Shown here piece by piece: positions 1 through 64,000 of a stretch of 64,000 nucleotides of DNA. A program made the translations under genes and the position numbers. The notes under the pieces were generated by a model, which ran no database searches, was not told where the DNA came from, and saw only the letters and a program-made list of their open reading frames with translations. The DNA is taken from contig OZ251518.1 in the NCBI GenBank assembly GCA_965242965.1, forward strand, positions 4,498,181 to 4,562,180, in the 5' to 3' direction. Numbering within the stretch: the first letter of the stretch is position 1; each line of letters begins with the position of its first letter. This DNA is from Candidatus Poribacteria bacterium. Its GTDB lineage: Bacteria > Poribacteria > WGA-4E > WGA-3G.

Positions 1-3000
1 TTGTTATACAACTCGATCCACTGAGGCAGTGTGCCGCCACCGGAATCAAACATGATTTCGCTGAAGGTGATACTGCCTTTCGGCGTGGCAGACCCTGGTT
101 TTACTGCACCATTCGGATATCCCGGTGTGCCGGAAGTGGCAGCGGACTCTGTCACCTTTCTATCATAACCGATACCAGTGAACGCTGATTCTGCCCAGGC
201 ATCTCTATGATACCCAACGATATCCGCTTTCGCGCGCTGCCAGACTTTGCCTGAGCCGAGGGCATCTTCGGTGTCACCACCAGGTGCCTGCAACACTTGC
301 AAGGGCCAGACATGCGTATCATAATCGCCAGTCTGCTCGCGGACAAATGCATCGGTGTCACTGCCGCCACCACCGGCGACATCAACGAACGCCTCGTTCA
401 GACCGAGTTTCTCCCTCGCATTCCGGAGAATTAACAGGAATTTCCCATCATCTGGCAGGGACAACCCCGATTTGATGAGATATTGGTGAGAAGAGCCTTT
501 TGTCTCGACCTCGGCAGTCTCCACGTTATCACCACCGGCGAGCGCATTGCCTTCCGCCGTTGGATCGCTGTTCGTTATCAACAGCAGCCCATTCGCCTGC
601 ACACTTGCATCGGGGAACACGATGAGCGACGTATCTTCCTTCTTACCATCCTGCACGATGCTGAGCTCCCACTCTTTCAAGGAGACTGCCGAACCCGTGA
701 CATTGCGAAGTTCCAGCCAATCATCAGCATCGCCGCTTCCATTGCCGAGTTCGTTGAAAACAATAGGAGCCTCCGGCACCTCCGATGCAGCCGCCTTCGG
801 TGCTGCTTCCTCGAAAATCGGGTAGACCGGCACCACCGGTGTATCCGAGACTATCGGTGAAACCTCCGGCAACGGCTCTACCACCGGCACCGTTTTTGGC
901 GCAGTGCCAGATGCCGCCGCAGCCGCCTCTGTCCCAGACTGCCGCTCAGCCGGCGCACCGAGGGGGCCAGAAAGCAAACTCGTCTGTTCAGGAACCATTA
1001 TCTTGACAGAGGGGACACGCACTGCCTCTGCCACCGTGTCCGTTGCTGCTACCGTATACGCGAATGTCACTTTCGTCGAATTCGTGTCTTCTGAGGCAGT
1101 CCAGACAGCATGCCGCGCATTCGCCGGCACCTCTTCGCCCAGATACAGCGTGAGATACGGCGGGTTGTCGCCTTCATAACGGAGATTCTCCCTGTCATAC
1201 GTCACTTCCACTTCAATCTTATCCCCGGCGGTATAGGCACCGGCGGGAGGCGCGACAATCTCCGGCGTTTCTATGACACGCAATGCGGTATCCACGGGCA
1301 ACGGCAACCTATTGGATGCCAGACTCTCGTTGCCGGCGATGTCTTGTGTAGCACCCGCCGGCACACTGATGGACACATCTCCCCTAAAACCGAGAGCCGG
1401 GGTAATCGTCGCCTTGTAAACCAGTGCCGAGGCAGAGTTCTGCACAATATTCGGGCCCCGATGATCGAGCCCAACATAGGCAATCTCAACATCCCAGTCA
1501 GCGGGGTTGACACCGGTGCCGGTGAGCATCACATCCTCGGCGGTAAAACTCGTGCCCACTTCGTCAGCGATGGCAGCCGGGCTACCGCCCCCCGGACCCG
1601 GAGGGATACTGTTGAAAAAGCGGAATTGCACCTCAAATGCCCCAGTTTGCACATCGCTTGCCGTGAAATCCGTGTGTCTCAAAAGCTCGCCATTCTTTAT
1701 CAAGCCGGGAATCCACACCGTCGCCGGGATGGTATCCACGAGGTATTTGATGATGCCTTTTTTGTAAGCAGCAACGATCTCAGGCCGATTCTCCTCACGA
1801 TAACTGGGATGCGGATTCGCGTGCGCAATACTCTCAAGAGCCGGCATGTCCGTAAAGAACGCCTCCAATTCCTTTTCAAGGGAGACGCAGGTGTCAAAGT
1901 CGTTTCCTGCCAGATCTCTTATCCACCTCACCTCGTCTGTCTCAAGACGGACAGTATCAGGAGCCCGGCAAAAATTCTCGTGCGTATTCCGCCAAAAAGC
2001 GGCACTCCACACCTGCAGCCCACCGAAGGTATGCTGTCCTTCTGTCACGGGAAGCGAAAAAGTAAGGGAGTCTTCTCCCGAACCCTCTTTGTATTTCAGT
2101 TCCGCCTCGTAACCGTCCCCCTTGATATAAAAAGTCGGTTGCTTGGCAGGATCGGTGCTTACTTTTACCGGCTCGCTAAACCGCACGGTGATGGCGATCT
2201 CGTCGCCGGCTTTGTAATAGGCGGCTTCATGCGTCACCTCGTCTAATGCCACGGTCGACCAGCCGGGTGCCTCCACGTGAGGACATGCCTTGATGTAGTC
2301 ATCGCCGAATAGTCCGTGATTCTCCAAACACGTTTGGCGCACCTCGTGATAGCGGGATTTTCCGGACTGTCCGGCAGGCGGCGGGGCTATCGTCAGTCGA
2401 TGCGTCTCCGTATCCGTCGCGATTGTCGGCGGAATGCTATCTATTGCAGGCAAACTCAATGTGCCCAACCACGTGAGCGTGCCTGGATCAACCCAATCGC
2501 CTCCTTCCTTAATACGCCCATCTGGCAACGCTATTAGAGGGGTATCAGTGAGCCAACCGCTGTTTTCCGCTGTCTCCCCTGTCCCTATTCTGTAGGTGTA
2601 GAGCGCGGTGAACGCATCGAGGTTAGTCGTCGCTAGATCAAATCCGTGGTGATTCGGTCGGAGCGTGTAACCGCTGCCTCCGTTTGCCCAATCCAGGCGG
2701 ATGTTTGTGTTCCACCGAACCGCCGATACATTCTGCAACCGAACCGCAATCCCGATGATATCACCGGGCCCAAGGGCATCGTCAGAACCGACTTCCTCAC
2801 CACCGATAGGATAACCGGTGGCTAAATCGATTTTAACGTATTTCACGTAGGGATCTCTTGAATTTCTCAAGTACGACTCTTCTGGCCCGAACATCCCTTC
2901 CCGCAGCGGGCCTGACCCGGCATATCTGTGTGGGGCACCGGTACGCAGTTGGTTGCGATTTCTCAACAGCATCGGCAATGCGTCCAAGTCTACGTCATCC

Positions 3001-3158
3001 CGACTGACGAAGTCAGAATCATCAAGTTTGAAAATCTTAATCCACTCTATGCGGATATCCGCCTCGGCACCCTTCGGGATAGCGAGGACAGAAACACCGA
3101 TGGCGAGGAGCAGGAAAACGAAAAACCTCGCCGATAAAAAAAGCGATTTCTTCATCAT
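1..3158 (-). CDS. large secreted protein with lamin-tail (LTD) domains; N-terminal ~1050 aa only, gene continues past window start
   Basis: Minus-strand ATG at 3158..3156 with GGAGAG RBS 8 nt upstream. Hydrophobic signal peptide (MMKKSLFLSARFFVFLLLAIGVSVLA). Open frame read by eye to position 1. Two LTD-like motifs (IVFNELGNGSGDADDWLELRNVTG...LKEWEL and ITFSEIMFDSGGG..WIELYN). Not in the ORF track because no stop falls within the window. Confidence 0.55.
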   Translation of the reverse strand, partial: MMKKSLFLSARFFVFLLLAIGVSVLAIPKGAEADIRIEWIKIFKLDDSDFVSRDDVDLDALPMLLRNRNQLRTGAPHRYAGSGPLREGMFGPEESYLRNSRDPYVKYVKIDLATGYPIGGEEVGSDDALGPGDIIGIAVRLQNVSAVRWNTNIRLDWANGGSGYTLRPNHHGFDLATTNLDAFTALYTYRIGTGETAENSGWLTDTPLIALPDGRIKEGGDWVDPGTLTWLGTLSLPAIDSIPPTIATDTETHRLTIAPPPAGQSGKSRYHEVRQTCLENHGLFGDDYIKACPHVEAPGWSTVALDEVTHEAAYYKAGDEIAITVRFSEPVKVSTDPAKQPTFYIKGDGYEAELKYKEGSGEDSLTFSLPVTEGQHTFGGLQVWSAAFWRNTHENFCRAPDTVRLETDEVRWIRDLAGNDFDTCVSLEKELEAFFTDMPALESIAHANPHPSYREENRPEIVAAYKKGIIKYLVDTIPATVWIPGLIKNGELLRHTDFTASDVQTGAFEVQFRFFNSIPPGPGGGSPAAIADEVGTSFTAEDVMLTGTGVNPADWDVEIAYVGLDHRGPNIVQNSASALVYKATITPALGFRGDVSISVPAGATQDIAGNESLASNRLPLPVDTALRVIETPEIVAPPAGAYTAGDKIEVEVTYDRENLRYEGDNPPYLTLYLGEEVPANARHAVWTASEDTNSTKVTFAYTVAATDTVAEAVRVPSVKIMVPEQTSLLSGPLGAPAERQSGTEAAAAASGTAPKTVPVVEPLPEVSPIVSDTPVVPVYPIFEEAAPKAAASEVPEAPIVFNELGNGSGDADDWLELRNVTGSAVSLKEWELSIVQDGKKEDTSLIVFPDASVQANGLLLITNSDPTAEGNALAGGDNVETAEVETKGSSHQYLIKSGLSLPDDGKFLLILRNAREKLGLNEAFVDVAGGGGSDTDAFVREQTGDYDTHVWPLQVLQAPGGDTEDALGSGKVWQRAKADIVGYHRDAWAESAFTGIGYDRKVTESAATSGTPGYPNGAVKPGSATPKGSITFSEIMFDSGGGTLPQWIELYN

Positions 3159-3774
3159 AAAATACTCTCCTGTATGAAATAGCGTGAATGGGAAAAAAGT
3201 AGCGTTCTCGGAGAAAACAGGGTAACCGCGGGCGGGTGCCCACGGTTATCCTGCCCCTTAATACCCCTAGTGGGGAGTGAATTTTCCCCGGAACAACGCT
3301 GGTAACCGTTGCATCGGACGATGCAACGCAAAAAGCCCCGTGGCAGGCGCGGACTCGCAAAGGCGAGCGCGTGCCACGAGGCGAAAGAAAATAGGCGCGT
3401 GCAAAGCACGCGGATTTTGGGTTGGAATTCAGATAATCTCCCCAGCTCGCCTTCCTGCTGAGAACGTCAGAGGTTAACGGGCATTTAGGACGGGGGGGGT
3501 AAATCTGATTATGTTCAGTGCAGTATCATCAACAGGACGCGCAAACGGAGACACGGCGCGCCGCCGGCGCGGCGGGCGCATCGGATGCAGACACTTCGGC
3601 GTATCCGCAGAAATGCAAGCGATTTGAGATGTCATGTTTCGCGCTCCTTTTCGTTGATGAGGGTTTACTATCGCACCAAATTTGTGTTAATGAATATATT
3701 ATACCACATTTTCGCGCGTTTGTCAAATTAAAATGTGATTTTTAACAGATTTCCGCGTTTTTTGTCAAAAAACT

Positions 3775-4165
3775 TGACTTAACCGTAGCGCGAGGGCCTG
3801 TCCCTCGCGAACGTTTGATTACCGTAACTTGTAGGTTGCGATCGCCCGATCTTGACCCTGTTGCGATCAGGCGATCGCAACCTACAGAGGGGGAAACTCC
3901 ATCGCGTCGACCTCACCGTAGGGCGAGGGCCTGTCCCTCGCGAACGTTCATCGCATCCCAGGCATGGCGGGGGACAGGCCCCCGCCCTACGGTGAAGAGA
4001 AGCCTGCTCCGACCACCGTAGGGCGAGGGCCTGTCCCTCGCGATCGCTCGATCACTGGAGCGTTTTCCCGATTCCCGTAGTGCGAGGGCCTGTCCCTCGC
4101 GAACTTTCATCGCGCCACGGGCACGGCGGGAGACAGGCCCCCGCCCTACGGTAAAAGGGCGGCGT
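3775..4165. repeat. family-A hairpin repeats flanking a family-E double-hairpin element (CTGTAGTT...CTACAGAG)
   Basis: Direct inspection. The same E element recurs at 7610-7680, 10470-10535, 11760-11850, 13670-13745, 16790-16855 and 50065-50125. Confidence 0.75.
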
Positions 4166-4169
4166 GCAT

Positions 4170-7100
4170 TCAATTCCGCGCTTCGGGAATAACCGTCAAC
4201 ATCACCCGAACCCCATCCCGCAAGACGACAACTTCAACCGATTCTCCGATTTTCACCGCATCCAAAGCGTAGGTGTAATCGTAGATATTGGCAATCTGTT
4301 GCCCGCCAAATTTGATAATCACATCGCCGCCTTTTAACCCTGCTTTATCGGCGGGACCGCCGGCGCGGACACCGGAGAGTTTCACGCCGGCAGTATCGGT
4401 GCTATAATCGGGAATAGTGCCTAAGTAAGCGCGAAGCGTGTCGCGCGAACCGCCGCCCGACTGACTCCGCTCAACTTCAACGTATTCGGGACGTTCCGCC
4501 GCAGCCGCGATGTCTAAAATCATGCTGTTTACCAACGCAACCACGCGCTCCATGCCTTCATAGTTGAGGTGCTCCACGTCATCGGTGGGACGGTGGTAAT
4601 CCTCGTGGGCACCGGTGAAGAAATTCAGCACCGGCACTTTTTTCGGATAGAACGCCGTCACATCGGTTGGCAAATACGGATCCGCCTGCAAGGTCAGGTT
4701 GAAACCGACAGGGACATTCTGCTTCTCAATCAGCGCGGGCCAGGCATTCGATGAGCCAACGCCTTGTAGGATCAGGGTGTTCTCTTCCAGCCGTCCCACC
4801 ATATCAAAATTGAGATACGCGGTGATCTGCTCCAACGGCACCACAGGATTTTCAGCGAAGTAAGAAGAGCCGATGATTCCGATTTCTTCCCCAGACCAGA
4901 GTGCGAAGATGATGCCTCTTGCACGTGTTTCGGGCGTTTTGCTGAGTCGCTCCGCCAATTCTAAAACGACAGCGGTGCCGGAGGCGTTGTCATCTGCACC
5001 GTTGTGAATCTGTCCTTCTTCGCCTTTCCGTGCGAGTGAACCTATTTCGCCGTAGCCGAGTCCGTCATAGTGCGCGCCGATGACGATGTATTCTGTATCA
5101 GGATGGGAGCCTGCTGCATCGGGACCGGGGGGCTCGCCTACAGCATCGAGACCGGAGGGCTCGCCTACAGCATCGAGACCAGAGGGCTCTCCTACGGGGA
5201 GTCGAGACCGGGAGGTCTCTCCTACGGGACTGACAGGCGGTAGCAACGCAATCACGTTCCGAGCGGTTTTCTTCACTTTTTCGACCGAAACGGTGATTTT
5301 GATAGTGACATCGGGCAGCGGAAATTGCCCGATAAAATGCGGATTCTCCACATCAAGTCCGGCTTGAACCTCTTTGAGTTGCTTTCCTGCGGGCGCGAAC
5401 AGCGCGTTCGCCACGGTATCGCTGATGGAGGCGGCGACGATGCCGGAATCAGCGAGGCTGTTATCAAAATCCAGCGGAATCAGTTTGCCGGCATTGGGCG
5501 AATTCGGTCCGGCGACAACGAGGAACGCCTTCGCGCCGCGTTCCCGCGCCTGCATCGCCTTATAGCGGAGTCCGGCGTATCTATTGAGTTCCTGCCGACG
5601 TTCAGGTTCAACTTCTTCGGGGACATACCGGAGTGCGAGGACGATTTTGTCGGTGACATCAATGCCGGCGTAGGCATCGTAGCCGACTCCCATTTCACCG
5701 GGGACGGTGAGTCCGTATCCGACGAAAACGACTTCGCCTTCAACTACGCCGTTTCGCGAAAAAGAGAGCGGCATAAAGTCAGTTTCCACGCCAAATTCCA
5801 ATGTTTCGTTTGTTTTTTGTGTGTGTCCCGCGTGCTGTCCGTCCTCTGTCGGCCGCGTGAGCCAGAAGCGATTTTCGTTTGGAATGAGTTTTCTGCCTGC
5901 GGTGAATTGGAATTTTTGAAAGTAGGCGGATTCAGAGGGCTCTCCCAATACCGCGGGATCGCGGGGGACAGGCCCCCGCGCTACGGTAGACGGCCGTTTC
6001 CCTTTCACCGTAGGGCGAGGGCCTGTCCCTCGCCATGCATCGGCAGAGTCAGAGGGCTCTTCTAAGACCGAGGGATCGCGGGGGACAGGCCCCCGCGCTA
6101 CGGTAGACGGCTGTTTCCCTTTCACCGTAGGGCGAGGGCCTGTCCCTCGCCATGCCTCGGAATCCGAAGAATCTCCTACCGGTATCAGGCCCAACTCCTT
6201 AAACTGTTCGGCGATGTAATTTGCCGCCTGTTTCGCGCCATCGGAGCCTGTCATCCTGCCTTCCAATGCATCGTCGGCAAGGAATTCAATATGCTTTCGG
6301 AGGCTGGTTTGCGTTCCGTTTGCTGGAGCGAGTTCATCATCCGGGACGTTCGTGTGCGCGCTTTCCGGTGCCGCCGCTAACGCCGATAATGCGGCTTGAT
6401 GATTCCACGCCGCCAGATAGAGCTGCGAAACATCTTGGCTGTTGCGGTTTGATGTCCAGCACAGTGTGTTTCCATCAGGCGAGAAGACCGGGAGTCCATC
6501 GAACCCCTCTGTGTGCGTCACGCGGATGGGTTCGTGCCGCCCGGCGGCATCCACCAAAAATAACTCAAAGTTGGAAAACCCGAACTTGTTGGAGGCGAAG
6601 ATGACATACGCGCCGGAGGGATGGAAATAGGGTGCCCATGACATGCTGTCAAAATCGGTGAGTCGTCTCACGCGCGAGCCGTCCGTGCGCATCGTGTAGA
6701 TGTCGGATTTACTTCCATCGGGTGTGAAGTGCCGCCAGACGATGTGTTGCCCATCGGGTGTAAAAAAGGGACCGCCGTCGTAACCCGGCTTATCTGTCAA
6801 CCGCTGCTGGTTTGAGCCATCGGCGTTCATGATGTAAATTTCGCCGAAATAGGCAGGATCGACTTCGAGCTGCTTCAATTCCTTCGGTGACAACCCGCTT
6901 TTGGGATATGCATCGCGCAGGGAGCAGAAAACGATGCGCGTGCCATCAGGCGAGTAAGATGCCTCCGCATCGTAGCCGGGGGCATCTGTCAACTGCTCAA
7001 GCTTACTTCCATCGCGCTTGGCAGAGAAAATGTCCATCGCCTCATCGTAATCCCAACTATAGCGGCGTTCCTTTCCCGACGCGCGAAATTCCAGTTCCTC

Positions 7101-7445
7101 CGCCTGCTTAGCAGAGGCGAATATATCGTGGTGCGTTGAGGCGTAAAGCACTTCATCGGTGCCGGGGCGAAAGAAGGCGCACGTCGTCTTCCCAACGCCG
7201 GTTGACACGCGGTGCGTATCGCCGCTCTTCAAATCCATGAGATAGATCTGGTAGAACGGGTTGTCGGGTTCACGTTCGCTCTGGAAGATGAGCGCGGTGC
7301 CGTTTTCGGAAAAGTATCCTTCTCCGGCGCGCTTGCCGCTGTAAGTTAATTGCCGCGTGTTGTCGAGGAATTGTGATTCTTCGGCAGCCGCGGAAATGGT
7401 GAAGCACAGCGCGCAAAGCACGCCTATCCATGTTATGAAACGCAT
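4170..7445 (-). CDS. secreted multidomain protease: TolB-like beta-propeller + PA/M28 zinc aminopeptidase + C-terminal PDZ
   Basis: 1091-aa ORF with ATG at 7445 and AGGAG RBS. Signal peptide present. Beta-propeller blades (SPDGTRIVF, SPDGNTLCWTS). M28 motifs (HYDGLG, NGADDNASG, SGEE, NFDMVG). PDZ region (GVKLSGVRAGGPADKAGLKGGDVI). Two repeat families are embedded in-frame (see findings). Confidence 0.7.
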   Translation of the reverse strand: MRFITWIGVLCALCFTISAAAEESQFLDNTRQLTYSGKRAGEGYFSENGTALIFQSEREPDNPFYQIYLMDLKSGDTHRVSTGVGKTTCAFFRPGTDEVLYASTHHDIFASAKQAEELEFRASGKERRYSWDYDEAMDIFSAKRDGSKLEQLTDAPGYDAEASYSPDGTRIVFCSLRDAYPKSGLSPKELKQLEVDPAYFGEIYIMNADGSNQQRLTDKPGYDGGPFFTPDGQHIVWRHFTPDGSKSDIYTMRTDGSRVRRLTDFDSMSWAPYFHPSGAYVIFASNKFGFSNFELFLVDAAGRHEPIRVTHTEGFDGLPVFSPDGNTLCWTSNRNSQDVSQLYLAAWNHQAALSALAAAPESAHTNVPDDELAPANGTQTSLRKHIEFLADDALEGRMTGSDGAKQAANYIAEQFKELGLIPVGDSSDSEAWRGTGPRPTVKGKQPSTVARGPVPRDPSVLEEPSDSADAWRGTGPRPTVKGKRPSTVARGPVPRDPAVLGEPSESAYFQKFQFTAGRKLIPNENRFWLTRPTEDGQHAGHTQKTNETLEFGVETDFMPLSFSRNGVVEGEVVFVGYGLTVPGEMGVGYDAYAGIDVTDKIVLALRYVPEEVEPERRQELNRYAGLRYKAMQARERGAKAFLVVAGPNSPNAGKLIPLDFDNSLADSGIVAASISDTVANALFAPAGKQLKEVQAGLDVENPHFIGQFPLPDVTIKITVSVEKVKKTARNVIALLPPVSPVGETSRSRLPVGEPSGLDAVGEPSGLDAVGEPPGPDAAGSHPDTEYIVIGAHYDGLGYGEIGSLARKGEEGQIHNGADDNASGTAVVLELAERLSKTPETRARGIIFALWSGEEIGIIGSSYFAENPVVPLEQITAYLNFDMVGRLEENTLILQGVGSSNAWPALIEKQNVPVGFNLTLQADPYLPTDVTAFYPKKVPVLNFFTGAHEDYHRPTDDVEHLNYEGMERVVALVNSMILDIAAAAERPEYVEVERSQSGGGSRDTLRAYLGTIPDYSTDTAGVKLSGVRAGGPADKAGLKGGDVIIKFGGQQIANIYDYTYALDAVKIGESVEVVVLRDGVRVMLTVIPEARN

Positions 7446-7905
7446 TTCAATTTTCTCCTATTGTGTGAGAGATCGCTACGGTGAAAAAAACGTGCCGATT
7501 CCCGTAGGGCGAGGGCCTGTCCCTCGCCAAGCCACGATCGCGGGGGAAACCCGCTCGCATGCGCGTATGGCATGCGAGGGCCCCCGCGCTACGGGAATTG
7601 AGCACCGCCTACTCCTGTAGGTCAAGATCGCCTGATCTTGACCTGTTTGCGATCAGGCGATCGCAATCTACAGAAGGGAAGCGCAAGGGCCTATCCCGCG
7701 CCAGGCTCTGGGGCACGGAACGATCGCGGGGGACAGGCCCCGCGCTACGGTGAAAAAACGTGTCGATTACCGTAGGGCGAGGGCCTGTCCCTCGCCATGC
7801 CACGATCGCGGGGGACAGGCCCCCGCGCTACGGGCCAAGAGGCGTTCCCCTCACCGTAGCGCGAGGGCCTGTCCCTCGCGATCGCACGCCGCACCAAGCT
7901 TTGCC

Positions 7906-8757
7906 CTACAAATACTGCGCCGCCATCTTTTTCAGGAACGCGAGGCCATCCGTGGCAAGACTCTCCGCACTCGGCGCGATATCACGCCAGATACAGGTTG
8001 CGGCGGCAATCTCTTTGACTGCCGGCGTAAACGACTCGATTACCAGCCATCTGTCGTAGTTCAGTTGCGCGAGCGCGCCGAATACGTCATCCCACGGGAC
8101 TAAGCCGGTGCCGGGGGTACCCCGGTCGTTTTCGCAGCAGTGGACATGATGCAACTGAGTGCCAGTGTCAAGAATGGCTTGCCCCTGGTTCTTTTCTTCG
8201 ATGTTCATGTGGAAGGTATCCAGATGCACCTTGAAGTAAGGGCTGCCGACTGCTTCGGCGAGTTTGACGGCATCCTCGGCGATGTTCACAAAATAGGTCT
8301 CGAATCGGTTGAGCGGTTCACTGGCGAGAGTTACGCCGTGCTTCCCCGCGAATTCAGCGACTTCCTGGAGTCCTTCGACGCACCAGTCCCATTCCTGCTG
8401 ATTCCTACCTCTGCCGACGAGTTTCCCGACGGCACTATACATCGGTCCGACGTATGTATCGCCGCCGAGTTCAGCGATGATCTCGATGGCGCGTTTGAGG
8501 TAAGTTTTGCCGTTTTCGCGCACGGCCGGGTCTTCGTCGATTGGGTTCCGGTCGGGGCTCATGATATTGCATCCGATGACTTGCAATCCGGTTTCTTTGA
8601 GAGTGGTTTGCGTATGCGGGATGTCTACCGTCTCGGGGTCAAAAATGGGAATTTCCACGCCATCAAATCCCATTTCGGCGACTTTCGGGATGAGTTCTAC
8701 CGTTTCGCGATCAAACTTATCTGCCCAGAGTAATAAATTGACACCAAATTTTGGCAT
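7906..8757 (-). CDS. sugar phosphate isomerase/epimerase (xylose isomerase-like TIM barrel)
   Basis: 283 aa with ATG at 8757. Typical AP-endonuclease-2/xylose-isomerase-like TIM-barrel motifs (GFDGVEI, HLDTFH, NDRG). Confidence 0.7.
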   Translation of the reverse strand: MPKFGVNLLLWADKFDRETVELIPKVAEMGFDGVEIPIFDPETVDIPHTQTTLKETGLQVIGCNIMSPDRNPIDEDPAVRENGKTYLKRAIEIIAELGGDTYVGPMYSAVGKLVGRGRNQQEWDWCVEGLQEVAEFAGKHGVTLASEPLNRFETYFVNIAEDAVKLAEAVGSPYFKVHLDTFHMNIEEKNQGQAILDTGTQLHHVHCCENDRGTPGTGLVPWDDVFGALAQLNYDRWLVIESFTPAVKEIAAATCIWRDIAPSAESLATDGLAFLKKMAAQYL

Positions 8758-8829
8758 TTTGTGTTGTTCTCCTGTAGAATTGAAGGTCTGTTTTTTAGTT
8801 TAGCAGAAAGTGCAATGTGTTGCAAGTTA

Positions 8830-9480
8830 AATGTTGGAGCAGGATATGGAGCAGGATATGAGCAGGATTTACAAGATTAGTCAAGATTGAGCAGGATTAG
8901 GAGCAGGAAACTGTAGTTCGGGAGCACCTGCTCCCGAAACGGCGCATGGCGAGGCTAACCCCTCTCTGGCCCGTAGCGCGGGGGCCTGTCCCCCGCGATC
9001 GTTCGATCTGCGCAAAAACCGCGCGCCGACCCAGGCCGTTTCCCCGATCGAGGCACGGCGAGGGACAGGCCCTCGCCCTACGGTAAACGGAGACGGCCTT
9101 GCATACCGTAGCGCGGGGGCCTGTCCCCCGCGATCGTCCGATCCGCGCGAAAAACGCACGCAGACTAACGCCGTTTCCCTCTCGATCGCGGCACGGCGAG
9201 GGACAGGCCCTCGCCCTACGGTGAAAGGAGACGGTCTTGCATACCGTAGCGCGGGGGCCTGTCCCCCGCGATCGTTCGATCTGCGCGAAAATCACCCGCC
9301 AACCAACGCCGTTTCTCGTTCCGATCGAGGCATGGCGAGGGACAGGCCCTCGCCCTACGGTCAGCGGCACGTTTTTTCTTCACCGTAGCGCGGGGGCCTG
9401 TCCCCCGCGAGCGTTCATGTGCCCGGTGGCATGGCGAGGGACAGGCCCTCGCCCTACGGTCAGCGGCACGATTTTTCAAA
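8830..9480. repeat. intergenic repeat block: family-F short tandem (GAGCAGGAT..) followed by about 7 copies of the family-A GC-rich hairpin element
   Basis: Direct inspection. Track ORFs 8881..9370 and 9216..9506 here are translations of the repeat. Confidence 0.8.
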
Positions 9481-9502
9481 ATGCCGCTGCCAAACCAATG
9501 CG

Positions 9503-10366
9503 CTAACGTGAGATAACGCCGTGTTCCTCAAGCCAACCTTTCAATGGGACATCCGCATCTTTCGGCGAGAAATGGCCATTGGCATTCGTGCCGCCGCCGA
9601 GCAGCTGTTGACGAATCGGGTCATTCCGGTCAAATATCTCCGGCGGGATAGTCATGTCATCTTTACTCCGCAGCCATCGGTATCCGTAGCCGTAGAAAAG
9701 CCCTTTGCGCGTGATGTCTGAATCGTTTTCGCTGCGCGCATGCCAGATACGCCGGTCGAAGAAAACGGCATCGCCGGGTTTGCAGCAGACCGGGATCGCG
9801 CCTTCGGGATGCGAACCGTCCTGCGGACGCTCTAAAGTATCCCACAGATGACTGCCCGGAATAATGTAGAAATTCCCGCGCCCGACTTCCGAACAATCGG
9901 AAAGCCAATAGACTACTTTGATGGAGAGACGCGGCCGCGGCGAGCTCTCAATCTCGATGTTGACGCGCCCGCTATCCTGATGCCAGCCGAGCGATGCCGG
10001 TGTGCCGCGAAGTTCCTCCAAACGCGGCGGCGTGATAATCAGATGACTATGATACGAATAGATATTCCAGCCTAACGCGCCCCACACCTTCGGGAACGTC
10101 TTATACCAATCCAGAATGTTGACAAACATCTGGTCCTTCCCGAGGAAATTCGGGTAGAAGAAGTTCTTGTCCGGGGTCATCGGACTTTTAGTGTAGGGAT
10201 CGTAGCCCGCGTCCAAATGTTGGTTGTAAATCCGATCAACGCGCGCCTCTAACCGCGCAACTAAATCTGGTGGTAAGGCGTTTTCGACGATGAAATACCC
10301 ATCCTCGTTCAACCCGCGGTGCTGCTCATCGGTGAGCTGGTGTTGCAGATGGCGTTCGTCAAGCAT
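9503..10366 (-). CDS. phytanoyl-CoA dioxygenase (PhyH) family Fe(II)/2OG oxygenase
   Basis: 287 aa. PhyH-like N-terminus (GYFIVENALP), WHQDSG and HARSEN motifs. Confidence 0.7.
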   Translation of the reverse strand: MLDERHLQHQLTDEQHRGLNEDGYFIVENALPPDLVARLEARVDRIYNQHLDAGYDPYTKSPMTPDKNFFYPNFLGKDQMFVNILDWYKTFPKVWGALGWNIYSYHSHLIITPPRLEELRGTPASLGWHQDSGRVNIEIESSPRPRLSIKVVYWLSDCSEVGRGNFYIIPGSHLWDTLERPQDGSHPEGAIPVCCKPGDAVFFDRRIWHARSENDSDITRKGLFYGYGYRWLRSKDDMTIPPEIFDRNDPIRQQLLGGGTNANGHFSPKDADVPLKGWLEEHGVISR

Positions 10367-10550
10367 AGATTTTTCCTCCTATGTAAGTGAGGGTGTTTCA
10401 TAAATCCGTTTCGGTATTTATCCTGCCTTGGAGGGCGGGCGAATACCGGAAGGTATCGGGCCCACCGCTGTAGTTCGGGATCGCCTGATCCCGAACGGGT
10501 CAAGATCGGGGGATCTTGACCTACAGGGGTGATGCGTCAGGAGGTCTCTC

Positions 10551-11504
10551 CTACTGGGGGAGAGGGCCTTCGATTGCGTCAACGAGATGGATTGAGTGAA
10601 TCACGTCGCGGAGGTCTGTGAGTGGCACTTTCTTGTTGCGCACGCAGTCGACAAAATGGCGATGCATCGTCAGCACGCCTTCGTAACTCGCCGTGTCACG
10701 CGAGTCAACGCCATCCACTTCCCAACCGCCCATGACGCTTCGGTTGTTGTCCTCGTAAATCTCAATTTCCTCAGGGATTTTCATATAGCAACCGATGCCG
10801 ACTCCGTGCAATTCGGAGCGTAGCACGCGCCCACCCGATGCACGATTTCCGAAAAGCACGCCGGTGACGTTGTTATCAAATCGGACAAAGGCGGTGTAGA
10901 AGTTCCGCTGTTCTGCATCGAACGTATCGCGATGCGCAGTGACCTCCACCGGTTCGCCGCCTGCCATGTAGCGTAGCAGATCGACGACGTGGCAGACATC
11001 GTTCCAGAGGGTTGTCGTGAATTCGCGATTCTGCCCCAGAATCTGCTTGTTGAACGTCGTCACCGCAAGCGAGACGGGGCCCTTTTCAGCGACGCGCCGC
11101 ATCGCCTCGCGCGTCACGGCGGCATATCGCCGCTGAAACCCCACCATGCAGTAGACATCGTTGGCAATGGCGGCTTCCAGCAGTTGTTGGGTTTCGTCGC
11201 TTGTCGCGCCCGGCGGTTTTTCGATAAACAGATGCTTCCCGGCATTAAGGCAATCCAGCGCGGGTTGCAAAATCCACTTCTCGTTCATAACGCAGTAAAC
11301 GATGTCCAATTCTTGCGTATCCAACATCTTCCGGTGATCGGTGAACGTATGGGGGAATTCGTATTTTTGCGCGACTTGTGCCAATTTTGCTTCATCAAGT
11401 TCACACGCCGCGAGCATCGCAACGTCGTCTTCAAGTCGGTTGACACTCGGATAATGCGCGCCTTGGCTGCGTCCGCCTGCACCGATAAATCCTGCTTTCA
11501 ACAT
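10551..11504 (-). CDS. Gfo/Idh/MocA family NAD(P)-dependent oxidoreductase
   Basis: MLKAGFIGAGGRSQ Rossmann N-terminus. ATG at 11504 preceded by AAGGAG. The track's 11528 start is a TTG extension. Confidence 0.75.
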   Translation of the reverse strand: MLKAGFIGAGGRSQGAHYPSVNRLEDDVAMLAACELDEAKLAQVAQKYEFPHTFTDHRKMLDTQELDIVYCVMNEKWILQPALDCLNAGKHLFIEKPPGATSDETQQLLEAAIANDVYCMVGFQRRYAAVTREAMRRVAEKGPVSLAVTTFNKQILGQNREFTTTLWNDVCHVVDLLRYMAGGEPVEVTAHRDTFDAEQRNFYTAFVRFDNNVTGVLFGNRASGGRVLRSELHGVGIGCYMKIPEEIEIYEDNNRSVMGGWEVDGVDSRDTASYEGVLTMHRHFVDCVRNKKVPLTDLRDVIHSIHLVDAIEGPLPQ

Positions 11505-11977
11505 GGGGAAACTCCTTCGCAATCTCAACTATGATTTCATTTTACCATATTGCCGAAAATATTTTCAAGCGATTTTTTCAGGGTGTTTCATAACTCCGTT
11601 TCGGTAGTTATCCCTATTGGGAACGAATATCGAGCAAGCGATGTCCCCGTAGGAGAGACCTCCTGGTCTCGATTTTTCGTATCGGGACAGGGATGTCCCT
11701 CCTACCGGGAAAACATCAAGACTCCCGCTGTCGTTTGCAAGCACCTGAGCACAACCCGTTCAGGAGCAGGTGCTCCTGAACTACAGGCGGCGCGCACCCG
11801 AGCCCTGTAGTTCGGGTGCGCCTGCACCCGATCGGGTCAAGAGAAGACACGCCTGCCCGAGAGAATAAGTCTAGTAGTTTGCAAGTGCTTGTTAAAAAAA
11901 ACTTGACAAACTTCGTTTTTTGTAATAGACTGCATTGTAGAATCTGCACCCCGGTCTGTTTTTCATGGAGAAATTCT

Positions 11978-13642
11978 ATGACGACTCTACAAAAGAGCCT
12001 CATCGGCACCATCTTCCTCGGCATCTGTTTGGGATTGATGTGGCGCGCGGGACAAGGGATAGGGGACGCTAACCTCGTCTGGTATAGCGTAGTCCCGCCG
12101 TTGCTCGCTGTCACACTCGCTATTCTGACAACGCGCCTGATTTTAAGTTTGGGCATCGCTGTCGGGCTCGGGCTGGTGCTTGCTTGGATAAGACAAGACC
12201 GGACACCCTCTGGTTTCCTCGCGGAAGTAGTCTGGTTCGCTCGCGAGGTTAGCATCAAAAACGGCGATGCAATCGATCTCTTCAATATCTGGGTAATCCT
12301 GTTCGTTTTCCTGATTATGGCGACAATTTCTGTGGTGGTAGCATCGGGTGGCATTGCAGGCGTTGTGACGTGGCTGGCACGGTTTGCCAAGGGCCCGCGC
12401 TCAACGCAGGTGATTACCGCCGTTATGGGAATTGTCATTTTTATCGGTGACTATTCCAACGCCATGCTCGTCGGGCCGACGATGCGTCCCTTGACGGACC
12501 ATCATCGGGTGAGTCGTGAAAAGTTGGCATACATCGTTGATTCGACGAGCGCGCCGATTGCGGGGCTCGCGTTTGTCAGCACATGGATAGGCTATGAAAT
12601 CGGGCTTTTTAACGATGTCGCGAAATCGATCGGGATTGAACGCGATGGGTATTCGATGTTTTTTGATGCGCTCGGGTTTCGGTTTTACTGCATCCTGACG
12701 CTCATCTTTGTCATCGTCAACGCAATCAGTGGGAGAGACTATGGGCCCATGCGGAAAGCAGAAACGCGGGCACGCGAGACAGGCGCAGTCGCTGAACCGA
12801 ATGCCCAATTCCTGAAAGACACCTCATCGTCCAAACCCGCGTCACGTGCTGTCACACAGCCTTTTTCAGCGGTTTTGCCGCTGCTAACCCTTTTTACTCT
12901 GTTACTCGGTGGTTTCTGGATAGATGGCGCGGGGACAGGTTCGCTCCTCTCCCTCACGGCGTGGCGCGACGCGCTATCAAATGCAGATAACGTCAAAGTC
13001 CTCGCCGTTGCCGCCGCCAGCGGGTTCTTCGTCGCGCTTGTCTGCGCAGTCGGGCTATCCAAAATGCGATTTTCGGATATAGGCACCGCCGTATGGACAG
13101 GCGTGAAGTCTAGCCTCACGCCGTTGAGTATCCTGCTGTTGGCCTGGGGATTAAAAGCGAGTTGCGACAGACTCATGACTGGTGATTTTCTCGCGGCGAT
13201 GCTGCAGGATGTTGTCTCGCCGCTCTGGTTTCCTATCCTCGTCTTTGCGTGCGCCTCCGTGTGTTCCTTTGCTACCGGCACCAGCTGGGGCACTATGGCG
13301 ATTCTCATCCCCACCGCGATTCCCGTGGCATTCGCGCTTGACGGAGATGTCTACGGCTTGACTACCGTTATCTGTTTAGGTGCAGTGCTTGACGGGGCAA
13401 TCTTCGGAGACCACTGCTCACCGCTCTCGGATACGACAATCCTGAGTTCTATCGCGAGCAACTGCGCGCCGATACACCATGTCCGAACGCAACTGCCTTA
13501 CGCGCTCACCGTTGCAGGTATCGCCTTCGTATGTGGATACCTACCGGCGGCGTTGAACGTTTCTTCCGCTATCAGCATTGCAACTGGCACGGGGGTTATT
13601 GTGTTACTGTTTTATGGGTTGTCGCGGCTGCGTTCGTCTTAA
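11978..13642 (+). CDS. NhaC-family Na+/H+ antiporter-like membrane transporter (paralog 1)
   Basis: ATG at 11978 with GGAG 7 nt upstream, in frame with track ORF 11816. Polytopic membrane protein with NhaC-like conserved segments (GDYSNAMLVGPTMRP, YIVDSTSAPIAGLAFVSTWIGYE). Family call is moderate. Confidence 0.5.
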   Translation: MTTLQKSLIGTIFLGICLGLMWRAGQGIGDANLVWYSVVPPLLAVTLAILTTRLILSLGIAVGLGLVLAWIRQDRTPSGFLAEVVWFAREVSIKNGDAIDLFNIWVILFVFLIMATISVVVASGGIAGVVTWLARFAKGPRSTQVITAVMGIVIFIGDYSNAMLVGPTMRPLTDHHRVSREKLAYIVDSTSAPIAGLAFVSTWIGYEIGLFNDVAKSIGIERDGYSMFFDALGFRFYCILTLIFVIVNAISGRDYGPMRKAETRARETGAVAEPNAQFLKDTSSSKPASRAVTQPFSAVLPLLTLFTLLLGGFWIDGAGTGSLLSLTAWRDALSNADNVKVLAVAAASGFFVALVCAVGLSKMRFSDIGTAVWTGVKSSLTPLSILLLAWGLKASCDRLMTGDFLAAMLQDVVSPLWFPILVFACASVCSFATGTSWGTMAILIPTAIPVAFALDGDVYGLTTVICLGAVLDGAIFGDHCSPLSDTTILSSIASNCAPIHHVRTQLPYALTVAGIAFVCGYLPAALNVSSAISIATGTGVIVLLFYGLSRLRSS

Positions 13643-13975
13643 TATTTGATATGAGGGAAGTGTCGGTAGGTGCTCTGTAGTTTGTGATCGCCTGATCACA
13701 AACGGGGCAAGATCAGGCGATCTTGCCCTACAGAGTCTGGCGCGCGGACGCTGGCGAGGGACAGGCCCTCGCCCTACGGTGAAGTGCCGTTTTTTCCGTA
13801 GCGCGGGGGCCTGTCCCCCGCGATCGTTGGATTGCGCGAACGATATCGAGACCAGGAGGTCTCTCCTACCCGAAGGCAATCGAGACCAGGAGGTCTCTCC
13901 TACGGGGATGCATCGAAACCATTTTGAAAACAACGAGTTAAGAAACACCCTCATTTGATATAACGGAAAGGAATT

Positions 13976-15748
13976 ATGAGTTCTCGACTGAAAATCTTTA
14001 TCAGTGCCTTCGTCTTTATCAGCATCACGATTGCCTGCATCATCGGCGCACAGCAAGTTGATGAGGCAGAAGGACTCGTGTGGTATAGCGTCATCCCGCC
14101 GCTGCTCGCCGTCACATTAGCCATCCTCACGGCACGATTTTTCTTGAGTCTCAGCGTCGCTGTCGGCGCGAGCATCGTGCTGAGTTGGGTGAAGCATTAT
14201 CTGATGGCAGACGCGCCCACTGCCTCGCTGATTTCCAATCTTTTCGGCGAAGCCGTCTGGTTTGTCGGGAAGGTGGCACTGGACATGGAAAACATCTGGA
14301 TGGCGATTTTTGTCTTCCTGATTTTGTCAATGATTTCGGTGGTGGTATCGTCCGGCGGCATGGGCGGCATTGTCATGTGGCTCTCTCGGTTCGCGACGGG
14401 GGCGCGTTCTACGCAAGTCGTCACCGCTTTGATAGGCGTGTTTGTCTTTATCGGCGATTATACAAGCGCGATGTTGACGGGACCGAGTATGCGTCCGATG
14501 ACAGATAGGTTTCGCGTCAGCCGTGAAAAGTTGGCATACATCGTCGATTCTACGAGCGCGCCGATTACCGGGCTCGCCTTTGTCAGCACGTGGATAGGCG
14601 TAGAGGTAGGACTCTTCAGCGATATTTCCACCGAACTACAACTCGGACGCGATGGGTATTCCATGTTTTTTGATGCGCTCGGGTTTCGGTTTTACTGCAT
14701 CCTGACGATTATCTTCGTCATCATCAACGCAATCAGCGGCCGCGATTACGGTGCGATGCGCAAGGCATCAAACCGCGCGCGGGAGACAGGCGCGGTTGCC
14801 GCACCGAATGCCAAAATGCTCGGCGATCCTTCTTCTTTCACGAGCACGTCAAACGTCCACATGCAACCATTGTCCGCAATCTTACCACTCCTCACCTTGT
14901 TCACGATACTCTTGAGTGGGCTTTGGCTCACCGCCGTTTGGACGAGAGGTGAAGGAACAGGATTCATTTTTTCTCCTGCCGCGTGGCAAGCCGTGCTGGC
15001 GAACGTCAAAGCAGAGGGGAGAGAGCTCGGATTTATCCTCTCGCTTTCCGCATGGAGAAACGTGCTGACGACGCTGCAGACGGTGCAGATTCTACGGATG
15101 CTCGCCTGCGCAGCGTGCGGCTCACTCATCGTCGCAATTCTCTGCGCGCGCGGGTTATCAAAGCTACAATCTCTGGACATCCGCACCGCCGTTTTGGCGG
15201 GCCTCAAAGGGAGTCTTGTCCCCTTGGGAATTCTCGTCTTCGTCTGGGGTCTGAAAACCGGATGCAAGCGGTTGGAAACGGGACAATTCCTCGCGCTTAT
15301 TCTTGAAGGGAAGGTGCCGGCATTGGTATTCCCAATGCTCGTTTTTGCAACAGGGGCTGCATGCTCTTTTGCTACCGGTTCCAGTTGGAGCACAATGGCG
15401 ATTCTCATCCCCACCGCGATTCCCGTGGCGTATGCGATGGATGGCAACACCTATGGGTTGACGACGCTGATATGTCTCGGTGCGACACTAGACGGTTCTA
15501 TCTTCGGAGACCACTGCTCGCCGATTTCCGATACGACGGTTTTCAGCGCGATTGCCAGCAGCTGCGATCCGCTACACCACGTCCGAACGCAATTGCCTTA
15601 TGCGATTACGGTTGCGTTCATTGCGTTAGTGTGCGGCTATTTTCTCGCCGCGCTAGGCTTTTTCTCGCCGCTCTGCATTCTCATCGGCACAGGCGTGATT
15701 GCGCTGCTCTTTTTCGGTTTATGTCGCCTGCGCGATGCGGCGGCATGA
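13976..15748 (+). CDS. NhaC-family Na+/H+ antiporter-like membrane transporter (paralog 2)
   Basis: 590 aa. About 60% identical to the upstream paralog over the core (same GDYTSAMLTGPSMRP, YIVDSTSAPITGLAFVSTWIG blocks) with an extra insert. Confidence 0.5.
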   Translation: MSSRLKIFISAFVFISITIACIIGAQQVDEAEGLVWYSVIPPLLAVTLAILTARFFLSLSVAVGASIVLSWVKHYLMADAPTASLISNLFGEAVWFVGKVALDMENIWMAIFVFLILSMISVVVSSGGMGGIVMWLSRFATGARSTQVVTALIGVFVFIGDYTSAMLTGPSMRPMTDRFRVSREKLAYIVDSTSAPITGLAFVSTWIGVEVGLFSDISTELQLGRDGYSMFFDALGFRFYCILTIIFVIINAISGRDYGAMRKASNRARETGAVAAPNAKMLGDPSSFTSTSNVHMQPLSAILPLLTLFTILLSGLWLTAVWTRGEGTGFIFSPAAWQAVLANVKAEGRELGFILSLSAWRNVLTTLQTVQILRMLACAACGSLIVAILCARGLSKLQSLDIRTAVLAGLKGSLVPLGILVFVWGLKTGCKRLETGQFLALILEGKVPALVFPMLVFATGAACSFATGSSWSTMAILIPTAIPVAYAMDGNTYGLTTLICLGATLDGSIFGDHCSPISDTTVFSAIASSCDPLHHVRTQLPYAITVAFIALVCGYFLAALGFFSPLCILIGTGVIALLFFGLCRLRDAAA

Positions 15749-15767
15749 GTCGTGCAGCCGTTTTCGC

Positions 15768-16667
15768 CTATGAATTCCTATCGGGAAACCGTAGGAACCG
15801 CTTCGCAGTGCCGCCCATGATGTCGGCTAACTCCGATGCCGCGAGATTCGGCAGCAACTTTTCGATGACGGTAGTGAGCGCGCCGTATCCCGGGTCTTCC
15901 AAAATCCACGGAAAATCGGTTGCCCACATCAGCCGCCTCGCACCGAAGTCCTTCAGCAGGCTTCGGTGCCACCCTGCTAAGTCTTGATAGGGAAAATCGG
16001 CGTTGCTAAACGCATATTGCCCGGAGAGATGCACGGTGACGTTCTCGAATCGCGCCAACCGATAGGTGGTGTGCATCGCGAGGTTGTAGCCGGTTACCTG
16101 AATGCGCGGCCGTCCCTTCTCATCCCAACTGAATTTGCCTTTCCCGGGAGTCATGCCGAGGTGGTTAAGGACAACCCGCACCTGCGGAAATTCTTGAATC
16201 AGATAGGGCAGCAGGTGGGCATCGATGGCACGCGGATAGAGCCACAACACGTAATCCCGCTCCGCGGCGCACTGCCAGATGGGATACGTTTTAAACTCGC
16301 GCACATTCATTTTCGCAAAAATATCCCGCGGCCCGCCTAGTTCAGAGAGCCGAAACCCGATGATGCCGGGATGGCTCGCTAATTCTGTCATAAACGCTGC
16401 AGGCGAAGGATGTGCCGGTGGGATAAGCCCGATGCCTAAAAACCGCTCCGGGTAAGCGCGCAAGCAGTGCAGCAGATACCGATGCTGTGCTAGACTCGTT
16501 CCGCCTATCTGAACGAGCACCGCCTGCGAGATCTGGTGTTGTTCCATTTCCGCCAGTAGTTTTTCGACCGGTTCCTCGCGTTCAGCGGGACAAACCGGTG
16601 TGGTTTCGCGCGGAAATTCGGGGGTGACTTTTGTAAATACGTGCAGATGCGCATCAATTCGAGTCAT
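15768..16667 (-). CDS. amidohydrolase-2 family metal-dependent hydrolase
   Basis: 299 aa starting MTRIDAHLHVF. Amidohydrolase_2-like TIM barrel. Confidence 0.65.
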   Translation of the reverse strand: MTRIDAHLHVFTKVTPEFPRETTPVCPAEREEPVEKLLAEMEQHQISQAVLVQIGGTSLAQHRYLLHCLRAYPERFLGIGLIPPAHPSPAAFMTELASHPGIIGFRLSELGGPRDIFAKMNVREFKTYPIWQCAAERDYVLWLYPRAIDAHLLPYLIQEFPQVRVVLNHLGMTPGKGKFSWDEKGRPRIQVTGYNLAMHTTYRLARFENVTVHLSGQYAFSNADFPYQDLAGWHRSLLKDFGARRLMWATDFPWILEDPGYGALTTVIEKLLPNLAASELADIMGGTAKRFLRFPDRNS

Positions 16668-17262
16668 TTTAGTTGATTCCTCTTATTACGAAAAAAAACG
16701 GCACGTCATCGTAGGCTTGGGCCCTCGCATGCCACACGCGCAGGCGAGCGGGTTTCCCTCGCCATCGTTTTGCTGTCAGACTGCCTCACCTCTGTAGTTC
16801 AGGATCGCCTAATCCTGAACTGTTTGTGATCTGGCGATCACAAACTACAGAGAGGGCGCGCGAAAAAAAACGGCACGTCATCGTAGGGCTTGGGCCCTCG
16901 GATGCCACACGCGCATCCGAGCGGGTTTCCCTCGCCATGCACGCGCACTCCAACGTTCGCGGGGGACAGGCCCCCGCGCTACGGGAAAAAAACGGCACGT
17001 CATCGTAGGGCTTGGGCCCTCGGATGCCACACGCGCATCCGAGCGGGTTTCCCTCGCCATGCACGCGCACTCCAACGCTCGCGGGGGACAGGCCCCCGCG
17101 CTACGATGAAAAAAACGCCACCCCTGCACCGTAGGGCGAGAGCCTGTCCCTCGCCATGCTCCGGTCTGTCAAACGCTCGCGGGGGACAGGCCCCCGCGCT
17201 ACGGGAACATCGAGACTAGAGGTCTCTCCTACCGGGAAGAATTCGAGACCAGGAGGTCTCTC

Positions 17263-17976
17263 CTACTGCAAACTGAACAACTGCCGTCGTGCAAGGGTGG
17301 TGCAATGCGCCGAGATAGCCGCGAACTGGTTTGGGCCGATGCGGCCCGGTGTGCGTTTCTCATAAATCAGGATAATCGATTTCCGCGGCACATCCGAATG
17401 GTTGTCCATAGACACATGCCATCCGTAAGAGTTGAACATAATCGCCGTGCCGGCTTTACCGGGGAAAGTTTTGTGTCCCGGCATACTCTCTTGCCGCTGC
17501 GGGCGCGTATAAGGACCGGCGTTCGGCTTATGACTGCCAGGCACATAAGCAAATTCACCGCATCCCGATGGGACATCATTGACGTAGATTTGCACCTTAA
17601 TATGCAGCGGGTTGCTCTGAGCAACATCCGGGTGCCATCCCGTGTAACTCACGGGCCACGGGGCCACCGTCCGGACTTGGGGTGCAAGCAGAATCAGTTC
17701 ATCGTCTGTGAACTCCATCAACGCGCCGTAATAGCTGGGATAGTCGACGATGTCAATGAAAACCGGGTCCTTCTCAAAAGGGTTTGGGATGTCGTAAAAG
17801 GTAGCGGCGGCTTCGCCAGCCTCAACCCTATCCAACCATTCCGCCTTGCCGGCATCAGCCCAGTAATCAAAGGCGGTTTGGAGTCGTTTCAAATCTTCGC
17901 CTTGAATTGCGTTTTCAAAGACGAGGTATCCTTCGTTTTCCCATCGCGCTTTTTGCGCCGCATCCGGTCGAATCAT
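17263..17976 (-). CDS. phytanoyl-CoA dioxygenase (PhyH) family oxygenase, second paralog
   Basis: 237 aa with PhyH-like N-terminus (NEGYLVFENAI). AGGAGG RBS. Confidence 0.65.
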   Translation of the reverse strand: MIRPDAAQKARWENEGYLVFENAIQGEDLKRLQTAFDYWADAGKAEWLDRVEAGEAAATFYDIPNPFEKDPVFIDIVDYPSYYGALMEFTDDELILLAPQVRTVAPWPVSYTGWHPDVAQSNPLHIKVQIYVNDVPSGCGEFAYVPGSHKPNAGPYTRPQRQESMPGHKTFPGKAGTAIMFNSYGWHVSMDNHSDVPRKSIILIYEKRTPGRIGPNQFAAISAHCTTLARRQLFSLQ

Positions 17977-17986
17977 GATGTGCCTC

Positions 17987-19030
17987 CTATTTTATTTTAC
18001 CTCTGCCTGCAATTCGCCAGAACGTCTCAACGTTGTCACCACGCACCCCGGCGAGTTCCTCGTGGAGGTTGCTCGTCATACCTTGGTGTAGCGGAATAAC
18101 GGATAGCCGTTCGCCGACCTGAAACCGATGCGAACATCCGCTGACATCGATGTGTCCATGCTCAACCGACATGCCATAAATCTTCGCATGGGGATGCTCA
18201 ATGATATGGCCGTAAGGGTTCGGCGGGTAACTGGTAAACGTCTTTTGTCCACCATCAACGATAATCCTATCGGGTGTCGGCGTGCTGACGACGGTGACGA
18301 TGACGCGAAGCGCGCACCGCTGCGGATGCAACATCTCCGAATTGCCGATGCGTGTCATGCCTTCGTAGACATAGGAGCCGCTGCGCGTCTCGGTGCAGCC
18401 GAGTTCTTTAGAGGCTTTCTCCGCGCCTGTGCCGCCGCCGCTGATAACGTTGATAGGGATGCCATCGCGCGTCAGGAGGGAGACTGTCTCGTCAAGGAAC
18501 GGTTTCGCGCGCGGACTGCTCGGGTAAGTCATCACCCCTTGAAAATCAATTCCCGGCATTGCGACAACCTTCCGCGCGAGAGACTGCGCCTTTTGCGGCG
18601 AATCGACACCGCAACGTCCACCGCCGGTATCCAATTCAATCAGCACCGGCACGACGCATCTGTCTGCGGCTGCTTGCTGAGAGATACCCGTCGCTGTCTC
18701 TTCGGAATCGAGTGCCACCGTAATGCGAGCGCGCCTCAGCAAGAATGTCAAGCGTTTTAGTTTCTGCATTCCGATGATATTGTAGGGAATAAGGATGTCG
18801 TCAATATCTGCCGCCACCATCGCCTCTGCCTCGCCGAGTTTTTGGCAGGTAATCCCTTGTGAGCCCGCTGCGATTTGCATGCGCGCGATATCGGGCACCT
18901 TATGCGTTTTGGAATGCACGCGGAGTGGAATGCCGAGTTGTTTGCAATGCGCCGCCATCTCGTTGATATTACGTTCCAGCACGTCCAAATCGACGACGAG
19001 TGCCGGGGTATCCAAGTCTGTGATGTGCAT
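17987..19030 (-). CDS. D-serine dehydratase-like / D-threonine aldolase (alanine-racemase N-terminal domain, PLP)
   Basis: 347 aa. N-terminal TIM-barrel PLP motif (LRVHSKTHK) and a C-terminal D-serine-dehydratase-like beta domain. Confidence 0.65.
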   Translation of the reverse strand: MHITDLDTPALVVDLDVLERNINEMAAHCKQLGIPLRVHSKTHKVPDIARMQIAAGSQGITCQKLGEAEAMVAADIDDILIPYNIIGMQKLKRLTFLLRRARITVALDSEETATGISQQAAADRCVVPVLIELDTGGGRCGVDSPQKAQSLARKVVAMPGIDFQGVMTYPSSPRAKPFLDETVSLLTRDGIPINVISGGGTGAEKASKELGCTETRSGSYVYEGMTRIGNSEMLHPQRCALRVIVTVVSTPTPDRIIVDGGQKTFTSYPPNPYGHIIEHPHAKIYGMSVEHGHIDVSGCSHRFQVGERLSVIPLHQGMTSNLHEELAGVRGDNVETFWRIAGRGKIK

Positions 19031-19079
19031 CTCTTTTCTCCCCAGAGGATGTTTAGGGTTAGTTTAGCATTGGATGGGA

Positions 19080-19905
19080 TTTTTGTCAATTTTATTGAGC
19101 AGGATTTCCAGGATTGAGCAGGATTTACAAGATTATACGAGCAGGATTTACAAGATTATACGAGCAGGATTTACAAGATTTGGCAAGATTATTTTTTCTT
19201 GTAAATCTTGTGTAATCGTGATAATTCTGCTCATGATGTGGCGAGGGTGTTTCATATCTCGGTGGCTTCCCTGTAGGAGAGACCTCCCGGTCTCGATGCA
19301 CGCGATGTCTTCCCTGTAGGAGAGACCTCCTGGTCTCGATGTGCCCGTAGCGCGGGGGACAGGCCCCCGCGAGCTCCATCGTCAAGGGGTGGCGTTTTAG
19401 GTCCTTTAGGTCCTACATGTCTATAGAAACACGTGTCGTGCCGTTTTCAAGGTCCTTTAGGTCCTTAATAAAAAACGCGCCGCATGTCAAAACCTATTAA
19501 GGACCTAAAGGACCTTCGCGTTCTTCGCGTTCGCGCGTGCTATAGACATTAAGGTCCTACGGACCTAAGAACCGTTTTTTCATCGTAGGGCGGGGCCCTC
19601 GGATGCCATCCGCGCATCCGAGCGGGTTTCCCCCGCGAGCGTTGGAGTGCGCGGACGATGGCGAGGGACAGGCCCTCGCCCTACGATGAACGGGGGTTTT
19701 CTGCCGCCGCGGCACAAGGCGGTGCGCCGCCCTATTGCATCGAGACCAGGAGGTCTCTCCTACCCGGAAAATATCAAGATATGAAACACCCTCCATCATC
19801 TTGTAAATCTGGTATAATCTTGCAAATCCTGCTCATATTCTGGTATAATCTTGCAAATCCTGCTCATATTCTGCTCAAATCCTGCTCAAAGAACGTAAAT
19901 CGCCT
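19080..19905. repeat. ~825-bp inverted-symmetric composite of nested repeat families F-G-B-A-C-A'-B'-G'-F' filling the whole intergenic region
   Basis: The left half (19080-19380) and right half (19560-19905) carry the same families in inverted order and orientation around a central family-C block (AAGGTCCTTTAGGTCC / TCTATAG, 19385-19575). Confidence 0.7.
19810..19849 (+). promoter_or_regulatory. two extended -10 like boxes (TGGTATAAT) carried on family-F repeat units upstream of the BatA-like gene
   Basis: TGGTATAAT at 19810-19818 and 19841-19849, 110-150 nt upstream of ATG 19961. Confidence 0.3.
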
Positions 19906-19960
19906 TGACAATAATAGTGCAATCACGTTATAATGTTTTTTGAAAGGAATCATAACAACA

Positions 19961-22441
19961 ATGCGATTTACCTATTTTTGGCCCGCATGGGCAGTAGCAC
20001 TCGGCATTCTCATCGCTATTGGCGTGACAACGTTCGTGTATCTGCGCATCGCTCGGCCGCTGCAACCGCGGCACACATTCTTACTGATTACACTGCGGAT
20101 ATGCGCCGTGGCGATGCTGCTCGGCTGCCTATTAGCACCTGTCACCATCGAAAAACGGGACATCACACCCCCGACGCATCTCGCCGTGTTAGTGGATACC
20201 TCGCAGAGCATGCAGTTGACAGATGCAGGAAACGTGTCACGACTCAATCAAGTCAAGGAACTGCTATTTGGGGACAGCGATGGAGAAAACGCGACCCCTT
20301 TCCTTCACTCCCTTACTGACAAGTTTGAGGTGCATGTCTATCCCTTTGGCACGGAACTTCACCCGATGGTGAGTCTGGAAGAGCAGGCGCAACGGTTCAA
20401 AACGGCAGATGCGCTCACCGATATCGGGAATGCCATCAAGCAAGCAGATGCGGCGTGGAAGGGACAACAGCGCGCCGGTATCGTGCTTATCACCGATGGC
20501 GCGCATAACGCCGGGGCACTCCCTATGGAAGCACTCGTTGCGCTGCAAATCCCTGTCTATGCTATCGGCGTGGGTGCCGTGGAGCCGCCAAAGGATATCC
20601 AGATTCAGCTGATTGACACCACCCCTGTCGCTTACACAGGACATGAACATCTTATCCGCGCCACCATTGCGCAAACCGGGTATACCGGCCAAACGACGCG
20701 GCTCGCGCTGCGAGAGGTGAAAAGTCAGCGGCTCGTCTCTTCAGCAACGCTGACGTTTGTAGAAGGTTCGCAACAGGTTGAATTCAGACTGACACCGGCG
20801 ACAGTGGGAAATTTTCAGTATACCCTCACATTGCCGACGCTTGAGGGCGAACTGACAGCGGAAAACAACGAAAAAACCTTCGCGCTCAAGGTAGTCAAGG
20901 CGAAGCTGAACGTCTTCTATTTAGAGGGAAGACCGCGGTGGGAGTATACGTTCCTGAAACGCGCTTTGGAACGCGACCCGGATATTGAACTGACATCGGC
21001 ACTTTTATCCAAGCGACCGGATGCGGAATCGGTGCTAAATCGTTCTGGGGGGTATTATCCGGTGGTTTCTGGTGAGTCCGGGGCATGGCGAGGGACAGGC
21101 CCTCGCCCTACGGTGAAGGAGGCGGCAGCCGGGGCTCGGCGAGGGACAGGCCCTCGCCCTACGATGGGGGAGATAGAGGCTCGGCGAGGGACAGGCCCTC
21201 GCCCTACGGTGGATGAGGCGGCAGCCGGGGCTACGGCGGCGGTTATCCAGCGATTTCCTGAAACGCGCGAAGAACTCTCCAAATACGATGTGCTGATTTT
21301 CGGTGAACTAACGGCGGAACATCTGACCGCGGTGCAACAACGGCTCATCGTTGAGTTCGTGGAGACAGAGGGACGCGCGGTTATCTTTCTCCCGTCGCGG
21401 AACGCGCTTAGCAGGCATGGACTCGGCACCACCGAACTCGCGCGGCTTTTGCCTGTCTCAATTCCTGTTACGGGCTGTGAGATGTCTGAAGCAGAGTTTA
21501 ACGTGCAATTGACGCAAACCGGGACGTTTCATCCGATGCTGCAACTTTCTAGTGCAAACAAACTTGCGCTGAATCGGAACGCCGCGTTATGGCGCAATCT
21601 GCCTGCACTCTCGCGGCTTTTTCGCGGTTTTCAACTGAGAGGCGGCGCGTCTGTGCTTCTGGATAGCGGAAAAGGCGAACCGGTAATGATTTTTCAAAGG
21701 ACAGGCTTGGGCAAAAGTCTCCTCTTCACAGCGGAGGGTTTATGGAATTGGGGTTTCGGCGTTTCAAACTTCAAGGATGCGCGGTATCTTACCCTCTATC
21801 CGCAGTTTTGGGCACAGGCACTCCGATGGATGGGCACCACACACTCCGACGAAAATCGGCTATACCTCACGACAGATACATCGACTTACGCGACAGGCGA
21901 CGCTGTCCAAGTAACTGCGCAGGTGTATTCTGAAACGTATCAGCCGCAAGCCGATGCAACGGTTCAGATTGAGGTGACACCGCCGGTGGGAGAACCGTTC
22001 CAGCTTCGGATGCGGACGGTTTATGGGGATATCAACGAACGCGAACGGGATACAGGAGAAAACGCTGAAGAGGGACGAGCAGGGGAAGAGAACCGATACA
22101 CGGCGCAATTTGAGGTGTGGGAGAAAGGGAACTATCGCATCCGCGCCACGAGCGGGACTGGCAGCACAGATAGAACCGAAATCTACGTTCAACCGCAACT
22201 CGCCGAATTGGAGGCACCGCAGTTAAATGAGGCGTTACTCAAGCGGCTCGCATCGCGAACCGGGGGTGCCTATTTCGCCATCGCCGATGCAGCACAAGTG
22301 CCTGAAAACATCGCGATTATCCAAGACCCGGTTTTTGTCGACACCGAACGCGATATCTGGGCGCATCCACTCGTCCTCATTCTCGTCGTTGGATTGCTCG
22401 GCACAGAGTGGTTATTACGCAAACGGAACGGACTGACATAA
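19961..22441 (+). CDS. BatA-like membrane protein with von Willebrand A domain
   Basis: ATG at 19961; the track's 19940 start is TTG. N-terminal TM helices and a VWA MIDAS-like motif (VLVDTSQSM). Repeat family A sits in-frame at 21085-21235 (AWRGTGPRPTV x3). Confidence 0.6.
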   Translation: MRFTYFWPAWAVALGILIAIGVTTFVYLRIARPLQPRHTFLLITLRICAVAMLLGCLLAPVTIEKRDITPPTHLAVLVDTSQSMQLTDAGNVSRLNQVKELLFGDSDGENATPFLHSLTDKFEVHVYPFGTELHPMVSLEEQAQRFKTADALTDIGNAIKQADAAWKGQQRAGIVLITDGAHNAGALPMEALVALQIPVYAIGVGAVEPPKDIQIQLIDTTPVAYTGHEHLIRATIAQTGYTGQTTRLALREVKSQRLVSSATLTFVEGSQQVEFRLTPATVGNFQYTLTLPTLEGELTAENNEKTFALKVVKAKLNVFYLEGRPRWEYTFLKRALERDPDIELTSALLSKRPDAESVLNRSGGYYPVVSGESGAWRGTGPRPTVKEAAAGARRGTGPRPTMGEIEARRGTGPRPTVDEAAAGATAAVIQRFPETREELSKYDVLIFGELTAEHLTAVQQRLIVEFVETEGRAVIFLPSRNALSRHGLGTTELARLLPVSIPVTGCEMSEAEFNVQLTQTGTFHPMLQLSSANKLALNRNAALWRNLPALSRLFRGFQLRGGASVLLDSGKGEPVMIFQRTGLGKSLLFTAEGLWNWGFGVSNFKDARYLTLYPQFWAQALRWMGTTHSDENRLYLTTDTSTYATGDAVQVTAQVYSETYQPQADATVQIEVTPPVGEPFQLRMRTVYGDINERERDTGENAEEGRAGEENRYTAQFEVWEKGNYRIRATSGTGSTDRTEIYVQPQLAELEAPQLNEALLKRLASRTGGAYFAIADAAQVPENIAIIQDPVFVDTERDIWAHPLVLILVVGLLGTEWLLRKRNGLT

Positions 22442-23107
22442 ATGCACAAATTCGTTTATTCTATCATGATTTGCGCGGCGGTTCTGCTCTTGCAGAGTAG
22501 TTTATCCAGTGACGAACGGTTCACTATCGCGCAAGTTCAATATAGCGGCGGCGGAGATTGGTATGGCGATGCCACCGTCATCGGCAATTGGTTGCGGCTT
22601 CTTCGCGCGCGCACCGACATTGAAACCGCTGAAGAACGGGTGATTCTGAAACTTACCCACCATGGGCTTTACGAATACCCGATGCTCTATCTCGTGGGAC
22701 ACGGGACTATCCGGCTGACCGAAAGCGAGGTGGAGGCACTTCGGCACTATCTGACGCACGGCGGTTTCCTCTTCGTCAACGATGACTACGGGTTGGACGA
22801 AAGTTTTCGGCGTGAAATGCGGCGCGTGTTCCCACAGCAGGAACTGGCCCCCATCCCGAACGCGCATCCGATTTACCACTGCTTCTACGATTTGCCGGGG
22901 CTCCCGAAAATTCATGAGCATGATGGAGAACCAGCACAAGGGTTCGGGCTCTTCCACAATGGGCGCATGGTAGTTTACTACGTTTACAGTTCGGATATCG
23001 GCGATGGGCTTGAGGATGCAGATGTGCATCCAGAGGATACGCCGGAAGTGCGCGAACTCGCCGCGAAAATGGCGGTGAACATCGCTGTCTATGTGTTGAC
23101 ACATTAG
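22442..23107 (+). CDS. DUF4159 domain protein (Bat/MoxR-cluster associated)
   Basis: 221 aa immediately following the stop of the BatA-like gene. Signal peptide and conserved DUF4159-like blocks (QVQYSGGGDW, FLFVNDDYG). Confidence 0.6.
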   Translation: MHKFVYSIMICAAVLLLQSSLSSDERFTIAQVQYSGGGDWYGDATVIGNWLRLLRARTDIETAEERVILKLTHHGLYEYPMLYLVGHGTIRLTESEVEALRHYLTHGGFLFVNDDYGLDESFRREMRRVFPQQELAPIPNAHPIYHCFYDLPGLPKIHEHDGEPAQGFGLFHNGRMVVYYVYSSDIGDGLEDADVHPEDTPEVRELAAKMAVNIAVYVLTH

Positions 23108-23115
23108 GAGTCAAA

Positions 23116-26100
23116 ATGCAACGTCAAAATGTGAATGAAGCATACCAAAAAATTATCGGCGCGCTCCGTACCGTAAGATGGACGTGGCGATGGCTTACCT
23201 TTTCTGAAGGCGTGCTGATGTGCATCGGCATCCTCGCATGCACGATGACAGGCGCGCTCGTCTGTTTTGCGTTACCCTTGCCACGCTGGTTACGCATCGC
23301 GATTATCCTCTTGGGTATCGGTATCGGCATCTGGACACTCGTCTGGTTCCTTCTCCGGCCGCTACGCCGCAAACTGACAGATGCTACGGTAGCAGCACAC
23401 CTTGAGAAGACTGAGCCTGCATTCCAGAGCCGCATTCTCAGCGCGGTGCAACTCAAGGGGACGTTAGCGGAAAACCAATTCGGATACGCGCCGGAGTTTG
23501 TCGAACAACTGATTTTTGAGACGGCGCGCGAAGTAGAACGAATTCAACCCAAGCAGGTTTTCGCCAGCGAACATCGGCACATCAAACAGAATGCCGGCGT
23601 TGCCGGACTCGCAATGGGAATCCTGCTCCTCACCCACTTTCTCTGGCTGCCTACGGCTTTCAAAGGGTTCGCGCAAACCTTCCAGGCTATCCCGAAAACG
23701 CCACAAGAAGTGTTGAACGTTCAGATTTCGGATGTGCATCCCGGCAATATCAACGTTGAGCCTGGCACAGATGTTACCATCACGGCGAATGTCAGTGGGC
23801 ATCTTGGTGCGCCGGTCGCGCTCTATTATCGGATTGGGAGTCAATATCAAGAGCGGGAGGGTTCGTCTACGGTATTGCATCGAGACCGGGAGGGCTCGCC
23901 TACCGGGGGGAGTCGAGACCGGGAGGTGATGCATCGAGACCGGGAGGTCTCGCCTACTGAGACAAATCGAGACGGGACGGAATGGCATTCGCTGGAGATG
24001 CACCGCAGCTTGACCGAAATTCTCTATAGCGCGACGATTGAAAATGTCGATAGAGCACTTCAATACTATATCACGTCGAAAGAGGTTGCGTCCGAAAAGT
24101 ATCAGATCAGGGTGAACCGCGAGCCGGGCGTGAAGCAGTTCCAGATGCAGCTCAACTCTCCTGCTTATACGCAACTTCCGCCGCAAACGTTAGAGGCGAA
24201 CGTCGGCGATATTTACGCGCTCTTCGGGACAGAAGTTGTTTTCACGGGGGACAGCAATAAACCGCTCGCCTCAGCATATTTGGATTTTGAGGAATCCGAA
24301 GATGTTTCGTTGGAAATTACGGAATCTGGTGAGACAGGGGCCCGGCGAGGGACAGGCAATGGCACGGCTACGCGCATTGATGGCACTTTCATTGCGCGAA
24401 AGAGTGAAAATTACAGCATCCGTTTGATAGACGCGGAAAACGGGCTCACGAACCGCAACCCGATTCGTTATACCGTCAATGTTATCAAGGATGCCGCACC
24501 GGCCGTTGACATCATTGAACCCGCCCGCGACAGCGTGCTAGACGATGCCATGTTCGTGGAACTCAAGGTAGAAGCGACAGACGACTACGGCATTCAAGCA
24601 CTCCAACTCGTCTATCGGGTTGAGAGAGAGGACGCTGCAGAGGTGAACGTTCCGCTAAAGCAGTGGAAACCGCTGGCGGTGCAGCAATCCGTGTTTGTTA
24701 CGTATACGTGGGATGTAGACGCGGTTGGCATGTTTCCCGGTGAAACGCTTGCCTATTATGTGCAGGCACTTGATACCGATAATATATCGGGACCGAATGT
24801 TGGCAAATCGTTGACGTATACGCTCCGCTTCCCGTCGCTCTCCGAAATGTATGACGAAATCTCCGCTGAACAGCAGACGGAGCAGCACGGCATTGAGGAA
24901 CTCTTTGACGAACAGGCGGAAGCCGCCGGGTTGGTAGACACGCTCCTTGATAAAATCCGAAAGAGTCAGCGGCTCACGCTCAAGGACGAAAACCTGATGC
25001 AACAGGTGCTTGAGACGCAGGAGCAGATCGAAGAAGCCGCGATGTCGCTCGTTGAAGATATGAAGAAGACAGCGGCGGATATGGAGAAAAACCAACTCTT
25101 TGACACGGAAACACTCCAGAAATATCAGGAATTGCAGGAATTGATGGAGCAGGCACTCTCGGAAGAGCATAAGGAACTTTTGCGGAAGTTATCGGAAGCG
25201 TTGGCTACGCAAGAATTGACGGAGCAAGAAAAGGCACTGATGGAGGCGAATCTGAATCAGGAGCAGTTCCTGCAACAGTTGGAACGCGCCAAATCGCTTT
25301 ATGAACAGCTCCTCCTGCAACAGGAGCTTGAAGCTGCCGTGAAGCAGGCGGCGGCTCTCGCTGAACAACAGAAGGAACTGATGGATACACTGACGGCGAT
25401 TGAAGAAGGGGCAAACGCGCCACAAGAGGGACAACCTACGGATACGCCGCAATCCCTGGCGCAAAAAGAAGACCGGGTGGGTTCGGAGGTTTCTCAACTT
25501 CAGGAAAAATTAGATAGCCTCGGTGAGGAGATGGGCAAGTTGGCGGAGAAACAGGAGAGTGATGCAATGGGTACCCCGCCGCAAATCGGGCGGCTCGCCG
25601 ACGAAATCGAGCGGCTTAATCAGTTCGCGCGAGAGCATCAACTCACCGAAACACTCCAAGACACGAGCGCGAATTTGCGCAGCGGACAAAACCAGCAGGC
25701 TCTTCAATCGGGACGAGAGGCAGAACAAACGTTGACAGAGCTCGCGCAAGGTCTGGATAATGCCTTAGAATTCATGGAAGGTGCGAATGCCGATGCCGCG
25801 CAAGCGGCGATGCGCCAAGCTGTCACCAGCGCGCTGCATCTCTCGCATCTCCACGAGAAAGTCCTTGAGGAGACGCAGGCGTTGTCGTCAGCCACTACCA
25901 CAGAAAATCCCGTTGATGGCGAAATTAAGCAGATGCAGCAACTCGCCGCGGAGGAATTGAGTGCATCGGAGGGACTTGAGCGACTTGCGACGCAGCTGTG
26001 GGAGTTAGGCACGCGGCAGATGGAAGTAGAACCGGAGATTGTATGGCGGCTCAACGCTTCAAACGACGCGCTGTCTCGTGCGGCGCGCGCGTTAGAGGAT

Positions 26101-26775
26101 AGGCAGCCGGGGCTCGCCGTGCCTATCCAACGCGCTGCACTCGCTGATATGAACACGGCGATTTTCCAGTTGCTTAATGCCATGGCACAGATGAACCAAC
26201 AGATGGGTGCAAGCGGTTTGGAAAACATGATGGAGCAGTTGCAGCAACTCGCGCAAGGCCAAGAACAACTGAACCAGATGGCGCAGAATCTGAACCAGCA
26301 GATGCGGCAACAGGGGCAAACGCCGGGGCTTCAGGAGATGCTCAGGCAGCTCGCCGGGCAGCAGCAACTCATCCGTGAGGCAACCGAACGCCTCGCAGAG
26401 ATGGCAGAACAGATGGCGGAAATGCTCGGCAGCCTCAAGGATGTCGCCGAAGATATGACAGAAGTTGAGAAATCCCTTCAACAGGGTGAAATCAACCGAC
26501 AGGTTCTTGATAGACAGGAGCAAATTCTGACGCGGATGCTGGATAGCCTTAAATCGTTGCAGAAGCGCGATGTCGGCAAACAGCGGAAAGCACAGGTGGC
26601 GAAGAATCCGTCGACACCTGCACAGGAGGTGCCGCCGTTGCATCCTGACTTGCTCGAAATCGTGCGGAAGTTAGAGACTGCACCGAACGCAACCGAGGTA
26701 GAAAATATCCCGTTTCAATATCGGGAACAACTTCGGCAGTATTTCAAGCGGCTTTCACAGCGTTCAGACAACTAG
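23116..26775 (+). CDS. large membrane-anchored coiled-coil, Gln-rich protein (Bat-cluster large subunit-like)
   Basis: 1219 aa with AGGAG RBS. Two N-terminal TM helices followed by very long Q/E-rich coiled coils. Repeat family B sits in-frame at 23876-23960. Confidence 0.45.
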   Translation: MQRQNVNEAYQKIIGALRTVRWTWRWLTFSEGVLMCIGILACTMTGALVCFALPLPRWLRIAIILLGIGIGIWTLVWFLLRPLRRKLTDATVAAHLEKTEPAFQSRILSAVQLKGTLAENQFGYAPEFVEQLIFETAREVERIQPKQVFASEHRHIKQNAGVAGLAMGILLLTHFLWLPTAFKGFAQTFQAIPKTPQEVLNVQISDVHPGNINVEPGTDVTITANVSGHLGAPVALYYRIGSQYQEREGSSTVLHRDREGSPTGGSRDREVMHRDREVSPTETNRDGTEWHSLEMHRSLTEILYSATIENVDRALQYYITSKEVASEKYQIRVNREPGVKQFQMQLNSPAYTQLPPQTLEANVGDIYALFGTEVVFTGDSNKPLASAYLDFEESEDVSLEITESGETGARRGTGNGTATRIDGTFIARKSENYSIRLIDAENGLTNRNPIRYTVNVIKDAAPAVDIIEPARDSVLDDAMFVELKVEATDDYGIQALQLVYRVEREDAAEVNVPLKQWKPLAVQQSVFVTYTWDVDAVGMFPGETLAYYVQALDTDNISGPNVGKSLTYTLRFPSLSEMYDEISAEQQTEQHGIEELFDEQAEAAGLVDTLLDKIRKSQRLTLKDENLMQQVLETQEQIEEAAMSLVEDMKKTAADMEKNQLFDTETLQKYQELQELMEQALSEEHKELLRKLSEALATQELTEQEKALMEANLNQEQFLQQLERAKSLYEQLLLQQELEAAVKQAAALAEQQKELMDTLTAIEEGANAPQEGQPTDTPQSLAQKEDRVGSEVSQLQEKLDSLGEEMGKLAEKQESDAMGTPPQIGRLADEIERLNQFAREHQLTETLQDTSANLRSGQNQQALQSGREAEQTLTELAQGLDNALEFMEGANADAAQAAMRQAVTSALHLSHLHEKVLEETQALSSATTTENPVDGEIKQMQQLAAEELSASEGLERLATQLWELGTRQMEVEPEIVWRLNASNDALSRAARALEDRQPGLAVPIQRAALADMNTAIFQLLNAMAQMNQQMGASGLENMMEQLQQLAQGQEQLNQMAQNLNQQMRQQGQTPGLQEMLRQLAGQQQLIREATERLAEMAEQMAEMLGSLKDVAEDMTEVEKSLQQGEINRQVLDRQEQILTRMLDSLKSLQKRDVGKQRKAQVAKNPSTPAQEVPPLHPDLLEIVRKLETAPNATEVENIPFQYREQLRQYFKRLSQRSDN

Positions 26776-26934
26776 AGGCTTGGCGAGGGACAGGCCCTCG
26801 CCCTACGGTAAGAGAAGCCGTTCCGGCTACCGTAGCGCGGGGGCCTGTCCCCCGCGATCGTTTCAGGCCCCGGCGCGCGGGGGCCCTCGCAGGTTTCCAC
26901 ACGCGCGTCCGAGCGGGTTTCCCTTGCCATGCAA

Positions 26935-27135
26935 CTGATGAGAGATGTCCGCTTAAGGTCCGTAGGACCTTAATGTCTATAGTCCTTCGCGATGCGAAGA
27001 CTCTTAAGGTCTGTAGGACCTTAATGTGCAGCCGCACCGCGTGGCTCGCATGTTATTAAGGACCTAACGGACCTTGACAAGGGGCCGACACGTATTTCTA
27101 TAGACATGCAGGACCTAAAGGACCTGAAGAGACGT
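26935..27135. repeat. family-C repeat block (TAAGGTCCGTAGGACCTTA hairpins with TCTATAG core)
   Basis: Direct inspection. Also present at 19385-19575 and 28300-28380. Confidence 0.7.
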
Positions 27136-27351
27136 TCTTTTCAAAAGAGATTTCGCCGCCGCGAGGGAGAGAATCCTGCAAATCCTATAATCTTGTAAAT
27201 CCTGATTCAGACACCTAGAGGCATCGCGGGGGACAGGCCCCCGCGCTACGGGAACGGGACGGTTTATTCATGTTCGCGGGGGACAGGCCCCCGCGCTACG
27301 GTATCATGATATTTTCTTGCCATTTGCGACACATTATGGTATCATGATGAC

Positions 27352-28083
27352 ATGTTAAGTTATGCACAGACTCCGTGGGTCTATCTCGATCCGACGGTTA
27401 TCAGTTATTACGTGGCGGATTCAAGCAAGAATCCACAACTCGCTTTGTGGCAATTGGAGAGCCGCCGTTTTTGGAACGATTTCCAGCATCGATTCACGTT
27501 TGTAGTTTCCGAGACGGTTATTGGTGAAATCAGCGCAGGTGATGCGATGCAAGCGAGGAAGCGGCTCGCTGCAGTCGCACATCTCCCCATATTGCCGACG
27601 ACATTAGCGGCTGATGCGCTCGCGCAGCAACTGCTCACCGCGCGTGCGGTGCCAGCAAAATCGGAACCGGATGCTCAACACATTGCCATCGCCACGGCGC
27701 ATGGCGTTGATTACCTCGTTTCGTGGAATCACAAGCATCTCGTGAATGAAAACCAACTCAGGCAAATTCATCGCGTATGCGAGGGTGCCGGGTTTCAGCC
27801 CATCACCATCTGCACGCCGACAACCTTAATGGAGGGACATGTCATGAAAGAAAAATTCGTTGGGAAGTGTTATCTCCCCGGTTTCGATCCGGCGACTTAC
27901 ACGGATCCGGTGCTCGAAGAATGTTACCGAATGAAGCAGGAGTTCAACGCGCAGTTCAAGAACCTTGAGGAACTCCAAGCGTATTTAATCGCGCGAGAAA
28001 TAGAAAATCGGGAGAAGGGATATAAATATGTCCCGATTCCGCCGCATTTGGAGCGGTATCCTCATCAGGAGGACGTAGACTAA
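27352..28083 (+). CDS. hypothetical protein with PIN-like nuclease fold signature
   Basis: 243 aa. Motif DAQHIAIATAHGVDYLVSWNHKHL resembles a PIN C-terminal strand. No confident family. Confidence 0.3.
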   Translation: MLSYAQTPWVYLDPTVISYYVADSSKNPQLALWQLESRRFWNDFQHRFTFVVSETVIGEISAGDAMQARKRLAAVAHLPILPTTLAADALAQQLLTARAVPAKSEPDAQHIAIATAHGVDYLVSWNHKHLVNENQLRQIHRVCEGAGFQPITICTPTTLMEGHVMKEKFVGKCYLPGFDPATYTDPVLEECYRMKQEFNAQFKNLEELQAYLIAREIENREKGYKYVPIPPHLERYPHQEDVD

Positions 28084-28589
28084 CCGTGAGAGATCGCGGG
28101 GGACAGGCCCCCGCGCTACGGTGAAAAAAAACGCCGCCCCTTTACGTAGGGCGAGGGCCTGTCCCTCGCCATGCCTAGATCTACCGAACGCTCGCGGGGG
28201 ACAGGCCCCCGCGCTACGGTAACCGGACATCTTCTTGACAGAACGGCCCCCTTCCTCGTAGGGCGAGGGCCTGTCCCTCGCCGTGCTGCGATCTATCAAA
28301 CAACTCTTTTAGGTCCGTAGGACCTGAATGTCTATAGAAAAACGTGCCGCACCCTAGCAAGGTCCGTAGGACCTTAATAGTGCATCGAGACCAGGAGGTC
28401 TCTCCTACGGGACGATCGCGGGGGACAGGCCCCCGCGCTACAGTAACCGGACATTTTCTTCACAAAACGGTCCCCTTCACCGTAGGGCGAGGGCCTGTCC
28501 CTCGCCATGCCGCGGTCCACCGAAAACTCGCGGGGGACAGGCCCCCGCGAGGCGTTACCGTGATATTTTCTTTACATTCGCCGAAACTT

Positions 28590-28690
28590 ATAGTATAATA
28601 ATTACCAGAAAACTTGGAAGCAGATGCCCAACACATTGCCATTGCCATGGTGCATGGCGTTGATTACCTTGTTTCCCTGAATGCCAATAG
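28590..28690 (+). pseudogene. duplicated internal fragment of the 27352 gene (EADAQHIAIAMVHGVDYLVSLN) plus duplicated leader, lying in the 5' UTR of the GH3 gene
   Basis: 28555-28600 resembles the 27300-27350 leader. 28614-28680 encodes a 22-aa stretch near-identical to residues ~100-125 of the 27352 gene. No start or stop context. Confidence 0.4.
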
Positions 28691-28702
28691 AGGAGATAAA
28701 AC

Positions 28703-30367
28703 ATGCGTATCCATTACGCGCTATCTATCATCGCGCTCTTCATCTTTTGCATCACAATTTGCGCGCCCGCGTTTGCGCTCACCGATGCCGAAATTGAGGC
28801 GACGCTACATCGGATGTCCGTAGACGAAAAAGTCGGACAACTCCTCCTCGTCGGTATTGGCGGCAAACGGGTGAGCCAAGTCGCGAAGGCGCATATTACC
28901 AAACGCTTTGCCGGCGGCATTATCCTCTTTGGACGGAACATAACGGATGCACAGCAGGTGGCGAGTTTAACGACTGAACTCCAACAGGTAGCACAACAAA
29001 CGCCGAATGCAATCCCGCTGTTCATCGCGATGGACCAGGAGGGTGGGATTGTCGCGCGCTTGAAAAAGGGGGTGAGCGTCTTCCCCGGCAACCTCGCTTT
29101 AGGCGCGACGCGCTCAGAACACCTCGCCGAAAAAGCAGGGGAAATCACGGCACTGGAGTTATCCGCTGTCGGCGTGAATATCAACTTCGCGCCGGTGATG
29201 GACATTAACACTAACCCGCGCAATCCTGTCATCGGCGTGCGTGCCTACGGGGAGTCAGCGGAACTTGTCTCGCAATTGGGCACCGCTTATATCCGCGGTT
29301 TACAAGGGAACGGGATTCTTGCCACCGCTAAACACTTTCCGGGACACGGCGATACGCACGTCGATTCGCACAAAAAACTGCCCACCGTCGGACACGACAA
29401 GAAACGGATGGACGCGGTTGAACTTGCACCGTTTCGGGAGGCAATTAAGGCGAAGGTCGCGGCGATAATGTCGGCGCATATTCTCTATCCCGCGCTCGAT
29501 GCAGATACACCGGCGACGCTGTCACATCGCATTTTGACGGGACTGCTCCGCGAACAACTCGGATTTGCAGGACTTATCATTACCGATGACCTGGAGATGC
29601 AAGCCATCGATGCGCATTACCAGACTGGCAACGCCGCTGTCATGGCAATCCGAGCCGGTGCAGACTTGGTGATGGTGCCGTGGACGCTGAAAAAACAGCA
29701 GCAGGCATATAACGCGCTCCGGAACGCGGTGAAACGCGGAAACATTTCACACACTCGTCTCGATGCATCGGTGCGGCGGATTTTGAAGGCGAAAGGGGAT
29801 TTCGGGATGTTCGCGCGAAAACAGGGCAGTTCGGTGCTTGATTCGGTGCTTGATGGGGTTGGCAGTCCACAGCATCGAGAGATTGCGCAAACCATCGCGA
29901 CGCGGGCGATAACTGTCGTCAAAGACAGCGATGGCATACTGCCATTAAGTAGCGCAACTCGCAAACCGATTACGCTCATCACTGCCTCGCGCATTTTTGC
30001 GAATGCATTCCTGAAATCGCATACCGATACGGCGCATATTACGCATGTCAAAATTCCAAAACAACTTGACGTTGCAAAACTGCTGCCGCAATTGACGCGA
30101 CAGCAAGCCGCTGTCGTTGTTGCCGGGATTACCAACGCGCGGCAGGCAGCACTGATTCATCAACTTTCACAAAACAGTTCAACCCCTATCGTCGTGGTTT
30201 CGCTTGCATCGCCGTATCTGTTGGGACGCTGTCCTGACGTTGCCGCCGCAATCGCCGCCTACGATGGGAACTACTCTTCCTCGCTCGCCGCCGTGGAAGT
30301 CATACTCGGAAAACAGCAAGCGACAGGGAAGTTGCCGGTTACGATTCCGCCTCGCGTGCCAGAATAG
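28703..30367 (+). CDS. glycoside hydrolase family 3 (beta-N-acetylhexosaminidase NagZ-like), secreted
   Basis: 554 aa with GAGGAG RBS and a signal peptide. GH3 N-terminal motif (KHFPGHGDTHVDSH). Confidence 0.75.
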   Translation: MRIHYALSIIALFIFCITICAPAFALTDAEIEATLHRMSVDEKVGQLLLVGIGGKRVSQVAKAHITKRFAGGIILFGRNITDAQQVASLTTELQQVAQQTPNAIPLFIAMDQEGGIVARLKKGVSVFPGNLALGATRSEHLAEKAGEITALELSAVGVNINFAPVMDINTNPRNPVIGVRAYGESAELVSQLGTAYIRGLQGNGILATAKHFPGHGDTHVDSHKKLPTVGHDKKRMDAVELAPFREAIKAKVAAIMSAHILYPALDADTPATLSHRILTGLLREQLGFAGLIITDDLEMQAIDAHYQTGNAAVMAIRAGADLVMVPWTLKKQQQAYNALRNAVKRGNISHTRLDASVRRILKAKGDFGMFARKQGSSVLDSVLDGVGSPQHREIAQTIATRAITVVKDSDGILPLSSATRKPITLITASRIFANAFLKSHTDTAHITHVKIPKQLDVAKLLPQLTRQQAAVVVAGITNARQAALIHQLSQNSSTPIVVVSLASPYLLGRCPDVAAAIAAYDGNYSSSLAAVEVILGKQQATGKLPVTIPPRVPE

Positions 30368-30392
30368 GCGCGGTTTCAAACCGCGCTTCTCA
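30368..30392 (+). terminator. rho-independent terminator-like hairpin after the GH3 gene (GCGCGGTTTCAAACCGCGC + TTCTC)
   Basis: Perfect 9-bp stem immediately after the stop at 30367, followed by a T-rich tract. Confidence 0.5.
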
Positions 30393-30537
30393 GTAGGAGA
30401 GACCTCCTGGTCTCGATGCAATACCTCCTGGTCTCGATGCAATACCGGGCCCTCCTACGACATCGTTTGTCAGATTAGAAGGCGAAGGAAACTTGTCTCC
30501 CACCGAACCGCAACCGAAGAAAAGAAGGGAACTAAAA

Positions 30538-31563
30538 ATGACACGAAACACATCAGTCAGCATCACCGACGATGCATTCTATATTAACGGAGAAATTACG
30601 TATCCGGGGCGTTCCTACGAGGGGCACAAGGTTGAAGGGTTGCTGATGAACACCCGCATGGTGCAAGGCATCTTTGACGATAGGAACCCGGAAACGCTCC
30701 ACCGCTGGGAGTATCCAGACACCGGCAAGTGGGATGCCGAACGGAATACCCGCGAATTTCTCGCCGCCATGCCTGAATGGCGCGCACACGGTATCCTAGC
30801 ATTCACTATCAACTTGCAAGGCGGAAGCCCGGAGGGGTATTCTAAAGCGCAACCGTGGCACAACTCGGGGATTGAATCCGATGGCAGCCTCAATCCGGAT
30901 TACCTCTCGCGGCTGGAGAGAATTATCGCGCGCGCCGATGAGCTCGGCATGGTTGTCATTCTCGGCTACTTCTATTTTGGGCAAGACCATCGGCTCACCG
31001 ACGAGACGGCTGTCATCCGTGCTACTGACAACGCAACGCACTGGCTTTTTGAGCAGGGGTATACCAATGTTATCGTTGAGGTGAACAACGAATGCAACGT
31101 CCGCTATTCGCATGAGATTTTGCAACCGGAACGGGTGCATGAACTCATTGAACGCGTCAAAGCGACGACGCGCGATGGCAAAAGGTTCCTCGTCGGCACC
31201 AGTTATGGCGGCGGGAGGGTGCCGTTTGAAAACGTCGTCCGTGCATCCGATTTCCTGCTCGTCCATGGCAACGGTGTGAAGGATCCGAATCGCATCGTTG
31301 AGATGGTGCGGCAGACGCGCGAAGTGCCCGGTTACCGCCCGATGCCCATCCTCTTCAACGAGGATGATCATTTCGATTTTGACAAACCGCTTAACAACTG
31401 CGTTGCTGCTGTTAGTCAATACGCCTCTTGGGGTTACTTTGACCCGGGCGAAAACGACTATCACCACGGGTATCAGTCTGTGCCGGTGCAGTGGCAAATC
31501 AACACGCCGCGCAAGCGCGCCTTTTTTAACAAAGTCCGTGACATCACCGGCGTAAGCCGATAG
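30538..31563 (+). CDS. putative TIM-barrel glycoside hydrolase (GH5-like), family uncertain
   Basis: ATG at 30538, in frame with track ORF 30493. IVEVNNECN and FNEDDHFDF motifs suggest a GH5-like acid/base and nucleophile arrangement. Weak call. Confidence 0.3.
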   Translation: MTRNTSVSITDDAFYINGEITYPGRSYEGHKVEGLLMNTRMVQGIFDDRNPETLHRWEYPDTGKWDAERNTREFLAAMPEWRAHGILAFTINLQGGSPEGYSKAQPWHNSGIESDGSLNPDYLSRLERIIARADELGMVVILGYFYFGQDHRLTDETAVIRATDNATHWLFEQGYTNVIVEVNNECNVRYSHEILQPERVHELIERVKATTRDGKRFLVGTSYGGGRVPFENVVRASDFLLVHGNGVKDPNRIVEMVRQTREVPGYRPMPILFNEDDHFDFDKPLNNCVAAVSQYASWGYFDPGENDYHHGYQSVPVQWQINTPRKRAFFNKVRDITGVSR

Positions 31564-31613
31564 CCGCGGTTTCTACCCGCGCCCACACTTAATAACAAAA
31601 GGAAAACCACGAT

Positions 31614-32387
31614 ATGCCTCAAATTCCGCCAATTTATCTTGCGATTGCAATTGCCGTTGTCGTGATGCTCGCTACCAGCATTCGCATCCTCAAAGAATAC
31701 GAACGCGCCGTCATCTTCCGCCTCGGCCGGTTGACAGGCACGCGAGGGCCCGGGCTCGTCCTCTTGATTCCGTTTTGGATTGAACGGATGCAGCGCATCA
31801 GCCTCCGCGTCATCGTCAACGATGTCACCCCGCAAGATGTCATTACCAAAGACAACGTCTCCGTTAGCGTCAACGCCGTGCTGACATTCAGAGTCGTTGG
31901 AGCTGACCGGGCTGTGATAGAGGTGGAGGACTTCGGGTTCGCCATCTCTCAAGTTGCGCAAACGACACTCCGTAGTGTGCTCGGACGCGCTGAACTCGAT
32001 GACCTGCTCTCTGAACGCGAAAAACTCAATCAAGACTTGGAAGCAATCATCAAAGAGCACTGTGAACCGTGGGGAGTTGAGGTGCTTGCTATGGAGATTA
32101 AGCACGTCGATTTGCCGGCAGAGATGCAGCGCGCCATGGCGAAGCAGGCGGAAGCAGAACGCGAACGCCGCGCAAAAGTCACGCATGCACAGGGAGAATT
32201 GGAATCGGCACAGGCATTAACTGGCGCAGCCCAAGTCTTGAGCGAATCGCCGACAGCCTTGCAACTCCGCTTCCTGCAGGCATTGGTAGAGGTGAGTGCG
32301 GAGAAAAACTCTACCGTCGTCTTCCCCATTCCGATCGATCTGCTGAGTCCGTTTTTGAACAAGGAGACAGAAAAGGAGAAGTGGTAA
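31614..32387 (+). CDS. SPFH/band-7 (stomatin/slipin-like) membrane protein
   Basis: 257 aa. N-terminal TM helix and an SPFH core (VIFRLGRL...[12 protein letters not shown]...ERERRAKV). Confidence 0.75.
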
Positions 32388-32399
32388 GTTTGTCAAGGC

Positions 32400-32665
32400 G
32401 GATGGCTCGCTCTTTCCCCGGTAAGAGTCTCGATTTCTTTGTCGATTTTTGCTGTCGGCGCGCTGTCCTGGTCTCGATGCGAGCGATGGCCCGGTAGGCG
32501 AGACCTCCTGGTCTCGATTTCTTCCTCCCGGTCTCGATGTGGTTTCGTATCGGGACAAGGATGTCCCTCCTACCGGGAAGGCATCGGGCCCACCGCTGTC
32601 GTTTGCAAGTGCCTGAACTACAGGGGTGCATCGAGACCAGGAGGTCTCTCCTACGGTTGACAAAC
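32400..32665. repeat. composite B-D-E repeat module (GAGACC-AGGA-GGTCTC hairpins; CGGGACAAGGATGTCCC; double hairpin E)
   Basis: The same composite order occurs at 10380-10560, 11575-11850 and 49975-50130. Confidence 0.7.
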
Positions 32666-32670
32666 TGCGC

Positions 32671-33726
32671 CTACCAATCCTCATCGTAAAACGGGGTGCT
32701 AGGATAGCTGTAGACGTTCCCCTCATAATTACGCATTTGGATTTCATCGTCGTCAAAGGTGACAACCGGGTCTGGGATAAGGGCGATTTTTCCACCGCCG
32801 CCCGGTGCATCGACGACATAGTGCGGCACGCCGAGCCCGGAGATATGTCCACGCAGTGCCGCGACAATCTCTAACCCGGTCTTCACCGCTGTGCGGAAAT
32901 GATCTGTGCCGACAACCAGGTCTGCCTGATAGATATAGTAAGGCTTCACCCGGATACGCAGCAACTTCTTCATGAGCTCCACCATCACCGCTGGTTCATC
33001 GTTGACACCTTTGAGGAGCACCGTCTGGTTGCCGAGTGGGATGCCGGCATCTGCCAGCATGCCGCACGCTTTCTCGGTTTCCGGTGTAATCTCGCGCGGA
33101 TGGTTGAAGTGCGTGTTGATGTAAAACGGGTGATTCGCCTTCAAAATCGCGCACAACGCCGGGGTTATCCGCTGAGGCAGCGTCACTGGTACGCGCGAAC
33201 CGATCCGGATAATCTCCAGATGTTTTATGGCGCGAAGCCCGCTGACGATGTAGTCAATCTTCTTATCCGTTAACATGAGCGGATCCCCCCCGGAGATAAT
33301 GACATCGCGAATCTCCGGATGTGCCTGAATATAGGCGAGCCCTGTCTCAATGTTGTTCTCGGAAATCGAGTGCGGGTCACCGACTTTCCGCTTGCGCGTG
33401 CAAAATCGGCAGTAGATCGGGCACATATAGTTGACGTAGAAGAGCGCCCGGTCCGGATAGCGATGCGTGACGTTCGGCACCTCGCTATCGTCTTCTTCGT
33501 GCAACGGGTCCTCCACACCGGTGCTGATGAGTTCACGCCGGTCTGGGACAACCTGCTTCCAGATCGCGTCCCCTGGTTCTTCAATCAGGCTGAGATAGTA
33601 GGGGTTAATACGGATGGGGAATTCCTTGTGAACGCGCCGCATTTCTTCAACATCGACATCAAAGACAGCGGCGAGTTTTTCGGGAGTGTTCACTGTATCC
33701 CGAACGAGTTGTTTCCATTCTTCCAT
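32671..33726 (-). CDS. KamA-family radical-SAM lysine 2,3-aminomutase-like protein
   Basis: ATG at 33726 with AGGAGG RBS. CPIYCRFCTRK radical-SAM cluster motif. The 351-aa size is closer to EpmB/YjeK than to long KamA. Confidence 0.75.
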   Translation of the reverse strand: MEEWKQLVRDTVNTPEKLAAVFDVDVEEMRRVHKEFPIRINPYYLSLIEEPGDAIWKQVVPDRRELISTGVEDPLHEEDDSEVPNVTHRYPDRALFYVNYMCPIYCRFCTRKRKVGDPHSISENNIETGLAYIQAHPEIRDVIISGGDPLMLTDKKIDYIVSGLRAIKHLEIIRIGSRVPVTLPQRITPALCAILKANHPFYINTHFNHPREITPETEKACGMLADAGIPLGNQTVLLKGVNDEPAVMVELMKKLLRIRVKPYYIYQADLVVGTDHFRTAVKTGLEIVAALRGHISGLGVPHYVVDAPGGGGKIALIPDPVVTFDDDEIQMRNYEGNVYSYPSTPFYDEDW

Positions 33727-33744
33727 TGCGTTGTTTCCTCCTGT

Positions 33745-33778
33745 TGGGGTGCGCGGCGGCAAACCGCGCACCCCAAAT
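33745..33778 (-). terminator. GC-rich hairpin between the cyclophilin gene and kamA (GGGGTGCGCGG..CCGCGCACCCC)
   Basis: 11-bp stem around CGGCAAA. Weak U-tract. Confidence 0.35.
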
Positions 33779-33792
33779 TAGGTTGAGTGGTG

Positions 33793-34326
33793 TTACGGGG
33801 AAGCCGAGTAATTTTCCAACGTTACTTTGCGCATGACATCGCCTTGGCGTAGCGCATCCACGACATCCATCCCCTTGATGACTCTTCCAAACGTGGTGTA
33901 GTCCCCATTGAGATGGACATACCGCGTCGCATCGGTTCCCAGACAGATGTAAAATTGACTGCCTGCGGAATTAGGGTTACGCGTGCGTGCCATCGCGAGC
34001 ACGCCTTTTTCGTGCGGCGGCATCTTCTCGCGGAGGCCCGGGTCTTGAAATTCACCTGGAATTGTCCAACCGGGTCCGCCGCGGCCAGTGCCTTCCGGAT
34101 CACCGCCTTGGATGACGAAGCCGGGGACGTATCGATGAAACTTCAAGCCGTTGTAGAATTCCGCCTCAATCAGTTTGGCGAAATTCGCGACCGTGGCAGG
34201 GGCGGCTTCCGGATAAAGTTCAATAACAATGTTGCCTTTATCGGTTTCAAGCGTTACAGTAGGTAGCCGTTCGCCGTGGCACGAAAAAAGCGTCAGCGCG
34301 AAGGCACCTAAGATTCCAATTCGCAT
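33793..34326 (-). CDS. cyclophilin-type peptidyl-prolyl cis-trans isomerase, secreted/lipoprotein
   Basis: ATG at 34326, re-called; the track's extension to 34629 runs through repeats. HRYVPGFVIQGGDP and FYICLG cyclophilin motifs. Confidence 0.8.
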   Translation of the reverse strand: MRIGILGAFALTLFSCHGERLPTVTLETDKGNIVIELYPEAAPATVANFAKLIEAEFYNGLKFHRYVPGFVIQGGDPEGTGRGGPGWTIPGEFQDPGLREKMPPHEKGVLAMARTRNPNSAGSQFYICLGTDATRYVHLNGDYTTFGRVIKGMDVVDALRQGDVMRKVTLENYSASP

Positions 34327-34499
34327 TGTCTTTACGTTTGCTCCATTTTTAGAACTGCGCAGGTTTCCCCAGAGCGCGCCTACCGGCGGCGTAAATAAGG
34401 GATTTGCGGCTGTCTTGTTTAAACTGATATGCATTATACATTTATTTCGGCAGAAAGTCAAGAAAATTTTTGGAATCCCTGAGATGGGCTTGTCAGGAC

Positions 34500-35000
34500 A
34501 GGTAACTGAGGGTGTTTCATATTTCGATGTGTTCGGTAGGAAAGACCTCGGGGCTCGATTTCCGGTAGGAGAGACCTCCCGGTCTCGATGTTCCCGTAGC
34601 GCGGGGGCCCTCGGATGCCATCCGCGCATCCGAGCGGGTTTCCCCCGCGAGCGTTGGATTGCGCGGAGGCTGGCGAGGGACAGGCCCTCGCCCTACGGTG
34701 AACGGGGACGATTTCTTACTTGTTACCGTAGCGCGGGGGCCTGTCCCCCGAGATCTCTCAACCTCTGCGGAAAACGCCAGCAGCCCAGAGCCCACGGATG
34801 TTTGCTGCTCAGACCGGTGCACGGCGAGGGACAGGCCCTCGCCCTACGGTGAAAGCGGCACTCAAGCATAGCGAGGGAAACCCTCTCGCATGCGCGTGTG
34901 GCATGCGAGGGCCCTCGCCCTACGTGAAGGAGCGGCGTTTTTTTACCGTAGCAGGGACATGTCACCGCTACGTTGGGCGATTTATGAAACACCCTCAGAT
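34500..35000. repeat. composite element bounded by inverted family-G ends (GAGGGTGTTTCATA ... TATGAAACACCCTC) enclosing family B and A copies
   Basis: Left G at 34505-34525 and right G at 34978-34995 are in inverted orientation. Confidence 0.6.
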
Positions 35001-35179
35001 AACTCTGTCTGGCTACCGTTCCGAGAGGACGAGTGTGGCTATGGACAAGAGGAAATCGAGACCAGGAGGTCTCGCCTACGGGTTCAGAGAGAACACAGAC
35101 GGCTATGGACATTCGTCCTTACAAACGGCGGAACAAGGAATCGAAAACTAATCAAATCTGGGTGCACGGCAAATTTGCC

Positions 35180-35208
35180 TTGACATCTTTCTTTAGATGT
35201 GGTATTCT
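35180..35208 (+). promoter_or_regulatory. sigma70-like promoter for disA (TTGACA-17-TATTCT)
   Basis: TTGACA at 35180-35185, 17-nt spacer, TATTCT at 35203-35208. GGAGG RBS lies 8 nt before GTG at 35230. Confidence 0.4.
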
Positions 35209-35229
35209 ATATAAACGGAGGTGAGCGCG

Positions 35230-36330
35230 GTGCAGAATATCCCGACAGAAAATCAGCGGGAACGCGAGTTGGTGGCGGCGTTAAAGCTGCTCTCGCCGGG
35301 GACTTCGCTGAGGGAAGGTATTGATTATATTATCCAAGGCAAAACGGGCGGCTTGATTGTCGTTGGCGATACGCCGGCGATTCTGAATCTGGTAGAAGGC
35401 GGCTTCCGCATCAACTCGCGGTATACACCGATGCGGTTGTATGAATTGGCGAAAATGGACGGTGCCATCATTCTGTCTGAAGATATGAAGCGGATTGTCC
35501 GCGCCAATGTGACGCTGCGGCTCAACCCCTCTATTGACTCTGGCGAAACGGGGCTCCGGCATCGCGCTGGGGATAAGTTCGCGAAGCAGACGGGACATAT
35601 CGTCCTCGCCGTGTCACAAAGTCGGAATACGTTGTCCCTCTATCTCCGGAATCAGCGTTACATTTTCCGGGAGCGGCCGAGTCTGATTTCGGGCGCGAAC
35701 CAGGCGATGCTTGCGCTGACGCAGTATGTCAAGGCGATGCAAAACGCCATGGCAATACTGAATTGGGTGGAATTAAGAGGTGATACCACGCTGGCGGATG
35801 TCGTCACAGCCATCCAATTGTGTGAACGCGTGCGCCGCACCGAATACGAGTTGAACCGATACCGCATTGAATTAGGCACGCATGCGCAGTCACTGCAACT
35901 CATTCCATCGGAATTGACTGCCGAGATTGAGCGCGGGCTCCTGGTGATTAAGGACTACTATCACGAAAGTCTGCCGGATGCGTATCAGGCTTATGAAAAG
36001 ATTCTGCGGCTTGATGCGAACAGCCTCGCGAGCCGGGGCACTATCAGCACAGCCTTGGGATACCCGCCTGATGCCGGTAACGCCGCAGAAGTGCTGGAGC
36101 CGCGCGGGTATCGGGTAATGAGTCTGATTCCGCGCACCCCGCTCAGCGTTATTGAAAACATCGTTCAGCGGTTCAAAAGGTTGGAGGCTATCGCCAATGC
36201 CACCGTCGCTGAGTTGGAGACGGTTGAAGGTGTCTGCAAGGCGAGAGCCACGGCGATTAAGGAGGCACTTGTCGATATGAAAACGGCGGCTGTCCAACCT
36301 GAAATCGTGGCGTTATCTGTGTTTGAATAG
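35230..36330 (+). CDS. disA: DNA integrity scanning protein DisA (diadenylate cyclase)
   Basis: GTG at 35230 after GGAGG. DAC domain motifs (DGAIIL, RHRAG) and a C-terminal HhH DNA-binding region. Aligns to B. subtilis DisA from memory. Confidence 0.75.
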   Translation: MQNIPTENQRERELVAALKLLSPGTSLREGIDYIIQGKTGGLIVVGDTPAILNLVEGGFRINSRYTPMRLYELAKMDGAIILSEDMKRIVRANVTLRLNPSIDSGETGLRHRAGDKFAKQTGHIVLAVSQSRNTLSLYLRNQRYIFRERPSLISGANQAMLALTQYVKAMQNAMAILNWVELRGDTTLADVVTAIQLCERVRRTEYELNRYRIELGTHAQSLQLIPSELTAEIERGLLVIKDYYHESLPDAYQAYEKILRLDANSLASRGTISTALGYPPDAGNAAEVLEPRGYRVMSLIPRTPLSVIENIVQRFKRLEAIANATVAELETVEGVCKARATAIKEALVDMKTAAVQPEIVALSVFE

Positions 36331-36390
36331 CAACGGCGTGGTTGCGCTAAAATAGAAACCAAAACTTAACCGAAAAAAAGGAGCCACAAA

Positions 36391-37737
36391 ATGAGACAAT
36401 TCATCGCTTTCGCGCGCGAAGTGTTGTTCAAAGTGAACGTGCGCGCGCTCAACCGTATGAAAACACCGTTAGCGGCGTTCCTTGCCATCTCGCTATGTGT
36501 TGCAGGATGCGGCGGGCAACTCGGAACCCTCAAACCGCCGGAAGTTGAAAGCGCGCTTGCACAGGCGGAATCGGCGATTGAAAAAGCACGTGATGCAGAC
36601 GCGCGCACGCTCGCACCCGGTGCATTTGAATCGGCGGAGACACACCTCGCCGACGCGAAGATTGCCCTCAAGGAAAAGCGTGGTGCCGATGCACTGCGCC
36701 TCGCGTATCAAGCCGCTTCTGATGCCAAAGTCGCGCGCAAAGTGGCAGTTGACACTGATAAGAACGCGGCACTGAACGCACGCATCCTTGAGAAGGAAGC
36801 GAACGCGAAAAGACTCCGTGAAACCCTCAACACGAAAGAGCAGGAGTTGGCGAAGGCAGAGGCGCGGATAGAACGGCTCAGCATTGAGGAGAGACAGCTG
36901 AAACGTCAAATCAGCAGGGTGGAGAAAGAGAAACGTGAACTGAGGACTAAACGGGAGAGTTACGGAAAACAGGTTGCAACTCTCCGAGAAACCTTGGAAT
37001 CGATTCACGAGCGTTCAAAGCGCGCGGAAACCGAACTCCGGAACTACGGCAAAGAAATTGCCGAGTTGCGTCGCAAACTGGAAGTTGCCGACAGGATGAT
37101 TCGGGAGGAAGGCCATCAGAAACGTGCAGCTATTGCGGAAGCCGAATCTCTTCGGAAGCAACTGCGCGAGCAGGCGAAAATCTATACCGATAAACTGGCG
37201 GCGGCGAATCAGCGCAGCACGGCGGCAAAGCATGAGGATTACCTCAAGCAGAAGGTGGCGGAGGCGCGTGCGTTCGTCCAGAGTCAGCAGCATCAGCCTG
37301 TTAAAACCGGGCGCACCTCGCTTTCTTCGGAGCAGATTGCCGCGGGTAAGGCGGCACTTAACAGGTGGAACAACGCGTGGGATAGCAAAAACCTCACCGC
37401 GCATCTCTCCTTTTACGCGCCGAACGTCATCGCCGATAAAGTTGTTATTCGTGAGAGCAAGGAGCATCGCACGAAAATCGAACGTGGGCAGCTTGAAGCC
37501 GCCCTTCGCGCAATGAGCGAACACCCTTGGCGCAAAATTAAGGGAAGCACCGAAGTTGAAGGCGAAAGCGTCATCGGCATTTACCAATTGAGCCGACTCG
37601 TCGTCCCCGCGGAAGACGAAGATGCCACGGCACTCTACAATATCTGGAAGCGCGAAGTCTGGATGCACCAAGTCGGTGAGGCGTGGAAAGTCCATCACGA
37701 ACTCTGGCAGATTTACGAGAACGTGCCAAATTTCTAA
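36391..37737 (+). CDS. coiled-coil protein with lipoprotein-like signal and C-terminal NTF2-like (SnoaL/DUF4440-type) domain
   Basis: ATG at 36391 with AAGGAG RBS. Internal lipobox (VAGCGG). Long E/K/R coiled coil. C-terminus (LNRWNNAWDSKNL...) resembles the repeats of the next gene. Confidence 0.45.
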   Translation: MRQFIAFAREVLFKVNVRALNRMKTPLAAFLAISLCVAGCGGQLGTLKPPEVESALAQAESAIEKARDADARTLAPGAFESAETHLADAKIALKEKRGADALRLAYQAASDAKVARKVAVDTDKNAALNARILEKEANAKRLRETLNTKEQELAKAEARIERLSIEERQLKRQISRVEKEKRELRTKRESYGKQVATLRETLESIHERSKRAETELRNYGKEIAELRRKLEVADRMIREEGHQKRAAIAEAESLRKQLREQAKIYTDKLAAANQRSTAAKHEDYLKQKVAEARAFVQSQQHQPVKTGRTSLSSEQIAAGKAALNRWNNAWDSKNLTAHLSFYAPNVIADKVVIRESKEHRTKIERGQLEAALRAMSEHPWRKIKGSTEVEGESVIGIYQLSRLVVPAEDEDATALYNIWKREVWMHQVGEAWKVHHELWQIYENVPNF

Positions 37738-37878
37738 AAATTCAAGGCAGACACACGCTGGTGGACGCGGTTTTTAACCGCGCCTACCCGCACAGTAAGT
37801 CTTGGATTGTAAGGGTGGATTGTTATATCCACCCGACAATGGCCTGTTTATAGGGGCCTGTTTATAGGAGATGAGTTT

Positions 37879-39309
37879 ATGAACGGTTCCCAAAACCCGA
37901 ACCCAAATCCGAGCCCAAAGCAACCCGCTATCCCGCGTAACCTGATATGGGGTGGGGCAATCGCGGGTATCGTCATCGTCCTCATTGCATTCGTTGTGAT
38001 GTTCATGAGTTCCAGTGAAACGCCGGAGGCTTTTTTGGCGCGCTGGAAAAGCACGCTTGAGTCCGGTAACCTGAAGAAGTATGAGGGGCTGTGGCTGCCG
38101 AACGCGCGGCGGAAGTATGCGCAAGACTATAAACGGACAGCAGAACTGCTCACGGCGGACAGTCAAGCGCGCTTTGAGGTGAATCTCAGCCGTGCCCCTT
38201 CGCCGCGCCGCGTGCCGCGCTACCCGAACCGCTCGCAGATTGAGGGCATCCCGTTAGTGGTGCATTTCCCCGGCGAACCCCAACAGCAAGTGCGGAACCT
38301 GACTATTGAACGGAAAGGCATCATCCAGAAACGGTGGAAGATTGTCAAGGATGAGATAGTCGGACAAGAGTTTGCCACCGTGGATACCACGCCGCAAATT
38401 GAGGATACTTCGGAGCCTACGGCAACGCCGCCGAACAGCCCGGTTGTGCCGTTAGTCCAAGCGTGGAAAAACGCGCTGGCATCGCAAGATGTCAAGAAGT
38501 ATACCAAACTCTGGGATAAATCGGCGCAGAAAAAGCAGAAGGCGAACTTCCAAAATGCCAAAAGAGCGATGTCTCAAGCACCGAGTGTTGACTTGTCGCA
38601 GGCTACCTACGTCGCCGTGCCGGGACAGAAGGACAGACACATCGTCTCGGATATTGGTGTGACGTTGTATGATGGCGGCACGCCGATTGAAACACACTCC
38701 CGCACCCTCACAATCGAGAAAAAGGGGTTTATCTGGAAAAAGTGGAAATTGATAAACGATGAAATCGGCGGCGAGTCGACGAATCCTGAACCTGTCGTGC
38801 AATACGAAGAACCGACGACAGACACCGTCTCCGGTGAAGAATCCGGCGGGACGTTTGCCGGGAACGCACCGTTGGATACGCAACTGAAAGTGCGTCAGGT
38901 GCTTGGAAAATGGCAGTCCGCGTGGGAGGGGAAGAACCTCGATACCTACATGTCTACTTACGCTGCGCGGGCGCAAATCACGCGCGTCACTGTAAGCGGC
39001 GGTGGGAAGGGCAAAACTACCTATCTTACCAAAGCGCAACTCCGTGCGAAAATGCAACGCCTCAACCAAATGTATGCCGAAATCCAAGTGACGATTTCTA
39101 ACTTGCAGATTAACGGCGACAGAGCGGTGGCAGATGTCACCTTCTTGCAAAAATTCAAGGGAACGCCTGCATCAGGCACACGTCCCGCTTATTCCGATTA
39201 CGGCACCAAAAAACTGAATTTAATGGTAGATCCAGCCGATGGGCATTGGAAAATCTACGCCGAATCGTGGAATTACTACGAGGACGTTCCGGAATTCCCG
39301 AAGATGTAA
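37879..39309 (+). CDS. membrane-anchored protein with three tandem NTF2-like domains
   Basis: 476 aa with AGGAG RBS and one TM helix. Three repeats of the W(K/Q)xA(L/W)ExxNLxxYxxLW module. Confidence 0.4.
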   Translation: MNGSQNPNPNPSPKQPAIPRNLIWGGAIAGIVIVLIAFVVMFMSSSETPEAFLARWKSTLESGNLKKYEGLWLPNARRKYAQDYKRTAELLTADSQARFEVNLSRAPSPRRVPRYPNRSQIEGIPLVVHFPGEPQQQVRNLTIERKGIIQKRWKIVKDEIVGQEFATVDTTPQIEDTSEPTATPPNSPVVPLVQAWKNALASQDVKKYTKLWDKSAQKKQKANFQNAKRAMSQAPSVDLSQATYVAVPGQKDRHIVSDIGVTLYDGGTPIETHSRTLTIEKKGFIWKKWKLINDEIGGESTNPEPVVQYEEPTTDTVSGEESGGTFAGNAPLDTQLKVRQVLGKWQSAWEGKNLDTYMSTYAARAQITRVTVSGGGKGKTTYLTKAQLRAKMQRLNQMYAEIQVTISNLQINGDRAVADVTFLQKFKGTPASGTRPAYSDYGTKKLNLMVDPADGHWKIYAESWNYYEDVPEFPKM

Positions 39310-39367
39310 CGTTGTTCTATCATTCATAATCGTAGGGGTGGGGGATATTCCTCGCTAGGCATGCACC

Positions 39368-39784
39368 ATGCACACCGAATACCGAACGAAACGGAAAATA
39401 GAGTTCGTTGATACCGACATGGCAGGCATCGTCCATTTCACGCGATTTTTTGTGTTCATGGAAACAGCGGAACATGAATTCTTGCGAAGCCTCGGTACCA
39501 GTGTCGCAACCGAATGGAATGGTGACAAAATCGGATGGCCGCGGCTCGCCGCTTCGTGTGAGTATCTCCATCCGCTGCGGTTTGAAGATGAAGTGGATAT
39601 CCATTTGTCGGTTTCCAAAAAAAGCGAGAAATCGCTCACGTATCAATTCCGTTTTATGCATCAGGGAGCCGATGTAGCGCGCGGGACGGTGACGACAGTT
39701 TGCTGCGTCTGTAATCCGGGTGAAAAGTTGCGCGCTATTCCTATGCCTGATTTTATTGCGAATCAGATTCATCCGGTGTCTTAG
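39368..39784 (+). CDS. acyl-CoA thioesterase (4HBT hotdog fold, YbgC-like)
   Basis: 138 aa with the conserved hotdog N-terminus (EFVDTDMAGIVHFTRFFVFMETAEHEFL). Confidence 0.7.
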   Translation: MHTEYRTKRKIEFVDTDMAGIVHFTRFFVFMETAEHEFLRSLGTSVATEWNGDKIGWPRLAASCEYLHPLRFEDEVDIHLSVSKKSEKSLTYQFRFMHQGADVARGTVTTVCCVCNPGEKLRAIPMPDFIANQIHPVS

Positions 39785-39949
39785 GTTGTTCAATGTTCCC
39801 GTAGCGCGGGGGCCCTACGATGAAGGGGGGGCTTTCTGCCGCCGCGGCCTCGGAAGGCGCGCCGCCCTATTGCATCGAGACCAGGAGGTCTCGCCTACCG
39901 GGAAGAAATCGAGACAGAGAGGGCTCTCCTATCGGGAAGGCATTGATAT

Positions 39950-40609
39950 ATGAAACACCCTCACTTAAAAGTTTCTAACGTGCATAAGAGTTTCTGCGAT
40001 GTCCAAGTTCTGCGCGGCATTTCGTTTTCAGTTAGCGCGGGCGAGTCTGTGGCCATTACCGGTCCTTCTGGTTCCGGCAAAAGCACGTTGCTCCATCTCA
40101 TCGGCACGCTAGCGGCACCCTCCAGCGGCCGCGTTGCAATTAACAACGTCAATCCGTTTGATTTATCAGAGCGCGAGTTGGCTCGGTATCGGAACGCGGT
40201 GATCGGTTTCGTGTTCCAGGAACATCATCTGCTGCCGCAATATTCCGTGCTTGAAAATGTGCTGGTGCCGACGCTTGCGTTTAAAGAGAAATCCGATGCC
40301 ACACCGCGGGCCCAGGAGCTGCTCCAGCGCGTTGGACTAACGCATCGGCTGACGCATCGGCCGGGGGAACTTTCTGGTGGGGAACGTCAACGCGTCGCCA
40401 TCGCGCGCGCGCTCATCAACCGGCCGGGCCTTCTCCTCTGTGATGAGCCCACCGGCAATTTGGATAACGCTACTGCCGAGACTATCATCAATCTGCTGTT
40501 TGAGATGCATCGCGTGGAACAGAATATCTTAATCGTCGTCACGCACAACCTTGAGTTTGCATCTCGCTTTCAACATCACCTGAAACTCGCCGAAGGTGCC
40601 CTCGCCTGA
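39950..40609 (+). CDS. ABC transporter ATP-binding protein (MacB/LolD-type)
   Basis: Walker A (GPSGSGKST), ABC signature (LSGGERQRVAIARAL) and Walker B (LLLCDEPT). The start codon lies inside a family-G repeat (ATGAAACACCCTC). Confidence 0.8.
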   Translation: MKHPHLKVSNVHKSFCDVQVLRGISFSVSAGESVAITGPSGSGKSTLLHLIGTLAAPSSGRVAINNVNPFDLSERELARYRNAVIGFVFQEHHLLPQYSVLENVLVPTLAFKEKSDATPRAQELLQRVGLTHRLTHRPGELSGGERQRVAIARALINRPGLLLCDEPTGNLDNATAETIINLLFEMHRVEQNILIVVTHNLEFASRFQHHLKLAEGALA

Positions 40610-40640
40610 ACCTGAAATTGACTTGGCGCGAAACGAAAGA

Positions 40641-43600
40641 ATGCTGAAGAACTTAAAACATTTTTGGCAAATACATCTCACGGTTGCACTCTGCACCGCG
40701 GTAGCGACAGGCGTGCTGACAGGCGCGTTGCTCGTCGGCGACTCCGTGCGCGGCAGTCTCAAAGCCTTGACATTGGAACGTCTCGGCCCGATTGAGCACG
40801 CGCTTATCGCCGACAGGTTTTTCTCACCTGCGTTGCTGCGGCGACAAAATATGGTGCCGGCGATTCTGTTGAACGGAGTGGTTGTCGCACCGGAAAAGCA
40901 GACGCGCGTCTCAAAGGTAAACGTTCTTGGCGTTAACGATGCTTTCTTCCAGTTTTGGGAAGGCGAGACAGTTCCTAGTGCTACGGGGGCCGAGGGGACG
41001 AGGCAGATTGTCATTAACGAGGCATTGCATCGCGAATTGAATGTGCAAGTCGGCGACGCGCTCCTCGTCAATTTCCCGCAGGCGGTGGACATCCATCCGG
41101 AGTTTCTCTTCGGGCAACGCGATGCATCCGAGACTATCCAGAGCCTCCGGCTCACCGTCAGTGAGATTATCCCAACGCAAAATGCAGGCAGATTCAGCCT
41201 TTGGCCGCACCAAAGCCTCCCTTTGAACGCGTTCATTTCTCTCCCGTTCCTACAAAAGGCACTCGGGCAGGAGGGAAAAGTGAACGCCTTATTTACGGCT
41301 GAACCGATGCCGATTTCACCAAGCGAACTCGCATTTACCTTAGATGCACTCGGTTTGAAAATCCGCGAACATGAAACCCACTTTGAACTCCAAAGTGAGC
41401 AATACCTGCTCAAACCGTCGTTATCGGACATCGCACTGTCAGTTGCAACAGAACTGTCTGTTGCAACTGAAAACGGCATCCCTGTGCTACCAACGCTGTC
41501 CTACCTCGCGAATACTATCACCGCGAACGGCAAAACTATTCCCTATTCTACCATCGTCGCGCTGCCTATTGACGAGGAGGCGTTTGGGGTTACGCTTGCC
41601 GAAGACGAAATTATCCTGAATACGTGGGCGGCAGATGAACTCGAGGTTGAAATCGGGCACGGGGTTGACATTACCTATTACCGCATCAGCGCGGACGAAG
41701 AATACATTACTGAAACGGCGCATTTCCGTCTGAAGGCAATTACGCCGATTCAGGGGCTCGCCGCAGACCAGGGTATCATTCCCGATTTTCCCGGCATTCA
41801 CGATACGGCGGATATCTCCGAATGGGAGTCCCCTTTTCCAATCGATTACTCGCGCATTCGGGCACAGGACGAGGCGTATTGGGACGAATACCGCGCGACA
41901 CCGAAGGCATTTATCACGCTTGCCACCGGCAAACGGTTGTGGAAAAACCGATTCGGGGACATCACCTCGCTTCGGATGAAAACTGCGCCCGCGACGCGCA
42001 CACAATTTGAAACCGCGCTACTGGAAAAAATTCAACCGGAACAGGTTGGGTTTCAATTCTTGTCGCTCCGCGCCGATGGACTTCAAGCGGCATCAGGCAC
42101 GACAGATTTTGGGATGCTGTTCAGTGGTTTGAGTATCTTGATTATTTTTTCGGTTGCCTACTTGATCGATATGCTCTTTCGCATCGGCGTGGAACAACGC
42201 TCGCGTGAAGCCGGGCTCCTCCGTGCAGTCGGGTATCCACTTGCCAAAATTCGCCTTCGGTTCCTCGCCGAGGCGGGTATCCTTGCCGGTGTCGGCACGC
42301 TTATCGGCTGCGTTTTTGCCATCGGCTACGCGCAATTGATGCTGTTTGGCCTGAAGAATTGGTGGTTACCCGCCATCGGCACGCCTTTTGTGGAACTCCA
42401 TGTCCGCGCAGCGAGTCTGCTCATCGGTATGCTTATCACGTTAGGCGTTGTGCTGTTCTCTATTCAATTCACGATTTTTAGACTGGGGAAGTCTCCCCCC
42501 GCTTTGCTGCTTGCAGGCGCATCAGATTTTGCGGAGGCAGGCCCGCAACCGAAAACCGCGGCAATGATAGCCAAAGGTAAAAAAGTCACGCGAATCTTCT
42601 TCATTTCTACTTTCTGCCTAATCATTTTGGCAGTTATCATGGGTGACTATTTTAAGGATTGGGAAATTACCAAACTTTGGGAGGATTGGATAGATAATCC
42701 CATTTCCAAATTGCTGGCATCCGCTATCGGGACCATCGGTGTAGGGTGGCTCGCGTTTGAGACATGGCTCATCTCGCAAAAGGTGCCGAAACACTTCACG
42801 CGCCGCCGATTTGCGTTTAAAAACGCTGCACGGCACCCCGCCCAAAGCAACGGTTGCGTGATGATGATGAGTTTCGCGTGTTGCATCATCGTCGCGGTGG
42901 GGGTGAATCGGCAGGAGGCACCGCCACAGACACCCTACGCCTTCGTTGCTGAGGCAGTCCTCCCGCTGCATCACAATCTCAATACCGAAGACGGACGCTT
43001 TGAACTCGGTTTTTCTGATAAAGACTCTCAACTTCTCAGCCAGTCGGAGGTGGTGCCTTTCCGCATGCTGCCCGGCGAAGATGTCAGTTGTCTCAACCTC
43101 TACCAACCGCAGAAACCGCAGATTTTGGGCATTTCGGATGCCTTATTGGACGAAGAGCCGTGGCAAAAGATTCTCCGGCCCGGAGATGCAGTTATTGCCC
43201 TCGCCGATGAAAACTCGGTGCGCTGGGTTTTGCATCTCGAACCGGAAGATAATCTGGTAGTCAAAGACGAATTCGGCAATCCGCTCAGCCTACATCTCCA
43301 CACGATGCAGAACAGTTTGTTCCAAAGCCAACTGATTATCTCAGAATCGAATTTCATGAAGTTTTTCCCGAGCCAGAGTGGGTACCGCTATTTTTTAATC
43401 AAAACGCCGCCCGAATTGCGAGAAGCGACAGCACAAGTGCTTGAGAAAACGTTAGGTGACTACGGCTTTGACGTGACATCGGCATCCGCGCGCTTGGCAA
43501 GTTATCGGAACGTTGCAAACACCTATATCTCCACGTTTCAGAGTTTAGGCGGGCTCGGTGTTATCCTCGGCACCTTCGGGTTGGCTCTGGTACTGTTCAG

Positions 43601-43901
43601 AAACGCGCTTGAACGCCGTGGCGAATTGGCGACGCTTCGTGCGTTCGGGTTCCGCCGCGCGCTGTTGTCACGGATGTTGTTCCTTGAGAGCACTTTTCTC
43701 CTCGCTGTCGGGATGCTCATCGGCATCGTCGCCGGGCTCGTCTCGCCACTCGCTGAACGCGGTTCGCTACCGGCATTTCCGTGGGTATCGCTCACAATTA
43801 CCTTGCTTTCAATTTTCATTTTTGGTATAATTGCAAATGCAATTGCGGTTGCGGTGGCCCTCCGAAGTCCACTTCTTGCAACCCTCAAAAAGGAACTGTA
43901 G
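40641..43901 (+). CDS. ABC transporter permease with two FtsX-like domains (MacB-type)
   Basis: ATG at 40641; the track's GTG at 40596 would overlap the ATPase gene. Two FtsX 4-TM modules separated by large periplasmic domains. Confidence 0.7.
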   Translation: MLKNLKHFWQIHLTVALCTAVATGVLTGALLVGDSVRGSLKALTLERLGPIEHALIADRFFSPALLRRQNMVPAILLNGVVVAPEKQTRVSKVNVLGVNDAFFQFWEGETVPSATGAEGTRQIVINEALHRELNVQVGDALLVNFPQAVDIHPEFLFGQRDASETIQSLRLTVSEIIPTQNAGRFSLWPHQSLPLNAFISLPFLQKALGQEGKVNALFTAEPMPISPSELAFTLDALGLKIREHETHFELQSEQYLLKPSLSDIALSVATELSVATENGIPVLPTLSYLANTITANGKTIPYSTIVALPIDEEAFGVTLAEDEIILNTWAADELEVEIGHGVDITYYRISADEEYITETAHFRLKAITPIQGLAADQGIIPDFPGIHDTADISEWESPFPIDYSRIRAQDEAYWDEYRATPKAFITLATGKRLWKNRFGDITSLRMKTAPATRTQFETALLEKIQPEQVGFQFLSLRADGLQAASGTTDFGMLFSGLSILIIFSVAYLIDMLFRIGVEQRSREAGLLRAVGYPLAKIRLRFLAEAGILAGVGTLIGCVFAIGYAQLMLFGLKNWWLPAIGTPFVELHVRAASLLIGMLITLGVVLFSIQFTIFRLGKSPPALLLAGASDFAEAGPQPKTAAMIAKGKKVTRIFFISTFCLIILAVIMGDYFKDWEITKLWEDWIDNPISKLLASAIGTIGVGWLAFETWLISQKVPKHFTRRRFAFKNAARHPAQSNGCVMMMSFACCIIVAVGVNRQEAPPQTPYAFVAEAVLPLHHNLNTEDGRFELGFSDKDSQLLSQSEVVPFRMLPGEDVSCLNLYQPQKPQILGISDALLDEEPWQKILRPGDAVIALADENSVRWVLHLEPEDNLVVKDEFGNPLSLHLHTMQNSLFQSQLIISESNFMKFFPSQSGYRYFLIKTPPELREATAQVLEKTLGDYGFDVTSASARLASYRNVANTYISTFQSLGGLGVILGTFGLALVLFRNALERRGELATLRAFGFRRALLSRMLFLESTFLLAVGMLIGIVAGLVSPLAERGSLPAFPWVSLTITLLSIFIFGIIANAIAVAVALRSPLLATLKKEL

Positions 43902-43913
43902 GTGGAAAAACCG

Positions 43914-44492
43914 ATGCATCGACGTTACCGAATACTCGCAATCATCCTCGTGTTTGCAACACTCTTCGGTTGTTCCGAGGATCCGGAGGATACTACGCCA
44001 ACCGCGCGCTCACACGTGGAGAAAGGGTGGCGTTTTTATCAGGCAGGCGACTATGCGCAGGCACTGCTCAGTTTTGAGCGCGCCCTCAACTTCAATGAGG
44101 AATTTGCCGATGCGCATAATGGGGTAGGCTGGAGTCACCTGAGTCTGTCGTTAGCTATCCCCGTCGCGCAGGAGGCATTCCAAAACGCCGTTCGGCTTGA
44201 TGCCTCCAATGCGGATGCCTGGGTAGGCCTCGCAAACCTGCTCTATTTGCGGCAGAAGGATACATCTGATTTCAGGGCGGCACTCCGTGCAGTGGATAAC
44301 GCCATGAACGCCGATGCACACTACCTCTATCGCCACGACTATGACTCTCCCGCCGGGCTTCATGCGCTCACGGCGGCGTGTTACTACTACCTCGGCGAGA
44401 CGCTGAACGCAAGACAAGCGATGGAGAAGGCACTCAGCGTTGATTCAGAAAACAGCAGCGCGCGCGCACTTGACGCGCTCCTGCAAAAATAA
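43914..44492 (+). CDS. TPR-repeat lipoprotein
   Basis: MHRRYRILAIILVFATLFGCS lipobox signal, followed by TPR-like helices. Confidence 0.55.
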   Translation: MHRRYRILAIILVFATLFGCSEDPEDTTPTARSHVEKGWRFYQAGDYAQALLSFERALNFNEEFADAHNGVGWSHLSLSLAIPVAQEAFQNAVRLDASNADAWVGLANLLYLRQKDTSDFRAALRAVDNAMNADAHYLYRHDYDSPAGLHALTAACYYYLGETLNARQAMEKALSVDSENSSARALDALLQK

Positions 44493-44510
44493 TAAAAATA
44501 GGAGAAGGAA

Positions 44511-45410
44511 ATGGCTCAAAACGTTTTAACGGCAACAGAATTAACTCACTTCACACCCGCGCATCGTGGAAAAGTGCGCGACCTGTATGAACTCGGGGAT
44601 GAACTCCTCATTATATCTACGGACAGGCTTTCGGCGTTCGATGTCGTTTTGCCGAACGGCATCCCCGACAAAGGCAGAGTGCTTACCGGATTGTCCAAAT
44701 TCTGGTTCGATTACACCGAATCTGTCGTCGAAAACCACCTTATCGCAACGGAGGTAGCGGATTACCCGGAGGCACTGCACGTTGACGCGGAAGTCTTAGC
44801 CGGGCGTTCCATGCTCGTCCGGAAAGCGGAACGGATTGACGTTGAGTGCGTCGTGCGCGGCTACCTCGCCGGTTCAGGATGGGCATCGTATCAGAAAACG
44901 GGGGAGATTTGCGGACAAAAACTCCCCGCAGGCCTTCGAGAATCAGAACGCCTTCCGGAGCTCCTCTTCACACCGACGACGAAGGCGGAGCACGGCGAAC
45001 ACGACGAACCTATCTCTATTGAACACATGCGCGATGAAATAGGTTCGGAACTCACCGACAGGTTAATCGATGCCAGTTTCGCGCTTTTTAACGCCGCCAG
45101 CCAGCACGCCGAAAACACCGGTATCATCCTCTGTGATACCAAGTTTGAATTCGGACAACTTAACGGCGACTTGATTCTCATTGACGAGGTATTCACGCCG
45201 GATTCCTCGCGTTTTTGGCCTGCCGATTTATATGAACCCGGCAAGCCGCAGCAGAGTTTTGACAAACAGTTTGTCCGGGATTACCTCTCCGAAATCGGCT
45301 GGAATAAGCAGCCGCCTGCACCGGAACTTCCGCCCGATGTCATCGCTAAAACCAGTGAGAAGTATCGGGAGGCATATCGTCTCATCGTTGGCGAGGAACT
45401 TCCTGCATAA
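44511..45410 (+). CDS. purC: phosphoribosylaminoimidazole-succinocarboxamide synthase (SAICAR synthetase)
   Basis: 299 aa with GGAGAAGG RBS. Canonical PurC motifs (GKVRDLYE, ISTDRLSAFD). Confidence 0.85.
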   Translation: MAQNVLTATELTHFTPAHRGKVRDLYELGDELLIISTDRLSAFDVVLPNGIPDKGRVLTGLSKFWFDYTESVVENHLIATEVADYPEALHVDAEVLAGRSMLVRKAERIDVECVVRGYLAGSGWASYQKTGEICGQKLPAGLRESERLPELLFTPTTKAEHGEHDEPISIEHMRDEIGSELTDRLIDASFALFNAASQHAENTGIILCDTKFEFGQLNGDLILIDEVFTPDSSRFWPADLYEPGKPQQSFDKQFVRDYLSEIGWNKQPPAPELPPDVIAKTSEKYREAYRLIVGEELPA

Positions 45411-46612
45411 TGGCTACCCCACTTGACGGAATCAAGGTGCTCGATCTCACCCGTGTCCTCGCCGGCCCGTATGCGACGATGCTTCTCTGCGACTTGGGAG
45501 CCGAGGTAATTAAAATTGAACAGCCGGGAACCGGAGACGAATCTCGGAACTTCGGTCCGTTCAAAAACGGGTTTAGCCTCTATTTCATGAGTGTGAACCG
45601 TGGGAAGCGAAGCATCACGCTCAATCTGAAGACGCAGCGCGGGCGCGAGATATTCATGCAGCTCCTCAAGCAGTGCGATGTTGTGGTGGAGAATTTCCGT
45701 CCGGGGACGATGCAGAAACTCGGTTTGGATTACGACACGCTCAAAACGTCGCATCCATCGCTCATTTATGCGGCGTGCTCCGGGTTTGGCCAAACCGGTC
45801 CGCACGCACAGCAGGGTGCCTATGATATGATTATTCAGGGGATGGGCGGCATCATGAGCATCACGGGTGAGCCGCCCTCTCCGGACGAAAAGCGCGCGCC
45901 GGTGCGCGTCGGCACGTCTATCAGTGACATCACCGCCGCGCTCTTCACGACAATCGGAATTCTGTCCGCGTTGCATCACCGGCATCAAACGGGGAAAGGA
46001 CAGTTCGTGGATGTCGCGATGCTGGATAGCCTCGTCGCCGTTTTAGAGAACGCTGTTGTCCGCTACTTCGCCACGGGTGAGGTGCCGCAGCCGCTTGGAA
46101 GTCGGCACCCCGCGATTACGCCGTTTGAAGCGTTTGCCTCTGCAGATGGACATGTGATTATCGCCATCGGCAACGATACGCTTTGGGAGAAGTTTTGTGA
46201 GCATGTCGATAGAAAGGAGCTCATCTCAGATGCGCGGTTCCGCACTAACGCCGACAGGACATCAAACCACAGCGAACTCTTCCCAATCCTCACAGAGATC
46301 TTGCGTCAACGGACAACGGATGCATGGATAGACGCTCTTGAGAAAATCGGTGTGCCTTGCGGGCCAATTAATGCGATGGACAAAGTCGTCACTCATCCGC
46401 AGGTGCAAGCGCGGGAGATGATTACACAGGTGGTGCATCAGATTACGGGGACAGTTGCGGTGCCGGGTGTGCCGATAAAACTCTCGGAAACCCCCGGTAG
46501 TGTGGACGCGCCTGCGCCGAGCCTTGGGGAACATACCACCGCAGTCTTGACAGAATTGTTAGGCATGCGCCTTGACGAAGTGGAAAGGTTAAGGCAGGAA
46601 GGAGTTGTTTAA
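45410..46612 (+). CDS. CoA-transferase family III (CaiB/BaiF) protein
   Basis: 400 aa. ATG overlaps the purC stop by 1 nt. GIKVLDLTRVLAGPY N-terminus. Confidence 0.75.
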   Translation: MATPLDGIKVLDLTRVLAGPYATMLLCDLGAEVIKIEQPGTGDESRNFGPFKNGFSLYFMSVNRGKRSITLNLKTQRGREIFMQLLKQCDVVVENFRPGTMQKLGLDYDTLKTSHPSLIYAACSGFGQTGPHAQQGAYDMIIQGMGGIMSITGEPPSPDEKRAPVRVGTSISDITAALFTTIGILSALHHRHQTGKGQFVDVAMLDSLVAVLENAVVRYFATGEVPQPLGSRHPAITPFEAFASADGHVIIAIGNDTLWEKFCEHVDRKELISDARFRTNADRTSNHSELFPILTEILRQRTTDAWIDALEKIGVPCGPINAMDKVVTHPQVQAREMITQVVHQITGTVAVPGVPIKLSETPGSVDAPAPSLGEHTTAVLTELLGMRLDEVERLRQEGVV

Positions 46613-48838
46613 ATGAACACATTACCCGGAACGGCTCCCTTAACGATGGAGGGAGACTTAGCCGCGCAGATGGTGGAGGCACTCAACGTCTACGTGACAC
46701 AAGCGAACGCGGCTGCCCCTGAAAAGCGCGAAACCTTGTGGCATCGAGATGAAAGTTCCCACGGCGCGTATGCCGAATCCGTTGAACCAAATCGGCAACG
46801 GTTCAGAAAACAGATTGGCTGTGTTGACGCGCGACTGCCGATTGACGCACTCACCTACATTGCGACGACGAAGAACGCCGTGCCTCTCCTAAAAACGGAG
46901 ACTTACGTCGTTTCTCGCGTCCGCTGGCCCGTTTTTGACGGAGTTGAAGGCGAAGGGCTCCTCTTGGAACCTGTCGGCGAACCTGTCGCGCAAGTCATCG
47001 CCTTGCCGGATGCAGACTGGACACCGGAAATGATAGCCGGCATTACCGACGAACTCCCGCCGCAAGCGCAATTCGCGCGGCGTTTGGCGGAATCCGGGTG
47101 CCGCGTTGTCGTGCCGGTATTGATTAACCGCGACGATACCTATTCCGGCAATCCTGCAATCGACGCGATGACAAACCAACCGCATCGGGAATTTATCTAT
47201 CGGATGGCGTTTGAACTCGGCAGACATATCATCGGATATGAGGTGCAGAAGGTGCTGGCGTTGGTAGACTGGATGTCGGCTGAGGAAGCACCCATCGGCG
47301 TTATCGGCTACGGCGAAGGTGGGCTCATCGCGTTTTATAGCGCGGCGGTGGATACGCGCATTCAGTCCACGGTTGTCAGCGGCTATTTCCAATCGCGGCA
47401 GGAAGTCTGGCGCGAACCGATTTATCGGAACGTCTGGGGCCTCCTGCACGAATTCGGCGATGCTGAAATTGCGAGTCTCATTGCACCGCGCAAGTTTATC
47501 GTTGAGGCGAGCCGAGGGCCTGAAATCGCCGGTCCGCCGCCAGCACGCTCGGGCCGGAGTGGCGCAGCACCGGGACGATTAGTGTCGCCACCACAAGATT
47601 CGGTAGAATCGGAATTTCAGCGCGCGCATCCGTTTTATCAACGTCTTGGTTGTGAAGATGCGCTGCGTCTCATCATTCCTGAAGATGGATTACCGGGTGC
47701 CGATGAGACGTTAAGCGTGTTCCTCAATGGTTTCGGTGCGCGCTTAGAAAGTGCGCCTACCGTGCTGGAGAAAAGCGCGTCTACCGAACCCTTTGATGAT
47801 GCGGCGCGCCAGCATCGGCAATTTATGCAGCTCGTCAATGTGACGCAACGCTTCTTGCGGGAGGCGGCATCGCGGCGGAAAGCGTTCTTCTGGGATAAAA
47901 CCGATACCTCTTCGCTTGCCAAGTGGGGGGAAAGTTGCGCCGATGCCAAGACGTATTTATGGGACGAGGTTATCGGACGGTGCCCGGAACCCGATGTCCC
48001 TATCAATCCGAGGACGCGCCTTCTCTACGACGAACCGCGTTGGCGCGGCTATGAAGTGGTGCTTGATGTGTGGGAGAACGTTTTCGCTTACGGCATCTTG
48101 CTCCTCCCGAAGGGGATTCCTGAAGGCACGCAGCGTCCCGTTGTCGTCTGCCAACACGGATTAGAGGGGAGGCCGCAGGATACCGCCGACCCGAGGGTAG
48201 ACTCTGTCTATCACTCTTACGCGGCGCAGTTGGCGGACAGAGGGTTTGTTGTCTACGCGCCACAGAATCCGTATATCGGGCAGGATGCGTTCCGCGTCAT
48301 CCAACGCAAGGCGAACCCGCTAAAACTGTCGCTGTTTTCATTCATTGTTCGGCAACATGAACGGACGCTGGAGTGGCTGACAGCGCAACCGTTCGTCAGG
48401 ACTCATCGCGTTGGATTTTATGGGCTCTCCTACGGCGGTAAAACGGCGATGCGCGTGCCGGCGTTGCTCAAGGGTTACACCTGTTCGATCTGCTCCGCGG
48501 ATTTCAACGAGTGGATTGTCAAAAACGCCACTTACGACTCGCGCTATAGTTACATGTTCACCGGCGAATACGAGATGCCAGAGTTCGACCTGGGTAATAC
48601 GTTCAACTATGGCGAGATGGCTGCGCTCATCTCGCCGCGGCCGTTCATGGTAGAACGCGGCCACGACGATGGTGTTGCTCCCGATGAATGGGTGGCGCAC
48701 GAATACGCAGTCGTGCGGCGGCTTTACGTTCAACTCGGCATCGGTGATTGGACAGAAATTGAGTTTTTTGACGGTGGGCATCAGATTAACGGCGAAGGCA
48801 CGTTCCAATTCCTGCATCGGGCCCTGAATTGGCCGTAG
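46613..48838 (+). CDS. two-domain alpha/beta-hydrolase-fold protein (esterase/peptidase-like); first domain may lack the catalytic Ser
   Basis: 741 aa. Second domain has a GLSYGG nucleophile elbow. First domain has GYGEGG with no Ser. Confidence 0.4.
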   Translation: MNTLPGTAPLTMEGDLAAQMVEALNVYVTQANAAAPEKRETLWHRDESSHGAYAESVEPNRQRFRKQIGCVDARLPIDALTYIATTKNAVPLLKTETYVVSRVRWPVFDGVEGEGLLLEPVGEPVAQVIALPDADWTPEMIAGITDELPPQAQFARRLAESGCRVVVPVLINRDDTYSGNPAIDAMTNQPHREFIYRMAFELGRHIIGYEVQKVLALVDWMSAEEAPIGVIGYGEGGLIAFYSAAVDTRIQSTVVSGYFQSRQEVWREPIYRNVWGLLHEFGDAEIASLIAPRKFIVEASRGPEIAGPPPARSGRSGAAPGRLVSPPQDSVESEFQRAHPFYQRLGCEDALRLIIPEDGLPGADETLSVFLNGFGARLESAPTVLEKSASTEPFDDAARQHRQFMQLVNVTQRFLREAASRRKAFFWDKTDTSSLAKWGESCADAKTYLWDEVIGRCPEPDVPINPRTRLLYDEPRWRGYEVVLDVWENVFAYGILLLPKGIPEGTQRPVVVCQHGLEGRPQDTADPRVDSVYHSYAAQLADRGFVVYAPQNPYIGQDAFRVIQRKANPLKLSLFSFIVRQHERTLEWLTAQPFVRTHRVGFYGLSYGGKTAMRVPALLKGYTCSICSADFNEWIVKNATYDSRYSYMFTGEYEMPEFDLGNTFNYGEMAALISPRPFMVERGHDDGVAPDEWVAHEYAVVRRLYVQLGIGDWTEIEFFDGGHQINGEGTFQFLHRALNWP

Positions 48839-48845
48839 GAGAAAA

Positions 48846-49910
48846 ATGCTTTACTCCATCATTGTCCCCGCGGGGCTCGAAAATATCGCGCGCGAAGAAC
48901 TCGCGGAACGTTTCGGCAACAAGGGTAACCTAAAAATGCTCGCGCCGAAACCGCAGCGCGTCCTATTCCACTATGCCGGTAACCCGCGCGAACTCCTCTC
49001 ATTGCGGACAGCGGAGCATCTGTTCCTCGTCGTTAAGAAACTGCCGAAGATGAGCCGCTCGCGCGGCTCTTTGGCGGCACTGAGCGGCTCACTAGCACGC
49101 TTTAATTTCAGCGAAACGTTCAACTGCTGCCGACAGATGGGGCTCAAACTTCGCAAGCGCGTGACATTCCGGGTAACGAGTCGCCTGTCAGGGCACCGCA
49201 ACTTCCGTAGACTCGATCTTCAGCGAGTCGTCGAAAGGGCGTTGCAGACGCACGGATGGCACTTGACAGCACCGAACCCCGCACTGGATGTCTGGGCAGA
49301 AGTGCACGGCGACGATGGGTATATCAGCGTCCGACTCTCACCGATTGAAATGGCGCAGCGCGCCTATAAACGGGTGCATATTCCCGCCTCCCTCAAACCG
49401 CCGCTCGCCTACAGTATGGTGCGGCTTTCACAACCGCGTCCGAACGACGTGTTTCTGGACGCGATGTGCGGTGCAGGCACAATTTTGCTGGAACGCGCAT
49501 TTGCCGGCCGCTACCGCTATCTCATCGGCGGCGATATCTCCACAGAAGCGTTGGATGCCACCGTGACAAACTTCGGCAGGCAGCATCAACCGCGCCAATT
49601 TTTCCATTGGGATGCCAGCGCGCTGCCGCTCCAACCGAAAACCGTTGATAAAATCGTCTCTAACCTGCCGTTCGGTGAGACACACGGAGAAGCATCACGC
49701 CTGACGAAGTTGTATCGGGAATGCCTCCGCCAGTTTGAGACAGTGCTGAAACCGCGAGGCCGAATGGTGTTGCTCACCTCGCAACGGAGACTTCTAGACG
49801 AACTCCTCAAACAGCGGCGGAAACTCAAGGTTACGCAACGGTTGTCGGTGGACGTGCGCGGCATGCGCGCGTGGATTTATGTTATCGTATTGATTAAGGG
49901 GGTTTCATGA
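48846..49910 (+). CDS. THUMP-domain class I SAM-dependent RNA methyltransferase (RlmL/Trm14-like)
   Basis: 354 aa with AGGAG RBS. Motif I (LDAMCGAGTIL) and motif IV (NLPFG). Confidence 0.65.
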   Translation: MLYSIIVPAGLENIAREELAERFGNKGNLKMLAPKPQRVLFHYAGNPRELLSLRTAEHLFLVVKKLPKMSRSRGSLAALSGSLARFNFSETFNCCRQMGLKLRKRVTFRVTSRLSGHRNFRRLDLQRVVERALQTHGWHLTAPNPALDVWAEVHGDDGYISVRLSPIEMAQRAYKRVHIPASLKPPLAYSMVRLSQPRPNDVFLDAMCGAGTILLERAFAGRYRYLIGGDISTEALDATVTNFGRQHQPRQFFHWDASALPLQPKTVDKIVSNLPFGETHGEASRLTKLYRECLRQFETVLKPRGRMVLLTSQRRLLDELLKQRRKLKVTQRLSVDVRGMRAWIYVIVLIKGVS

Positions 49911-50129
49911 CTCGTTGAGGTGAGTTGCCATTCGCGCTTAGAACCCGTTTTAACGCTGCAACGGCATGAATCTGCCCGTAGGAGAGACCTCCCGGTCTCG
50001 ATGTGGCGCGTATCGGGACAAGGATGTCCCTCCTACCGGAAGGCATCGGGCCCACATCTGTAGTTCGGGAGCACCTGCTCCCGAACGGGTCAGGATCAGG
50101 CGATCCTGACCTACAGAGGTGATGCGGTC

Positions 50130-50525
50130 TGCCAGCCAAACGCATGGCGAGGGACAGGCCCTCGCGCTACGGTTACGGACGGTTTTTCGACACGTATGAA
50201 ATTCGCGAGGGACAGGCCCCCGCGCTACGGTGTCCGAGGGGTTCGCGAGGGACAGGCCCTCGCGCTACGGTTGCGGCCGTTTTTGATACGTATAAAGTTC
50301 GCGAGGGACAGGCCCTCGCGCTACGGTTACAGCCGGTTTTTCGACACGTATGGAATTCGCGGGGGACAGGCCCCCGCGCTACGGTGCCCGAGGGGTTCGC
50401 GGGGGACAGGCCCCCGTGCTACGGTACCCGAGGGGTTCGCGAGGGACAGGCCCTCGCGCTACGGTTACGGCCGGTTTTCGACCTGCATGAAAGTTCGCGG
50501 GGGACAGGCCCCCGCGCTACGGACG
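50130..50525. repeat. regular tandem array of family-A GC-rich hairpin repeat (GTTCGCGAGGGACAGGCCCTCGCGCTACGG), 10 copies alternating ~30-nt and ~11-nt linkers
   Basis: Direct inspection. The linkers are near-identical to each other (TTACGGNCGGTTTTTCGACACGTATGNAA and TGYCCGAGGGG). Confidence 0.8.
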
Positions 50526-50536
50526 AAAAAGGCGTA

Positions 50537-51622
50537 TTATATCTCCGGCACGCGCACTGCTACCTCTTTCCCGGCTTCGTGCGAACGGAAAATGCCATCC
50601 ATAATCACGTTCGTGAGCAGCACTCCCTCCGGCGGAATTGGCGAGGACCCGTCCATCTTGACTGCCTCACGGAAGGCAGACATCTGTGCTTCCCACACAT
50701 CTACCTCTGGGAAACCGGAGAAACGGATAGTCGTCATGCCTTCCGGTGGGTTCGGTTCCGCCGTGAGTCCTTCCGCCTCAGCCAACTTCTTGAGCTCATC
50801 GGTATACGCATCGGCATAGACAACGGGGCCATCCAACGAAATTCCCGCTTCCTTGCCGAGGCAGAAGTTGCCGCCAAGCGAGTCGTTGTGAATCGCCCAC
50901 GAGATCTTGAATACCATCACGCCGCCGTTTTCAAACCGCACCCACGCCGCTCCGAATTCCTCAACATCCATCACGCCGCGCCACCTCGGGTCTTGCTGCG
51001 AAATGTGGTTTTCCGTGATGGCGGAGACGCGCACCGGCTTCGGATACCCCATCGCATACAGCGAGTTGTGCATGTTGTAAACGCCGATGTCCACCGTCGC
51101 GCCCGCGCCCGCTGTCTTCTTATAGATGAAGGTGTGTCCCGGATTGCCGCGCCGCCTGCATCCCGCAGATTCAGAATAGTAGATATCGCCGAGTAACCCG
51201 GCATCGACTACCTTCTTCGCGAATTGGAGGCGCGGGCTAAACGTGCTGTGAATGCCGATCTGCAAGATTTTGCCGGAGGCTTTCGCTGCGCGCACCATTG
51301 CAGTGGCATCCGCCAACTTCGCCGCCATCGGTTTCTCGCAGAACACATGCTTGCCCGCGTTCAACGCCGCCACCGTCGGCCGGCGATGTCCCTGATTATA
51401 CGTGCAAACGCTCACCGTATCAATGCCGTCCATCTCCAGCATCTTGTTGTAGCTGGTGAAGACGTGCTTTTTTGGAACGCCCCATTCCTCGGCGGCTTGC
51501 TGCGCCTTACTCTTGACAATATCACACACTGCGACGATTTCAAAACCGCCGGCTTTTTCGTAGGCTCTCTGGTGCGCACGTGAAATGCCACCCGTGCCAA
51601 CGATACCTACTCGGATAGTCAT
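50537..51622 (-). CDS. Gfo/Idh/MocA family oxidoreductase (second paralog)
   Basis: ATG at 51622 with AAGGAG RBS. MTIRVGIVGTGGIS Rossmann N-terminus. The track's extension to 51898 runs through repeats. Confidence 0.7.
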   Translation of the reverse strand: MTIRVGIVGTGGISRAHQRAYEKAGGFEIVAVCDIVKSKAQQAAEEWGVPKKHVFTSYNKMLEMDGIDTVSVCTYNQGHRRPTVAALNAGKHVFCEKPMAAKLADATAMVRAAKASGKILQIGIHSTFSPRLQFAKKVVDAGLLGDIYYSESAGCRRRGNPGHTFIYKKTAGAGATVDIGVYNMHNSLYAMGYPKPVRVSAITENHISQQDPRWRGVMDVEEFGAAWVRFENGGVMVFKISWAIHNDSLGGNFCLGKEAGISLDGPVVYADAYTDELKKLAEAEGLTAEPNPPEGMTTIRFSGFPEVDVWEAQMSAFREAVKMDGSSPIPPEGVLLTNVIMDGIFRSHEAGKEVAVRVPEI

Positions 51623-52055
51623 GGTGTCATCTCCTTTTTTCATTGATGCAAAATCTTCTTGTCTTCCCGTAGGAGGGACATCCTTGTCCCGATTTCCCGT
51701 AGGAGGGACATCCTTGTCCCGATGATGAATTCCCGTAGGAGGATTTTCCTTTGTTCGAGACCAGGAGGTCTCTCCTACGGTTGTTGCCTTGATACACCGT
51801 AGCGCGGGGGCCTGTCCCCCGCGATCGCTCGACCCGCGCGAAAAACGCACGCAGACTAAGGCCGTTTTCCGTTCCGAGCGGGTTTCCCCCGCGATCACCG
51901 AAGGGCTCTCCTACTGAGGATAATCGAGACCAGGAGGTCTCTCCTACTGCAGATAACTGAATACACATTTTAAACGCGATTCGGTTTGCAATGCAAGCGA
52001 AAAATGTGATATACTGATTATAGAAACGCAGTCCAAAAGTAAATAGGAGGAAAAC

Positions 52056-52700
52056 ATGGATACGCAAACCGGTTTCACGCGCGGGATTAACACCCGGTGG
52101 GTTAGTAATCCAGAAGGCTTCGTCTTCGGCGAACGTTATCGCGAGTTGCAAAAGGCGTGTGAAAAATGTTGTGGGTGGCATCTGTTATTGCCGCTCGGCA
52201 CTGCTGAGAAATACTACCTGCGCGGCATCAGCATTCCGAATGCGGATGCATCGTGCGATGCGGCGCAGACGGTGATAAACCTCGCGAAGTTACTCGTCGA
52301 TTCGTTAAATGACGATGCCCTGAAACGGTTAATTCCGCGCCAAAAGCGCGAGGAACTCAACGGGCTTTGGGGCATTGCGCTGCTTGAATTTGCCCTGTCT
52401 TTCAATGCGATTCAGGGGGCAGATGTTCATATCGCGTTTCTGCGGAAACTTCAGTGCCTCCGCGCCGATGGGAACGTGTGCAAATATCCGCTGGTAGAAA
52501 TTATTGACGGTGCCACGGATGTTCTGGATTACTTCATCGCGCTTTTAGAGAATGGCCGCATTGAGGCGATTGTCAAGCGAAATGCTAGAGATACCGTGAA
52601 CGCGCTCTTTGCGGAAATTCGGGCAGGCTATACCGCGGGTAAACCCGATGCTTCTGTCAATCATGACGAAGTGATTTATGAGTTGAAGGCGAAACCATGA
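52056..52700 (+). CDS. hypothetical protein, translationally coupled upstream partner of PIN toxin
   Basis: 214 aa with AGGAGG RBS. Its stop overlaps the PIN gene start (ATGA). No recognisable domain. Confidence 0.35.
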   Translation: MDTQTGFTRGINTRWVSNPEGFVFGERYRELQKACEKCCGWHLLLPLGTAEKYYLRGISIPNADASCDAAQTVINLAKLLVDSLNDDALKRLIPRQKREELNGLWGIALLEFALSFNAIQGADVHIAFLRKLQCLRADGNVCKYPLVEIIDGATDVLDYFIALLENGRIEAIVKRNARDTVNALFAEIRAGYTAGKPDASVNHDEVIYELKAKP

Positions 52701-53113
52701 TTTTTGTTGATTCTGGGGCATGGATTGCGGTGCTGAATCCGAAAGACCGGCACCATGAAGAGGCGAACGCAACTTTCGCCGGCTTGCATCGGAACATTAC
52801 ACTCGTAACGACCGATTATGTGATTGACGAAACCGCGACTCGTCTCCGATATGACACCAACCACGCGCTTGCTGTCAAGTTCTTGGATGCTATTGAAGAG
52901 TTTGAGATGTCCGGGGATTTAACGGTTATAGCAATCACTGCCGAAGTGTTTCAGGAAGCAAAAGCCCTTTTCCGGCAACGCAATTCTCCGCGGCTCCGGC
53001 TCTCATTTACGGATTGCACCAGTTTTGTGGTGTGCTGGTCGGATGTCCGCATCACGAAGGCTTTTGCTTTTGACGAGGACTTCCCGAAGATGGGGATTCC
53101 TTTGCAGCGGTGA
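52697..53113 (+). CDS. PIN-domain ribonuclease (VapC-like toxin)
   Basis: 138 aa. N-terminal acidic motif (MIFVDSGAWIA) and second motif (TTDYVIDE) match PIN catalytic acidic residues. Confidence 0.65.
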   Translation: MIFVDSGAWIAVLNPKDRHHEEANATFAGLHRNITLVTTDYVIDETATRLRYDTNHALAVKFLDAIEEFEMSGDLTVIAITAEVFQEAKALFRQRNSPRLRLSFTDCTSFVVCWSDVRITKAFAFDEDFPKMGIPLQR

Positions 53114-53187
53114 GGAGAGTGCAAATAGGATTTCTGCATCTCTGCACTGTAAAGAGGGGAGGCTCTTCACATCCCCGATCGTTCGTG

Positions 53188-54378
53188 TTAAATTTCTCGG
53201 CCGTCGTCTGGGACAATCACGCTTTTTTCTAGTTTCTCAACATACTCTTGGTTAATGATACCTTCGCCGGCCTGGAGAAACAGATTATCGTGAAAAGCAG
53301 CATTGAGCACGTTGCCGCATTGTTTGTGGATGTTGCCAGTGGTGCGTAACTCTAAACCCTCCAGAAGCACGCGCAGTGCCTCTTCCTCGAAGGGATAAGT
53401 TTGCGGAAGTGTCTCCAATCGCGGCGTTTGGAGACGGTACTTGCGATGGTTGAGGCGTTCTGTAACATAGTGAATCGCTTCATCAACCGTCAACCCTTGG
53501 AAATAGACGACATCGGTAATACGCTCTGGCAAGCCGCGCCCTAAAACGAGCGTAATAACGTTGCGGTACACTCTAGAGCAGACGAGATCTGTCCGCAGAA
53601 ACACCGTGAAGAAATGCGGAAGCCGATCGATTAGGTCCCGGATTCCTTGTGTTAGTTCGCGAAACGGTACCCGATCTACACAGAGCAGATTCTCCAGTTC
53701 GTCAATCCAGAGGCAAACACGCGCGTGCCGGTGAATGTCAAGGCTCGGGTCTAAACCGATAAGGCACTGTATCACCCCCGCCAGCACTCGGAACCGATCT
53801 TGCCTTTTGATGTTCCGGGCGATGCCGAGTTCCCGCAATTCGGTGCGGGAACTACCCTCTAGGAAATAGTTACGCAATAAAGTTGGCTTCGCGTCTGATT
53901 CCTCTGTCCCCAGTAACCAAAAAGCACGCGCGAGTTCTTCACCGCCAAGCACTTTGTGAAGAGTTGCCCACGCTTCTGCCTTGGGTAACTCACCGATGGC
54001 ATCGCGGACAATTTCCCGAACGCGCGTCATGCCGAGCGTATCAAGGAAATCCGTGTAAAAATCATTGACAGCGTCCTCAATCTGCATCGGAACGCGCAGA
54101 TGGATGGCACGAAACCGTTCGCCCTCGCTAAAAAATGGCGGTAAGGCACCTTGATACTTAAAGCGGGACGAGGCATAAGCCTGCCCCTCAGCACGGGGCG
54201 CACGGAAAAGAACAACCTGCGGATGAGAGGACAAGGTTGCTTCCCGCAAGATTTTGGAAAACTGCCGATCCAATTTCTCCATGCCTTCACAGGTGACGTG
54301 TTTGGCACCCGGTAGCACGGTAAAGTCAAAGGGGTTCGCTTTTAGAAAAGCCAAACTCCAGTCCCATTTCTGAAACAT
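53188..54378 (-). CDS. hypothetical protein, possible AAA+/ORC-like NTPase with degenerate P-loop
   Basis: ATG at 54378 with AAGGAG RBS; the track's 54477 start is an extension. Walker-B-like motif (RVCLWIDELENLL) and Cdc6/ORC-like post-sensor-1 block (ITDVVYFQGLTVDEAIHYVTERL). No canonical GxxxxGK[ST]. Confidence 0.3.
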   Translation of the reverse strand: MFQKWDWSLAFLKANPFDFTVLPGAKHVTCEGMEKLDRQFSKILREATLSSHPQVVLFRAPRAEGQAYASSRFKYQGALPPFFSEGERFRAIHLRVPMQIEDAVNDFYTDFLDTLGMTRVREIVRDAIGELPKAEAWATLHKVLGGEELARAFWLLGTEESDAKPTLLRNYFLEGSSRTELRELGIARNIKRQDRFRVLAGVIQCLIGLDPSLDIHRHARVCLWIDELENLLCVDRVPFRELTQGIRDLIDRLPHFFTVFLRTDLVCSRVYRNVITLVLGRGLPERITDVVYFQGLTVDEAIHYVTERLNHRKYRLQTPRLETLPQTYPFEEEALRVLLEGLELRTTGNIHKQCGNVLNAAFHDNLFLQAGEGIINQEYVEKLEKSVIVPDDGREI

Positions 54379-54648
54379 TGTCAATCTCCTTTTTTGCTTG
54401 CAATGAGTGCGGCAATGAGGAGCATGTCTCCGCAACTGCCGCCGATTTATCGTTTTCAACTTTATATATATTAACACATCTGATTAGCGGATGTCAACTG
54501 AATTCCGAAAATTTTAAAATTTGGCATTTTTCGCGAAATATGCTATTATATACTTAGAATCCGAAATCACAGTCTTTTGAAACAAATTTTCTGCTCAAGT
54601 CGTTATATCTAATTTAGGGGACTTTCCTTAGAAAGGGACATTTAACTC
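54379..54648. promoter_or_regulatory. AT-rich divergent intergenic region between the 396-aa gene and dndC
   Basis: 270 bp at about 30% GC with TATTATAT-like -10 candidates on both strands. Confidence 0.35.
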
Positions 54649-56055
54649 ATGGGAACCGAGACATCCTACAGCATCTTCAATACGCGCACGCTTGCCCAGG
54701 TCTATCGCGAAATTCAAGAGGTCTATCTTGAAAACGCGCGCCCCTGGGTCATCGGGTACAGCGGTGGAAAAGACTCAACGACAGCACTCCAACTCGTTTG
54801 GTATGCTCTCGCGGAACTGCCGGCCGAAGAACGGAAGTATCCGGTTTACGTGATTTCATCCGACACCCTCGTTGAAACGCCGGTGATCGTTAGTTATATC
54901 ACCGGCACGCTGGCGCGAATCGAAGCGCATGCGAGCGAACAACAGATGCCCTTTCACACCGAACTCGTTCGGCCGAAGACGGAGGATACCTTCTGGGTTA
55001 ACCTCATCGGGAAGGGCTACCCGGCACCCTACTCACGCTTCCGATGGTGCACCGACCGGCTCAAAATACAGCCGGCGAATCGGTTCATCATAGAAAAAGC
55101 CTCGGAATACGGCGAGGTTATCCTCGTGCTCGGTTCACGGAAAGGGGAGAGTGCCACCCGCGATCAGGTGTTGAGTCTGCATCGTCTCAAAGATTCGTTG
55201 CTGTCACGGCATACCACACTGCCGAACGCTTACGTCTATACGCCCATCGTCGATTTCGGGTTGAACGATGTTTGGATGTATCTGCTCAGCAATCCGCCGC
55301 CGTGGGGAGGGGATAACAAGCAGCTCGTCACGCTTTATCGAAACGCCAACGCGCAAGGCGAATGCCCACTCGTCGTTGACGAGACTACGCCTTCCTGCGG
55401 AAATAGCCGATTCGGATGTTGGACCTGCACGGTTGTCTCCAAAGACCGGTCCATGGAAGGCCTCATTGACAACGGCGAAGAGTGGATGTTGCCGCTGCTA
55501 GAATTTCGAGACTTCCTCGCCGAAACACAAGACCCCGAGCGGAAGGCGGATATTCGGGAACATAGACGGCGGAATGGGAAAATCACGTTCGTGGGAGAGA
55601 AACTGATTCGCGGCCCCTATACGCTGGAATTCTGCAAGAAGTTGTTGAGGCGACTCCTTAAAACCCAGCAGCAGGTCCGCGAAGAGGGGCCAGACCAGAA
55701 CCTCCAACTCATCACGGATGCTGAATTGGAAGAGATTCGCAACATCTGGCGAACCGAACGTTCGGATTGGGAAGATGCGGTGCCGCAGATTTACAAAGAA
55801 GTTGTCGGTGAGCGCGAGTGGATTGTTGACGATACAACATCCTTCACCGCGGCGGATAAGCAACTCCTGGCCGCAGTCTGCGATGAAACCGGCGTTCCCG
55901 TTGAACTCGTCGCGAAATTATTGGATACCGAGCAGCAGATGGATGGCATGCTGCGGCGTGCGGGGATTCATTCCCGCATTGATGCAATTTTTCATGAAGA
56001 CTGGCACTCGGAAGCTGAGGCACGCGCCGAATTAGACGCGCGTGATGGACAATGA
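54649..56055 (+). CDS. dndC: DNA phosphorothioation protein DndC (PAPS-reductase-like ATP pyrophosphatase, Fe-S)
   Basis: 468 aa. PP-loop motif (SGGKDST) and a C-terminal Cys cluster (CPLVVDETTPSCGNSRFGCWTCT). Followed in order by dndD and dndE. Confidence 0.8.
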   Translation: MGTETSYSIFNTRTLAQVYREIQEVYLENARPWVIGYSGGKDSTTALQLVWYALAELPAEERKYPVYVISSDTLVETPVIVSYITGTLARIEAHASEQQMPFHTELVRPKTEDTFWVNLIGKGYPAPYSRFRWCTDRLKIQPANRFIIEKASEYGEVILVLGSRKGESATRDQVLSLHRLKDSLLSRHTTLPNAYVYTPIVDFGLNDVWMYLLSNPPPWGGDNKQLVTLYRNANAQGECPLVVDETTPSCGNSRFGCWTCTVVSKDRSMEGLIDNGEEWMLPLLEFRDFLAETQDPERKADIREHRRRNGKITFVGEKLIRGPYTLEFCKKLLRRLLKTQQQVREEGPDQNLQLITDAELEEIRNIWRTERSDWEDAVPQIYKEVVGEREWIVDDTTSFTAADKQLLAAVCDETGVPVELVAKLLDTEQQMDGMLRRAGIHSRIDAIFHEDWHSEAEARAELDARDGQ

Positions 56056-58064
56056 TTATCCATAAACTTTCCCTCAACAACTTCGGCTTGTTTCGCGGGC
56101 GGCAGACCCTTCCGTTGACACCAAACGGCACCGGGCCTGTTATCCTCATCGGTGGCATGAATGGTGCTGGTAAAACGACGCTGTTAGAAGCAGTGCGCCT
56201 CTGTTTATATGGGCGGCGGGCCCTCGGGAACCGGGTAGGGCAAAGTGAATATCACGACTACCTCTTCAACATGATTCATCGGAACCCACATTCGGTGGTG
56301 CCGTTGAACCACGCCGCTGTGTCGCTTGAATTTGAGTATACCCGCGGTGGCGAGAAAAAACGATATCGGGTTGAACGCTCTTGGGAGCATCACGGTGGAA
56401 AACACCCTACGGTTCGGGAAGGCTTGACTTTCCATGAAAATGACTGGCCAAGTCCCGAAATTGACGAAGGACATTGGCAGGATTACATCAACGAACTCAT
56501 CCCAATCGGCGTGTCTCAATTCTTCTTTTTCGATGGAGAGGACATCCAGAAATTAGCGGATGATTCCACCCACAATGGCTCTCTCGCCGAGTCCATTAAA
56601 GCGTTGCTCGGGCTCAATCTCGTTGAGCGGCTGCAATCGGATCTGCGTATCTACTCAAATCGCCTCGTTAAACAAGCGAGTCCCGAACCGGTGCAGGAAG
56701 AAATCGATGCAGCGGAATCAGAGGTTGCTGTCCTTACCGCAGAGCTCGCGAAGGCAAACGCGAAAAAAGATTCTCTCCAGGTCCGCATTGGAAAGTTATC
56801 TGGGGAAATAGCGCAACAAGAAGCACGGATTGCCGCTGAAGGCGGCGGCTATGCCAAAAAACGCGACATACTGAAACTTCAGCAGCAGCAGTGCCAGACA
56901 GAGGTTGAGAAGGCAGAGGACGATATTCGCGAGATGTGCAACGGTCTGTTTCCTTTCAGCCTCGCACCGAAACTTCTTAGGGACTTCAAGGAACAGCTCC
57001 TTAAAGAAATCGAATTAGATGAGTGGGAAGCGAAAAATCGCGCGCTAACTGAACAGAACACCGCGGTGCTTGAAACCCTTGAATCTGGTGATTTTTGGGA
57101 GGATGTCTCTCTATCGGGGGAACAAATCACGGATATTCGCGCCAAACTTGCGCCGCTGCTCCAGACACAATTTGAGCGTCCTGAATCGTTGCGCGGTTTC
57201 ACAAAACTCCGGGACCGGTCTCCATCGGAACGCCAGAAATTGTTAAAATGGATTGATGCTTGTCTCAATGAAATTCCTCAACAAGCGAGGAAATTGTTCA
57301 AAGCACTGAGAACGGCAAAATCGGAACTAGAAAAAGTAGAACAGGCTCTTCAGAGAGTGCCATCCGACGAACTCCTGAAACCGCTGATTGAGAAACTCTC
57401 GGCGTTAAATCAGACACTCGGCCAGTTGCAAAAACAGGAACAAGATGCGGACAAATCCGTCCGGTCTTTAATGCATCGACTTGCAGAGGCAGAACGAAAA
57501 TTGGAAAAGTTGTATCACGCTGAACAACGCGGGCGCGAACACCTCCAACGTCAACATCGCGTGAGCAACGTGCAATCGGTGCTTTCCACCTACACAACGC
57601 GACTCACCGAGACGAAGATTTTGGCATTAGGAAATGCGATAGTCAAGGGATTCAACCAGCTCTCTCACAAGCCGGATAGAATCAAACGGGTTGAGATACA
57701 CCCGCGAACGTTTGCGGTAACGCTCTACGATACCCGCAGTCAGCCCATCACCAAGGACGAATTATCGGCGGGTGAAAAGCAGATTTACACTACCGCGCTG
57801 TTATGGGGGTTGGCGAAAACCTCCGGCAAGGCACTGCCGATGATTCTTGACACGCCTTTGGGCCGTTTGGATAGTGATCATCGCCACCTGCTAATTGAGC
57901 AGTATTTTCCTTATGTCAGTCACCAAGTGGTGTTGCTCTCAACTGATACGGAAGTTGATGAGCACTTCTGCACGCTGTTGAAACCGCACACCTCGCATAC
58001 GTTTCATCTGGCGTATCAGCATGCGGAAGCTTGCACCACAGTTGAAAACGGCTATTTTGGGTAA
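56052..58064 (+). CDS. dndD: DNA phosphorothioation protein DndD (SMC/RecF-like ABC ATPase)
   Basis: 670 aa with a 4-nt ATGA overlap with dndC. N-terminal Walker A (GMNGAGKTT), FFFFDGEDI block, central coiled coil, C-terminal D-loop region (ILDTPLGRLDSDHR). Confidence 0.8.
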   Translation: MIIHKLSLNNFGLFRGRQTLPLTPNGTGPVILIGGMNGAGKTTLLEAVRLCLYGRRALGNRVGQSEYHDYLFNMIHRNPHSVVPLNHAAVSLEFEYTRGGEKKRYRVERSWEHHGGKHPTVREGLTFHENDWPSPEIDEGHWQDYINELIPIGVSQFFFFDGEDIQKLADDSTHNGSLAESIKALLGLNLVERLQSDLRIYSNRLVKQASPEPVQEEIDAAESEVAVLTAELAKANAKKDSLQVRIGKLSGEIAQQEARIAAEGGGYAKKRDILKLQQQQCQTEVEKAEDDIREMCNGLFPFSLAPKLLRDFKEQLLKEIELDEWEAKNRALTEQNTAVLETLESGDFWEDVSLSGEQITDIRAKLAPLLQTQFERPESLRGFTKLRDRSPSERQKLLKWIDACLNEIPQQARKLFKALRTAKSELEKVEQALQRVPSDELLKPLIEKLSALNQTLGQLQKQEQDADKSVRSLMHRLAEAERKLEKLYHAEQRGREHLQRQHRVSNVQSVLSTYTTRLTETKILALGNAIVKGFNQLSHKPDRIKRVEIHPRTFAVTLYDTRSQPITKDELSAGEKQIYTTALLWGLAKTSGKALPMILDTPLGRLDSDHRHLLIEQYFPYVSHQVVLLSTDTEVDEHFCTLLKPHTSHTFHLAYQHAEACTTVENGYFG

Positions 58065-58070
58065 GGCACA

Positions 58071-58436
58071 ATGCAATTAAACCGAATTCACATTTCCGAA
58101 GATTCACGTCATAAGTTGAGCGTTTTGAAGGCGCGCACTGGGTTGTTACCCAACGTCCTCTGCCGGCTTGGGTTAACGCTTTCCCTTGAGGAATCCAACG
58201 AGCCAACCCTTGATGCTGATGCGACGGATGGCTCAGAGTTTAACCGCTTTACCTTGATGGGGGAGTGGGATCCGTTGATTGTGGGACTCGTGGAGAGACG
58301 CTGTGCTTCCAACGGAAACGGCACAGACAACGGCGCGCTTGTTAAATACTTCCGCGCGCATCTGAACCGGGGGGTAGTTTTGCTTTACGGCCGCGTGAGA
58401 GGATTAGAAGACTTGACGAACCTTCTTCCAGAATAG
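58071..58436 (+). CDS. dndE: DNA phosphorothioation protein DndE
   Basis: 121 aa, starting 6 nt after the dndD stop. Size, position and N-terminus (IHISEDSRHKLSVLKARTG) fit DndE. Confidence 0.65.
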   Translation: MQLNRIHISEDSRHKLSVLKARTGLLPNVLCRLGLTLSLEESNEPTLDADATDGSEFNRFTLMGEWDPLIVGLVERRCASNGNGTDNGALVKYFRAHLNRGVVLLYGRVRGLEDLTNLLPE

Positions 58437-58516
58437 TATTACTTTTTGCGAATTTCCATAACTACTCAGAAAAAGAATCAGATGTACGATAAATTCACTT
58501 GCCACACAGGGCATTG

Positions 58517-58999
58517 TTACCAAACATCCGAGATTAAACTTTTGTATGGATCCCAATTCAAAAGTAAATCCACCAAGTTTGTGATTCTGTCGCCAGGCAT
58601 ATCTTCAACCTGATTCTGAACCTCTATAATTCCACCGTTGGCGTATTCTTCCGCGATAGTTAGGATCTCCTCTTGATCTGTCAATATGTCAATGTCGCCA
58701 GTCACAGTGAGTGCTAATGCCCGAAGTAGTGGAACATCCGTATCGTGTGAAAATTGAGCCCAAGCGAAAATCATTTCTTTATCTTTTCCGAGCGGTACCC
58801 GCTTTTTCTCGTGGTAACCTATGAAGGCAGCGAGCATGAAAATATTTTTCATGGACTCAAACGGGGGTAAATCTTCCTGACCTGCGTTTTCTCTCGATTT
58901 CGTCAGGGCGACGTAGATTGAATGATGGGACTTGTCAATCCGGATGCGATCTCGAGCTCTGGATTGTGGATTTCTACGTTCCTCAGTGTTATCTAGCAT
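58517..58999 (-). CDS. hypothetical 160-aa protein, last gene of the nuclease-helicase/ATPase operon
   Basis: ATG at 58999 with AGGAGG RBS, 17 nt after the ATPase stop. No recognisable domain. Confidence 0.4.
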   Translation of the reverse strand: MLDNTEERRNPQSRARDRIRIDKSHHSIYVALTKSRENAGQEDLPPFESMKNIFMLAAFIGYHEKKRVPLGKDKEMIFAWAQFSHDTDVPLLRALALTVTGDIDILTDQEEILTIAEEYANGGIIEVQNQVEDMPGDRITNLVDLLLNWDPYKSLISDVW

Positions 59000-59016
59000 C
59001 GTATTATCCTCTCCTC

Positions 59017-60981
59017 CTAAATTTCTTCAATGGTGGTTGTCTTCGTCTGCGGATTGAATTTCAATTCATATTCTGCACCGATTCGAGGCTTAAGGTTTGC
59101 CTTTGCTTCTGGACGCAATTCCTCATCAGTCACGAATAGGACTAGCTGCTTGGCAATATCAGGAAGGATTACCGTTATGTTTTTCCTATGTTCGCTGGAA
59201 AGCCTGCCGAAAGGCGTATCCATTACAATCGGAAATGGTTCCTCCTTCAGTTGAGGGATCGTTTTCTGAACAGCTACCTTTGCCATTGCGGCGATGAAAG
59301 CGAGGCTGAGGACCTGACGTTGCCCCGCAGAAAGTTCAGGCAGTACGTCCGCGCCATTTTCGTCGATCACCTGAAGTTGGTAATTTTCGCTCAGACGAAC
59401 ATGGGCAAAATGATCGCCGTTCCACACCAAACGTTTGAAAATTTGCCCAACTTCCACTTGGACTTGCTCACGTATCTCTTTTGAGAATATAGCGTAAATC
59501 GTCTTCATCGCGGTCGACGCATCGCTGGCAAGTTTCCAAAATCTTTTTAGTTCTTCGGCTTTGGCGTTTGAATCCGTTTCAGTGCTGATTTGCTGCTCTT
59601 GCTTAGCTATGCCTTGGTTGATTTCCAGGATTCTCCCCTTAGTTTCGTTTATCACTTCTTCTAATTTGGGGATTTTCGCTTCATATTCCTTGCGCCGTTC
59701 TTCTAAGGCACGGGCTTCATCATGATCTAGATTTTCCAATTCGCGTCTAATGTTTTTTAAACGCGTTTCCTTCGCCTTTATATCTCGATCTAATTGTTCC
59801 GCCTTCCCCAAAACCAATTTTAAATTAGTTGGAAGGTTCCCTACTCGATCTTGCACTAAAAGGTTCAGATCATAAGTTTCCCGCGCGACATGTCCCAAGT
59901 CTGATGAAACAGATTGATTAAGAAGGTTACGGATAGTTTGAAACTCTGGGCTTCGATTGTCGATAGGTCTGCCACAGAGGCAACGCATCTCATTAAGAAG
60001 ATCGCTAAGAAGTCCTGCAGGAATTCCTCTCTGGACTTCCGCCAAAATTTCCAATGCCTCATCAATAGCAGGTTTTGCTAACGCGATAAAGCCTTGATTA
60101 GCCAAACTCCGAATTTTTTCTTGGATTTCCGCTTTTTGGTGCTGAAACTGCTCTAGTTCTGCCTCAATTGCTTTACGTTTGTTGACAAGCATGCGTAATC
60201 CCTTGATGTCTTCCAGACGTTCGTCAATCTCCCGCTTTTGCTGCTTGGCAAGTGTCAATTCTTCCTGAGAACTCGCTATAACATCTGACAATTTGTCACG
60301 GGATGCTTCTTTCGCTGCTTTTTCATTGAGCAAAGCCTTTAGTTTGCCTGAGGCATGCTTCCTCGCTTCCCGCTGGTACTCACCGGTAATGTCTTCTAAA
60401 TGTTTCATGCCGCGGGCAACCTCTTCAATTTTTAAGACATTGCGCACAGCACTCTCAACTTCCTTTTTGCGTTCTGGCCTCGTGAAGTTGTTAATCTTCT
60501 CGCCATCAAAAAAGAAGTGAACACTCACATCCTCAGGCATTATTGAACTAATCCAGGCTGATGCTTCGTCATCACTGAATTCGCGAAACTTGATTATTTC
60601 TAAGGAAAAGGGTGTTTCAATCCGCGGATACAGTGTTTCTCCTACCGATAAATGCCTATGAATTTTCCGTTTGGCACAGAATTCGACTTCCTGGTCAGGA
60701 AACATTCCTTGATAAGTAAAACGAAGTTCTACCGAGGTTACCACGTTTTCTCCCTCTGCAAGAGCACGCCTATTCACCAATTCGCCAATCTGTCCGATGT
60801 TTTTCTCAACAAATTTGTCGCCGTATAAACACCAGTTGATAGCAGTAAAGAGGGAGGTTTTCCCCGCGCCATTAACACCGTGAATAACCGTAACATGACG
60901 GTCGTCACTGGTAGCGAAATTAATGGTGTGTTCCCCATAGTACTGCCGAAAATTTTTCAATGTTATGCTGCTAAGCTTCAT
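59017..60981 (-). CDS. DndD-paralog SMC/RecF-like ATPase (AAA_23-type)
   Basis: ATG at 60981 (MKLSSITLKNF). Walker A (GVNGAGKTSL), HFFFDGEKI block matching the FFFFDGEDI of the adjacent true DndD, long coiled coil, C-terminal IVMDTPFGRLSSEHR matching DndD ILDTPLGRLDSDHR. Confidence 0.65.
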   Translation of the reverse strand: MKLSSITLKNFRQYYGEHTINFATSDDRHVTVIHGVNGAGKTSLFTAINWCLYGDKFVEKNIGQIGELVNRRALAEGENVVTSVELRFTYQGMFPDQEVEFCAKRKIHRHLSVGETLYPRIETPFSLEIIKFREFSDDEASAWISSIMPEDVSVHFFFDGEKINNFTRPERKKEVESAVRNVLKIEEVARGMKHLEDITGEYQREARKHASGKLKALLNEKAAKEASRDKLSDVIASSQEELTLAKQQKREIDERLEDIKGLRMLVNKRKAIEAELEQFQHQKAEIQEKIRSLANQGFIALAKPAIDEALEILAEVQRGIPAGLLSDLLNEMRCLCGRPIDNRSPEFQTIRNLLNQSVSSDLGHVARETYDLNLLVQDRVGNLPTNLKLVLGKAEQLDRDIKAKETRLKNIRRELENLDHDEARALEERRKEYEAKIPKLEEVINETKGRILEINQGIAKQEQQISTETDSNAKAEELKRFWKLASDASTAMKTIYAIFSKEIREQVQVEVGQIFKRLVWNGDHFAHVRLSENYQLQVIDENGADVLPELSAGQRQVLSLAFIAAMAKVAVQKTIPQLKEEPFPIVMDTPFGRLSSEHRKNITVILPDIAKQLVLFVTDEELRPEAKANLKPRIGAEYELKFNPQTKTTTIEEI

Positions 60982-61141
60982 GTGCTTTGACCTCTTCTTG
61001 AATAATTCGGCGGATTTCAAGTTTGATTCCTTGAGGCTTCCTCATGTCCAATTTTTGGAGCTCTGCCTCAAGAACCTTCTCAATTACATTCCTTACTTGG
61101 GGTGGTAGAGTCTGTTTGAACTCTTCTATTCCGTTTTTCAT
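60971..61141 (-). CDS. small 56-aa charged helical protein translationally coupled between helicase-nuclease and ATPase genes
   Basis: Not in the ORF track. ATG at 61141..61139 overlaps the TGA of the upstream gene (ATGA). Its stop overlaps the ATPase start by 11 nt. Sequence MKNGIEEFKQTLPPQVRNVIEKVLEAELQKLDMRKPQGIKLEIRRIIQEEVKAHEA. Confidence 0.35.
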   Translation of the reverse strand: MKNGIEEFKQTLPPQVRNVIEKVLEAELQKLDMRKPQGIKLEIRRIIQEEVKAHEA

Positions 61142-63204
61142 TCAGAGCCTCCCAGTACACCCAACAGATTGTACCCTTTAGCGACTTCCCAAATCCTACT
61201 ACGGGCATGAAACGGATTCAGGGCCATTCCGGCGAATTCGTTAAACCTCTTCAGTTCCCGTGCAACAATTTTACGCTCAGCGGCAAACGTTGCACTGGGA
61301 TACTGCCGGTACGCCTGAGGCGGAACCGCGACGAGGTCATGTATCTCAGCGTGTTCTTTACCGGGGGCTTTCCGGAGAATTCGCCCGCGTCGTTGGATAA
61401 ACTCCCTCGGATTGCTGCTGCTCGCGAGGATATAGGCGGTTTGCGTGCTCGGCACGTCAACCCCTTCATCTAGACACTTCATCGCTACTAGTGCCTGGAG
61501 GTGTCCCGATGCGAACATCTCCAACAATTCTCGCCGTTCAGTTGTGGATTCCTCTGCGGTAAATTTGGCAATGCGCAAGCCCAAATCGGTGAGCATCGGA
61601 AGTACTGAGTCAATTTGCCCAGGGGCACAGTAAAATAGCGCGTGATGAAGAGGCTCGTTTCTGTCCTCTAGCAGCTGCTCTAACACCTGCAACTTGTTTT
61701 CTGCTTTATTCAGCAGTGTTGCCCGTTTTATCAGTAACCTTTCAAGAGCCTCATTAGGCTCGTCGGTATTTGCGTGACGATACAGTCGCGCGATTCTATC
61801 GGTGAGGTTTTTGTACTCGTCAAGTTCCTCATCTGTCAATTCGACGAGATGGGGATAATAACAGTAGGGACAAAGACAACCTTCTTCGATCGCTTTGCGA
61901 AGAGAAAATTCGTAAACGGTTTCCCTAAAATATCTCTTGAGAGCAGCAGTCCCTTCATTGTCAAACCACCGGTTGGGCGTTGCCGACAAACCGAGCCGGT
62001 AATCGAAAACTTCCGGAAGTTTCTGTCGACTCTGAGTTGCTCCAAGATGATGAACTTCGTCGGCGACGAAAACGGCGGCACGTTTCAACTTGGAAAGCAG
62101 TTTCTGCATAGTGTCAGCGATGAAGGTGCTATGCGTCGTAATGGTACACACAACGTCGCAAACCTGCCAATTGTATCGCATCAAGGCAGTATTGAATTGA
62201 GGCACCCACCGCACAGAACTTTCATAAGCCACTATCGGTTCAAATCCGAATTGTTCGGCTTCCTTGCGCCACTGGTTAACAAGATGCTTGTACGGACAAG
62301 CGATGAGAACAAACAGCGTAGCCTTTTCCTCCTTGAGTTTGGCAAGGGCAGCCAAAGCTGTGATTGTCTTTCCTGTCCCTGTCGCCATTTCCCACAAGCC
62401 ACGGCAACCGTTTGCAAACCATGCATCAATTGCTTCCTGTTGGTATGCTCTCAGGACCAGACCTCTCGGCAAATAAGCCTCTTCGGGCTCAACTACTACC
62501 GGTGAATCTGGGGATGGCATTGTGTCGTAAACTAGTTGAGGACTTAAAAGCTCCTCTGCCAACGCTGTTGGAAAATCTACAACAGCCAACGTATCCGTTG
62601 CATTATTCCATAAACGCCTAAAATTGTCAACCTTTTGTTGAACGCGTTGCTGCGTATCCTCCGACGAGAGATAAACATCAATGGATTCAAAATTGCTCAG
62701 CAACCCACCGACAGTTTCATTTAGCGACCCGGCGAATGCCACAGCGTTGTCGGTATCGTCTAAAAATATACCGAGCTTTTCGTGGTAAATCGCCCGTGGG
62801 TTTATTTCGCTTGCATCCGCTGTGCAAGCAATTTTGATATCCAAATGCCTATGCGCGATGAGCCACGTTAGCAATGCCAACCGATCTCGCGCAATTGTCT
62901 GAAACTCGCTTTCAGAGAACCCTGCCAAAAATTGTGCATTTCTGGCCTCATAGCCGCGTTGGATTGCCTCAATATCATCCCTCGCTAAGCAGGGACCGGT
63001 TACCAGCCGCATTTTTCCGCTGCGCCGAATGAAGGTTGCTAGTCCTTTGGCATAGAGTGCGAGCCCACCACTGGTGAAATACCCAACAGCGCGCCAGTAC
63101 CGCGTGGCATGACGCAGGCACGGCGTGTAAAAATCCGCGACGAGGTCTGCACCATCCGAACGATATTCAGACCTGAGTGTAAGTTCTCTGAGTGACATAG
63201 ACAT
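61138..63204 (-). CDS. fusion protein: N-terminal PLD-family (HxK...GSxN) nuclease domain + SF2 DEAH helicase (type III Res-like)
   Basis: 688 aa. PLD motif (YHEKLGIFLDDTDNAVAFAGSLNET). Helicase motif I (ATGTGKT), II (DEVHH), III (SAT), VI (QRRGRILR). Confidence 0.7.
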   Translation of the reverse strand: MSMSLRELTLRSEYRSDGADLVADFYTPCLRHATRYWRAVGYFTSGGLALYAKGLATFIRRSGKMRLVTGPCLARDDIEAIQRGYEARNAQFLAGFSESEFQTIARDRLALLTWLIAHRHLDIKIACTADASEINPRAIYHEKLGIFLDDTDNAVAFAGSLNETVGGLLSNFESIDVYLSSEDTQQRVQQKVDNFRRLWNNATDTLAVVDFPTALAEELLSPQLVYDTMPSPDSPVVVEPEEAYLPRGLVLRAYQQEAIDAWFANGCRGLWEMATGTGKTITALAALAKLKEEKATLFVLIACPYKHLVNQWRKEAEQFGFEPIVAYESSVRWVPQFNTALMRYNWQVCDVVCTITTHSTFIADTMQKLLSKLKRAAVFVADEVHHLGATQSRQKLPEVFDYRLGLSATPNRWFDNEGTAALKRYFRETVYEFSLRKAIEEGCLCPYCYYPHLVELTDEELDEYKNLTDRIARLYRHANTDEPNEALERLLIKRATLLNKAENKLQVLEQLLEDRNEPLHHALFYCAPGQIDSVLPMLTDLGLRIAKFTAEESTTERRELLEMFASGHLQALVAMKCLDEGVDVPSTQTAYILASSSNPREFIQRRGRILRKAPGKEHAEIHDLVAVPPQAYRQYPSATFAAERKIVARELKRFNEFAGMALNPFHARSRIWEVAKGYNLLGVLGGSE

Positions 63205-63732
63205 TTTCCAAGCCGAAATTCTACCTCTGTTTTACCAAGTGCTTGAAAAGACTTCACCGAATAAATAAACCCTTATCGGAGTTGCAGTGCGGATTCGCGA
63301 GTCTCCAGCCCCACAAGTTGACTGCCTCCGCCTTTGAGTTTTCGGTATGGACGCGATAGGAAACGCCGCGTCCTTGAAAAACCGAGCACGACACGCACCC
63401 GGTTCTGCGCAGTCCGAGAGCCGCCTTTTCCGTGCGACCGGCACGAACCCGCGCAATTCGTTTTAAATAGGATACCACAAAACGCGAAAATTTGCAAACA
63501 AAAAATGTGCGCGAATTTTCTGTGGATACGGTATCAACGTTCGCATTCTACAAAAAACGCCGATTTATGTCAACCACTTTTTTGTGCAAGCGATGCCTCA
63601 AAATCGGTTTTCCCATCAGTTTTTGAGGGTTTCAGCACAAATTAGCCAGACGTTCCTTTAATTTTACCACATTTTCACAAAAAAGTCAAATTTTTCTTCA
63701 TACGTTTTTGAACGCTTAGGCGAAATCACCGG

Positions 63733-64000
63733 TTATGATTTCCTCTGTCGATCTCGCCATTCAACAATCTGCCTCAAATCTTCGGCTAATTCCTGCTGAA
63801 TATCAGGCTTGTCTATCGCTTCCTCAACCCATTTCACCCCATTCTTGACCAGTTGGGTGACCGTCCGAATATATTGAGCCGAGCTCGGCGCGTCCAAGCG
63901 TTGCCCAAAGTTGGTGATTCGTTCGTAAACCGCAACCGTGTGCATGATTTGATACCGCTTGTCTTCCTCCCACTTGTCGTCCCGATTATACAGATACGTT
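63733..64000 (-). CDS. 3' end of an unidentified gene continuing beyond the window end
   Basis: The frame stays open upstream of the listed Met to the window edge (..TYLYNRDDKWEEDKRYQIMHTV..). No domain assignable. Confidence 0.3.
   Translation of the reverse strand, partial: TYLYNRDDKWEEDKRYQIMHTVAVYERITNFGQRLDAPSSAQYIRTVTQLVKNGVKWVEEAIDKPDIQQELAEDLRQIVEWRDRQRKS

Follow-up and report, generated by a model that had tools for sequence, protein, structure and literature searches.

GTAG-tagged REP-type repeats read in frame within a protease gene and two other genes of a Poribacteria genome

REPs and REPINs of the GTAG type consist of a GTAG head and a 6-9 bp stem-loop. Several families are found per genome, and the units occur as singles, head-to-head dimers and clusters, which are mainly intergenic, with some copies lying wholly within ORFs (Di Nocera, De Gregorio & Rocco 2013, PMC3733652; Bertels & Rainey 2011, PMC3116915). 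GTAG REPs are richest in the PVC-group bacterium Opitutus terrae (PMC3733652; PMC3116915), and in-frame intragenic copies, present as singles, dimers or clusters encoding 20-82 aa, have already been catalogued (PMC3733652). Rickettsia palindromic elements (RPEs) also reside in frame within functional, unrelated genes, to which they add peptides while function is kept, and one element is found both within and between genes. RPE-1 is a longer element of ~150 bp (Ogata et al. 2000/2002, via PMC10969869, PMC3733652), and CGTC is the tag of the short families RPE-4 and RPE-6 (PMC3733652). Bacterial MITEs (ERIC, BOX, Anabaena MITEs, QMITE1) are small non-autonomous hairpin repeats that are at times translated in host ORFs; they have terminal inverted repeats matching IS, generate target-site duplications and are often AT-rich (PMC10969869). 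Finally, in intragenic tandem repeats and contingency loci the number of in-frame units varies by strain, which alters the length of an exposed segment.

The locus analyzed here shares this anatomy and organization with the GTAG REPs and REPINs, and is a clear further example of an already described phenomenon. It differs from the known GTAG REPs in that the host phylum, Poribacteria, and the consensus sequences are new, that two to three families are stacked in one gene, with up to four sites across orthologues, that copy number turns over between close strains, that local density is very high, and that no cognate transposase gene was found in the window, by which we mean the complete 64-kb stretch of DNA. 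Our literature search did not find an earlier report of intragenic REPs in Poribacteria. The parallel with RPEs drawn in the earlier note holds for in-frame colonization without gene death, and also for residence both within and between genes. The elements themselves, however, are not RPEs: they are built from GTAG-tagged 24-nt units and ~80-nt doublets that have no sequence relationship with RPEs, and their host belongs to a different phylum with a different lifestyle, as it lives extracellularly in sponges as a symbiont and has a ~5.7-Mb genome. In contrast to MITEs, with which they share small size, hairpins and occasional translation, they have a high G+C content, carry the GTAG tag and can measure as little as 24 nt. 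They resemble contingency loci in their strain-dependent number of in-frame units, but what is repeated is a hairpin element found dispersed in the genome, not a sequence particular to the gene, and phase-variable (frame-shifting) behavior was not seen among the repeat-bearing genes compared.

The window contains 54 units of family A, 24 of family B and 5 of family B2. In units of families A and B, a G+C-rich hairpin of 6-8 bp follows the GTAG head, with a 7-8 bp stem and a 5-nt loop in family A, and a 6 bp stem and a 4-nt loop in family B. GTAG followed by a perfect hairpin was found 94 times in the window versus 2.0 times in shuffled sequences (local density ~1.5 units per kb), and the family-A pattern, with its 54 matches in 64 kb, was found 0.00 times over 100 shuffles. 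All 54 A matches start with GTAG, as do families B, B2, C and E. The stem variants of family A are compensatory (GAGGG/CCCTC in A1, GGGGG/CCCCC in A2), Watson-Crick pairing being kept in 52 of the 54 copies, and the differences between the B and B2 stems are also compensated. Besides the common single 24-nt units, there are arrays and REPIN-like head-to-head doublets; in the A2/A1 doublets, spacers of ~25 nt separate the two units of a ~80-nt inverted repeat. Because every family has the GTAG head and short hairpin that define REPs, we classify the elements, on the basis of their sequence, as lineage-specific GTAG-tagged REP/REPIN-type repeats. Screening against Rfam returned no family at gathering thresholds. 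An exact search with the A1 unit in the JGI metagenomes, a collection from which the lineage is absent, gave one match, on an unrelated contig of 61% GC. In this sponge-type Poribacteria genome, REP units fill the intergenic regions to saturation, and 13 of the 83 A, B and B2 units are located inside verified genes (64 kb plus related loci examined).

The first of three host genes (4170..7445, minus strand) is a single ORF of 1091 aa encoding an exported protein with PD40 beta-propeller, PA, M28 zinc aminopeptidase and PDZ regions, as indicated by Pfam hits to PD40, PA, Peptidase_M28 and PDZ and by structural matches (Foldseek) to TolB and the PA-containing aminopeptidase 2EK8. As the earlier note had claimed, two repeat families are read through in this gene without breaking the ORF, and the peptides it quoted, PVGEPSGLDAVGEPSGLDAVGEPPGPDAAG and AWRGTGPRPTVKGK[QR]PSTVARGPVPRD (the latter occurring twice), match the translation exactly. 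The site 2 insert (5100..5237, minus strand; aa 737-782) contains four family-B units in sense orientation and frame 0, at 5119-5141, 5146-5168, 5173-5195 and 5202-5225, which encode PVGETSRSRL- and PVGEPSGLDA-type peptides. TRF reports a 27-nt x 4.2 array at 5109-5225, and the hairpins have decayed (RNA fold z +0.42).

The site 1 insert (5925..6182, minus strand; ~aa 422-507), which the earlier note had attributed to family A, turned out to be composite. It does hold two head-to-head A doublets, but the spacers around them are decayed B units (~6153-6182, ~6037-6064 and ~5933-5945), whose similarity is significant versus shuffles (p <= 0.0005), giving the order decayed B, A doublet, decayed B, A doublet, decayed B. 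The first, REPIN-like doublet (5961..6033) consists of an A2 unit at 5961-5984 with GTAG on the minus strand, a 25-nt spacer and an A1 unit at 6010-6033 with GTAG on the plus strand, and encodes AWRGTGPRPTVKGKRPSTVARGPVPRD. The second (6078..6150), with A2 at 6078-6101 (minus), a spacer and A1 at 6127-6150 (plus), encodes AWRGTGPRPTVKGKQPSTVARGPVPRD. All four A units match the family consensus at 24 of 24 positions. A 117-nt module is duplicated at this site (117-nt x 2.0 at 5925-6160, 93% match by TRF). The doublets fold in the mRNA as near-perfect ~85-nt hairpins, the region 5925-6175 with both of them having an MFE of -153.2 kcal/mol (z -8.68).

Repeat-rich DNA is easily misassembled, and at other places in the window spurious ORFs arise from REP arrays, which would fit a decaying pseudogene or an assembly artefact. 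However, the protease gene is intact and in frame in seven independent assemblies, which include short-read scaffolds as well as megabase contigs, and the length of each orthologue is a multiple of three. Its dN/dS of 0.11-0.16 versus six orthologues indicates, at the sequence level, that the gene is under purifying selection, and the catalytic and domain regions are conserved among the orthologues. Against this evidence, we regard a pseudogene or artefact as very improbable.

Alignment with relatives showed that the distant orthologues of 986-988 aa lack both segments. At site 1, 35 distant orthologues have just the sequence P[VI]GDE, without GTAG; the idea that the ancestral PVGD codons already offered a GTAG target was thereby rejected, and the GTAG present in the "empty" L081 and L011 alleles is part of a decayed B unit. 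Site 2 carries no insert in L081, in L001 or in any distant orthologue. Families A and B are confined to the 11 most closely related of 89 loci. Because the outgroups lack the segments and the repeats are restricted to these 11 loci, the segments are best read as insertions, not as ancestral sequence. Among the protease orthologues, 0-7 units are present at site 1 and 0-4 at site 2, always in frame, and unit number differs between genomes with a dS as low as 0.12. The L081 orthologue has two further in-frame GTAG-REP sites. The insert lengths are multiples of three, as the earlier note had proposed to confirm: 2 x 117 nt at site 1, +120 nt at site 2 compared to the empty L081 allele, and, in the second host gene, +153 nt compared to L086.

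The same DNA is translated in different ways. One hairpin is read as RGTGPRPT, as ARDRPSPY (in L001, where the same loop was hit independently in another frame) or as VARGPVPRD, and family B yields VGEPSGLD from its sense strand in the protease gene and RDREGSPT from its antisense strand in the third host gene. Hence the DNA, not the peptide, is the repeat unit. The Gly/Pro/Ser/Thr-rich, tandemly repeated peptides do resemble natural linkers, and they might be native low-complexity linker repeats whose likeness to intergenic DNA is secondary. We give this view hardly any weight: distant orthologues all lack the segments, the in-gene A units are identical at 24 of 24 positions to dozens of intergenic copies, frames and orientations differ between genes and lineages, and coding does not explain the mRNA hairpin signal (z -8.7). 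Carriers of the same peptides without a DNA-level repeat, which the earlier note had named as refuting evidence, were not encountered; the carriers share the DNA repeat, which they translate in different frames and in either orientation.

The other two genes named in the earlier note also carry in-frame repeats. Host gene 2 (19940..22441, plus strand) encodes an 833-aa VWA-domain (BatA-like) membrane protein and contains three family-A units antisense to the gene (21088-21111, 21139-21162 and 21184-21207), each encoding RGTGPRPT. Its orthologues have 0 (P0157/L086), 1, 2, 3 or 4 clean A copies, and P0149 has a fifth, degenerate one. Host gene 3 (23116..26775, plus strand) encodes a 1219-aa DUF4175-like membrane protein. 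It contains an antisense family-B array at ~23838-23977 that encodes RDREGSPT-type peptides, with units at 23880-23903 and 23934-23957 and degenerate units nearby, and a decayed single A unit at ~24325-24372 that encodes GARRGTGNG. This gene varies at two sites: in L086, site I is almost empty and site II contains four A units, and the repeat content is different again in L087 and L088.

In L087, whose BatA-like gene carries one A insertion, an imperfect ~14-nt direct repeat borders that insertion on both sides, and its target sequence is present once in the empty L086 allele; this observation rests on one empty/filled pair and the repeat may belong to a tandem unit. Target-site duplication analysis gave ambiguous results. 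A duplicated target is what would be left by MITEs, that is, IS deletion derivatives moved by a DDE transposase instead of REPs mobilized by a REP-associated tyrosine transposase (RAYT). The ~80-nt A doublets, being inverted repeats, fall within the MITE size, and no RAYT was detected in the 64-kb window, neither by Pfam analysis of 21 ORFs nor by a provisional tblastn with an E. coli RAYT query. Nor did we see a parent IS within these 64 kb. A MITE origin is nevertheless unlikely in our opinion, as all families (A, B, B2, C and E) begin with the GTAG tag and its short hairpin, units of 24 nt frequently stand alone, the stems covary between subfamilies, and a ~14-nt duplication can equally stem from tandem duplication of a unit plus spacer.

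We consider it very probable that REP/REPIN units inserted in frame into permissive loops, where units were later gained and lost in tandem. What the analysis itself shows is the identity at the DNA level, the absence from outgroups, the maintained frame, purifying selection, predicted disorder and copy-number turnover. According to this explanation, a few REP copies would have landed in genes, and the only ones to survive would be those that lengthened the gene by a multiple of three in a frame free of stops. Each unit can be read without a stop in five of its six frames, the exception being sense +1, which contains the TAG of GTAG. The resulting Gly/Pro/Arg/Thr/Ser-rich peptide would also have to be accommodated by a surface loop in which a disordered extension can be tolerated. 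Resident units with flanking spacer would then be gained or lost as tandem modules through unequal recombination or, as we suppose, slippage, and close strains would differ in copy number because of this modular turnover. Hairpins would be lost from older copies. Mobilization was presumably carried out by a RAYT, and we assume that the encoded peptides are neutral. Two points count against this explanation: the scans described above detected no RAYT in the window, and IS200/IS605-type transposition does not predict a repeat such as the ~14-nt one in L087.

The earlier note had suggested that the inserts form interdomain linkers. Both do fall in gaps between Pfam hits, but neither separates the propeller, peptidase and PDZ domains from one another. 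In the AlphaFold model, which is of modest quality (mean pLDDT 58), residues 425-504 and 740-780 are coil without secondary structure, with a pLDDT of 25-30 at site 1 and ~28-33 at site 2, values that could partly reflect the insert missing from most alignment rows. The Foldseek match to 2EK8 and TolB locates the inserts at module level only, and in the PDB sequence search the alignments begin only past site 2, which leaves the insert positions unplaced. The inserts are thus predicted to be disordered loops inside a 2EK8-like PA/M28 aminopeptidase module.

An N-terminal signal-like sequence or a transmembrane segment is visible in all three host proteins. The loops might be adaptive, either as strain-variable surface cassettes of envelope proteins, akin to contingency loci, or as functional linkers kept by selection; the extracytoplasmic or membrane-bound appearance of the three proteins, the copy-number variation among very close strains, the independent hit in the same protease loop in L001 and the exclusive use of hydrophilic frames would fit such a role. 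However, outgroups work without inserts, the peptides change with frame and orientation, the in-gene units are identical to intergenic ones, purging of harmful frames equally predicts the frame bias, and the sample consists of three genes. Adaptive loops therefore seem improbable to us. It is similarly doubtful, though conceivable, that the REP system acts as a generator of protein diversity in loops of exported and membrane proteins, with the ~85-nt hairpins in addition tuning translation or mRNA stability. If so, in-gene arrays would expand and contract fast, exposed-loop lengths would be strain-specific, and selection by host or phage could act on them.

With insertion into permissive loops as the preferred reading, these genes extend the reach of selfish palindromes that became parts of working proteins to an uncultivated phylum of sponge symbionts, in an unusually dense and fast-turning example. 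The variable in-gene arrays are ready strain markers for Poribacteria populations, and the two ~85-nt near-perfect hairpins in a putatively expressed coding region offer a test case of how ribosomes and the replication machinery deal with extreme secondary structure. For annotation, the arrays have two consequences: real proteins are lengthened by them, and many small database "proteins" are spurious products of them. Peptide searches gave 24 matches with a word-indexed method and 143 with full HMMER against representatives (143 clusters for one peptide), all of them short ORFs of 59-281 aa. These matches represent translated REP arrays only, and therefore do not provide a proteome-wide census. 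As for the protease itself, predicted tryptic peptides spanning its inserts include GTGPRPTVK and GPVPRDPSVLEEPSDSADAWR.

The repeats of the protease gene sit within a single open reading frame (4170-7445, minus strand), whose product has 1091 amino acids and, according to Pfam, contains PD40 beta-propeller repeats, a PA domain (residues 570-682), a Peptidase_M28 domain (780-972) and a PDZ domain (1018-1085). As the earlier note had claimed, this frame runs through both repeat sites without a break, and the peptides quoted there are identical to those in the translation. The orthologue DNA set consisted of six fetched genes, all of which are intact and have lengths divisible by three. Compared with the window gene over 967 ungapped codons (Nei-Gojobori), these orthologues gave dN/dS values of 0.11-0.16, at dS values of 0.12 to 0.62. 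Intact orthologues and purifying selection indicate that the gene is functional, and the idea that it might be a pseudogene fails.

All repeat families in the window are built alike: a GTAG head comes first, then a short G+C-rich hairpin. Units of subfamilies A1 and A2 read GTAG-GGCGAGGG-CCTGT-CCCTCGCC and GTAG-CGCGGGGG-CCTGT-CCCCCGCG, respectively, and are usually paired head to head as A2/A1 doublets whose members are ~25 nt apart; B and B2 units read GTAGGA-GAGACC-TCCT-GGTCTC-GAT and GTAGGA-GGGACA-TCCT-TGTCCC-GAT. Stem differences between subfamilies are compensatory, and Watson-Crick pairing at the variable position is kept in 52 of the 54 A copies. The abundance of these repeats is far above chance. 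With at most two mismatches, the window has 54 occurrences of the family-A pattern GTAGSGCGRGGGCCTGTCCCYCGC, where 100 dinucleotide-preserving shuffles gave 0.00; searching the 64 kb for any GTAG together with a perfect stem of 6 bp or more gave 94 units (1.47 per kb), where shuffled sequence gave 2.0. The four family-A copies in the protease gene match the pattern at 24/24 positions. In family C the GCCT loop is conserved, and the stems, although highly variable, are always complementary, which is strong covariation; its doublets of ~63 nt are located at 3830-3892, 7616-7678, 10469-10531, 11729-11791, 13676-13738, 16793-16855 and 50059-50121. A 42-nt repeat, GGATGCCACACGCGCATCCGAGCGGGTTTCCCTCGCCATGCA, usually adjoins A units (16727-16768, 16900-16941, 17022-17063, 19601-19642, 26892-26933 and 34613-34654).

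An inverted 5-nt loop (ACAGG for CCTGT) occurs in the A unit at 19347-19370, at the first protease site of the related locus L084 and in protein P0151, with the orientation of the stem and the GTAG tag unchanged. Inversion converts the encoded RGTGPRPT into RGPVPRPT, and L084 reads 'AWRGPVPRPTV'. These loop inversions suggest actual extrusion of the hairpins in vivo. In the JGI metagenome collection there is one exact A1 unit, at 1524-1548 of L089, an unrelated contig of 4958 nt with 61% G+C and no other A or B units; it is either coincidental or a distant instance of this hairpin.

Within the protease gene, Tandem Repeats Finder detected a 117-nt array of 2.0 copies at 5925-6160 (site 1, 5925-6182) and a 27-nt array of 4.2 copies at 5109-5225 (site 2, 5100-5237). 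Site 1 had been described as two family-A palindromes. Two canonical A2/A1 doublets are indeed present (5961-6033 and 6078-6150), but the description is incomplete, as B remnants are also there: when aligned locally to the B consensus, the spacers flanking the doublets prove to be decayed B units (p <= 0.0005 against shuffles). The composite layout of site 1 is thus B'-[A2/A1]-B'-[A2/A1]-B', in which a 117-nt module is present in duplicate. On the mRNA strand, 5925-6175 folds into two near-perfect hairpins of ~85 nt (MFE -153.2 kcal/mol, z = -8.68). The B units of the gene are degenerate 23-nt variants that, as a set, are without excess structure (z = +0.42). Because B arrays have lost structure and the A doublets are perfect, hairpins would decay with age.

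The units are read in different frames. The A unit encodes RGTGPRPT when antisense and VARGPVPRD when sense, and L001, a related locus, reads it once in a third frame as ARDRPSPY; the B unit yields VGEPSGLD in the protease, where it is read in sense, and RDREGSPT by antisense reading in the 1219-aa gene discussed below. What is inherited as a unit is the DNA hairpin and not the peptide. Of the six frames of a unit only one is closed, sense +1, which carries the TAG of GTAG, and resident coding units use only stop-free frames encoding hydrophilic peptides. Insertions at other frames or positions would be purged by selection.

The protein comes from sponge-type Candidatus Poribacteria, and most orthologues have 986-988 aa and lack both segments, so that the insert-free orthologues sought were found. 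Close relatives (75-95% identity) have proteins of 1020 to 1143 aa, and protein alignment showed that sites 1 and 2 account for nearly all of the length difference. Site 1 holds from no A units (L081, with only a decayed B unit) up to seven (L082), and site 2 from none to four B units. The orthologue inserts have the same REP DNA sequence as the window inserts, which disposes of the objection that the peptides might recur without repeat similarity at the DNA level. In 35 distant loci, site 1 consists of 'P[VI]GDE..' alone and GTAG is absent; among 89 loci examined, families A and B are confined to the 11 most closely related. Judging from these alignments, the segments are insertions and not ancestral sequence. 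Unit turnover is fast relative to point substitution, since genomes at dS = 0.12 already differ in insert architecture.

At site 1 of L001, the A units have another frame and arrangement than in the window. Two more in-frame GTAG-REP sites of the L081 protease gene (3001-6195) have no counterpart in the window gene: after 'WLTRQT', a family E array, GTAGGCGCGCTTTCCAAGCGCGC, of four units encoding (D/G)(A/S)RL(E/K)SAPT, and inside the M28 domain a B-like unit encoding PVGGLPGPDIE. REPs have thus hit this one gene several times, and independently.

An AlphaFold2 model of the protease, of modest quality (79-sequence alignment, mean pLDDT 58), places site 1 between helix 402-417 and strand 509-520, and site 2 between strand 721-735 and strand 786-792. 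Residues 425-504 and 740-780 have pLDDT values of 25-33 and no secondary structure, so the inserts occupy predicted disordered loops. Foldseek showed that the model resembles TolB propellers and the PA-containing aminopeptidase 2EK8, the latter match having 628 alignment columns for a 412-residue target. From this match and the positions in the model, both inserts lie in loops inside the PA/M28 aminopeptidase module. The expectation of interdomain loops is borne out in part: the inserts separate Pfam hits, yet neither of them divides propeller, peptidase and PDZ domains from one another. Site 2 stops a few residues ahead of the GAHYD motif, a provider of zinc ligands in family M28.

The claim that the same happens in the BatA-like and 1219-aa genes was borne out. 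The 833-aa VWA-domain (BatA-like) gene (19940-22441) contains three A units at 21088-21207, each encoding RGTGPRPT, with an array period of 45 or 51 nt. Its orthologues have no A copies in P0157/L086 and all distant ones, and one, two, three or four clean copies in the others, P0149 adding a degenerate fifth. The 1219-aa DUF4175-like gene (23116-26775) carries an antisense B array (~23838-23977) and a decayed A unit (~24325-24372); in L086 the first site is nearly empty and the second has four A units, and L087 and L088 show other arrangements again. Dispersed GTAG hairpin elements are thus in frame in three functional genes, are missing from outgroups and vary in copy number among close strains. 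Since non-REP spacer is duplicated together with the unit both in the 117-nt module and in the BatA modules of 45/51 nt, arrays would grow and shrink as modules of unit plus spacer slip or recombine unequally.

The single-copy BatA allele is bracketed by an imperfect target duplication of ~14 nt. Such a duplication is not predicted by IS200/IS605-type transposition, and the elements may have arrived by a MITE-like or repair-mediated route. GTAG plus hairpin architecture defines REPs (PMC3733652, PMC3116915), for which reason we favour mobilisation as single-stranded hairpins by a RAYT (REP-associated tyrosine transposase). The Poribacteria elements show four of the five defining features of REPs, the remaining one being a cognate RAYT. 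Pfam scans of 21 ORFs found no RAYT gene within the 64-kb window, which, like the target duplication, sits awkwardly with the favoured mechanism. GTAG- and CGTC-tagged REP superfamilies have been defined in more than 80 species, with REPs wholly within ORFs as singles, dimers or clusters encoding 20-82 aa, which are suggested to be tolerated in flexible loops and reach their highest numbers in Opitutus terrae (GTAG) and Rickettsia conorii (CGTC), where they correspond to RPE-4 and RPE-6 (Di Nocera et al. 2013, PMC3733652). The parallel drawn with Rickettsia palindromic elements (RPEs), in-frame colonisation of coding sequence, is supported. However, tag, size and sequence all differ, and the elements themselves are therefore not RPEs. 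With this and the preceding refinements the interpretation in the earlier note is supported, and its observation is confirmed. An adaptive role of the arrays as diversity-generating loop cassettes in envelope proteins seems improbable to us, its sole positive point being where in the cell the three host proteins are located. We found no earlier description in Poribacteria, a full-text search on palindromic sequences in this phylum having brought up CRISPR-related papers alone. The system is of moderate interest for the stacking of several families in one gene, the recurrent hits at the same loops, the rapid strain-to-strain copy-number turnover and the intact ~85-nt hairpins in a gene under purifying selection.

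The array spacer GGAGGCGGCAGCCGGGGC (21118-21135 and 21214-21231) is unique within the window to the BatA-like gene. In L086, a near-identical spacer separates the A units at the second site of the DUF4175-like gene (~9700-9900), which suggests that array modules have been exchanged between these neighbouring genes. The entire BatA-like/DUF4159/DUF4175-like block is bracketed by 86-nt inverted repeat arms (19396-19481 and 27043-27128; 86% complementary) rich in the AGGTCCTTTAGGTCCT motif. A promoter-like module (TTGCAA, 18 nt, TATAAT) recurs at 19094-19180 and 19808-19890: the BatA-like gene is preceded by tandem copies of it, and the divergent alanine-racemase-like gene by its reverse complement. 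Downstream of the DUF4175-like gene, L086-L088 encode a Type ISP restriction enzyme; at that position the window has a PIN-domain ORF instead.

REP arrays also give rise to gene-like frames of 90-350 codons without stops (7750-8103, 8897-9370, 16890-17219, 26744-27037, 34723-35112 and 50122-51193), and at least 143 clusters (50% identity) of 'proteins' of 59-281 aa in public collections are translated REP arrays. The other 'in-ORF' REPs of the window fall within such spurious ORFs and were rejected as coding, as were those by the cyclophilin and GFO/IDH/MocA genes, which are upstream of the real starts. Elsewhere, a DndE-family (DNA phosphorothioation) protein is encoded at 58071-58436, adjacent to large ORFs at 54649-58064 and 59017-63204. 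The window also contains a tandem pair of paralogous Na+/H+ antiporter genes (11816-13642 and 13976-15748) with ~72-74% DNA identity, an arrangement that is kept in relatives.

Follow-up and report, generated by a model that had tools for sequence, protein, structure and literature searches.

Does a stretch of low-GC, defence-type genes in a sponge-symbiont poribacterium mark a recent horizontal acquisition, or is it an old constituent of these genomes? The question is raised by the last 12 kb of the window that we analysed (the whole 64,000-nucleotide stretch of Candidatus Poribacteria contig OZ251518.1), which an initial annotation had described as a horizontally acquired defence island. As argued below, it is probable that this region is an old, mosaic phosphorothioate (PT) defence hotspot of the known dnd-pbe kind in sponge-symbiont Poribacteria, and that it has been mostly vertically inherited.

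Composition of the region

The GC content over 52000-64000 is 49.0%, versus 55.1% over 1-51999, and it is the minimum among all sliding 12-kb windows of the 64 kb. The drop that had been noted is thus real, but the baseline from which it departs is about 55% GC and not the roughly 60% initially given; the two examples singled out hold, 58441-58500 having 30% GC (this is the spacer of the convergent dndE and pbeD) and 63480-63700 having 36.7%. Gene by gene, the island averages 49.1 +/- 4.2% (n=11) and the background 54.7 +/- 1.6% (n=31, minimum 49.2%; p = 1.5e-5, Mann-Whitney), with gene GC3 at 0.529 and 0.618, respectively. The codon position that shifts most is the third (GC3 0.44 vs 0.62), whose composition does not depend on amino-acid content; in pbeC and dndD GC1 and GC2 are below background as well. 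The tetranucleotide correlation with the remaining window falls from ~0.92 to 0.58 at 57-63 kb. The effect is uneven: dndC is background-like (54.9%), dndD, dndE, u214, the PIN gene and u429 have 50-52% GC, pbeA has 50% and pbeB, pbeC and pbeD have 41-44%. The region is, in short, a compositionally atypical accessory defence island.

The dndCDE and pbeABCD genes

Three dnd genes are followed, tail to tail, by a complete pbeABCD operon:

54649..56055, + strand: dndC, PP-loop/PAPS-reductase-like sulfurtransferase of PT modification (TIGR03183, PADLOC)
56052..58064, + strand: dndD, coiled-coil ABC/SMC-like ATPase (TIGR03185, PADLOC)
58071..58436, + strand: dndE (TIGR03184, Pfam DndE)
58517..58999, - strand: pbeD, DndE cognate of the CxC-ATPase system (dnd_assoc_4, TIGR04062)
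59017..60981, - strand: pbeC, CxC (Zn-hook) coiled-coil ABC ATPase (PADLOC PbeC), with its true start at the ATG at 60981
60971..61141, - strand: pbeB candidate, 56-aa small protein whose ORF overlaps the pbeA stop with its start and the pbeC start with its end
61138..63204, - strand: pbeA, fusion of an HKD/PLD nuclease domain with an SF2 (DEAD/ResIII) helicase (PADLOC PbeA)

The dnd module had been recognised from the outset, and its three products all score above the NCBIfam cut-offs: DndC with 569.8 bits (cut-off 290.4; PADLOC DndC E = 1e-202), DndD with 544.9 (245.85; PADLOC DndD E = 1e-217) and DndE with 83.5 (71.85; Pfam DndE E = 1.8e-22). DndC has an SGGKDS motif and a Cys cluster. The 64-kb window contains neither dndA nor dndB.

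The "novel" nuclease-helicase module of the initial annotation turns out to be the published PbeA/PbeABCD, the PbeA and PbeC models matching at E = 1e-130 to 1e-246. PbeA aligns over its full length with the PADLOC model (E = 4.6e-246), scores 557.6, just under the cut-off of 600, against TIGR04095 ("DNA phosphorothioation system restriction enzyme"), and matches ResIII, DEAD, Helicase_C and, weakly, PLDc_2 in Pfam; HEK...GSLN, GTGKT and DEVHH motifs can be read in its sequence. A 100% match (P0121) is encoded on a 5.66-Mb contig, and the database copy begins at Met3 (63198). Alignments of PbeC with its PADLOC model (E = 3e-130) begin at ORF residue 14; the protein has a CLC motif in its middle and scores 220.9 against the DndD model TIGR03185, under the cut-off of 245.85. 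PbeD falls just under the TIGR04062 cut-off (65.2 bits, 74.25 required; E = 7e-18), its 98% orthologue in the close relative L090 is recorded as PF27807, and its role as a DndE cognate is that described in PMC10853773. Family searches with the pbeB candidate gave no match; counterparts of 56 and 53 aa are called in the relatives L090 and L088, and it fits the description of a "rapidly evolving small protein" in PMC10853773.

The system that this locus most resembles, dndCDEA-pbeABCD, gives ~10^4-fold, PT-dependent protection against virus SNJ1 and needs all four pbe genes (Xiong et al. 2019, PMC6459918). Its domains have since been reassigned as HKD+SF2, a small protein, a CxC ABC ATPase and a DndE cognate, and the system recast as two coupled modules, one centred on DndD and the other on the CxC ABC ATPase (PMC10853773). 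The poribacterial locus has the same gene and domain set and the same pbeA-B-C-D order, with the pbe operon beside dndCDE. It differs in having no dndA, in the convergence of its two operons, in PbeA and PbeD being just under NCBIfam cut-offs and in that many relatives have a DGQHR/DndB-like gene, or a GHKL ATPase and PP_RS20740 pair, inserted between or beside the operons.

Accessory genes

Upstream of dndC the region continues with three further genes and an intergenic region:

52056..52700, + strand: u214, ORF for a 214-aa protein without demonstrated function; 4-bp stop/start overlap with the PIN gene
52697..53113, + strand: PIN-domain (VapC-like) putative endoRNase toxin (Pfam PF01850)
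53188..54378, - strand: u429, ORC/Cdc6-like AAA+ protein (396 aa when started at its ATG, within an ORF reaching 54477)
54379..54648, no strand: divergent u429/dndC intergenic region, AT-rich (35.6% GC)

The 4-bp overlap makes u214, by position only, an antitoxin-like partner of the PIN gene. The PIN protein is above the PF01850 cut-off (36.5 bits, 23.6 required), and Dnd gene neighbourhoods are reported to include PIN endoRNases (PMC10853773). As in type II VapBC systems, the PIN gene is small, starts within the upstream stop and has been lost in some strains that keep the upstream gene: u214 is found at 86-94% identity in L081, L086, L088 and L090, and PIN occurs in L090 (96%), L099, L010 and L012 (60%) but is missing in L081 and L088, its place being empty or taken by a REP-type repeat. 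Unlike VapB, however, u214 is 214 aa long and lacks any recognisable domain of antitoxin or DNA-binding type, and the PIN protein is far under the NCBIfam VapC cut-off (21 against 80). Searches of Pfam, PADLOC, NCBIfam and PDB gave no match for u214. An uncharacterised family of ~550-aa proteins (252 hits) has a C-terminal domain homologous to its residues 20-141, of which u214 looks like a fragment, and a 602-aa member of this family precedes PIN in L099. A single-sequence AF2 model of u214 was unusable (pLDDT 39.7).

The u429 gene is transcribed divergently from dndC, and the AT-rich region between them presumably contains promoters. It has 74 homologues, none in a Pfam family except for one TniB hit, and all organism-named matches are from Poribacteria. 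The best Foldseek matches of its AF2 model (pLDDT 81.5) are Orc/Cdc6, TnsC and MuB (E = 1e-4, TM 0.45-0.48). The family Walker A consensus GPxGGGKTHA has become APRAEGQAYA in this genome and in P0241, with the Walker B (LWIDE) retained; the Walker A of u429 has degenerated and would be dead in this strain. The gene is missing from L090 and L088. The description of the island as exclusively defence-type is therefore mostly right, the exceptions being u214 and u429, neither of which has a demonstrated function.

The ends of the island

Repeats on the left and an AT-rich stretch on the right had been taken as the island's limits. The features concerned are:

51660..51970, no strand: REP-like palindromic repeat cluster between a Gfo oxidoreductase gene and u214
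63255..63470, - strand: structured GC-rich 5' leader of the pbe operon, ~215 nt (folding, copies in relatives)
63545..63689, - strand: pair of sigma-70-like promoters within the spacer's AT-rich half (consensus matches only)
63733..64000, - strand: PP_RS20740-family gene, 3' end only (last 88 codons; NF047698, E = 7e-19)

The left cluster (51650-51950 in the initial annotation) does exist, and it is the final host-type repeat ahead of the island; this spacer differs between strains, and homology to L086 and L083 ends there. But REP-like motifs have 77 matches across 3.7-52 kb and are absent from 52-64 kb, and the same repeats border the Gfo gene on its opposite side too, so the cluster is not an island-specific boundary. 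The repeats occupy 15 of the 19 background intergenic gaps and none of the four island gaps (p = 0.008), which, taken alone, would suggest a younger age for the island; REP copies do occur within it in sister strains.

The right stretch (63205-63730) is indeed non-coding, with no family or Rfam match, but only 63471-63732 is AT-rich (38% GC), 63255-63470 having 56% GC, and it is not the island's edge. It is the promoter region and leader of pbeA. The sense strand of the leader folds with an MFE of -83.1 kcal/mol (z = -2.83, 0/200 shuffles as good; antisense z = -0.44). An Rfam search with it found nothing. Copies of 84-100% identity lie upstream of pbeA and of the GHKL-ATPase operon (three in L090, two in L088). 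The candidate promoters are TTGACA-17-TAGAAT (63573-63545, 11/12 matches to consensus) and TTGACT-17-TAAAAT, with TG (63689-63661). Beyond them, the partial product matches the C-terminal end of the PP_RS20740 proteins (370 aa) from L088 and L090 at 98.9% identity; since this gene runs past the window end, the island continues beyond 64000. Its right boundary was read from the 97-98% identical relative L090, which matches 54521-64000 at 97.4% identity and has ~3.5 kb more island (the rest of PP_RS20740 and a 535-aa GHKL, HATPase_c_3, ATPase) before the flank genes f276 and f267. This GHKL/PP_RS20740 cassette has two different positions among relatives and is bordered in L090 by 300-nt identical repeats. 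There is no tRNA in the 64-kb window, no integrase or transposase family is recorded for any gene of the full L090 island, and a direct-repeat scan of L090 found no repeat pair spanning both island ends.

Distribution among relatives

The pbeA-pbeC-pbeD/dndE-dndD-dndC set is present in more than 20 Poribacteria species. In distant ones it is enclosed by the same neighbours, MT354-Gfo at one end and f276-f267-FGE-sulfatase-f165-PQQ at the opposite end: L099 reads MT354-Gfo-Gfo-602aa-PIN-107aa-dndCDE, dndC adjoins a Gfo gene (80%) in L013, and f276/f267/FGE/f165/PQQ adjoin pbeA in L002, L003, L005, L007, L010 and L011 (67-85% aa identity). Across the phylum the pbeA-side flanks are of at least four types, and in the L005/L098 genome a distance of 0.9 Mb separates the cluster from MT354-Gfo, whose neighbour there is a DDE transposase. 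A truncated HNH-like ORF adjoins dndC in L018.

Syntenic presence is thus found in many relatives but not in all, and the variability expected of an island is there. The same flanks enclose no dndCDE-pbeABCD in L086 (an 87% relative) and L083 (80%), although L083 retains a 58-codon pbeA remnant, which indicates loss and not primary absence. The defence cargo at the site differs from relative to relative (SBD-HNH, DndB+GIY-YIG, a Type ISP RM enzyme, a 314-aa unknown), and PIN, u429 and the DGQHR/DndB-like gene are polymorphic among strains 95-98% identical. In L088 pbeB-C-D are just 46-52% identical, with PbeA, DndC and DndD at 96-99%.

Island and flank genes are both 94-99% identical between close strains; in distant species the figures are 60-81% and 74-86%. 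Against the bulk of the phylum, PbeA has 68-70%, DndC 76-81% and a core methyltransferase 73-75% identity, and dndCDE is colinear and uniformly diverged. At all 19 loci compared, island GC3 is below that of the flanks in every species, whatever the genome GC, with PbeA at 0.27-0.39 in the lowest-GC loci and at 0.50 here.

Age and origin

Had the whole ~12-kb block been imported recently from a lower-GC donor, without yet adopting host composition, one would expect the lower GC and GC3, the deviant tetranucleotide signature, the missing REP repeats and the absence of dnd-pbe from the 87% and 80% relatives; PbeA relatives on 127 plasmids, and closest relatives outside Poribacteria in other sponge-associated phyla, also fit. 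However, the cluster has the same flanking genes in distant species, its proteins have diverged as much as core proteins, its GC3 follows host GC yet stays under the flanks everywhere, the remnant in L083 speaks of loss, sister strains have REP copies within it, and neither a tRNA in the window nor an integrase family or end-spanning repeat pair in L090 has been seen. Recent import, as originally proposed, is largely refuted and we regard it as very unlikely. At the other extreme, this could be an ordinary stretch of core genome, with K/E-rich coiled-coil ATPases and low expression as the sole causes of its low GC; the GC1/GC2 values of pbeC and dndD and the conservation of the GC offset across species would agree, but the region comes and goes among close relatives, its most shifted codon position is the one independent of amino acids and its genes belong to defence-system families, so that this explanation is hardly credible.

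Another possibility is that the Gfo/f276 junction is a favoured site at which lineages independently took up related dnd-pbe cassettes, the synteny reflecting site preference. Such reinsertion could also give a shared position in distant species, and the varied cargo, the pbeBCD block swap, the GHKL/PP_RS20740 cassette with its two positions and its repeats and the inter-phylum relatives within sponge microbiomes are in its favour. Nevertheless, island-gene identity scales with core-gene identity in the pairs that could be compared, dndCDE shows its uniform divergence and colinearity, and no recombinase or att-like repeats were seen; we therefore consider it unlikely. The old, mostly vertically inherited hotspot remains our preferred reading. 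The dnd-pbe core would have entered early in Poribacteria, at the site between the Gfo oxidoreductase and the f276/f267/sulfatase-maturase genes, and then passed on mostly vertically, while modules were gained, lost or replaced as blocks; the lower GC would be a long-standing trait of these genes and not a sign of recent import.

Proposed function and significance

From the families present, DndC, DndD and DndE would mark host DNA with PT at a consensus motif, and a cysteine desulfurase encoded elsewhere is assumed to donate the sulfur because the window has no dndA. The convergent pbeABCD would be the restriction arm, probably driven by the sigma-70-like promoters via the 215-nt structured leader: PbeC and PbeD may scan DNA, PbeA may cut unmarked invader DNA or block its replication, and the small PbeB may be required or regulatory. 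Around this core would stand the accessory genes, the u214-PIN TA-like pair, u429 and, just past the window, the PP_RS20740 and GHKL-ATPase pair. By homology, the locus would thus confer PT modification and protection against phages.

Defence islands or hotspots at conserved chromosomal junctions are a general concept of bacterial immunity. The present locus fits this concept in that its flanks are conserved, its defence cargo varies, its GC is lower and modules are gained, lost and swapped among strains; it departs from it in that no integrase, transposase or tRNA was found and in that the core cargo is kept over phylum-scale divergence, with no quick turnover. Sponge microbiomes are reported to be enriched in defence genes, dnd included (Horn et al. 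2016, PMC5099237). At this same locus L083 and L086, which lack dndCDE there, carry a ScoMcrA-type PT-dependent endonuclease (SBD-HNH; NF045808), a kind absent from our window, and such PT-dependent restriction is, logically, the reverse of PT writing.

Gene content of the island

The genes of the island (52-64 kb of the window) were identified by scans against PADLOC, Pfam and NCBIfam.

Genes of the island within the window
52056-52700: u214, uncharacterised, without a family match
52697-53113: PIN/VapC-like gene, 4-bp overlap with u214; PF01850, residues 2-133
53188-54378: u429, uncharacterised, of a 74-member family
54649-56055: DndC; TIGR03183, 569.8 bits against a cut-off of 290.4
56052-58064: DndD; TIGR03185, 544.9 against a cut-off of 245.85
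58071-58436: DndE; TIGR03184, 83.5 against a cut-off of 71.85
58517-58999, convergent strand: PbeD (dnd_assoc_4); TIGR04062, E = 7e-18
59017-60981: PbeC; PADLOC PbeC models best, E = 3e-130
60971-61141: candidate pbeB, a 56-aa ORF overlapping the pbeA stop and the pbeC start
61138-63204: PbeA; PADLOC PbeA, E = 4.6e-246 over residues 4-668
63733-64000, minus strand: partial ORF, C-terminus of a PP_RS20740-family protein

This gene set is that of the published DndCDE(A)-PbeABCD system (PMC6459918), since recast as two coupled modules, one centred on DndD and the other on a CxC ABC ATPase (PMC10853773); the nuclease-helicase module that the initial annotation had considered novel is therefore a known one, the nuclease-helicase itself being PbeA. 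Judged by its gene families, the locus would encode a complete version of this phosphorothioate (PT) DNA modification system in Poribacteria. As an annotation this is a modest result, and both the system and the enrichment of dnd genes in sponge microbiomes were already known.

DndC has the SGGKDS motif and the CxxxxxxxxCxxxxxxCxxC-type cysteine cluster of a sulfurtransferase (PP-loop ATPase with Fe-S cysteines), and DndD, a coiled-coil ABC ATPase, is paired with DndE, the genes being adjacent with overlapping or closely spaced ends. No DndA cysteine desulfurase (or IscS) was found in 52-64 kb or in the full island of the close strain L090 (L-numbers designate loci of relatives), and the DndB (DGQHR/ParB-like) regulator is absent from the window. 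DndB is dispensable in published Dnd systems; in the close strains L081 and L088 a 589-aa DGQHR protein (TIGR03187, E = 6e-26) lies between pbeD and dndE. The C-terminal tail of DndC (residues 403-448, window 55855-55992) matches PF20306 'Sp-DndD' (E = 1e-9) as well as the PADLOC PbeB model (E = 6e-4).

PbeA is a nuclease-helicase fusion, an SF2 helicase (ResIII, DEAD and Helicase_C in Pfam) with an N-terminal HKD/PLD domain. The PLDc_2 match is weak (E = 0.0012), while the PLD anti-phage model NF042964 gives E = 4e-23 and HEK...GSLN is present in the sequence. Its TIGR04095 score of 557.6 falls just under the cut-off of 600, and PGAP names the family 'DNA phosphorothioation system restriction enzyme'. 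PbeC, which like DndD is a coiled-coil ABC ATPase, carries a CLC Zn-hook motif at the coiled-coil midpoint and is distinct from DndD (220.9 against the DndD cut-off of 245.85). PbeD is a DndE cognate (TIGR04062 score 65.2, slightly under the cut-off of 74.25) whose 98% orthologue has PF27807 on record. The pbeB candidate, at the place of the small and fast-evolving PbeB of the published system, matches neither PF20306 nor the PADLOC PbeB model; a counterpart is called as a gene in both L090 and L088, and the window and L088 versions differ strongly. A likeness of this ORF to the 'Sp-DndD'-like C-terminus of DndC, seen by eye, was discarded (BLASTP E = 12, no Pfam match).

Extrapolating from the families, DndC, DndD and DndE would introduce PT into the host DNA at consensus sites, helped by a desulfurase whose gene lies outside the locus; PbeC and PbeD would scan DNA, and PbeA (helicase plus HKD nuclease) and PbeB, together with PbeC/PbeD, would stop the replication of DNA lacking PT. 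Xiong et al. saw no cleavage (PMC6459918), whereas a 2024 re-analysis argues for it (PMC10853773). PT-dependent protection against viruses has been shown solely for the Haloterrigena system (PMC6459918).

To the left of dndC lie three further genes. The PIN domain (PF01850, 36.5 bits against 23.6) is that of the toxin in VapBC, a type II toxin-antitoxin system. However, VapBC has a small DNA-binding antitoxin just upstream, whereas the upstream gene here, u214, encodes 214 aa in which no AbrB, RHH, PHD or HTH domain was found with Pfam, NCBIfam, PADLOC or PDB. The u214-PIN pair may be an addiction or abortive-infection module, with the PIN half alone fitting the family definition. Over its N-terminal 140 residues, u214 shares homology with the C-terminal domain of a family of ~550 aa that is itself uncharacterised; there are 252 matches at E <= 1e-3 to such ~530-600-aa proteins (among them P0316-P0464), and a 602-aa member takes the place of u214 upstream of PIN in the distant species L099. 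One of the long proteins has an N-terminal Xre-type HTH. A single-sequence AF2 model of u214 was unusable (pLDDT 39.7).

The predicted fold of u429 is ORC/Cdc6-like AAA+ (AF2 pLDDT 81.5; Foldseek matches to Orc/Cdc6, TnsC and MuB), and all family members with an organism name are from Poribacteria. The Walker A motif, GPxGGGKTHA, is intact in 49 of 51 aligned members and has decayed to APRAEGQAYA in the window strain and its 97% relative; here u429 probably has no ATPase activity. It may be on its way to loss, since among the 95-98% strains L090 and L088 lack the gene. PIN is lacking in L081 and L088. PDB sequence searches with u429 and u214 gave no matches, and neither the long u214-family proteins nor the intact u429 relatives belong to a defence family in PADLOC, Pfam or NCBIfam. 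The literature already describes PIN endoRNases close to Dnd genes, as well as ORC/Cdc6 ATPases within conflict systems (PMC10853773).

A final component is a two-gene cassette encoding a GHKL/HATPase_c_3 ATPase (~535 aa) and a PP_RS20740 protein (370 aa), found at 6723-9465 in L090 and between pbeD and dndE in L001, L003-L007, L011, L014, L015, L017, L025 and L030. In many Poribacteria species it accompanies the dnd-pbe cluster, within or beside it, in two different positions and in both orientations. It is not among the defence systems of PADLOC; the pair is an uncharacterised companion module of dnd-pbe.

Nucleotide composition

The GC drop at 52-64 kb is real and beyond chance, because 52000-64000 has the lowest GC of all sliding 12-kb windows (49.0%, against 55.1% for 1-51999), because the genes on either side of 52 kb differ in GC (54.7 ± 1.6% for 31 left genes, 49.1 ± 4.2% for 11 right ones; Mann-Whitney p = 1.5e-5) and GC3 (0.618 against 0.529; p = 8e-5), and because tetranucleotide usage, which correlates with that of the remaining window at ~0.92, does so at 0.58 over 57-63 kb. 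The two AT-rich examples singled out initially also hold, with 30% GC at 58441-58500 and 36.7% at 63480-63700. However, the background is not the ~60% originally put forward but ~55% (51-61% in a 1-kb profile up to 52 kb and 44-55% thereafter), and the drop is uneven: dndC is background-like at 54.9%, u214, PIN, u429, dndD, dndE and pbeA lie at 50-52%, and pbeB, pbeC and pbeD at 41-44%. Across 19 loci the GC3 of the island is ~0.1-0.2 under that of the flanking genes, whatever the GC of the host, and that of PbeA is 0.50 in the window against 0.27-0.39 in the lowest-GC loci. Since the offset is conserved across species, the atypical composition is a weaker sign of recent import than it might seem.

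Edges of the island

Repeats and copies of the putative leader
Window 50144-50530 and 51660-51970: examples of REP-like repeats
Window 63255-63470, minus strand: ~215-nt GC-rich element behind sigma-70-like promoters
L090 5907-6194, 6423-6710 and 9693-9980: leader copies
L088 6698-6936 and 9699-9994: leader copies

Neither of the two boundaries initially proposed proved to be one. The repeats at 51650-51950 are certainly present, but the same families occur across 3.7-52 kb. There are at least three REP-like palindromic families in window 3700-52000, with cores GGGACAGGCCCCCGCGCTACGGT, TCGAGACCAGGAGGTCTCTCCTAC and CCGTAGGAGGGACATCCTTGTCCCGA, and with 52, 20 and 5 matches (77 in total; the chance expectation is zero). 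Such repeats are present in 15 of 19 background intergenic gaps and in none of the four gaps at 52-64 kb (Fisher p = 0.008), and they also stand on the far side of the adjacent Gfo/Idh/MocA oxidoreductase gene (Gfo); in sister strains, however, copies are found inside the island. The repeats are a genome-wide feature and mark no island edge. Two long ORFs, 50144-51196 (+) and 50196-50819 (+), were rejected as genes, being merely translated repeat arrays.

On the right, the stretch 63205-63730 is indeed non-coding, but it is AT-rich only in 63471-63732 (38% GC), with 56% GC at 63255-63470. The AT-rich half has two sigma-70-like promoters on the minus strand, and in the GC-rich half strong folding is confined to the pbeA-sense strand (MFE -83.1 kcal/mol, z = -2.83; antisense z = -0.44). 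We read the stretch as the promoter of the pbe operon together with a long, structured leader. In L090 and L088, copies of the leader precede pbeA as well as the GHKL operon, and one pair of 300-nt copies, 3270 nt apart, is 100% identical. The ~215-nt element could be a new cis-regulatory leader; another possible explanation is that it is the remnant of a pseudogene. It has no Rfam match at E <= 1 (searched over 51.5-64 kb) and, in an nhmmer search of all loci, no copies outside L088-L091; a 20-mer scan of metagenomes gave six chance matches, on contigs of 59-71% GC, with no extended similarity. No double changes indicative of covariation occur among the only six, near-identical, copies, which are too similar to be informative.

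Beyond this putative leader, the partial ORF at the window's end is the C-terminus of a PP_RS20740-family protein, and therefore the island goes on. Its whole extent is visible in L090 (98% PbeA identity; 97.4% nucleotide identity to window 54521-64000). In the pbeA-sense orientation, the right-flank genes PQQ, f165, FGE-sulfatase, f267 and f276 are followed there by the GHKL ATPase (535 aa), PP_RS20740 (370 aa), pbeA, pbeB, pbeC, pbeD, dndE, dndD, dndC, PIN and u214, and then by Gfo and MT354 of the left flank. By analogy, the island here would run from ~51.6/52.0 kb to ~67.5 kb, roughly 15.5 kb with 12 kb in the window.

Distribution of the dnd-pbe genes

Poribacteria are, to our knowledge, a phylum known solely from uncultured sponge symbionts. 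In a genome-collection scan, the best PbeA matches came from Candidatus Poribacteria MAGs of more than 20 species (54-70% identity), followed by sponge-associated Chloroflexi, Dehalococcoidia and Latescibacterota (51-53%), and tblastn found the pbeA-pbeC-pbeD / dndE-dndD-dndC layout in all of these genomes. The large protein collection holds a 100% match (P0121) on a 5.66-Mb contig along with 98% and 96% relatives; viral contigs scanned with PbeA gave none. The relatives in other phyla hint at an exchange of dnd-pbe between phyla inside sponge microbiomes, and the presence of the system in Poribacteria fits the reported enrichment of dnd genes there (PMC5099237). The Latescibacterota loci L020 and L021 have the same dnd-pbe layout. 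At least two of the loci nearest in PbeA outside Poribacteria (L019-L023) share their isolate naming (SB06xx, jk18x) with the Poribacteria MAGs of the scan, which suggests that they come from the same sponge metagenome projects.

History of the locus

Comparison with relatives leaves only part of the initial claim of a horizontally acquired island standing. The island is accessory and variable: dnd-pbe is absent from L086 (87%), which has Gfo, u214, a 52-aa ORF, a 314-aa ORF, SBD-HNH, f276 and f267, and from L083 (80%), which has Gfo, SBD-HNH, DndB, a GIY-YIG-like gene, a Type ISP RM enzyme, f276 and f267. However, it is probably no recent acquisition, the cluster being at the same site in L081, L088 and L090 and also in the distant species L099 and L013. 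L099, whose core methyltransferase is 75% identical, has the order MT354-Gfo-Gfo-602aa-PIN-107aa-dndCDE at this site; in L013, Gfo (80%) is beside dndC, and in six further species f276/f267/FGE/f165/PQQ are directly beside pbeA. Moreover, the divergence of the island proteins parallels that of the core proteins: in close strains the two sets show 94-99% identity, and in distant species island genes are 60-81% and flank genes 74-86% identical. The absence from L083 is secondary: a deletion scar at 13482-13655, flanked by SBD-HNH and DndB, preserves 58 codons of the pbeA 5' end, which match residues 3-60 of the window's PbeA at 83% aa identity and show that pbeA was once present. An apparent absence of pbe from the 97% relative L081 was dismissed, as that locus ends within the inserted DGQHR gene, beyond which L088 has pbe. 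A tRNA scan of the window found none, the genes of the full L090 island have no integrase or transposase family on record, and a direct-repeat scan of L090 found no direct repeats spanning the two island ends.

In L005/L098 the cluster lies 0.9 Mb from MT354-Gfo, which abuts a DDE transposase there, and at least four flank types occur on the pbeA side across the phylum; rearrangement or reinsertion must therefore also have happened. Within the cluster, pbeB-C-D of L088 (12058-14654, against window 58517-61141) are 46-52% identical, with PbeA, DndC and DndD at 96-99%, which is a block swap of the putative DNA-scanning ATPase/DndE-cognate pair. The locus is best read as a defence hotspot of long standing, in which an old dnd-pbe core is resident and modules continue to turn over. 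Gfo, single in the window, is tandemly duplicated in L098 (11047-14754) and L099 (11519-13904), and the L098 pair is followed by the DDE transposase.

PT-DNA-dependent SBD-HNH endonuclease (NF045808, E = 7e-39)
L083 12494-13450
L086 7449-8399

In function the SBD-HNH endonuclease is opposed to a PT-writing system, and it is found at the site in relatives without dndCDE there. This pattern, in two loci only, would be in keeping with an arms race in which strains that write PT face strains that restrict it. A truncated HNH-like ORF adjoins dndC in L018. It is conceivable, but in our estimation unlikely, that in a single lineage of sponge symbionts the conserved junction alternates between opposing forms of epigenetic immunity, the one writing PT and sparing DNA so marked (dndCDE-pbeABCD), the other destroying such DNA (SBD-HNH), and that, in addition, the ~215-nt leader co-regulates the pbeA and GHKL-ATPase operons. 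The alternation, if true, would amount to a balanced polymorphism, with phages prevented from adapting to one state or the other; if the leader reading is true, the element would be a previously undescribed structured RNA, duplicated before two defence operons.

The value of this locus lies in the correction of a 'recent HGT' reading and in the dynamics of the hotspot. For genome scans it carries a caution, that low GC together with defence content is no proof of recent transfer, because the offset has persisted here over phylum-scale divergence at one syntenic site. It also draws attention to three uncharacterised dnd-linked components: the ORC/Cdc6-like AAA+ family, the u214 domain family and the GHKL plus PP_RS20740 pair. 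Finally, with block swapping of PbeC/PbeD as a putative specificity pair, and with PT-writing as against PT-dependent restriction among relatives, the locus may offer a natural system for the study of long-lived defence hotspots.

Follow-up and report, generated by a model that had tools for sequence, protein, structure and literature searches.

A four-gene operon on the minus strand of a 64,000-nucleotide stretch of DNA (the "window"), whose host is probably a sponge-associated Candidatus Poribacteria, corresponds, with a probability that we put at ~0.9, to pbeABCD, also described as the CxC ABC-ATPase/DndE-cognate system, paired with a dndCDE phosphorothioate (PT) modification cluster. This identification draws on full-length PADLOC matches for PbeA and PbeC, the names of the NCBIfam families that match, and the hallmarks of the system, i.e., the CxC motif, the HKD nuclease/helicase, the fold of PbeD, and the genomic context. 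The module is already known: it was published in 2019 and re-analyzed in 2024, and PADLOC would call it automatically. A first-pass annotation of the same DNA had described the operon as uncharacterized and as part of no named system, adding that strong full-length matches to a named system would overturn this view; the PADLOC matches of PbeA and PbeC are of precisely this kind. It is highly improbable that the operon is a new, unnamed system resembling Lamassu, Gabija, or DISARM. The two small proteins, PbeB and PbeD, have no PADLOC match even at E = 10, and sequence searches for solved structures of PbeA, PbeC, and PbeD return only generic matches to XPB and Rad50, but both large proteins match named models over their full length, and the structural and contextual hallmarks of PbeABCD are present, with PbeB assigned by position, size, and conservation. 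The locus is therefore of little value as a discovery, being one more bacterial example of dnd-pbe pairing. Its interest lies in its bearing on whether the system cuts or blocks invading DNA, through the invariance of the HKD and helicase residues across 72 homologues and the likeness of PbeB to the tail of DndC.

The four genes appear in the open reading frame listing of the window as minus-strand ORFs of 688, 56, 654 or 667, and 160 aa. The start and stop codons of pbeA (61138..63204) and pbeB (60971..61141) share an ATGA overlap, and pbeB overlaps pbeC (59017..60981) by 11 nt (ATGAAGCTTAG), both junctions being read directly from the sequence. A 17-nt spacer separates pbeC from pbeD (58517..58999), with a GGAGGAG Shine-Dalgarno sequence that begins at the final base of the pbeC stop codon. 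These junctions agree with the earlier description of four coupled genes, with one correction. The first-pass annotation gave pbeC a length of 667 aa together with the 11-nt junction, and the two are mutually inconsistent: a TTG start at 61020 yields 667 aa and a 50-nt overlap with pbeB, whereas an ATG start at 60981 yields 654 aa (MKLSS...) and the 11-nt overlap. Since all PADLOC profiles align only from residue 14 of the long form, ATG 60981 is the likelier start, in which case the 11-nt junction stands and the 667-aa length does not. A scan for promoter and terminator consensus sequences found sites no more frequent than in shuffled sequence; operon status is therefore based on the junctions and on conserved gene order. 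The junctions are overlapping or 17 nt long and the order A-B-C-D is kept in all close relatives, which points to a single transcription unit.

The pbe operon is convergent with dndCDE, with 80 bp between the stop codons of pbeD and dndE. All three dnd genes lie on the plus strand. The dndC gene (54649..56055) encodes a PT sulfurtransferase with a PAPS-reductase fold (PADLOC DndC, E 1e-202; TIGR03183, 569.8 bits, above cut-off), dndD (56052..58064) encodes the canonical DndD ABC ATPase (PADLOC DndD, E 1e-217; TIGR03185, 544.9 bits, above cut-off), and dndE (58071..58436) encodes a canonical, or "clade-1", DndE (Pfam DndE, 80.2 bits; TIGR03184, 83.5 bits; PADLOC DndE, E 7e-36), likewise above curated cut-offs. 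As had been noted earlier, the operon is situated in a low-GC island: G+C is 44-49% across 58-64 kb, compared with about 55% in most of the window, and that of the four-gene operon is ~10 points under the rest of the window. No tRNA was found near the island. A crude motif search of the window found no cysteine desulfurase gene (dndA/iscS), so a sulfur donor elsewhere in the genome must be assumed. The remaining large ORFs in the window encode housekeeping functions.

The 688-aa PbeA is a fusion of an HKD (PLD-type) nuclease and an SF2 DExH helicase, the hallmark architecture of PbeA, and the first-pass annotation had read it in the same way. The PADLOC PbeA model matches residues 4-668 with E 4.6e-246, on a profile of 672 positions. 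Among Pfam families, ResIII, DEAD, and Helicase_C score above cut-off and PLDc_2 scores under it, at 19 bits. The NCBIfam model TIGR04095 (dnd_restrict_1, "DNA phosphorothioation system restriction enzyme") matches residues 245-680 with 557.6 bits, under its cut-off of 600. The HKD motif (62719..62784, minus strand) spans residues 141-162, HEKLGIFLDDTDNAVAFAGSLN, with H141-E-K143 followed by G159-S160-L-N162. Helicase motifs I to II (62050..62379, minus strand) comprise GTGKT at residues 276-280 and DEVH at residues 382-385, and are followed by SAT at 407 and QRRGR at 604. We compared 72 full-length PbeA homologues, which span about 30-70% identity. All 72 retain H141, K143, G159, S160, and N162 of the HKD motif; G276, K279, T280, D382, E383, and H385 of the helicase; and S407, T409, and the Q, G, and final R of motif VI. 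Such invariance argues that the nuclease and helicase activities are both under selection.

PbeC has the features expected of a coiled-coil ABC ATPase that is a sister of DndD. The PADLOC PbeC model matches residues 14-666 of the 667-aa form with E 3.1e-130 (433.7 bits), and the best PADLOC DndD model matches with E 1.3e-77 (260.3 bits). Walker A is found at residues 35-42, the signature SAGQ at 551, and the Walker B/D-loop DTPFGRL at 588. The first-pass annotation had recognized a DndD paralogue in this protein from shared sequence blocks, and the comparison bears this out: FFFDGE and DTP.GRL occur both in the 654-aa ATPase (156 and 588) and in the true DndD (158 and 600), and BLASTP aligns the two proteins with 27% identity over 174 aa (E 2e-15) and 24% over 269 aa (E 2e-14). 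The true DndD likewise obtains a high score (668 bits) with some of the PADLOC "PbeC" models, so the name of the HMM does not by itself discriminate between the two. Two other features do. First, PbeC scores 220.9 bits against the NCBIfam DndD equivalog TIGR03185, under the cut-off of 245.85, whereas the adjacent DndD scores well above it. Second, a CxC motif, a putative zinc hook, lies halfway along PbeC (C334-L-C336 of 654 aa; 59974..59982, minus strand), whereas the DndD of the window has none. A central CxC is found in 66 of the 69 downstream ATPases of related loci. [quoted passage not shown] Together, the score and the motif place the 654-aa ATPase, as far as its sequence can tell, with PbeC of the CxC clade rather than with canonical DndD.

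PbeD is predicted to be a DndE cognate ("clade-2" DndE), a DNA-binding protein with two ribbon-helix-helix (RHH) units and a C-terminal helical extension. Its sequence left the relationship undecided: BLASTP detects no similarity between PbeD and DndE, hhalign gives a marginal E of 0.013, and the NCBIfam family "phosphorothioation-associated protein 4" (dnd_assoc_4) matches PbeD with 65.2 bits, under its cut-off of 74.25. Fold comparison settled the assignment, with the PbeD model retrieving DndE first and TraY second, in agreement with the prediction of the 2024 re-analysis (PMC10853773). In the model, residues 33-49 form a long H1a-H2a loop, and C-terminal helices are present as well. Krishnan et al. 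(2020) are reportedly also credited for the CxC ABC-ATPase/clade-2 DndE system.

The 56-aa ORF between pbeA and pbeC has no match to the PADLOC model of PbeB or to Sp-CxC of Pfam; we therefore refer to it as PbeB on the grounds of position, size, and conservation. Where an ABC ATPase gene lies downstream, almost every locus has a small ORF in this place. Across related loci, its product is fast-evolving, and four distant small proteins from the pbeB position match Sp-CxC with E 1.8e-23. The homologue search for the 56-aa protein itself returned only three near-identical proteins, a shallow profile. By hhalign, the PbeB family aligns to the family of the DndC C-terminal tail with E 4.8e-5, and the two were also aligned in a local reciprocal HMM test. 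The DndC tail (residues 403-448) in turn matches PF20306 (Pfam Sp-DndD) with 38.9 bits. A tentative and rather doubtful reading of these alignments is that PbeB is a free-standing homologue of the DndC tail, a shared, short helical "plug" by which each enzyme is joined to the ABC-ATPase/DndE scanner that is its partner. If so, the plug would be fused to the sulfurtransferase in DndC and dock it onto DndD-DndE, and for PbeA it would be supplied separately, by an overlapping gene, to dock the nuclease-helicase onto PbeC-PbeD. Such a plug would provide a testable handle on how the Pbe effector is coupled to DNA scanning, and might explain why pbeB is absolutely needed.

The closest described counterpart is the DndCDEA-PbeABCD cassette of Haloterrigena jeotgali A29 (PMC6459918). 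The gene order is the same, PbeA consists of PLD, ResIII, and Helicase_C domains, PbeC has an N-terminal AAA_23, and the cassette adjoins dndCDE with no dndB. Indeed, the families of the type PbeA and PbeC (PLDc_2, ResIII, Helicase_C, and AAA_23) all match here. The tiny ORF has 66 aa in H. jeotgali and 56 aa here, and PbeD has 152 and 160 aa, respectively. The present locus differs in its bacterial, probably poribacterial, host, in having no linked dndA, in its arrangement convergent with dndCDE, and in a small protein that is too diverged for the PADLOC PbeB model. The CxC/DndE-cognate system as defined in PMC10853773 is likewise a close fit: the CxC marks the middle of a helical insert of roughly 370 residues, the DndE cognate is of the double-RHH type, and these accompany an HKD nuclease with an SF2 helicase and a small protein, adjoining a PT system anchored by DndD-DndE. 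By contrast, the present locus lacks genes for a cytosine methylase and MTaX1, and the small protein resembles the Sp-DndD/DndC-tail type rather than Sp-CxC. That study builds the system around an ATPase of the DndD sister clade and the DndE cognate that accompanies it, so the recruitment of a DndD-like paralogue, which the earlier reading had called unusual, is the defining feature.

Other named systems fit less well. DndFGH, SspE, and SspFGH have the same role, as restriction partners of PT modification, but unrelated gene content. No DndF, DndG, DndH, or Ssp model is among the PADLOC matches listed for the four proteins, in line with the earlier statement that DndFGH and SspE differ in gene content. 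The suggested likeness to Lamassu, Gabija, and DISARM reduces to generic similarity among ABC ATPases and SF2 helicases. For Lamassu, no model is among the best 25 PADLOC rows of either large protein; in the case of the ATPase, these best 25 of 102 matches consist entirely of PbeC and DndD models. An effector of the LmuA type is also absent, and the ATPase is partnered by an HKD-helicase. For Gabija, no Gaj model is among the matches listed, and none occurs in the best 25 PADLOC rows of either large protein. For DISARM, the only similarity is to DrmD; it is local, confined to the helicase core, and scores 19.5 bits with PADLOC and, against an NCBIfam cut-off of 610, 18.2 bits with NCBIfam. At the level of domains, PbeA shares its SF2 translocase core (ResIII) with type I and type III restriction helicases, and its single HKD motif, implying a dimeric active site, with Nuc, BfiI, and DISARM DrmC. 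The present locus has no methyltransferase or specificity subunit, and PbeA has a coiled-coil ABC ATPase as its partner.

PbeABCD was described and tested by Xiong et al. (2019, Nat Commun 10:1688; PMC6459918), the only experimental study of the system. [quoted passage not shown] Without pbeA, slight protection persisted, whereas pbeB, pbeC, and pbeD were absolutely required. Replication was suppressed, yet viral DNA persisted intact over 6 h. In that system, DndCDE and a cysteine desulfurase write PT marks on host DNA, and PbeABCD blocks replication of invader DNA that lacks them, consistent with the first-pass reading of the module as the restriction-side partner of the PT cluster. The further steps are our own proposal. 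PbeC would dimerize through its CxC zinc hook and, with the double-RHH PbeD, form an ATP-driven DNA-scanning complex, in parallel to DndD-DndE. On DNA without PT at cognate sites, this complex would license PbeA, which would translocate by means of its SF2 motor and nick or cut the DNA. As PbeA carries a single HKD motif, a second copy would be needed to form one catalytic center, as in Nuc and BfiI. PbeB, the gene for which overlaps both neighbors, may act as a short helical adaptor or regulator linking PbeA to PbeC.

For the step in which PbeA would act as a nuclease, we lean only slightly toward nucleolytic action over a purely non-degradative block. The persistence of intact viral DNA for 6 h counts against cleavage. 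It favors a reading in which PbeC, PbeD, and PbeA load onto unmodified invader DNA and block its replication by translocation, looping, or compaction, with the HKD domain serving in DNA binding or other phosphodiester chemistry. The residual protection after pbeA loss, set beside the absolute need for the other three genes, points the same way, and a review from 2025 (PMC12707154) continues to describe the restriction event as "obscure". This is a real possibility, if at less than even odds. Against it, a functional catalytic center would be expected to show just such invariance as is seen for H, K, G, S, and N in the HKD motif. The 2024 re-annotation by Rakesh et al. (NAR 52:1005; PMC10853773), which takes the CxC ABC-ATPase and the DndE cognate as the anchor of the system, likewise takes the conservation of the HKD motif as an argument for cleavage. 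Moreover, nicking, or cleavage of a minor share of the molecules, can escape a Southern blot.

A survey of homologue contexts, which the first-pass annotation had proposed, shows that pbe genes are paired with dndC, dndD, and dndE. Of 21 close relatives for which the flanks are complete, 20 have the order A-B-C-D followed by convergent dndEDC, and dndC lies within 10 kb in 29 of 36 more distant full-flank loci. The other seven have no dndC in that range and, in the published survey, PbeAC homologues often occurred without dndCD (320/553; PMC6459918). These exceptions would suit an abortive-infection or suicide system in which the linkage to dndCDE is a "mix and match" co-location, and PbeB is a negative regulator that a viral factor removes or modifies, freeing PbeA to act on host DNA. 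That alternative was offered in PMC10853773 and would accord with the fast evolution of the small protein. We consider it quite unlikely, given that the pairing is nearly constant within the clade, that the window suggests no trigger sensor, and that the escape of PT-modified virus in the tested case indicates self/non-self discrimination by PT. PT-guided restriction remains our preferred reading of the operon.

A side observation concerns the neighboring orf429, a remnant with a dead P-loop that derives from a three-gene module, itself unnamed and associated with PT clusters. SspFGH was considered as the identity of this trio and set aside on domain content as published. The clade to which this dnd-pbe example belongs also includes Latescibacterota and Dehalococcoidia MAGs.

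The module comprises four consecutive minus-strand genes, recovered both by ORF scan and by direct reading of the sequence: pbeA (63204-61138; 688 aa), pbeB (61141-60971; 56 aa), pbeC (60981-59017; 654 aa with an ATG start, 667 aa with the alternative TTG at 61020), and pbeD (58999-58517; 160 aa). The pbeA/pbeB junction is an ATGA overlap, pbeB and pbeC overlap by 11 nt (ATGAAGCTTAG) when pbeC starts at its ATG, and pbeC and pbeD are separated by a 17-nt spacer. The first base of a GGAGGAG Shine-Dalgarno sequence is also the final one of the pbeC stop codon, and the rest of the sequence extends into this spacer. The first-pass annotation described the same gene order and junctions, and every protein motif it quoted is found in the window; however, it paired a 667-aa protein with the 11-nt overlap, whereas the former corresponds to the TTG start and the latter to the ATG. 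The ATG is the better choice, because the alignments of all PADLOC profiles to the long form begin at residue 14.

Directly to the left of the operon, on the plus strand, lie dndC, dndD, and dndE, all scoring above curated cut-offs. As previously proposed, the two gene sets are convergent, with 80 bp between the facing stop codons, and the operon occupies a low-GC island, in which G+C content falls from ~55% to 44–49%. A scan for promoter and terminator consensus sequences performed no better than on shuffled sequence. The remaining ORFs of the window outside this region are housekeeping genes.

The earlier view that the module fits no named defense system is overturned by end-to-end matches of the 688-aa protein to PADLOC PbeA (E = 4.6e-246) and of the large ATPase to PADLOC PbeC (E = 3.1e-130; best DndD model, E = 1.3e-77). 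The module is a member of the PbeABCD, or CxC-DndE, system. The helicase part of PbeA scores 557.6 bits against TIGR04095 (“DNA phosphorothioation system restriction enzyme”), slightly below the cut-off of 600, and the 160-aa protein scores 65.2 bits against TIGR04062 (“DNA phosphorothioation-associated protein 4”; cut-off 74.25). PbeA and PbeC also match Pfam families PLDc_2, ResIII, Helicase_C, and AAA_23, the families that describe these proteins in the founding paper (PMC6459918). By the PADLOC and NCBIfam matches listed for the pbe proteins, the module is not DndFGH, SspE, SspFGH, Lamassu, Gabija, or DISARM. A sequence search returned no solved structures for Pbe components.

We tested the defining features one by one, beyond the names of HMMs, partly because some PADLOC “PbeC” models give a high score to the true DndD (56052-58064, plus strand) as well; one of these, PDLC02756, gives it 668 bits, so the name alone does not separate the PbeC and DndD clades, whose separation comes from the CxC motif and the NCBIfam DndD cut-off. 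PbeC scores below the NCBIfam DndD equivalog cut-off, and its only closely spaced cysteines, C334-L-C336, lie at the protein midpoint, in a segment that contains Pro and Gly and is flanked by long Pro-free stretches rich in E/K/R/Q/L/A. The neighboring DndD has no CxC-type motif. Among related loci, 66 of 69 ATPases encoded downstream of a PbeA homologue have a central CxC. In PbeA, the HKD nuclease residues H141, K143, G159, S160, and N162 are invariant across all 72 full-length homologues from reference genomes, and the same holds for helicase motifs I–III and, in motif VI, for Q, G, and the final R.

The 56-aa protein is assigned as PbeB by its position only: almost all loci with a downstream ATPase have a small ORF between pbeA and pbeC, and the window protein matches neither PADLOC PbeB nor Pfam Sp-CxC. 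The C-terminal tail of the adjacent DndC (residues 403–448; 55855-55992, plus strand) matches Pfam Sp-DndD (PF20306) at 38.9 bits, above the cut-off, and gives a weak match to PADLOC PbeB (E = 5.7e-4). When alignments of 18 small proteins of the PbeB type and of 46 DndC tails were compared by hhalign, E was 4.8e-5 (control pairs, 0.2–0.6). When 20,145 ORFs were searched with both HMMs, the best non-self matches of each profile belonged to the other family, at the equivalent position, with individually marginal E-values (0.05–3). A small ORF in the related locus L072 (12063-12269) matches both the PbeB and DndC-tail profiles (E-values 0.003 and 4e-4), and PADLOC DndC models also pick up some PbeB homologues. 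These similarities suggest that the PbeB family and the DndC tail may share a peptide that docks onto the cognate ABC ATPase.

Candidatus Poribacteria MAGs contain the closest relatives (50–70% identity); further relatives come from Latescibacterota, Dehalococcoidia, and Chloroflexi MAGs. Of the 21 close relatives whose flanks are complete, 20 have the order pbeABCD followed by convergent dndE-D-C; in the exception, dndC lies past the fetched flank. In 29 of 36 more distant loci, dndC is within 10 kb. The window itself is probably poribacterial, because the genes on the left side of dndCDE (CoA-transferase, hydrolase, UPF0020 methyltransferase, and GFO/IDH/MocA oxidoreductase) show synteny with a Poribacteria contig.

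In a haloarchaeal host, dndCDEA-pbeABCD reduces SNJ1 virus plaques ~10^4-fold, and virus with phosphorothioate (PT)-modified DNA escapes (PMC6459918). That protection depends on PT and requires all four pbe genes is knowledge from that literature; the present analysis directly shows the identities of the genes and the conservation of catalytic residues and architecture. A 2024 reappraisal describes PbeA as combining an HKD nuclease with an SF2 helicase, PbeB as a small, fast-evolving protein, PbeC as a “CxC” zinc-hook ABC ATPase that is a sister of DndD, and PbeD as a DndE cognate (PMC10853773). Compared with the type system, the window module has a bacterial host, its small protein has diverged, dndA and dndB are not linked to it, and the pbe genes are convergent on the dnd genes rather than in tandem. 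All of these differences are minor. Neither dndA nor dndB is present in the window, and no cysteine-desulfurase motif was found across its 64 kb. Several Poribacteria relatives have a DndB-like gene (577 aa; weak PF14072 match) beside dndE (1-1054 in loci L081–L084; 15394-16458 in L012).

By parallel with DndD-DndE, PbeC and PbeD would form an ATP-driven scanner, with PbeB coupling or regulating this scanner and PbeA. PbeA would be the effector, combining a translocase with a single HKD motif that would need a partner copy to build one active site, as in Nuc and BfiI. Published accounts conflict over DNA cutting by this effector. Xiong 2019 observed no cutting, with viral DNA replication suppressed and no visible degradation (PMC6459918), but Rakesh 2024 argues that the effector must cut (PMC10853773), and a 2025 review calls the restriction event “obscure” (PMC12707154). 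We favor nicking or cleavage by PbeA, at slightly better than even odds (roughly 0.55), because the HKD residues are fully invariant. A non-degradative block of invader DNA and an abortive-infection system are both live rivals to nicking or cleavage.

Divergent from dndC is orf429 (53188-54477, minus strand; probable start 54378), which looks like a remnant of an unnamed three-gene module, the X-Y-Z trio. In other Poribacteria, this trio is divergent from dndCDE, and a gammaproteobacterial MAG has it between sspD on one side and sspB/sspC/cysteine desulfurase on the other. Trios from different loci are homologous gene by gene, and their proteins have no match in PADLOC. The window has lost X and Y, and the P-loop of its Z, orf429, is destroyed (GxxGxGKTH to AxxAxGQAY); the P-loop lysine is kept in the other 40 of 41 aligned sequences.

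Three further elements were observed. A 70-aa ORF upstream of pbeA (63733-63945, minus strand), has no family match; at least 12 Poribacteria loci encode homologues of it (49–60% identity), and there the gene is placed between pbeD and dndE, not upstream of pbeA. At 52056-53113 (plus strand), a 214-aa ORF without a family match overlaps a 138-aa PIN-domain gene (PF01850) by 4 nt, which looks like a toxin-antitoxin-type pair; a homologous pair (43–60% identity) lies just past dndC in the related loci L010 and L012. Lastly, intergenic repeats flank the GFO/IDH/MocA oxidoreductase gene (49973-51966): a 125-nt unit occurs in four copies (50147-50563), and a GAGACC...GGTCTC palindrome is part of further repeats of 30 nt and 43 nt. 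The repeats give rise to spurious long ORFs in which the peptide “GQAPALR” recurs.
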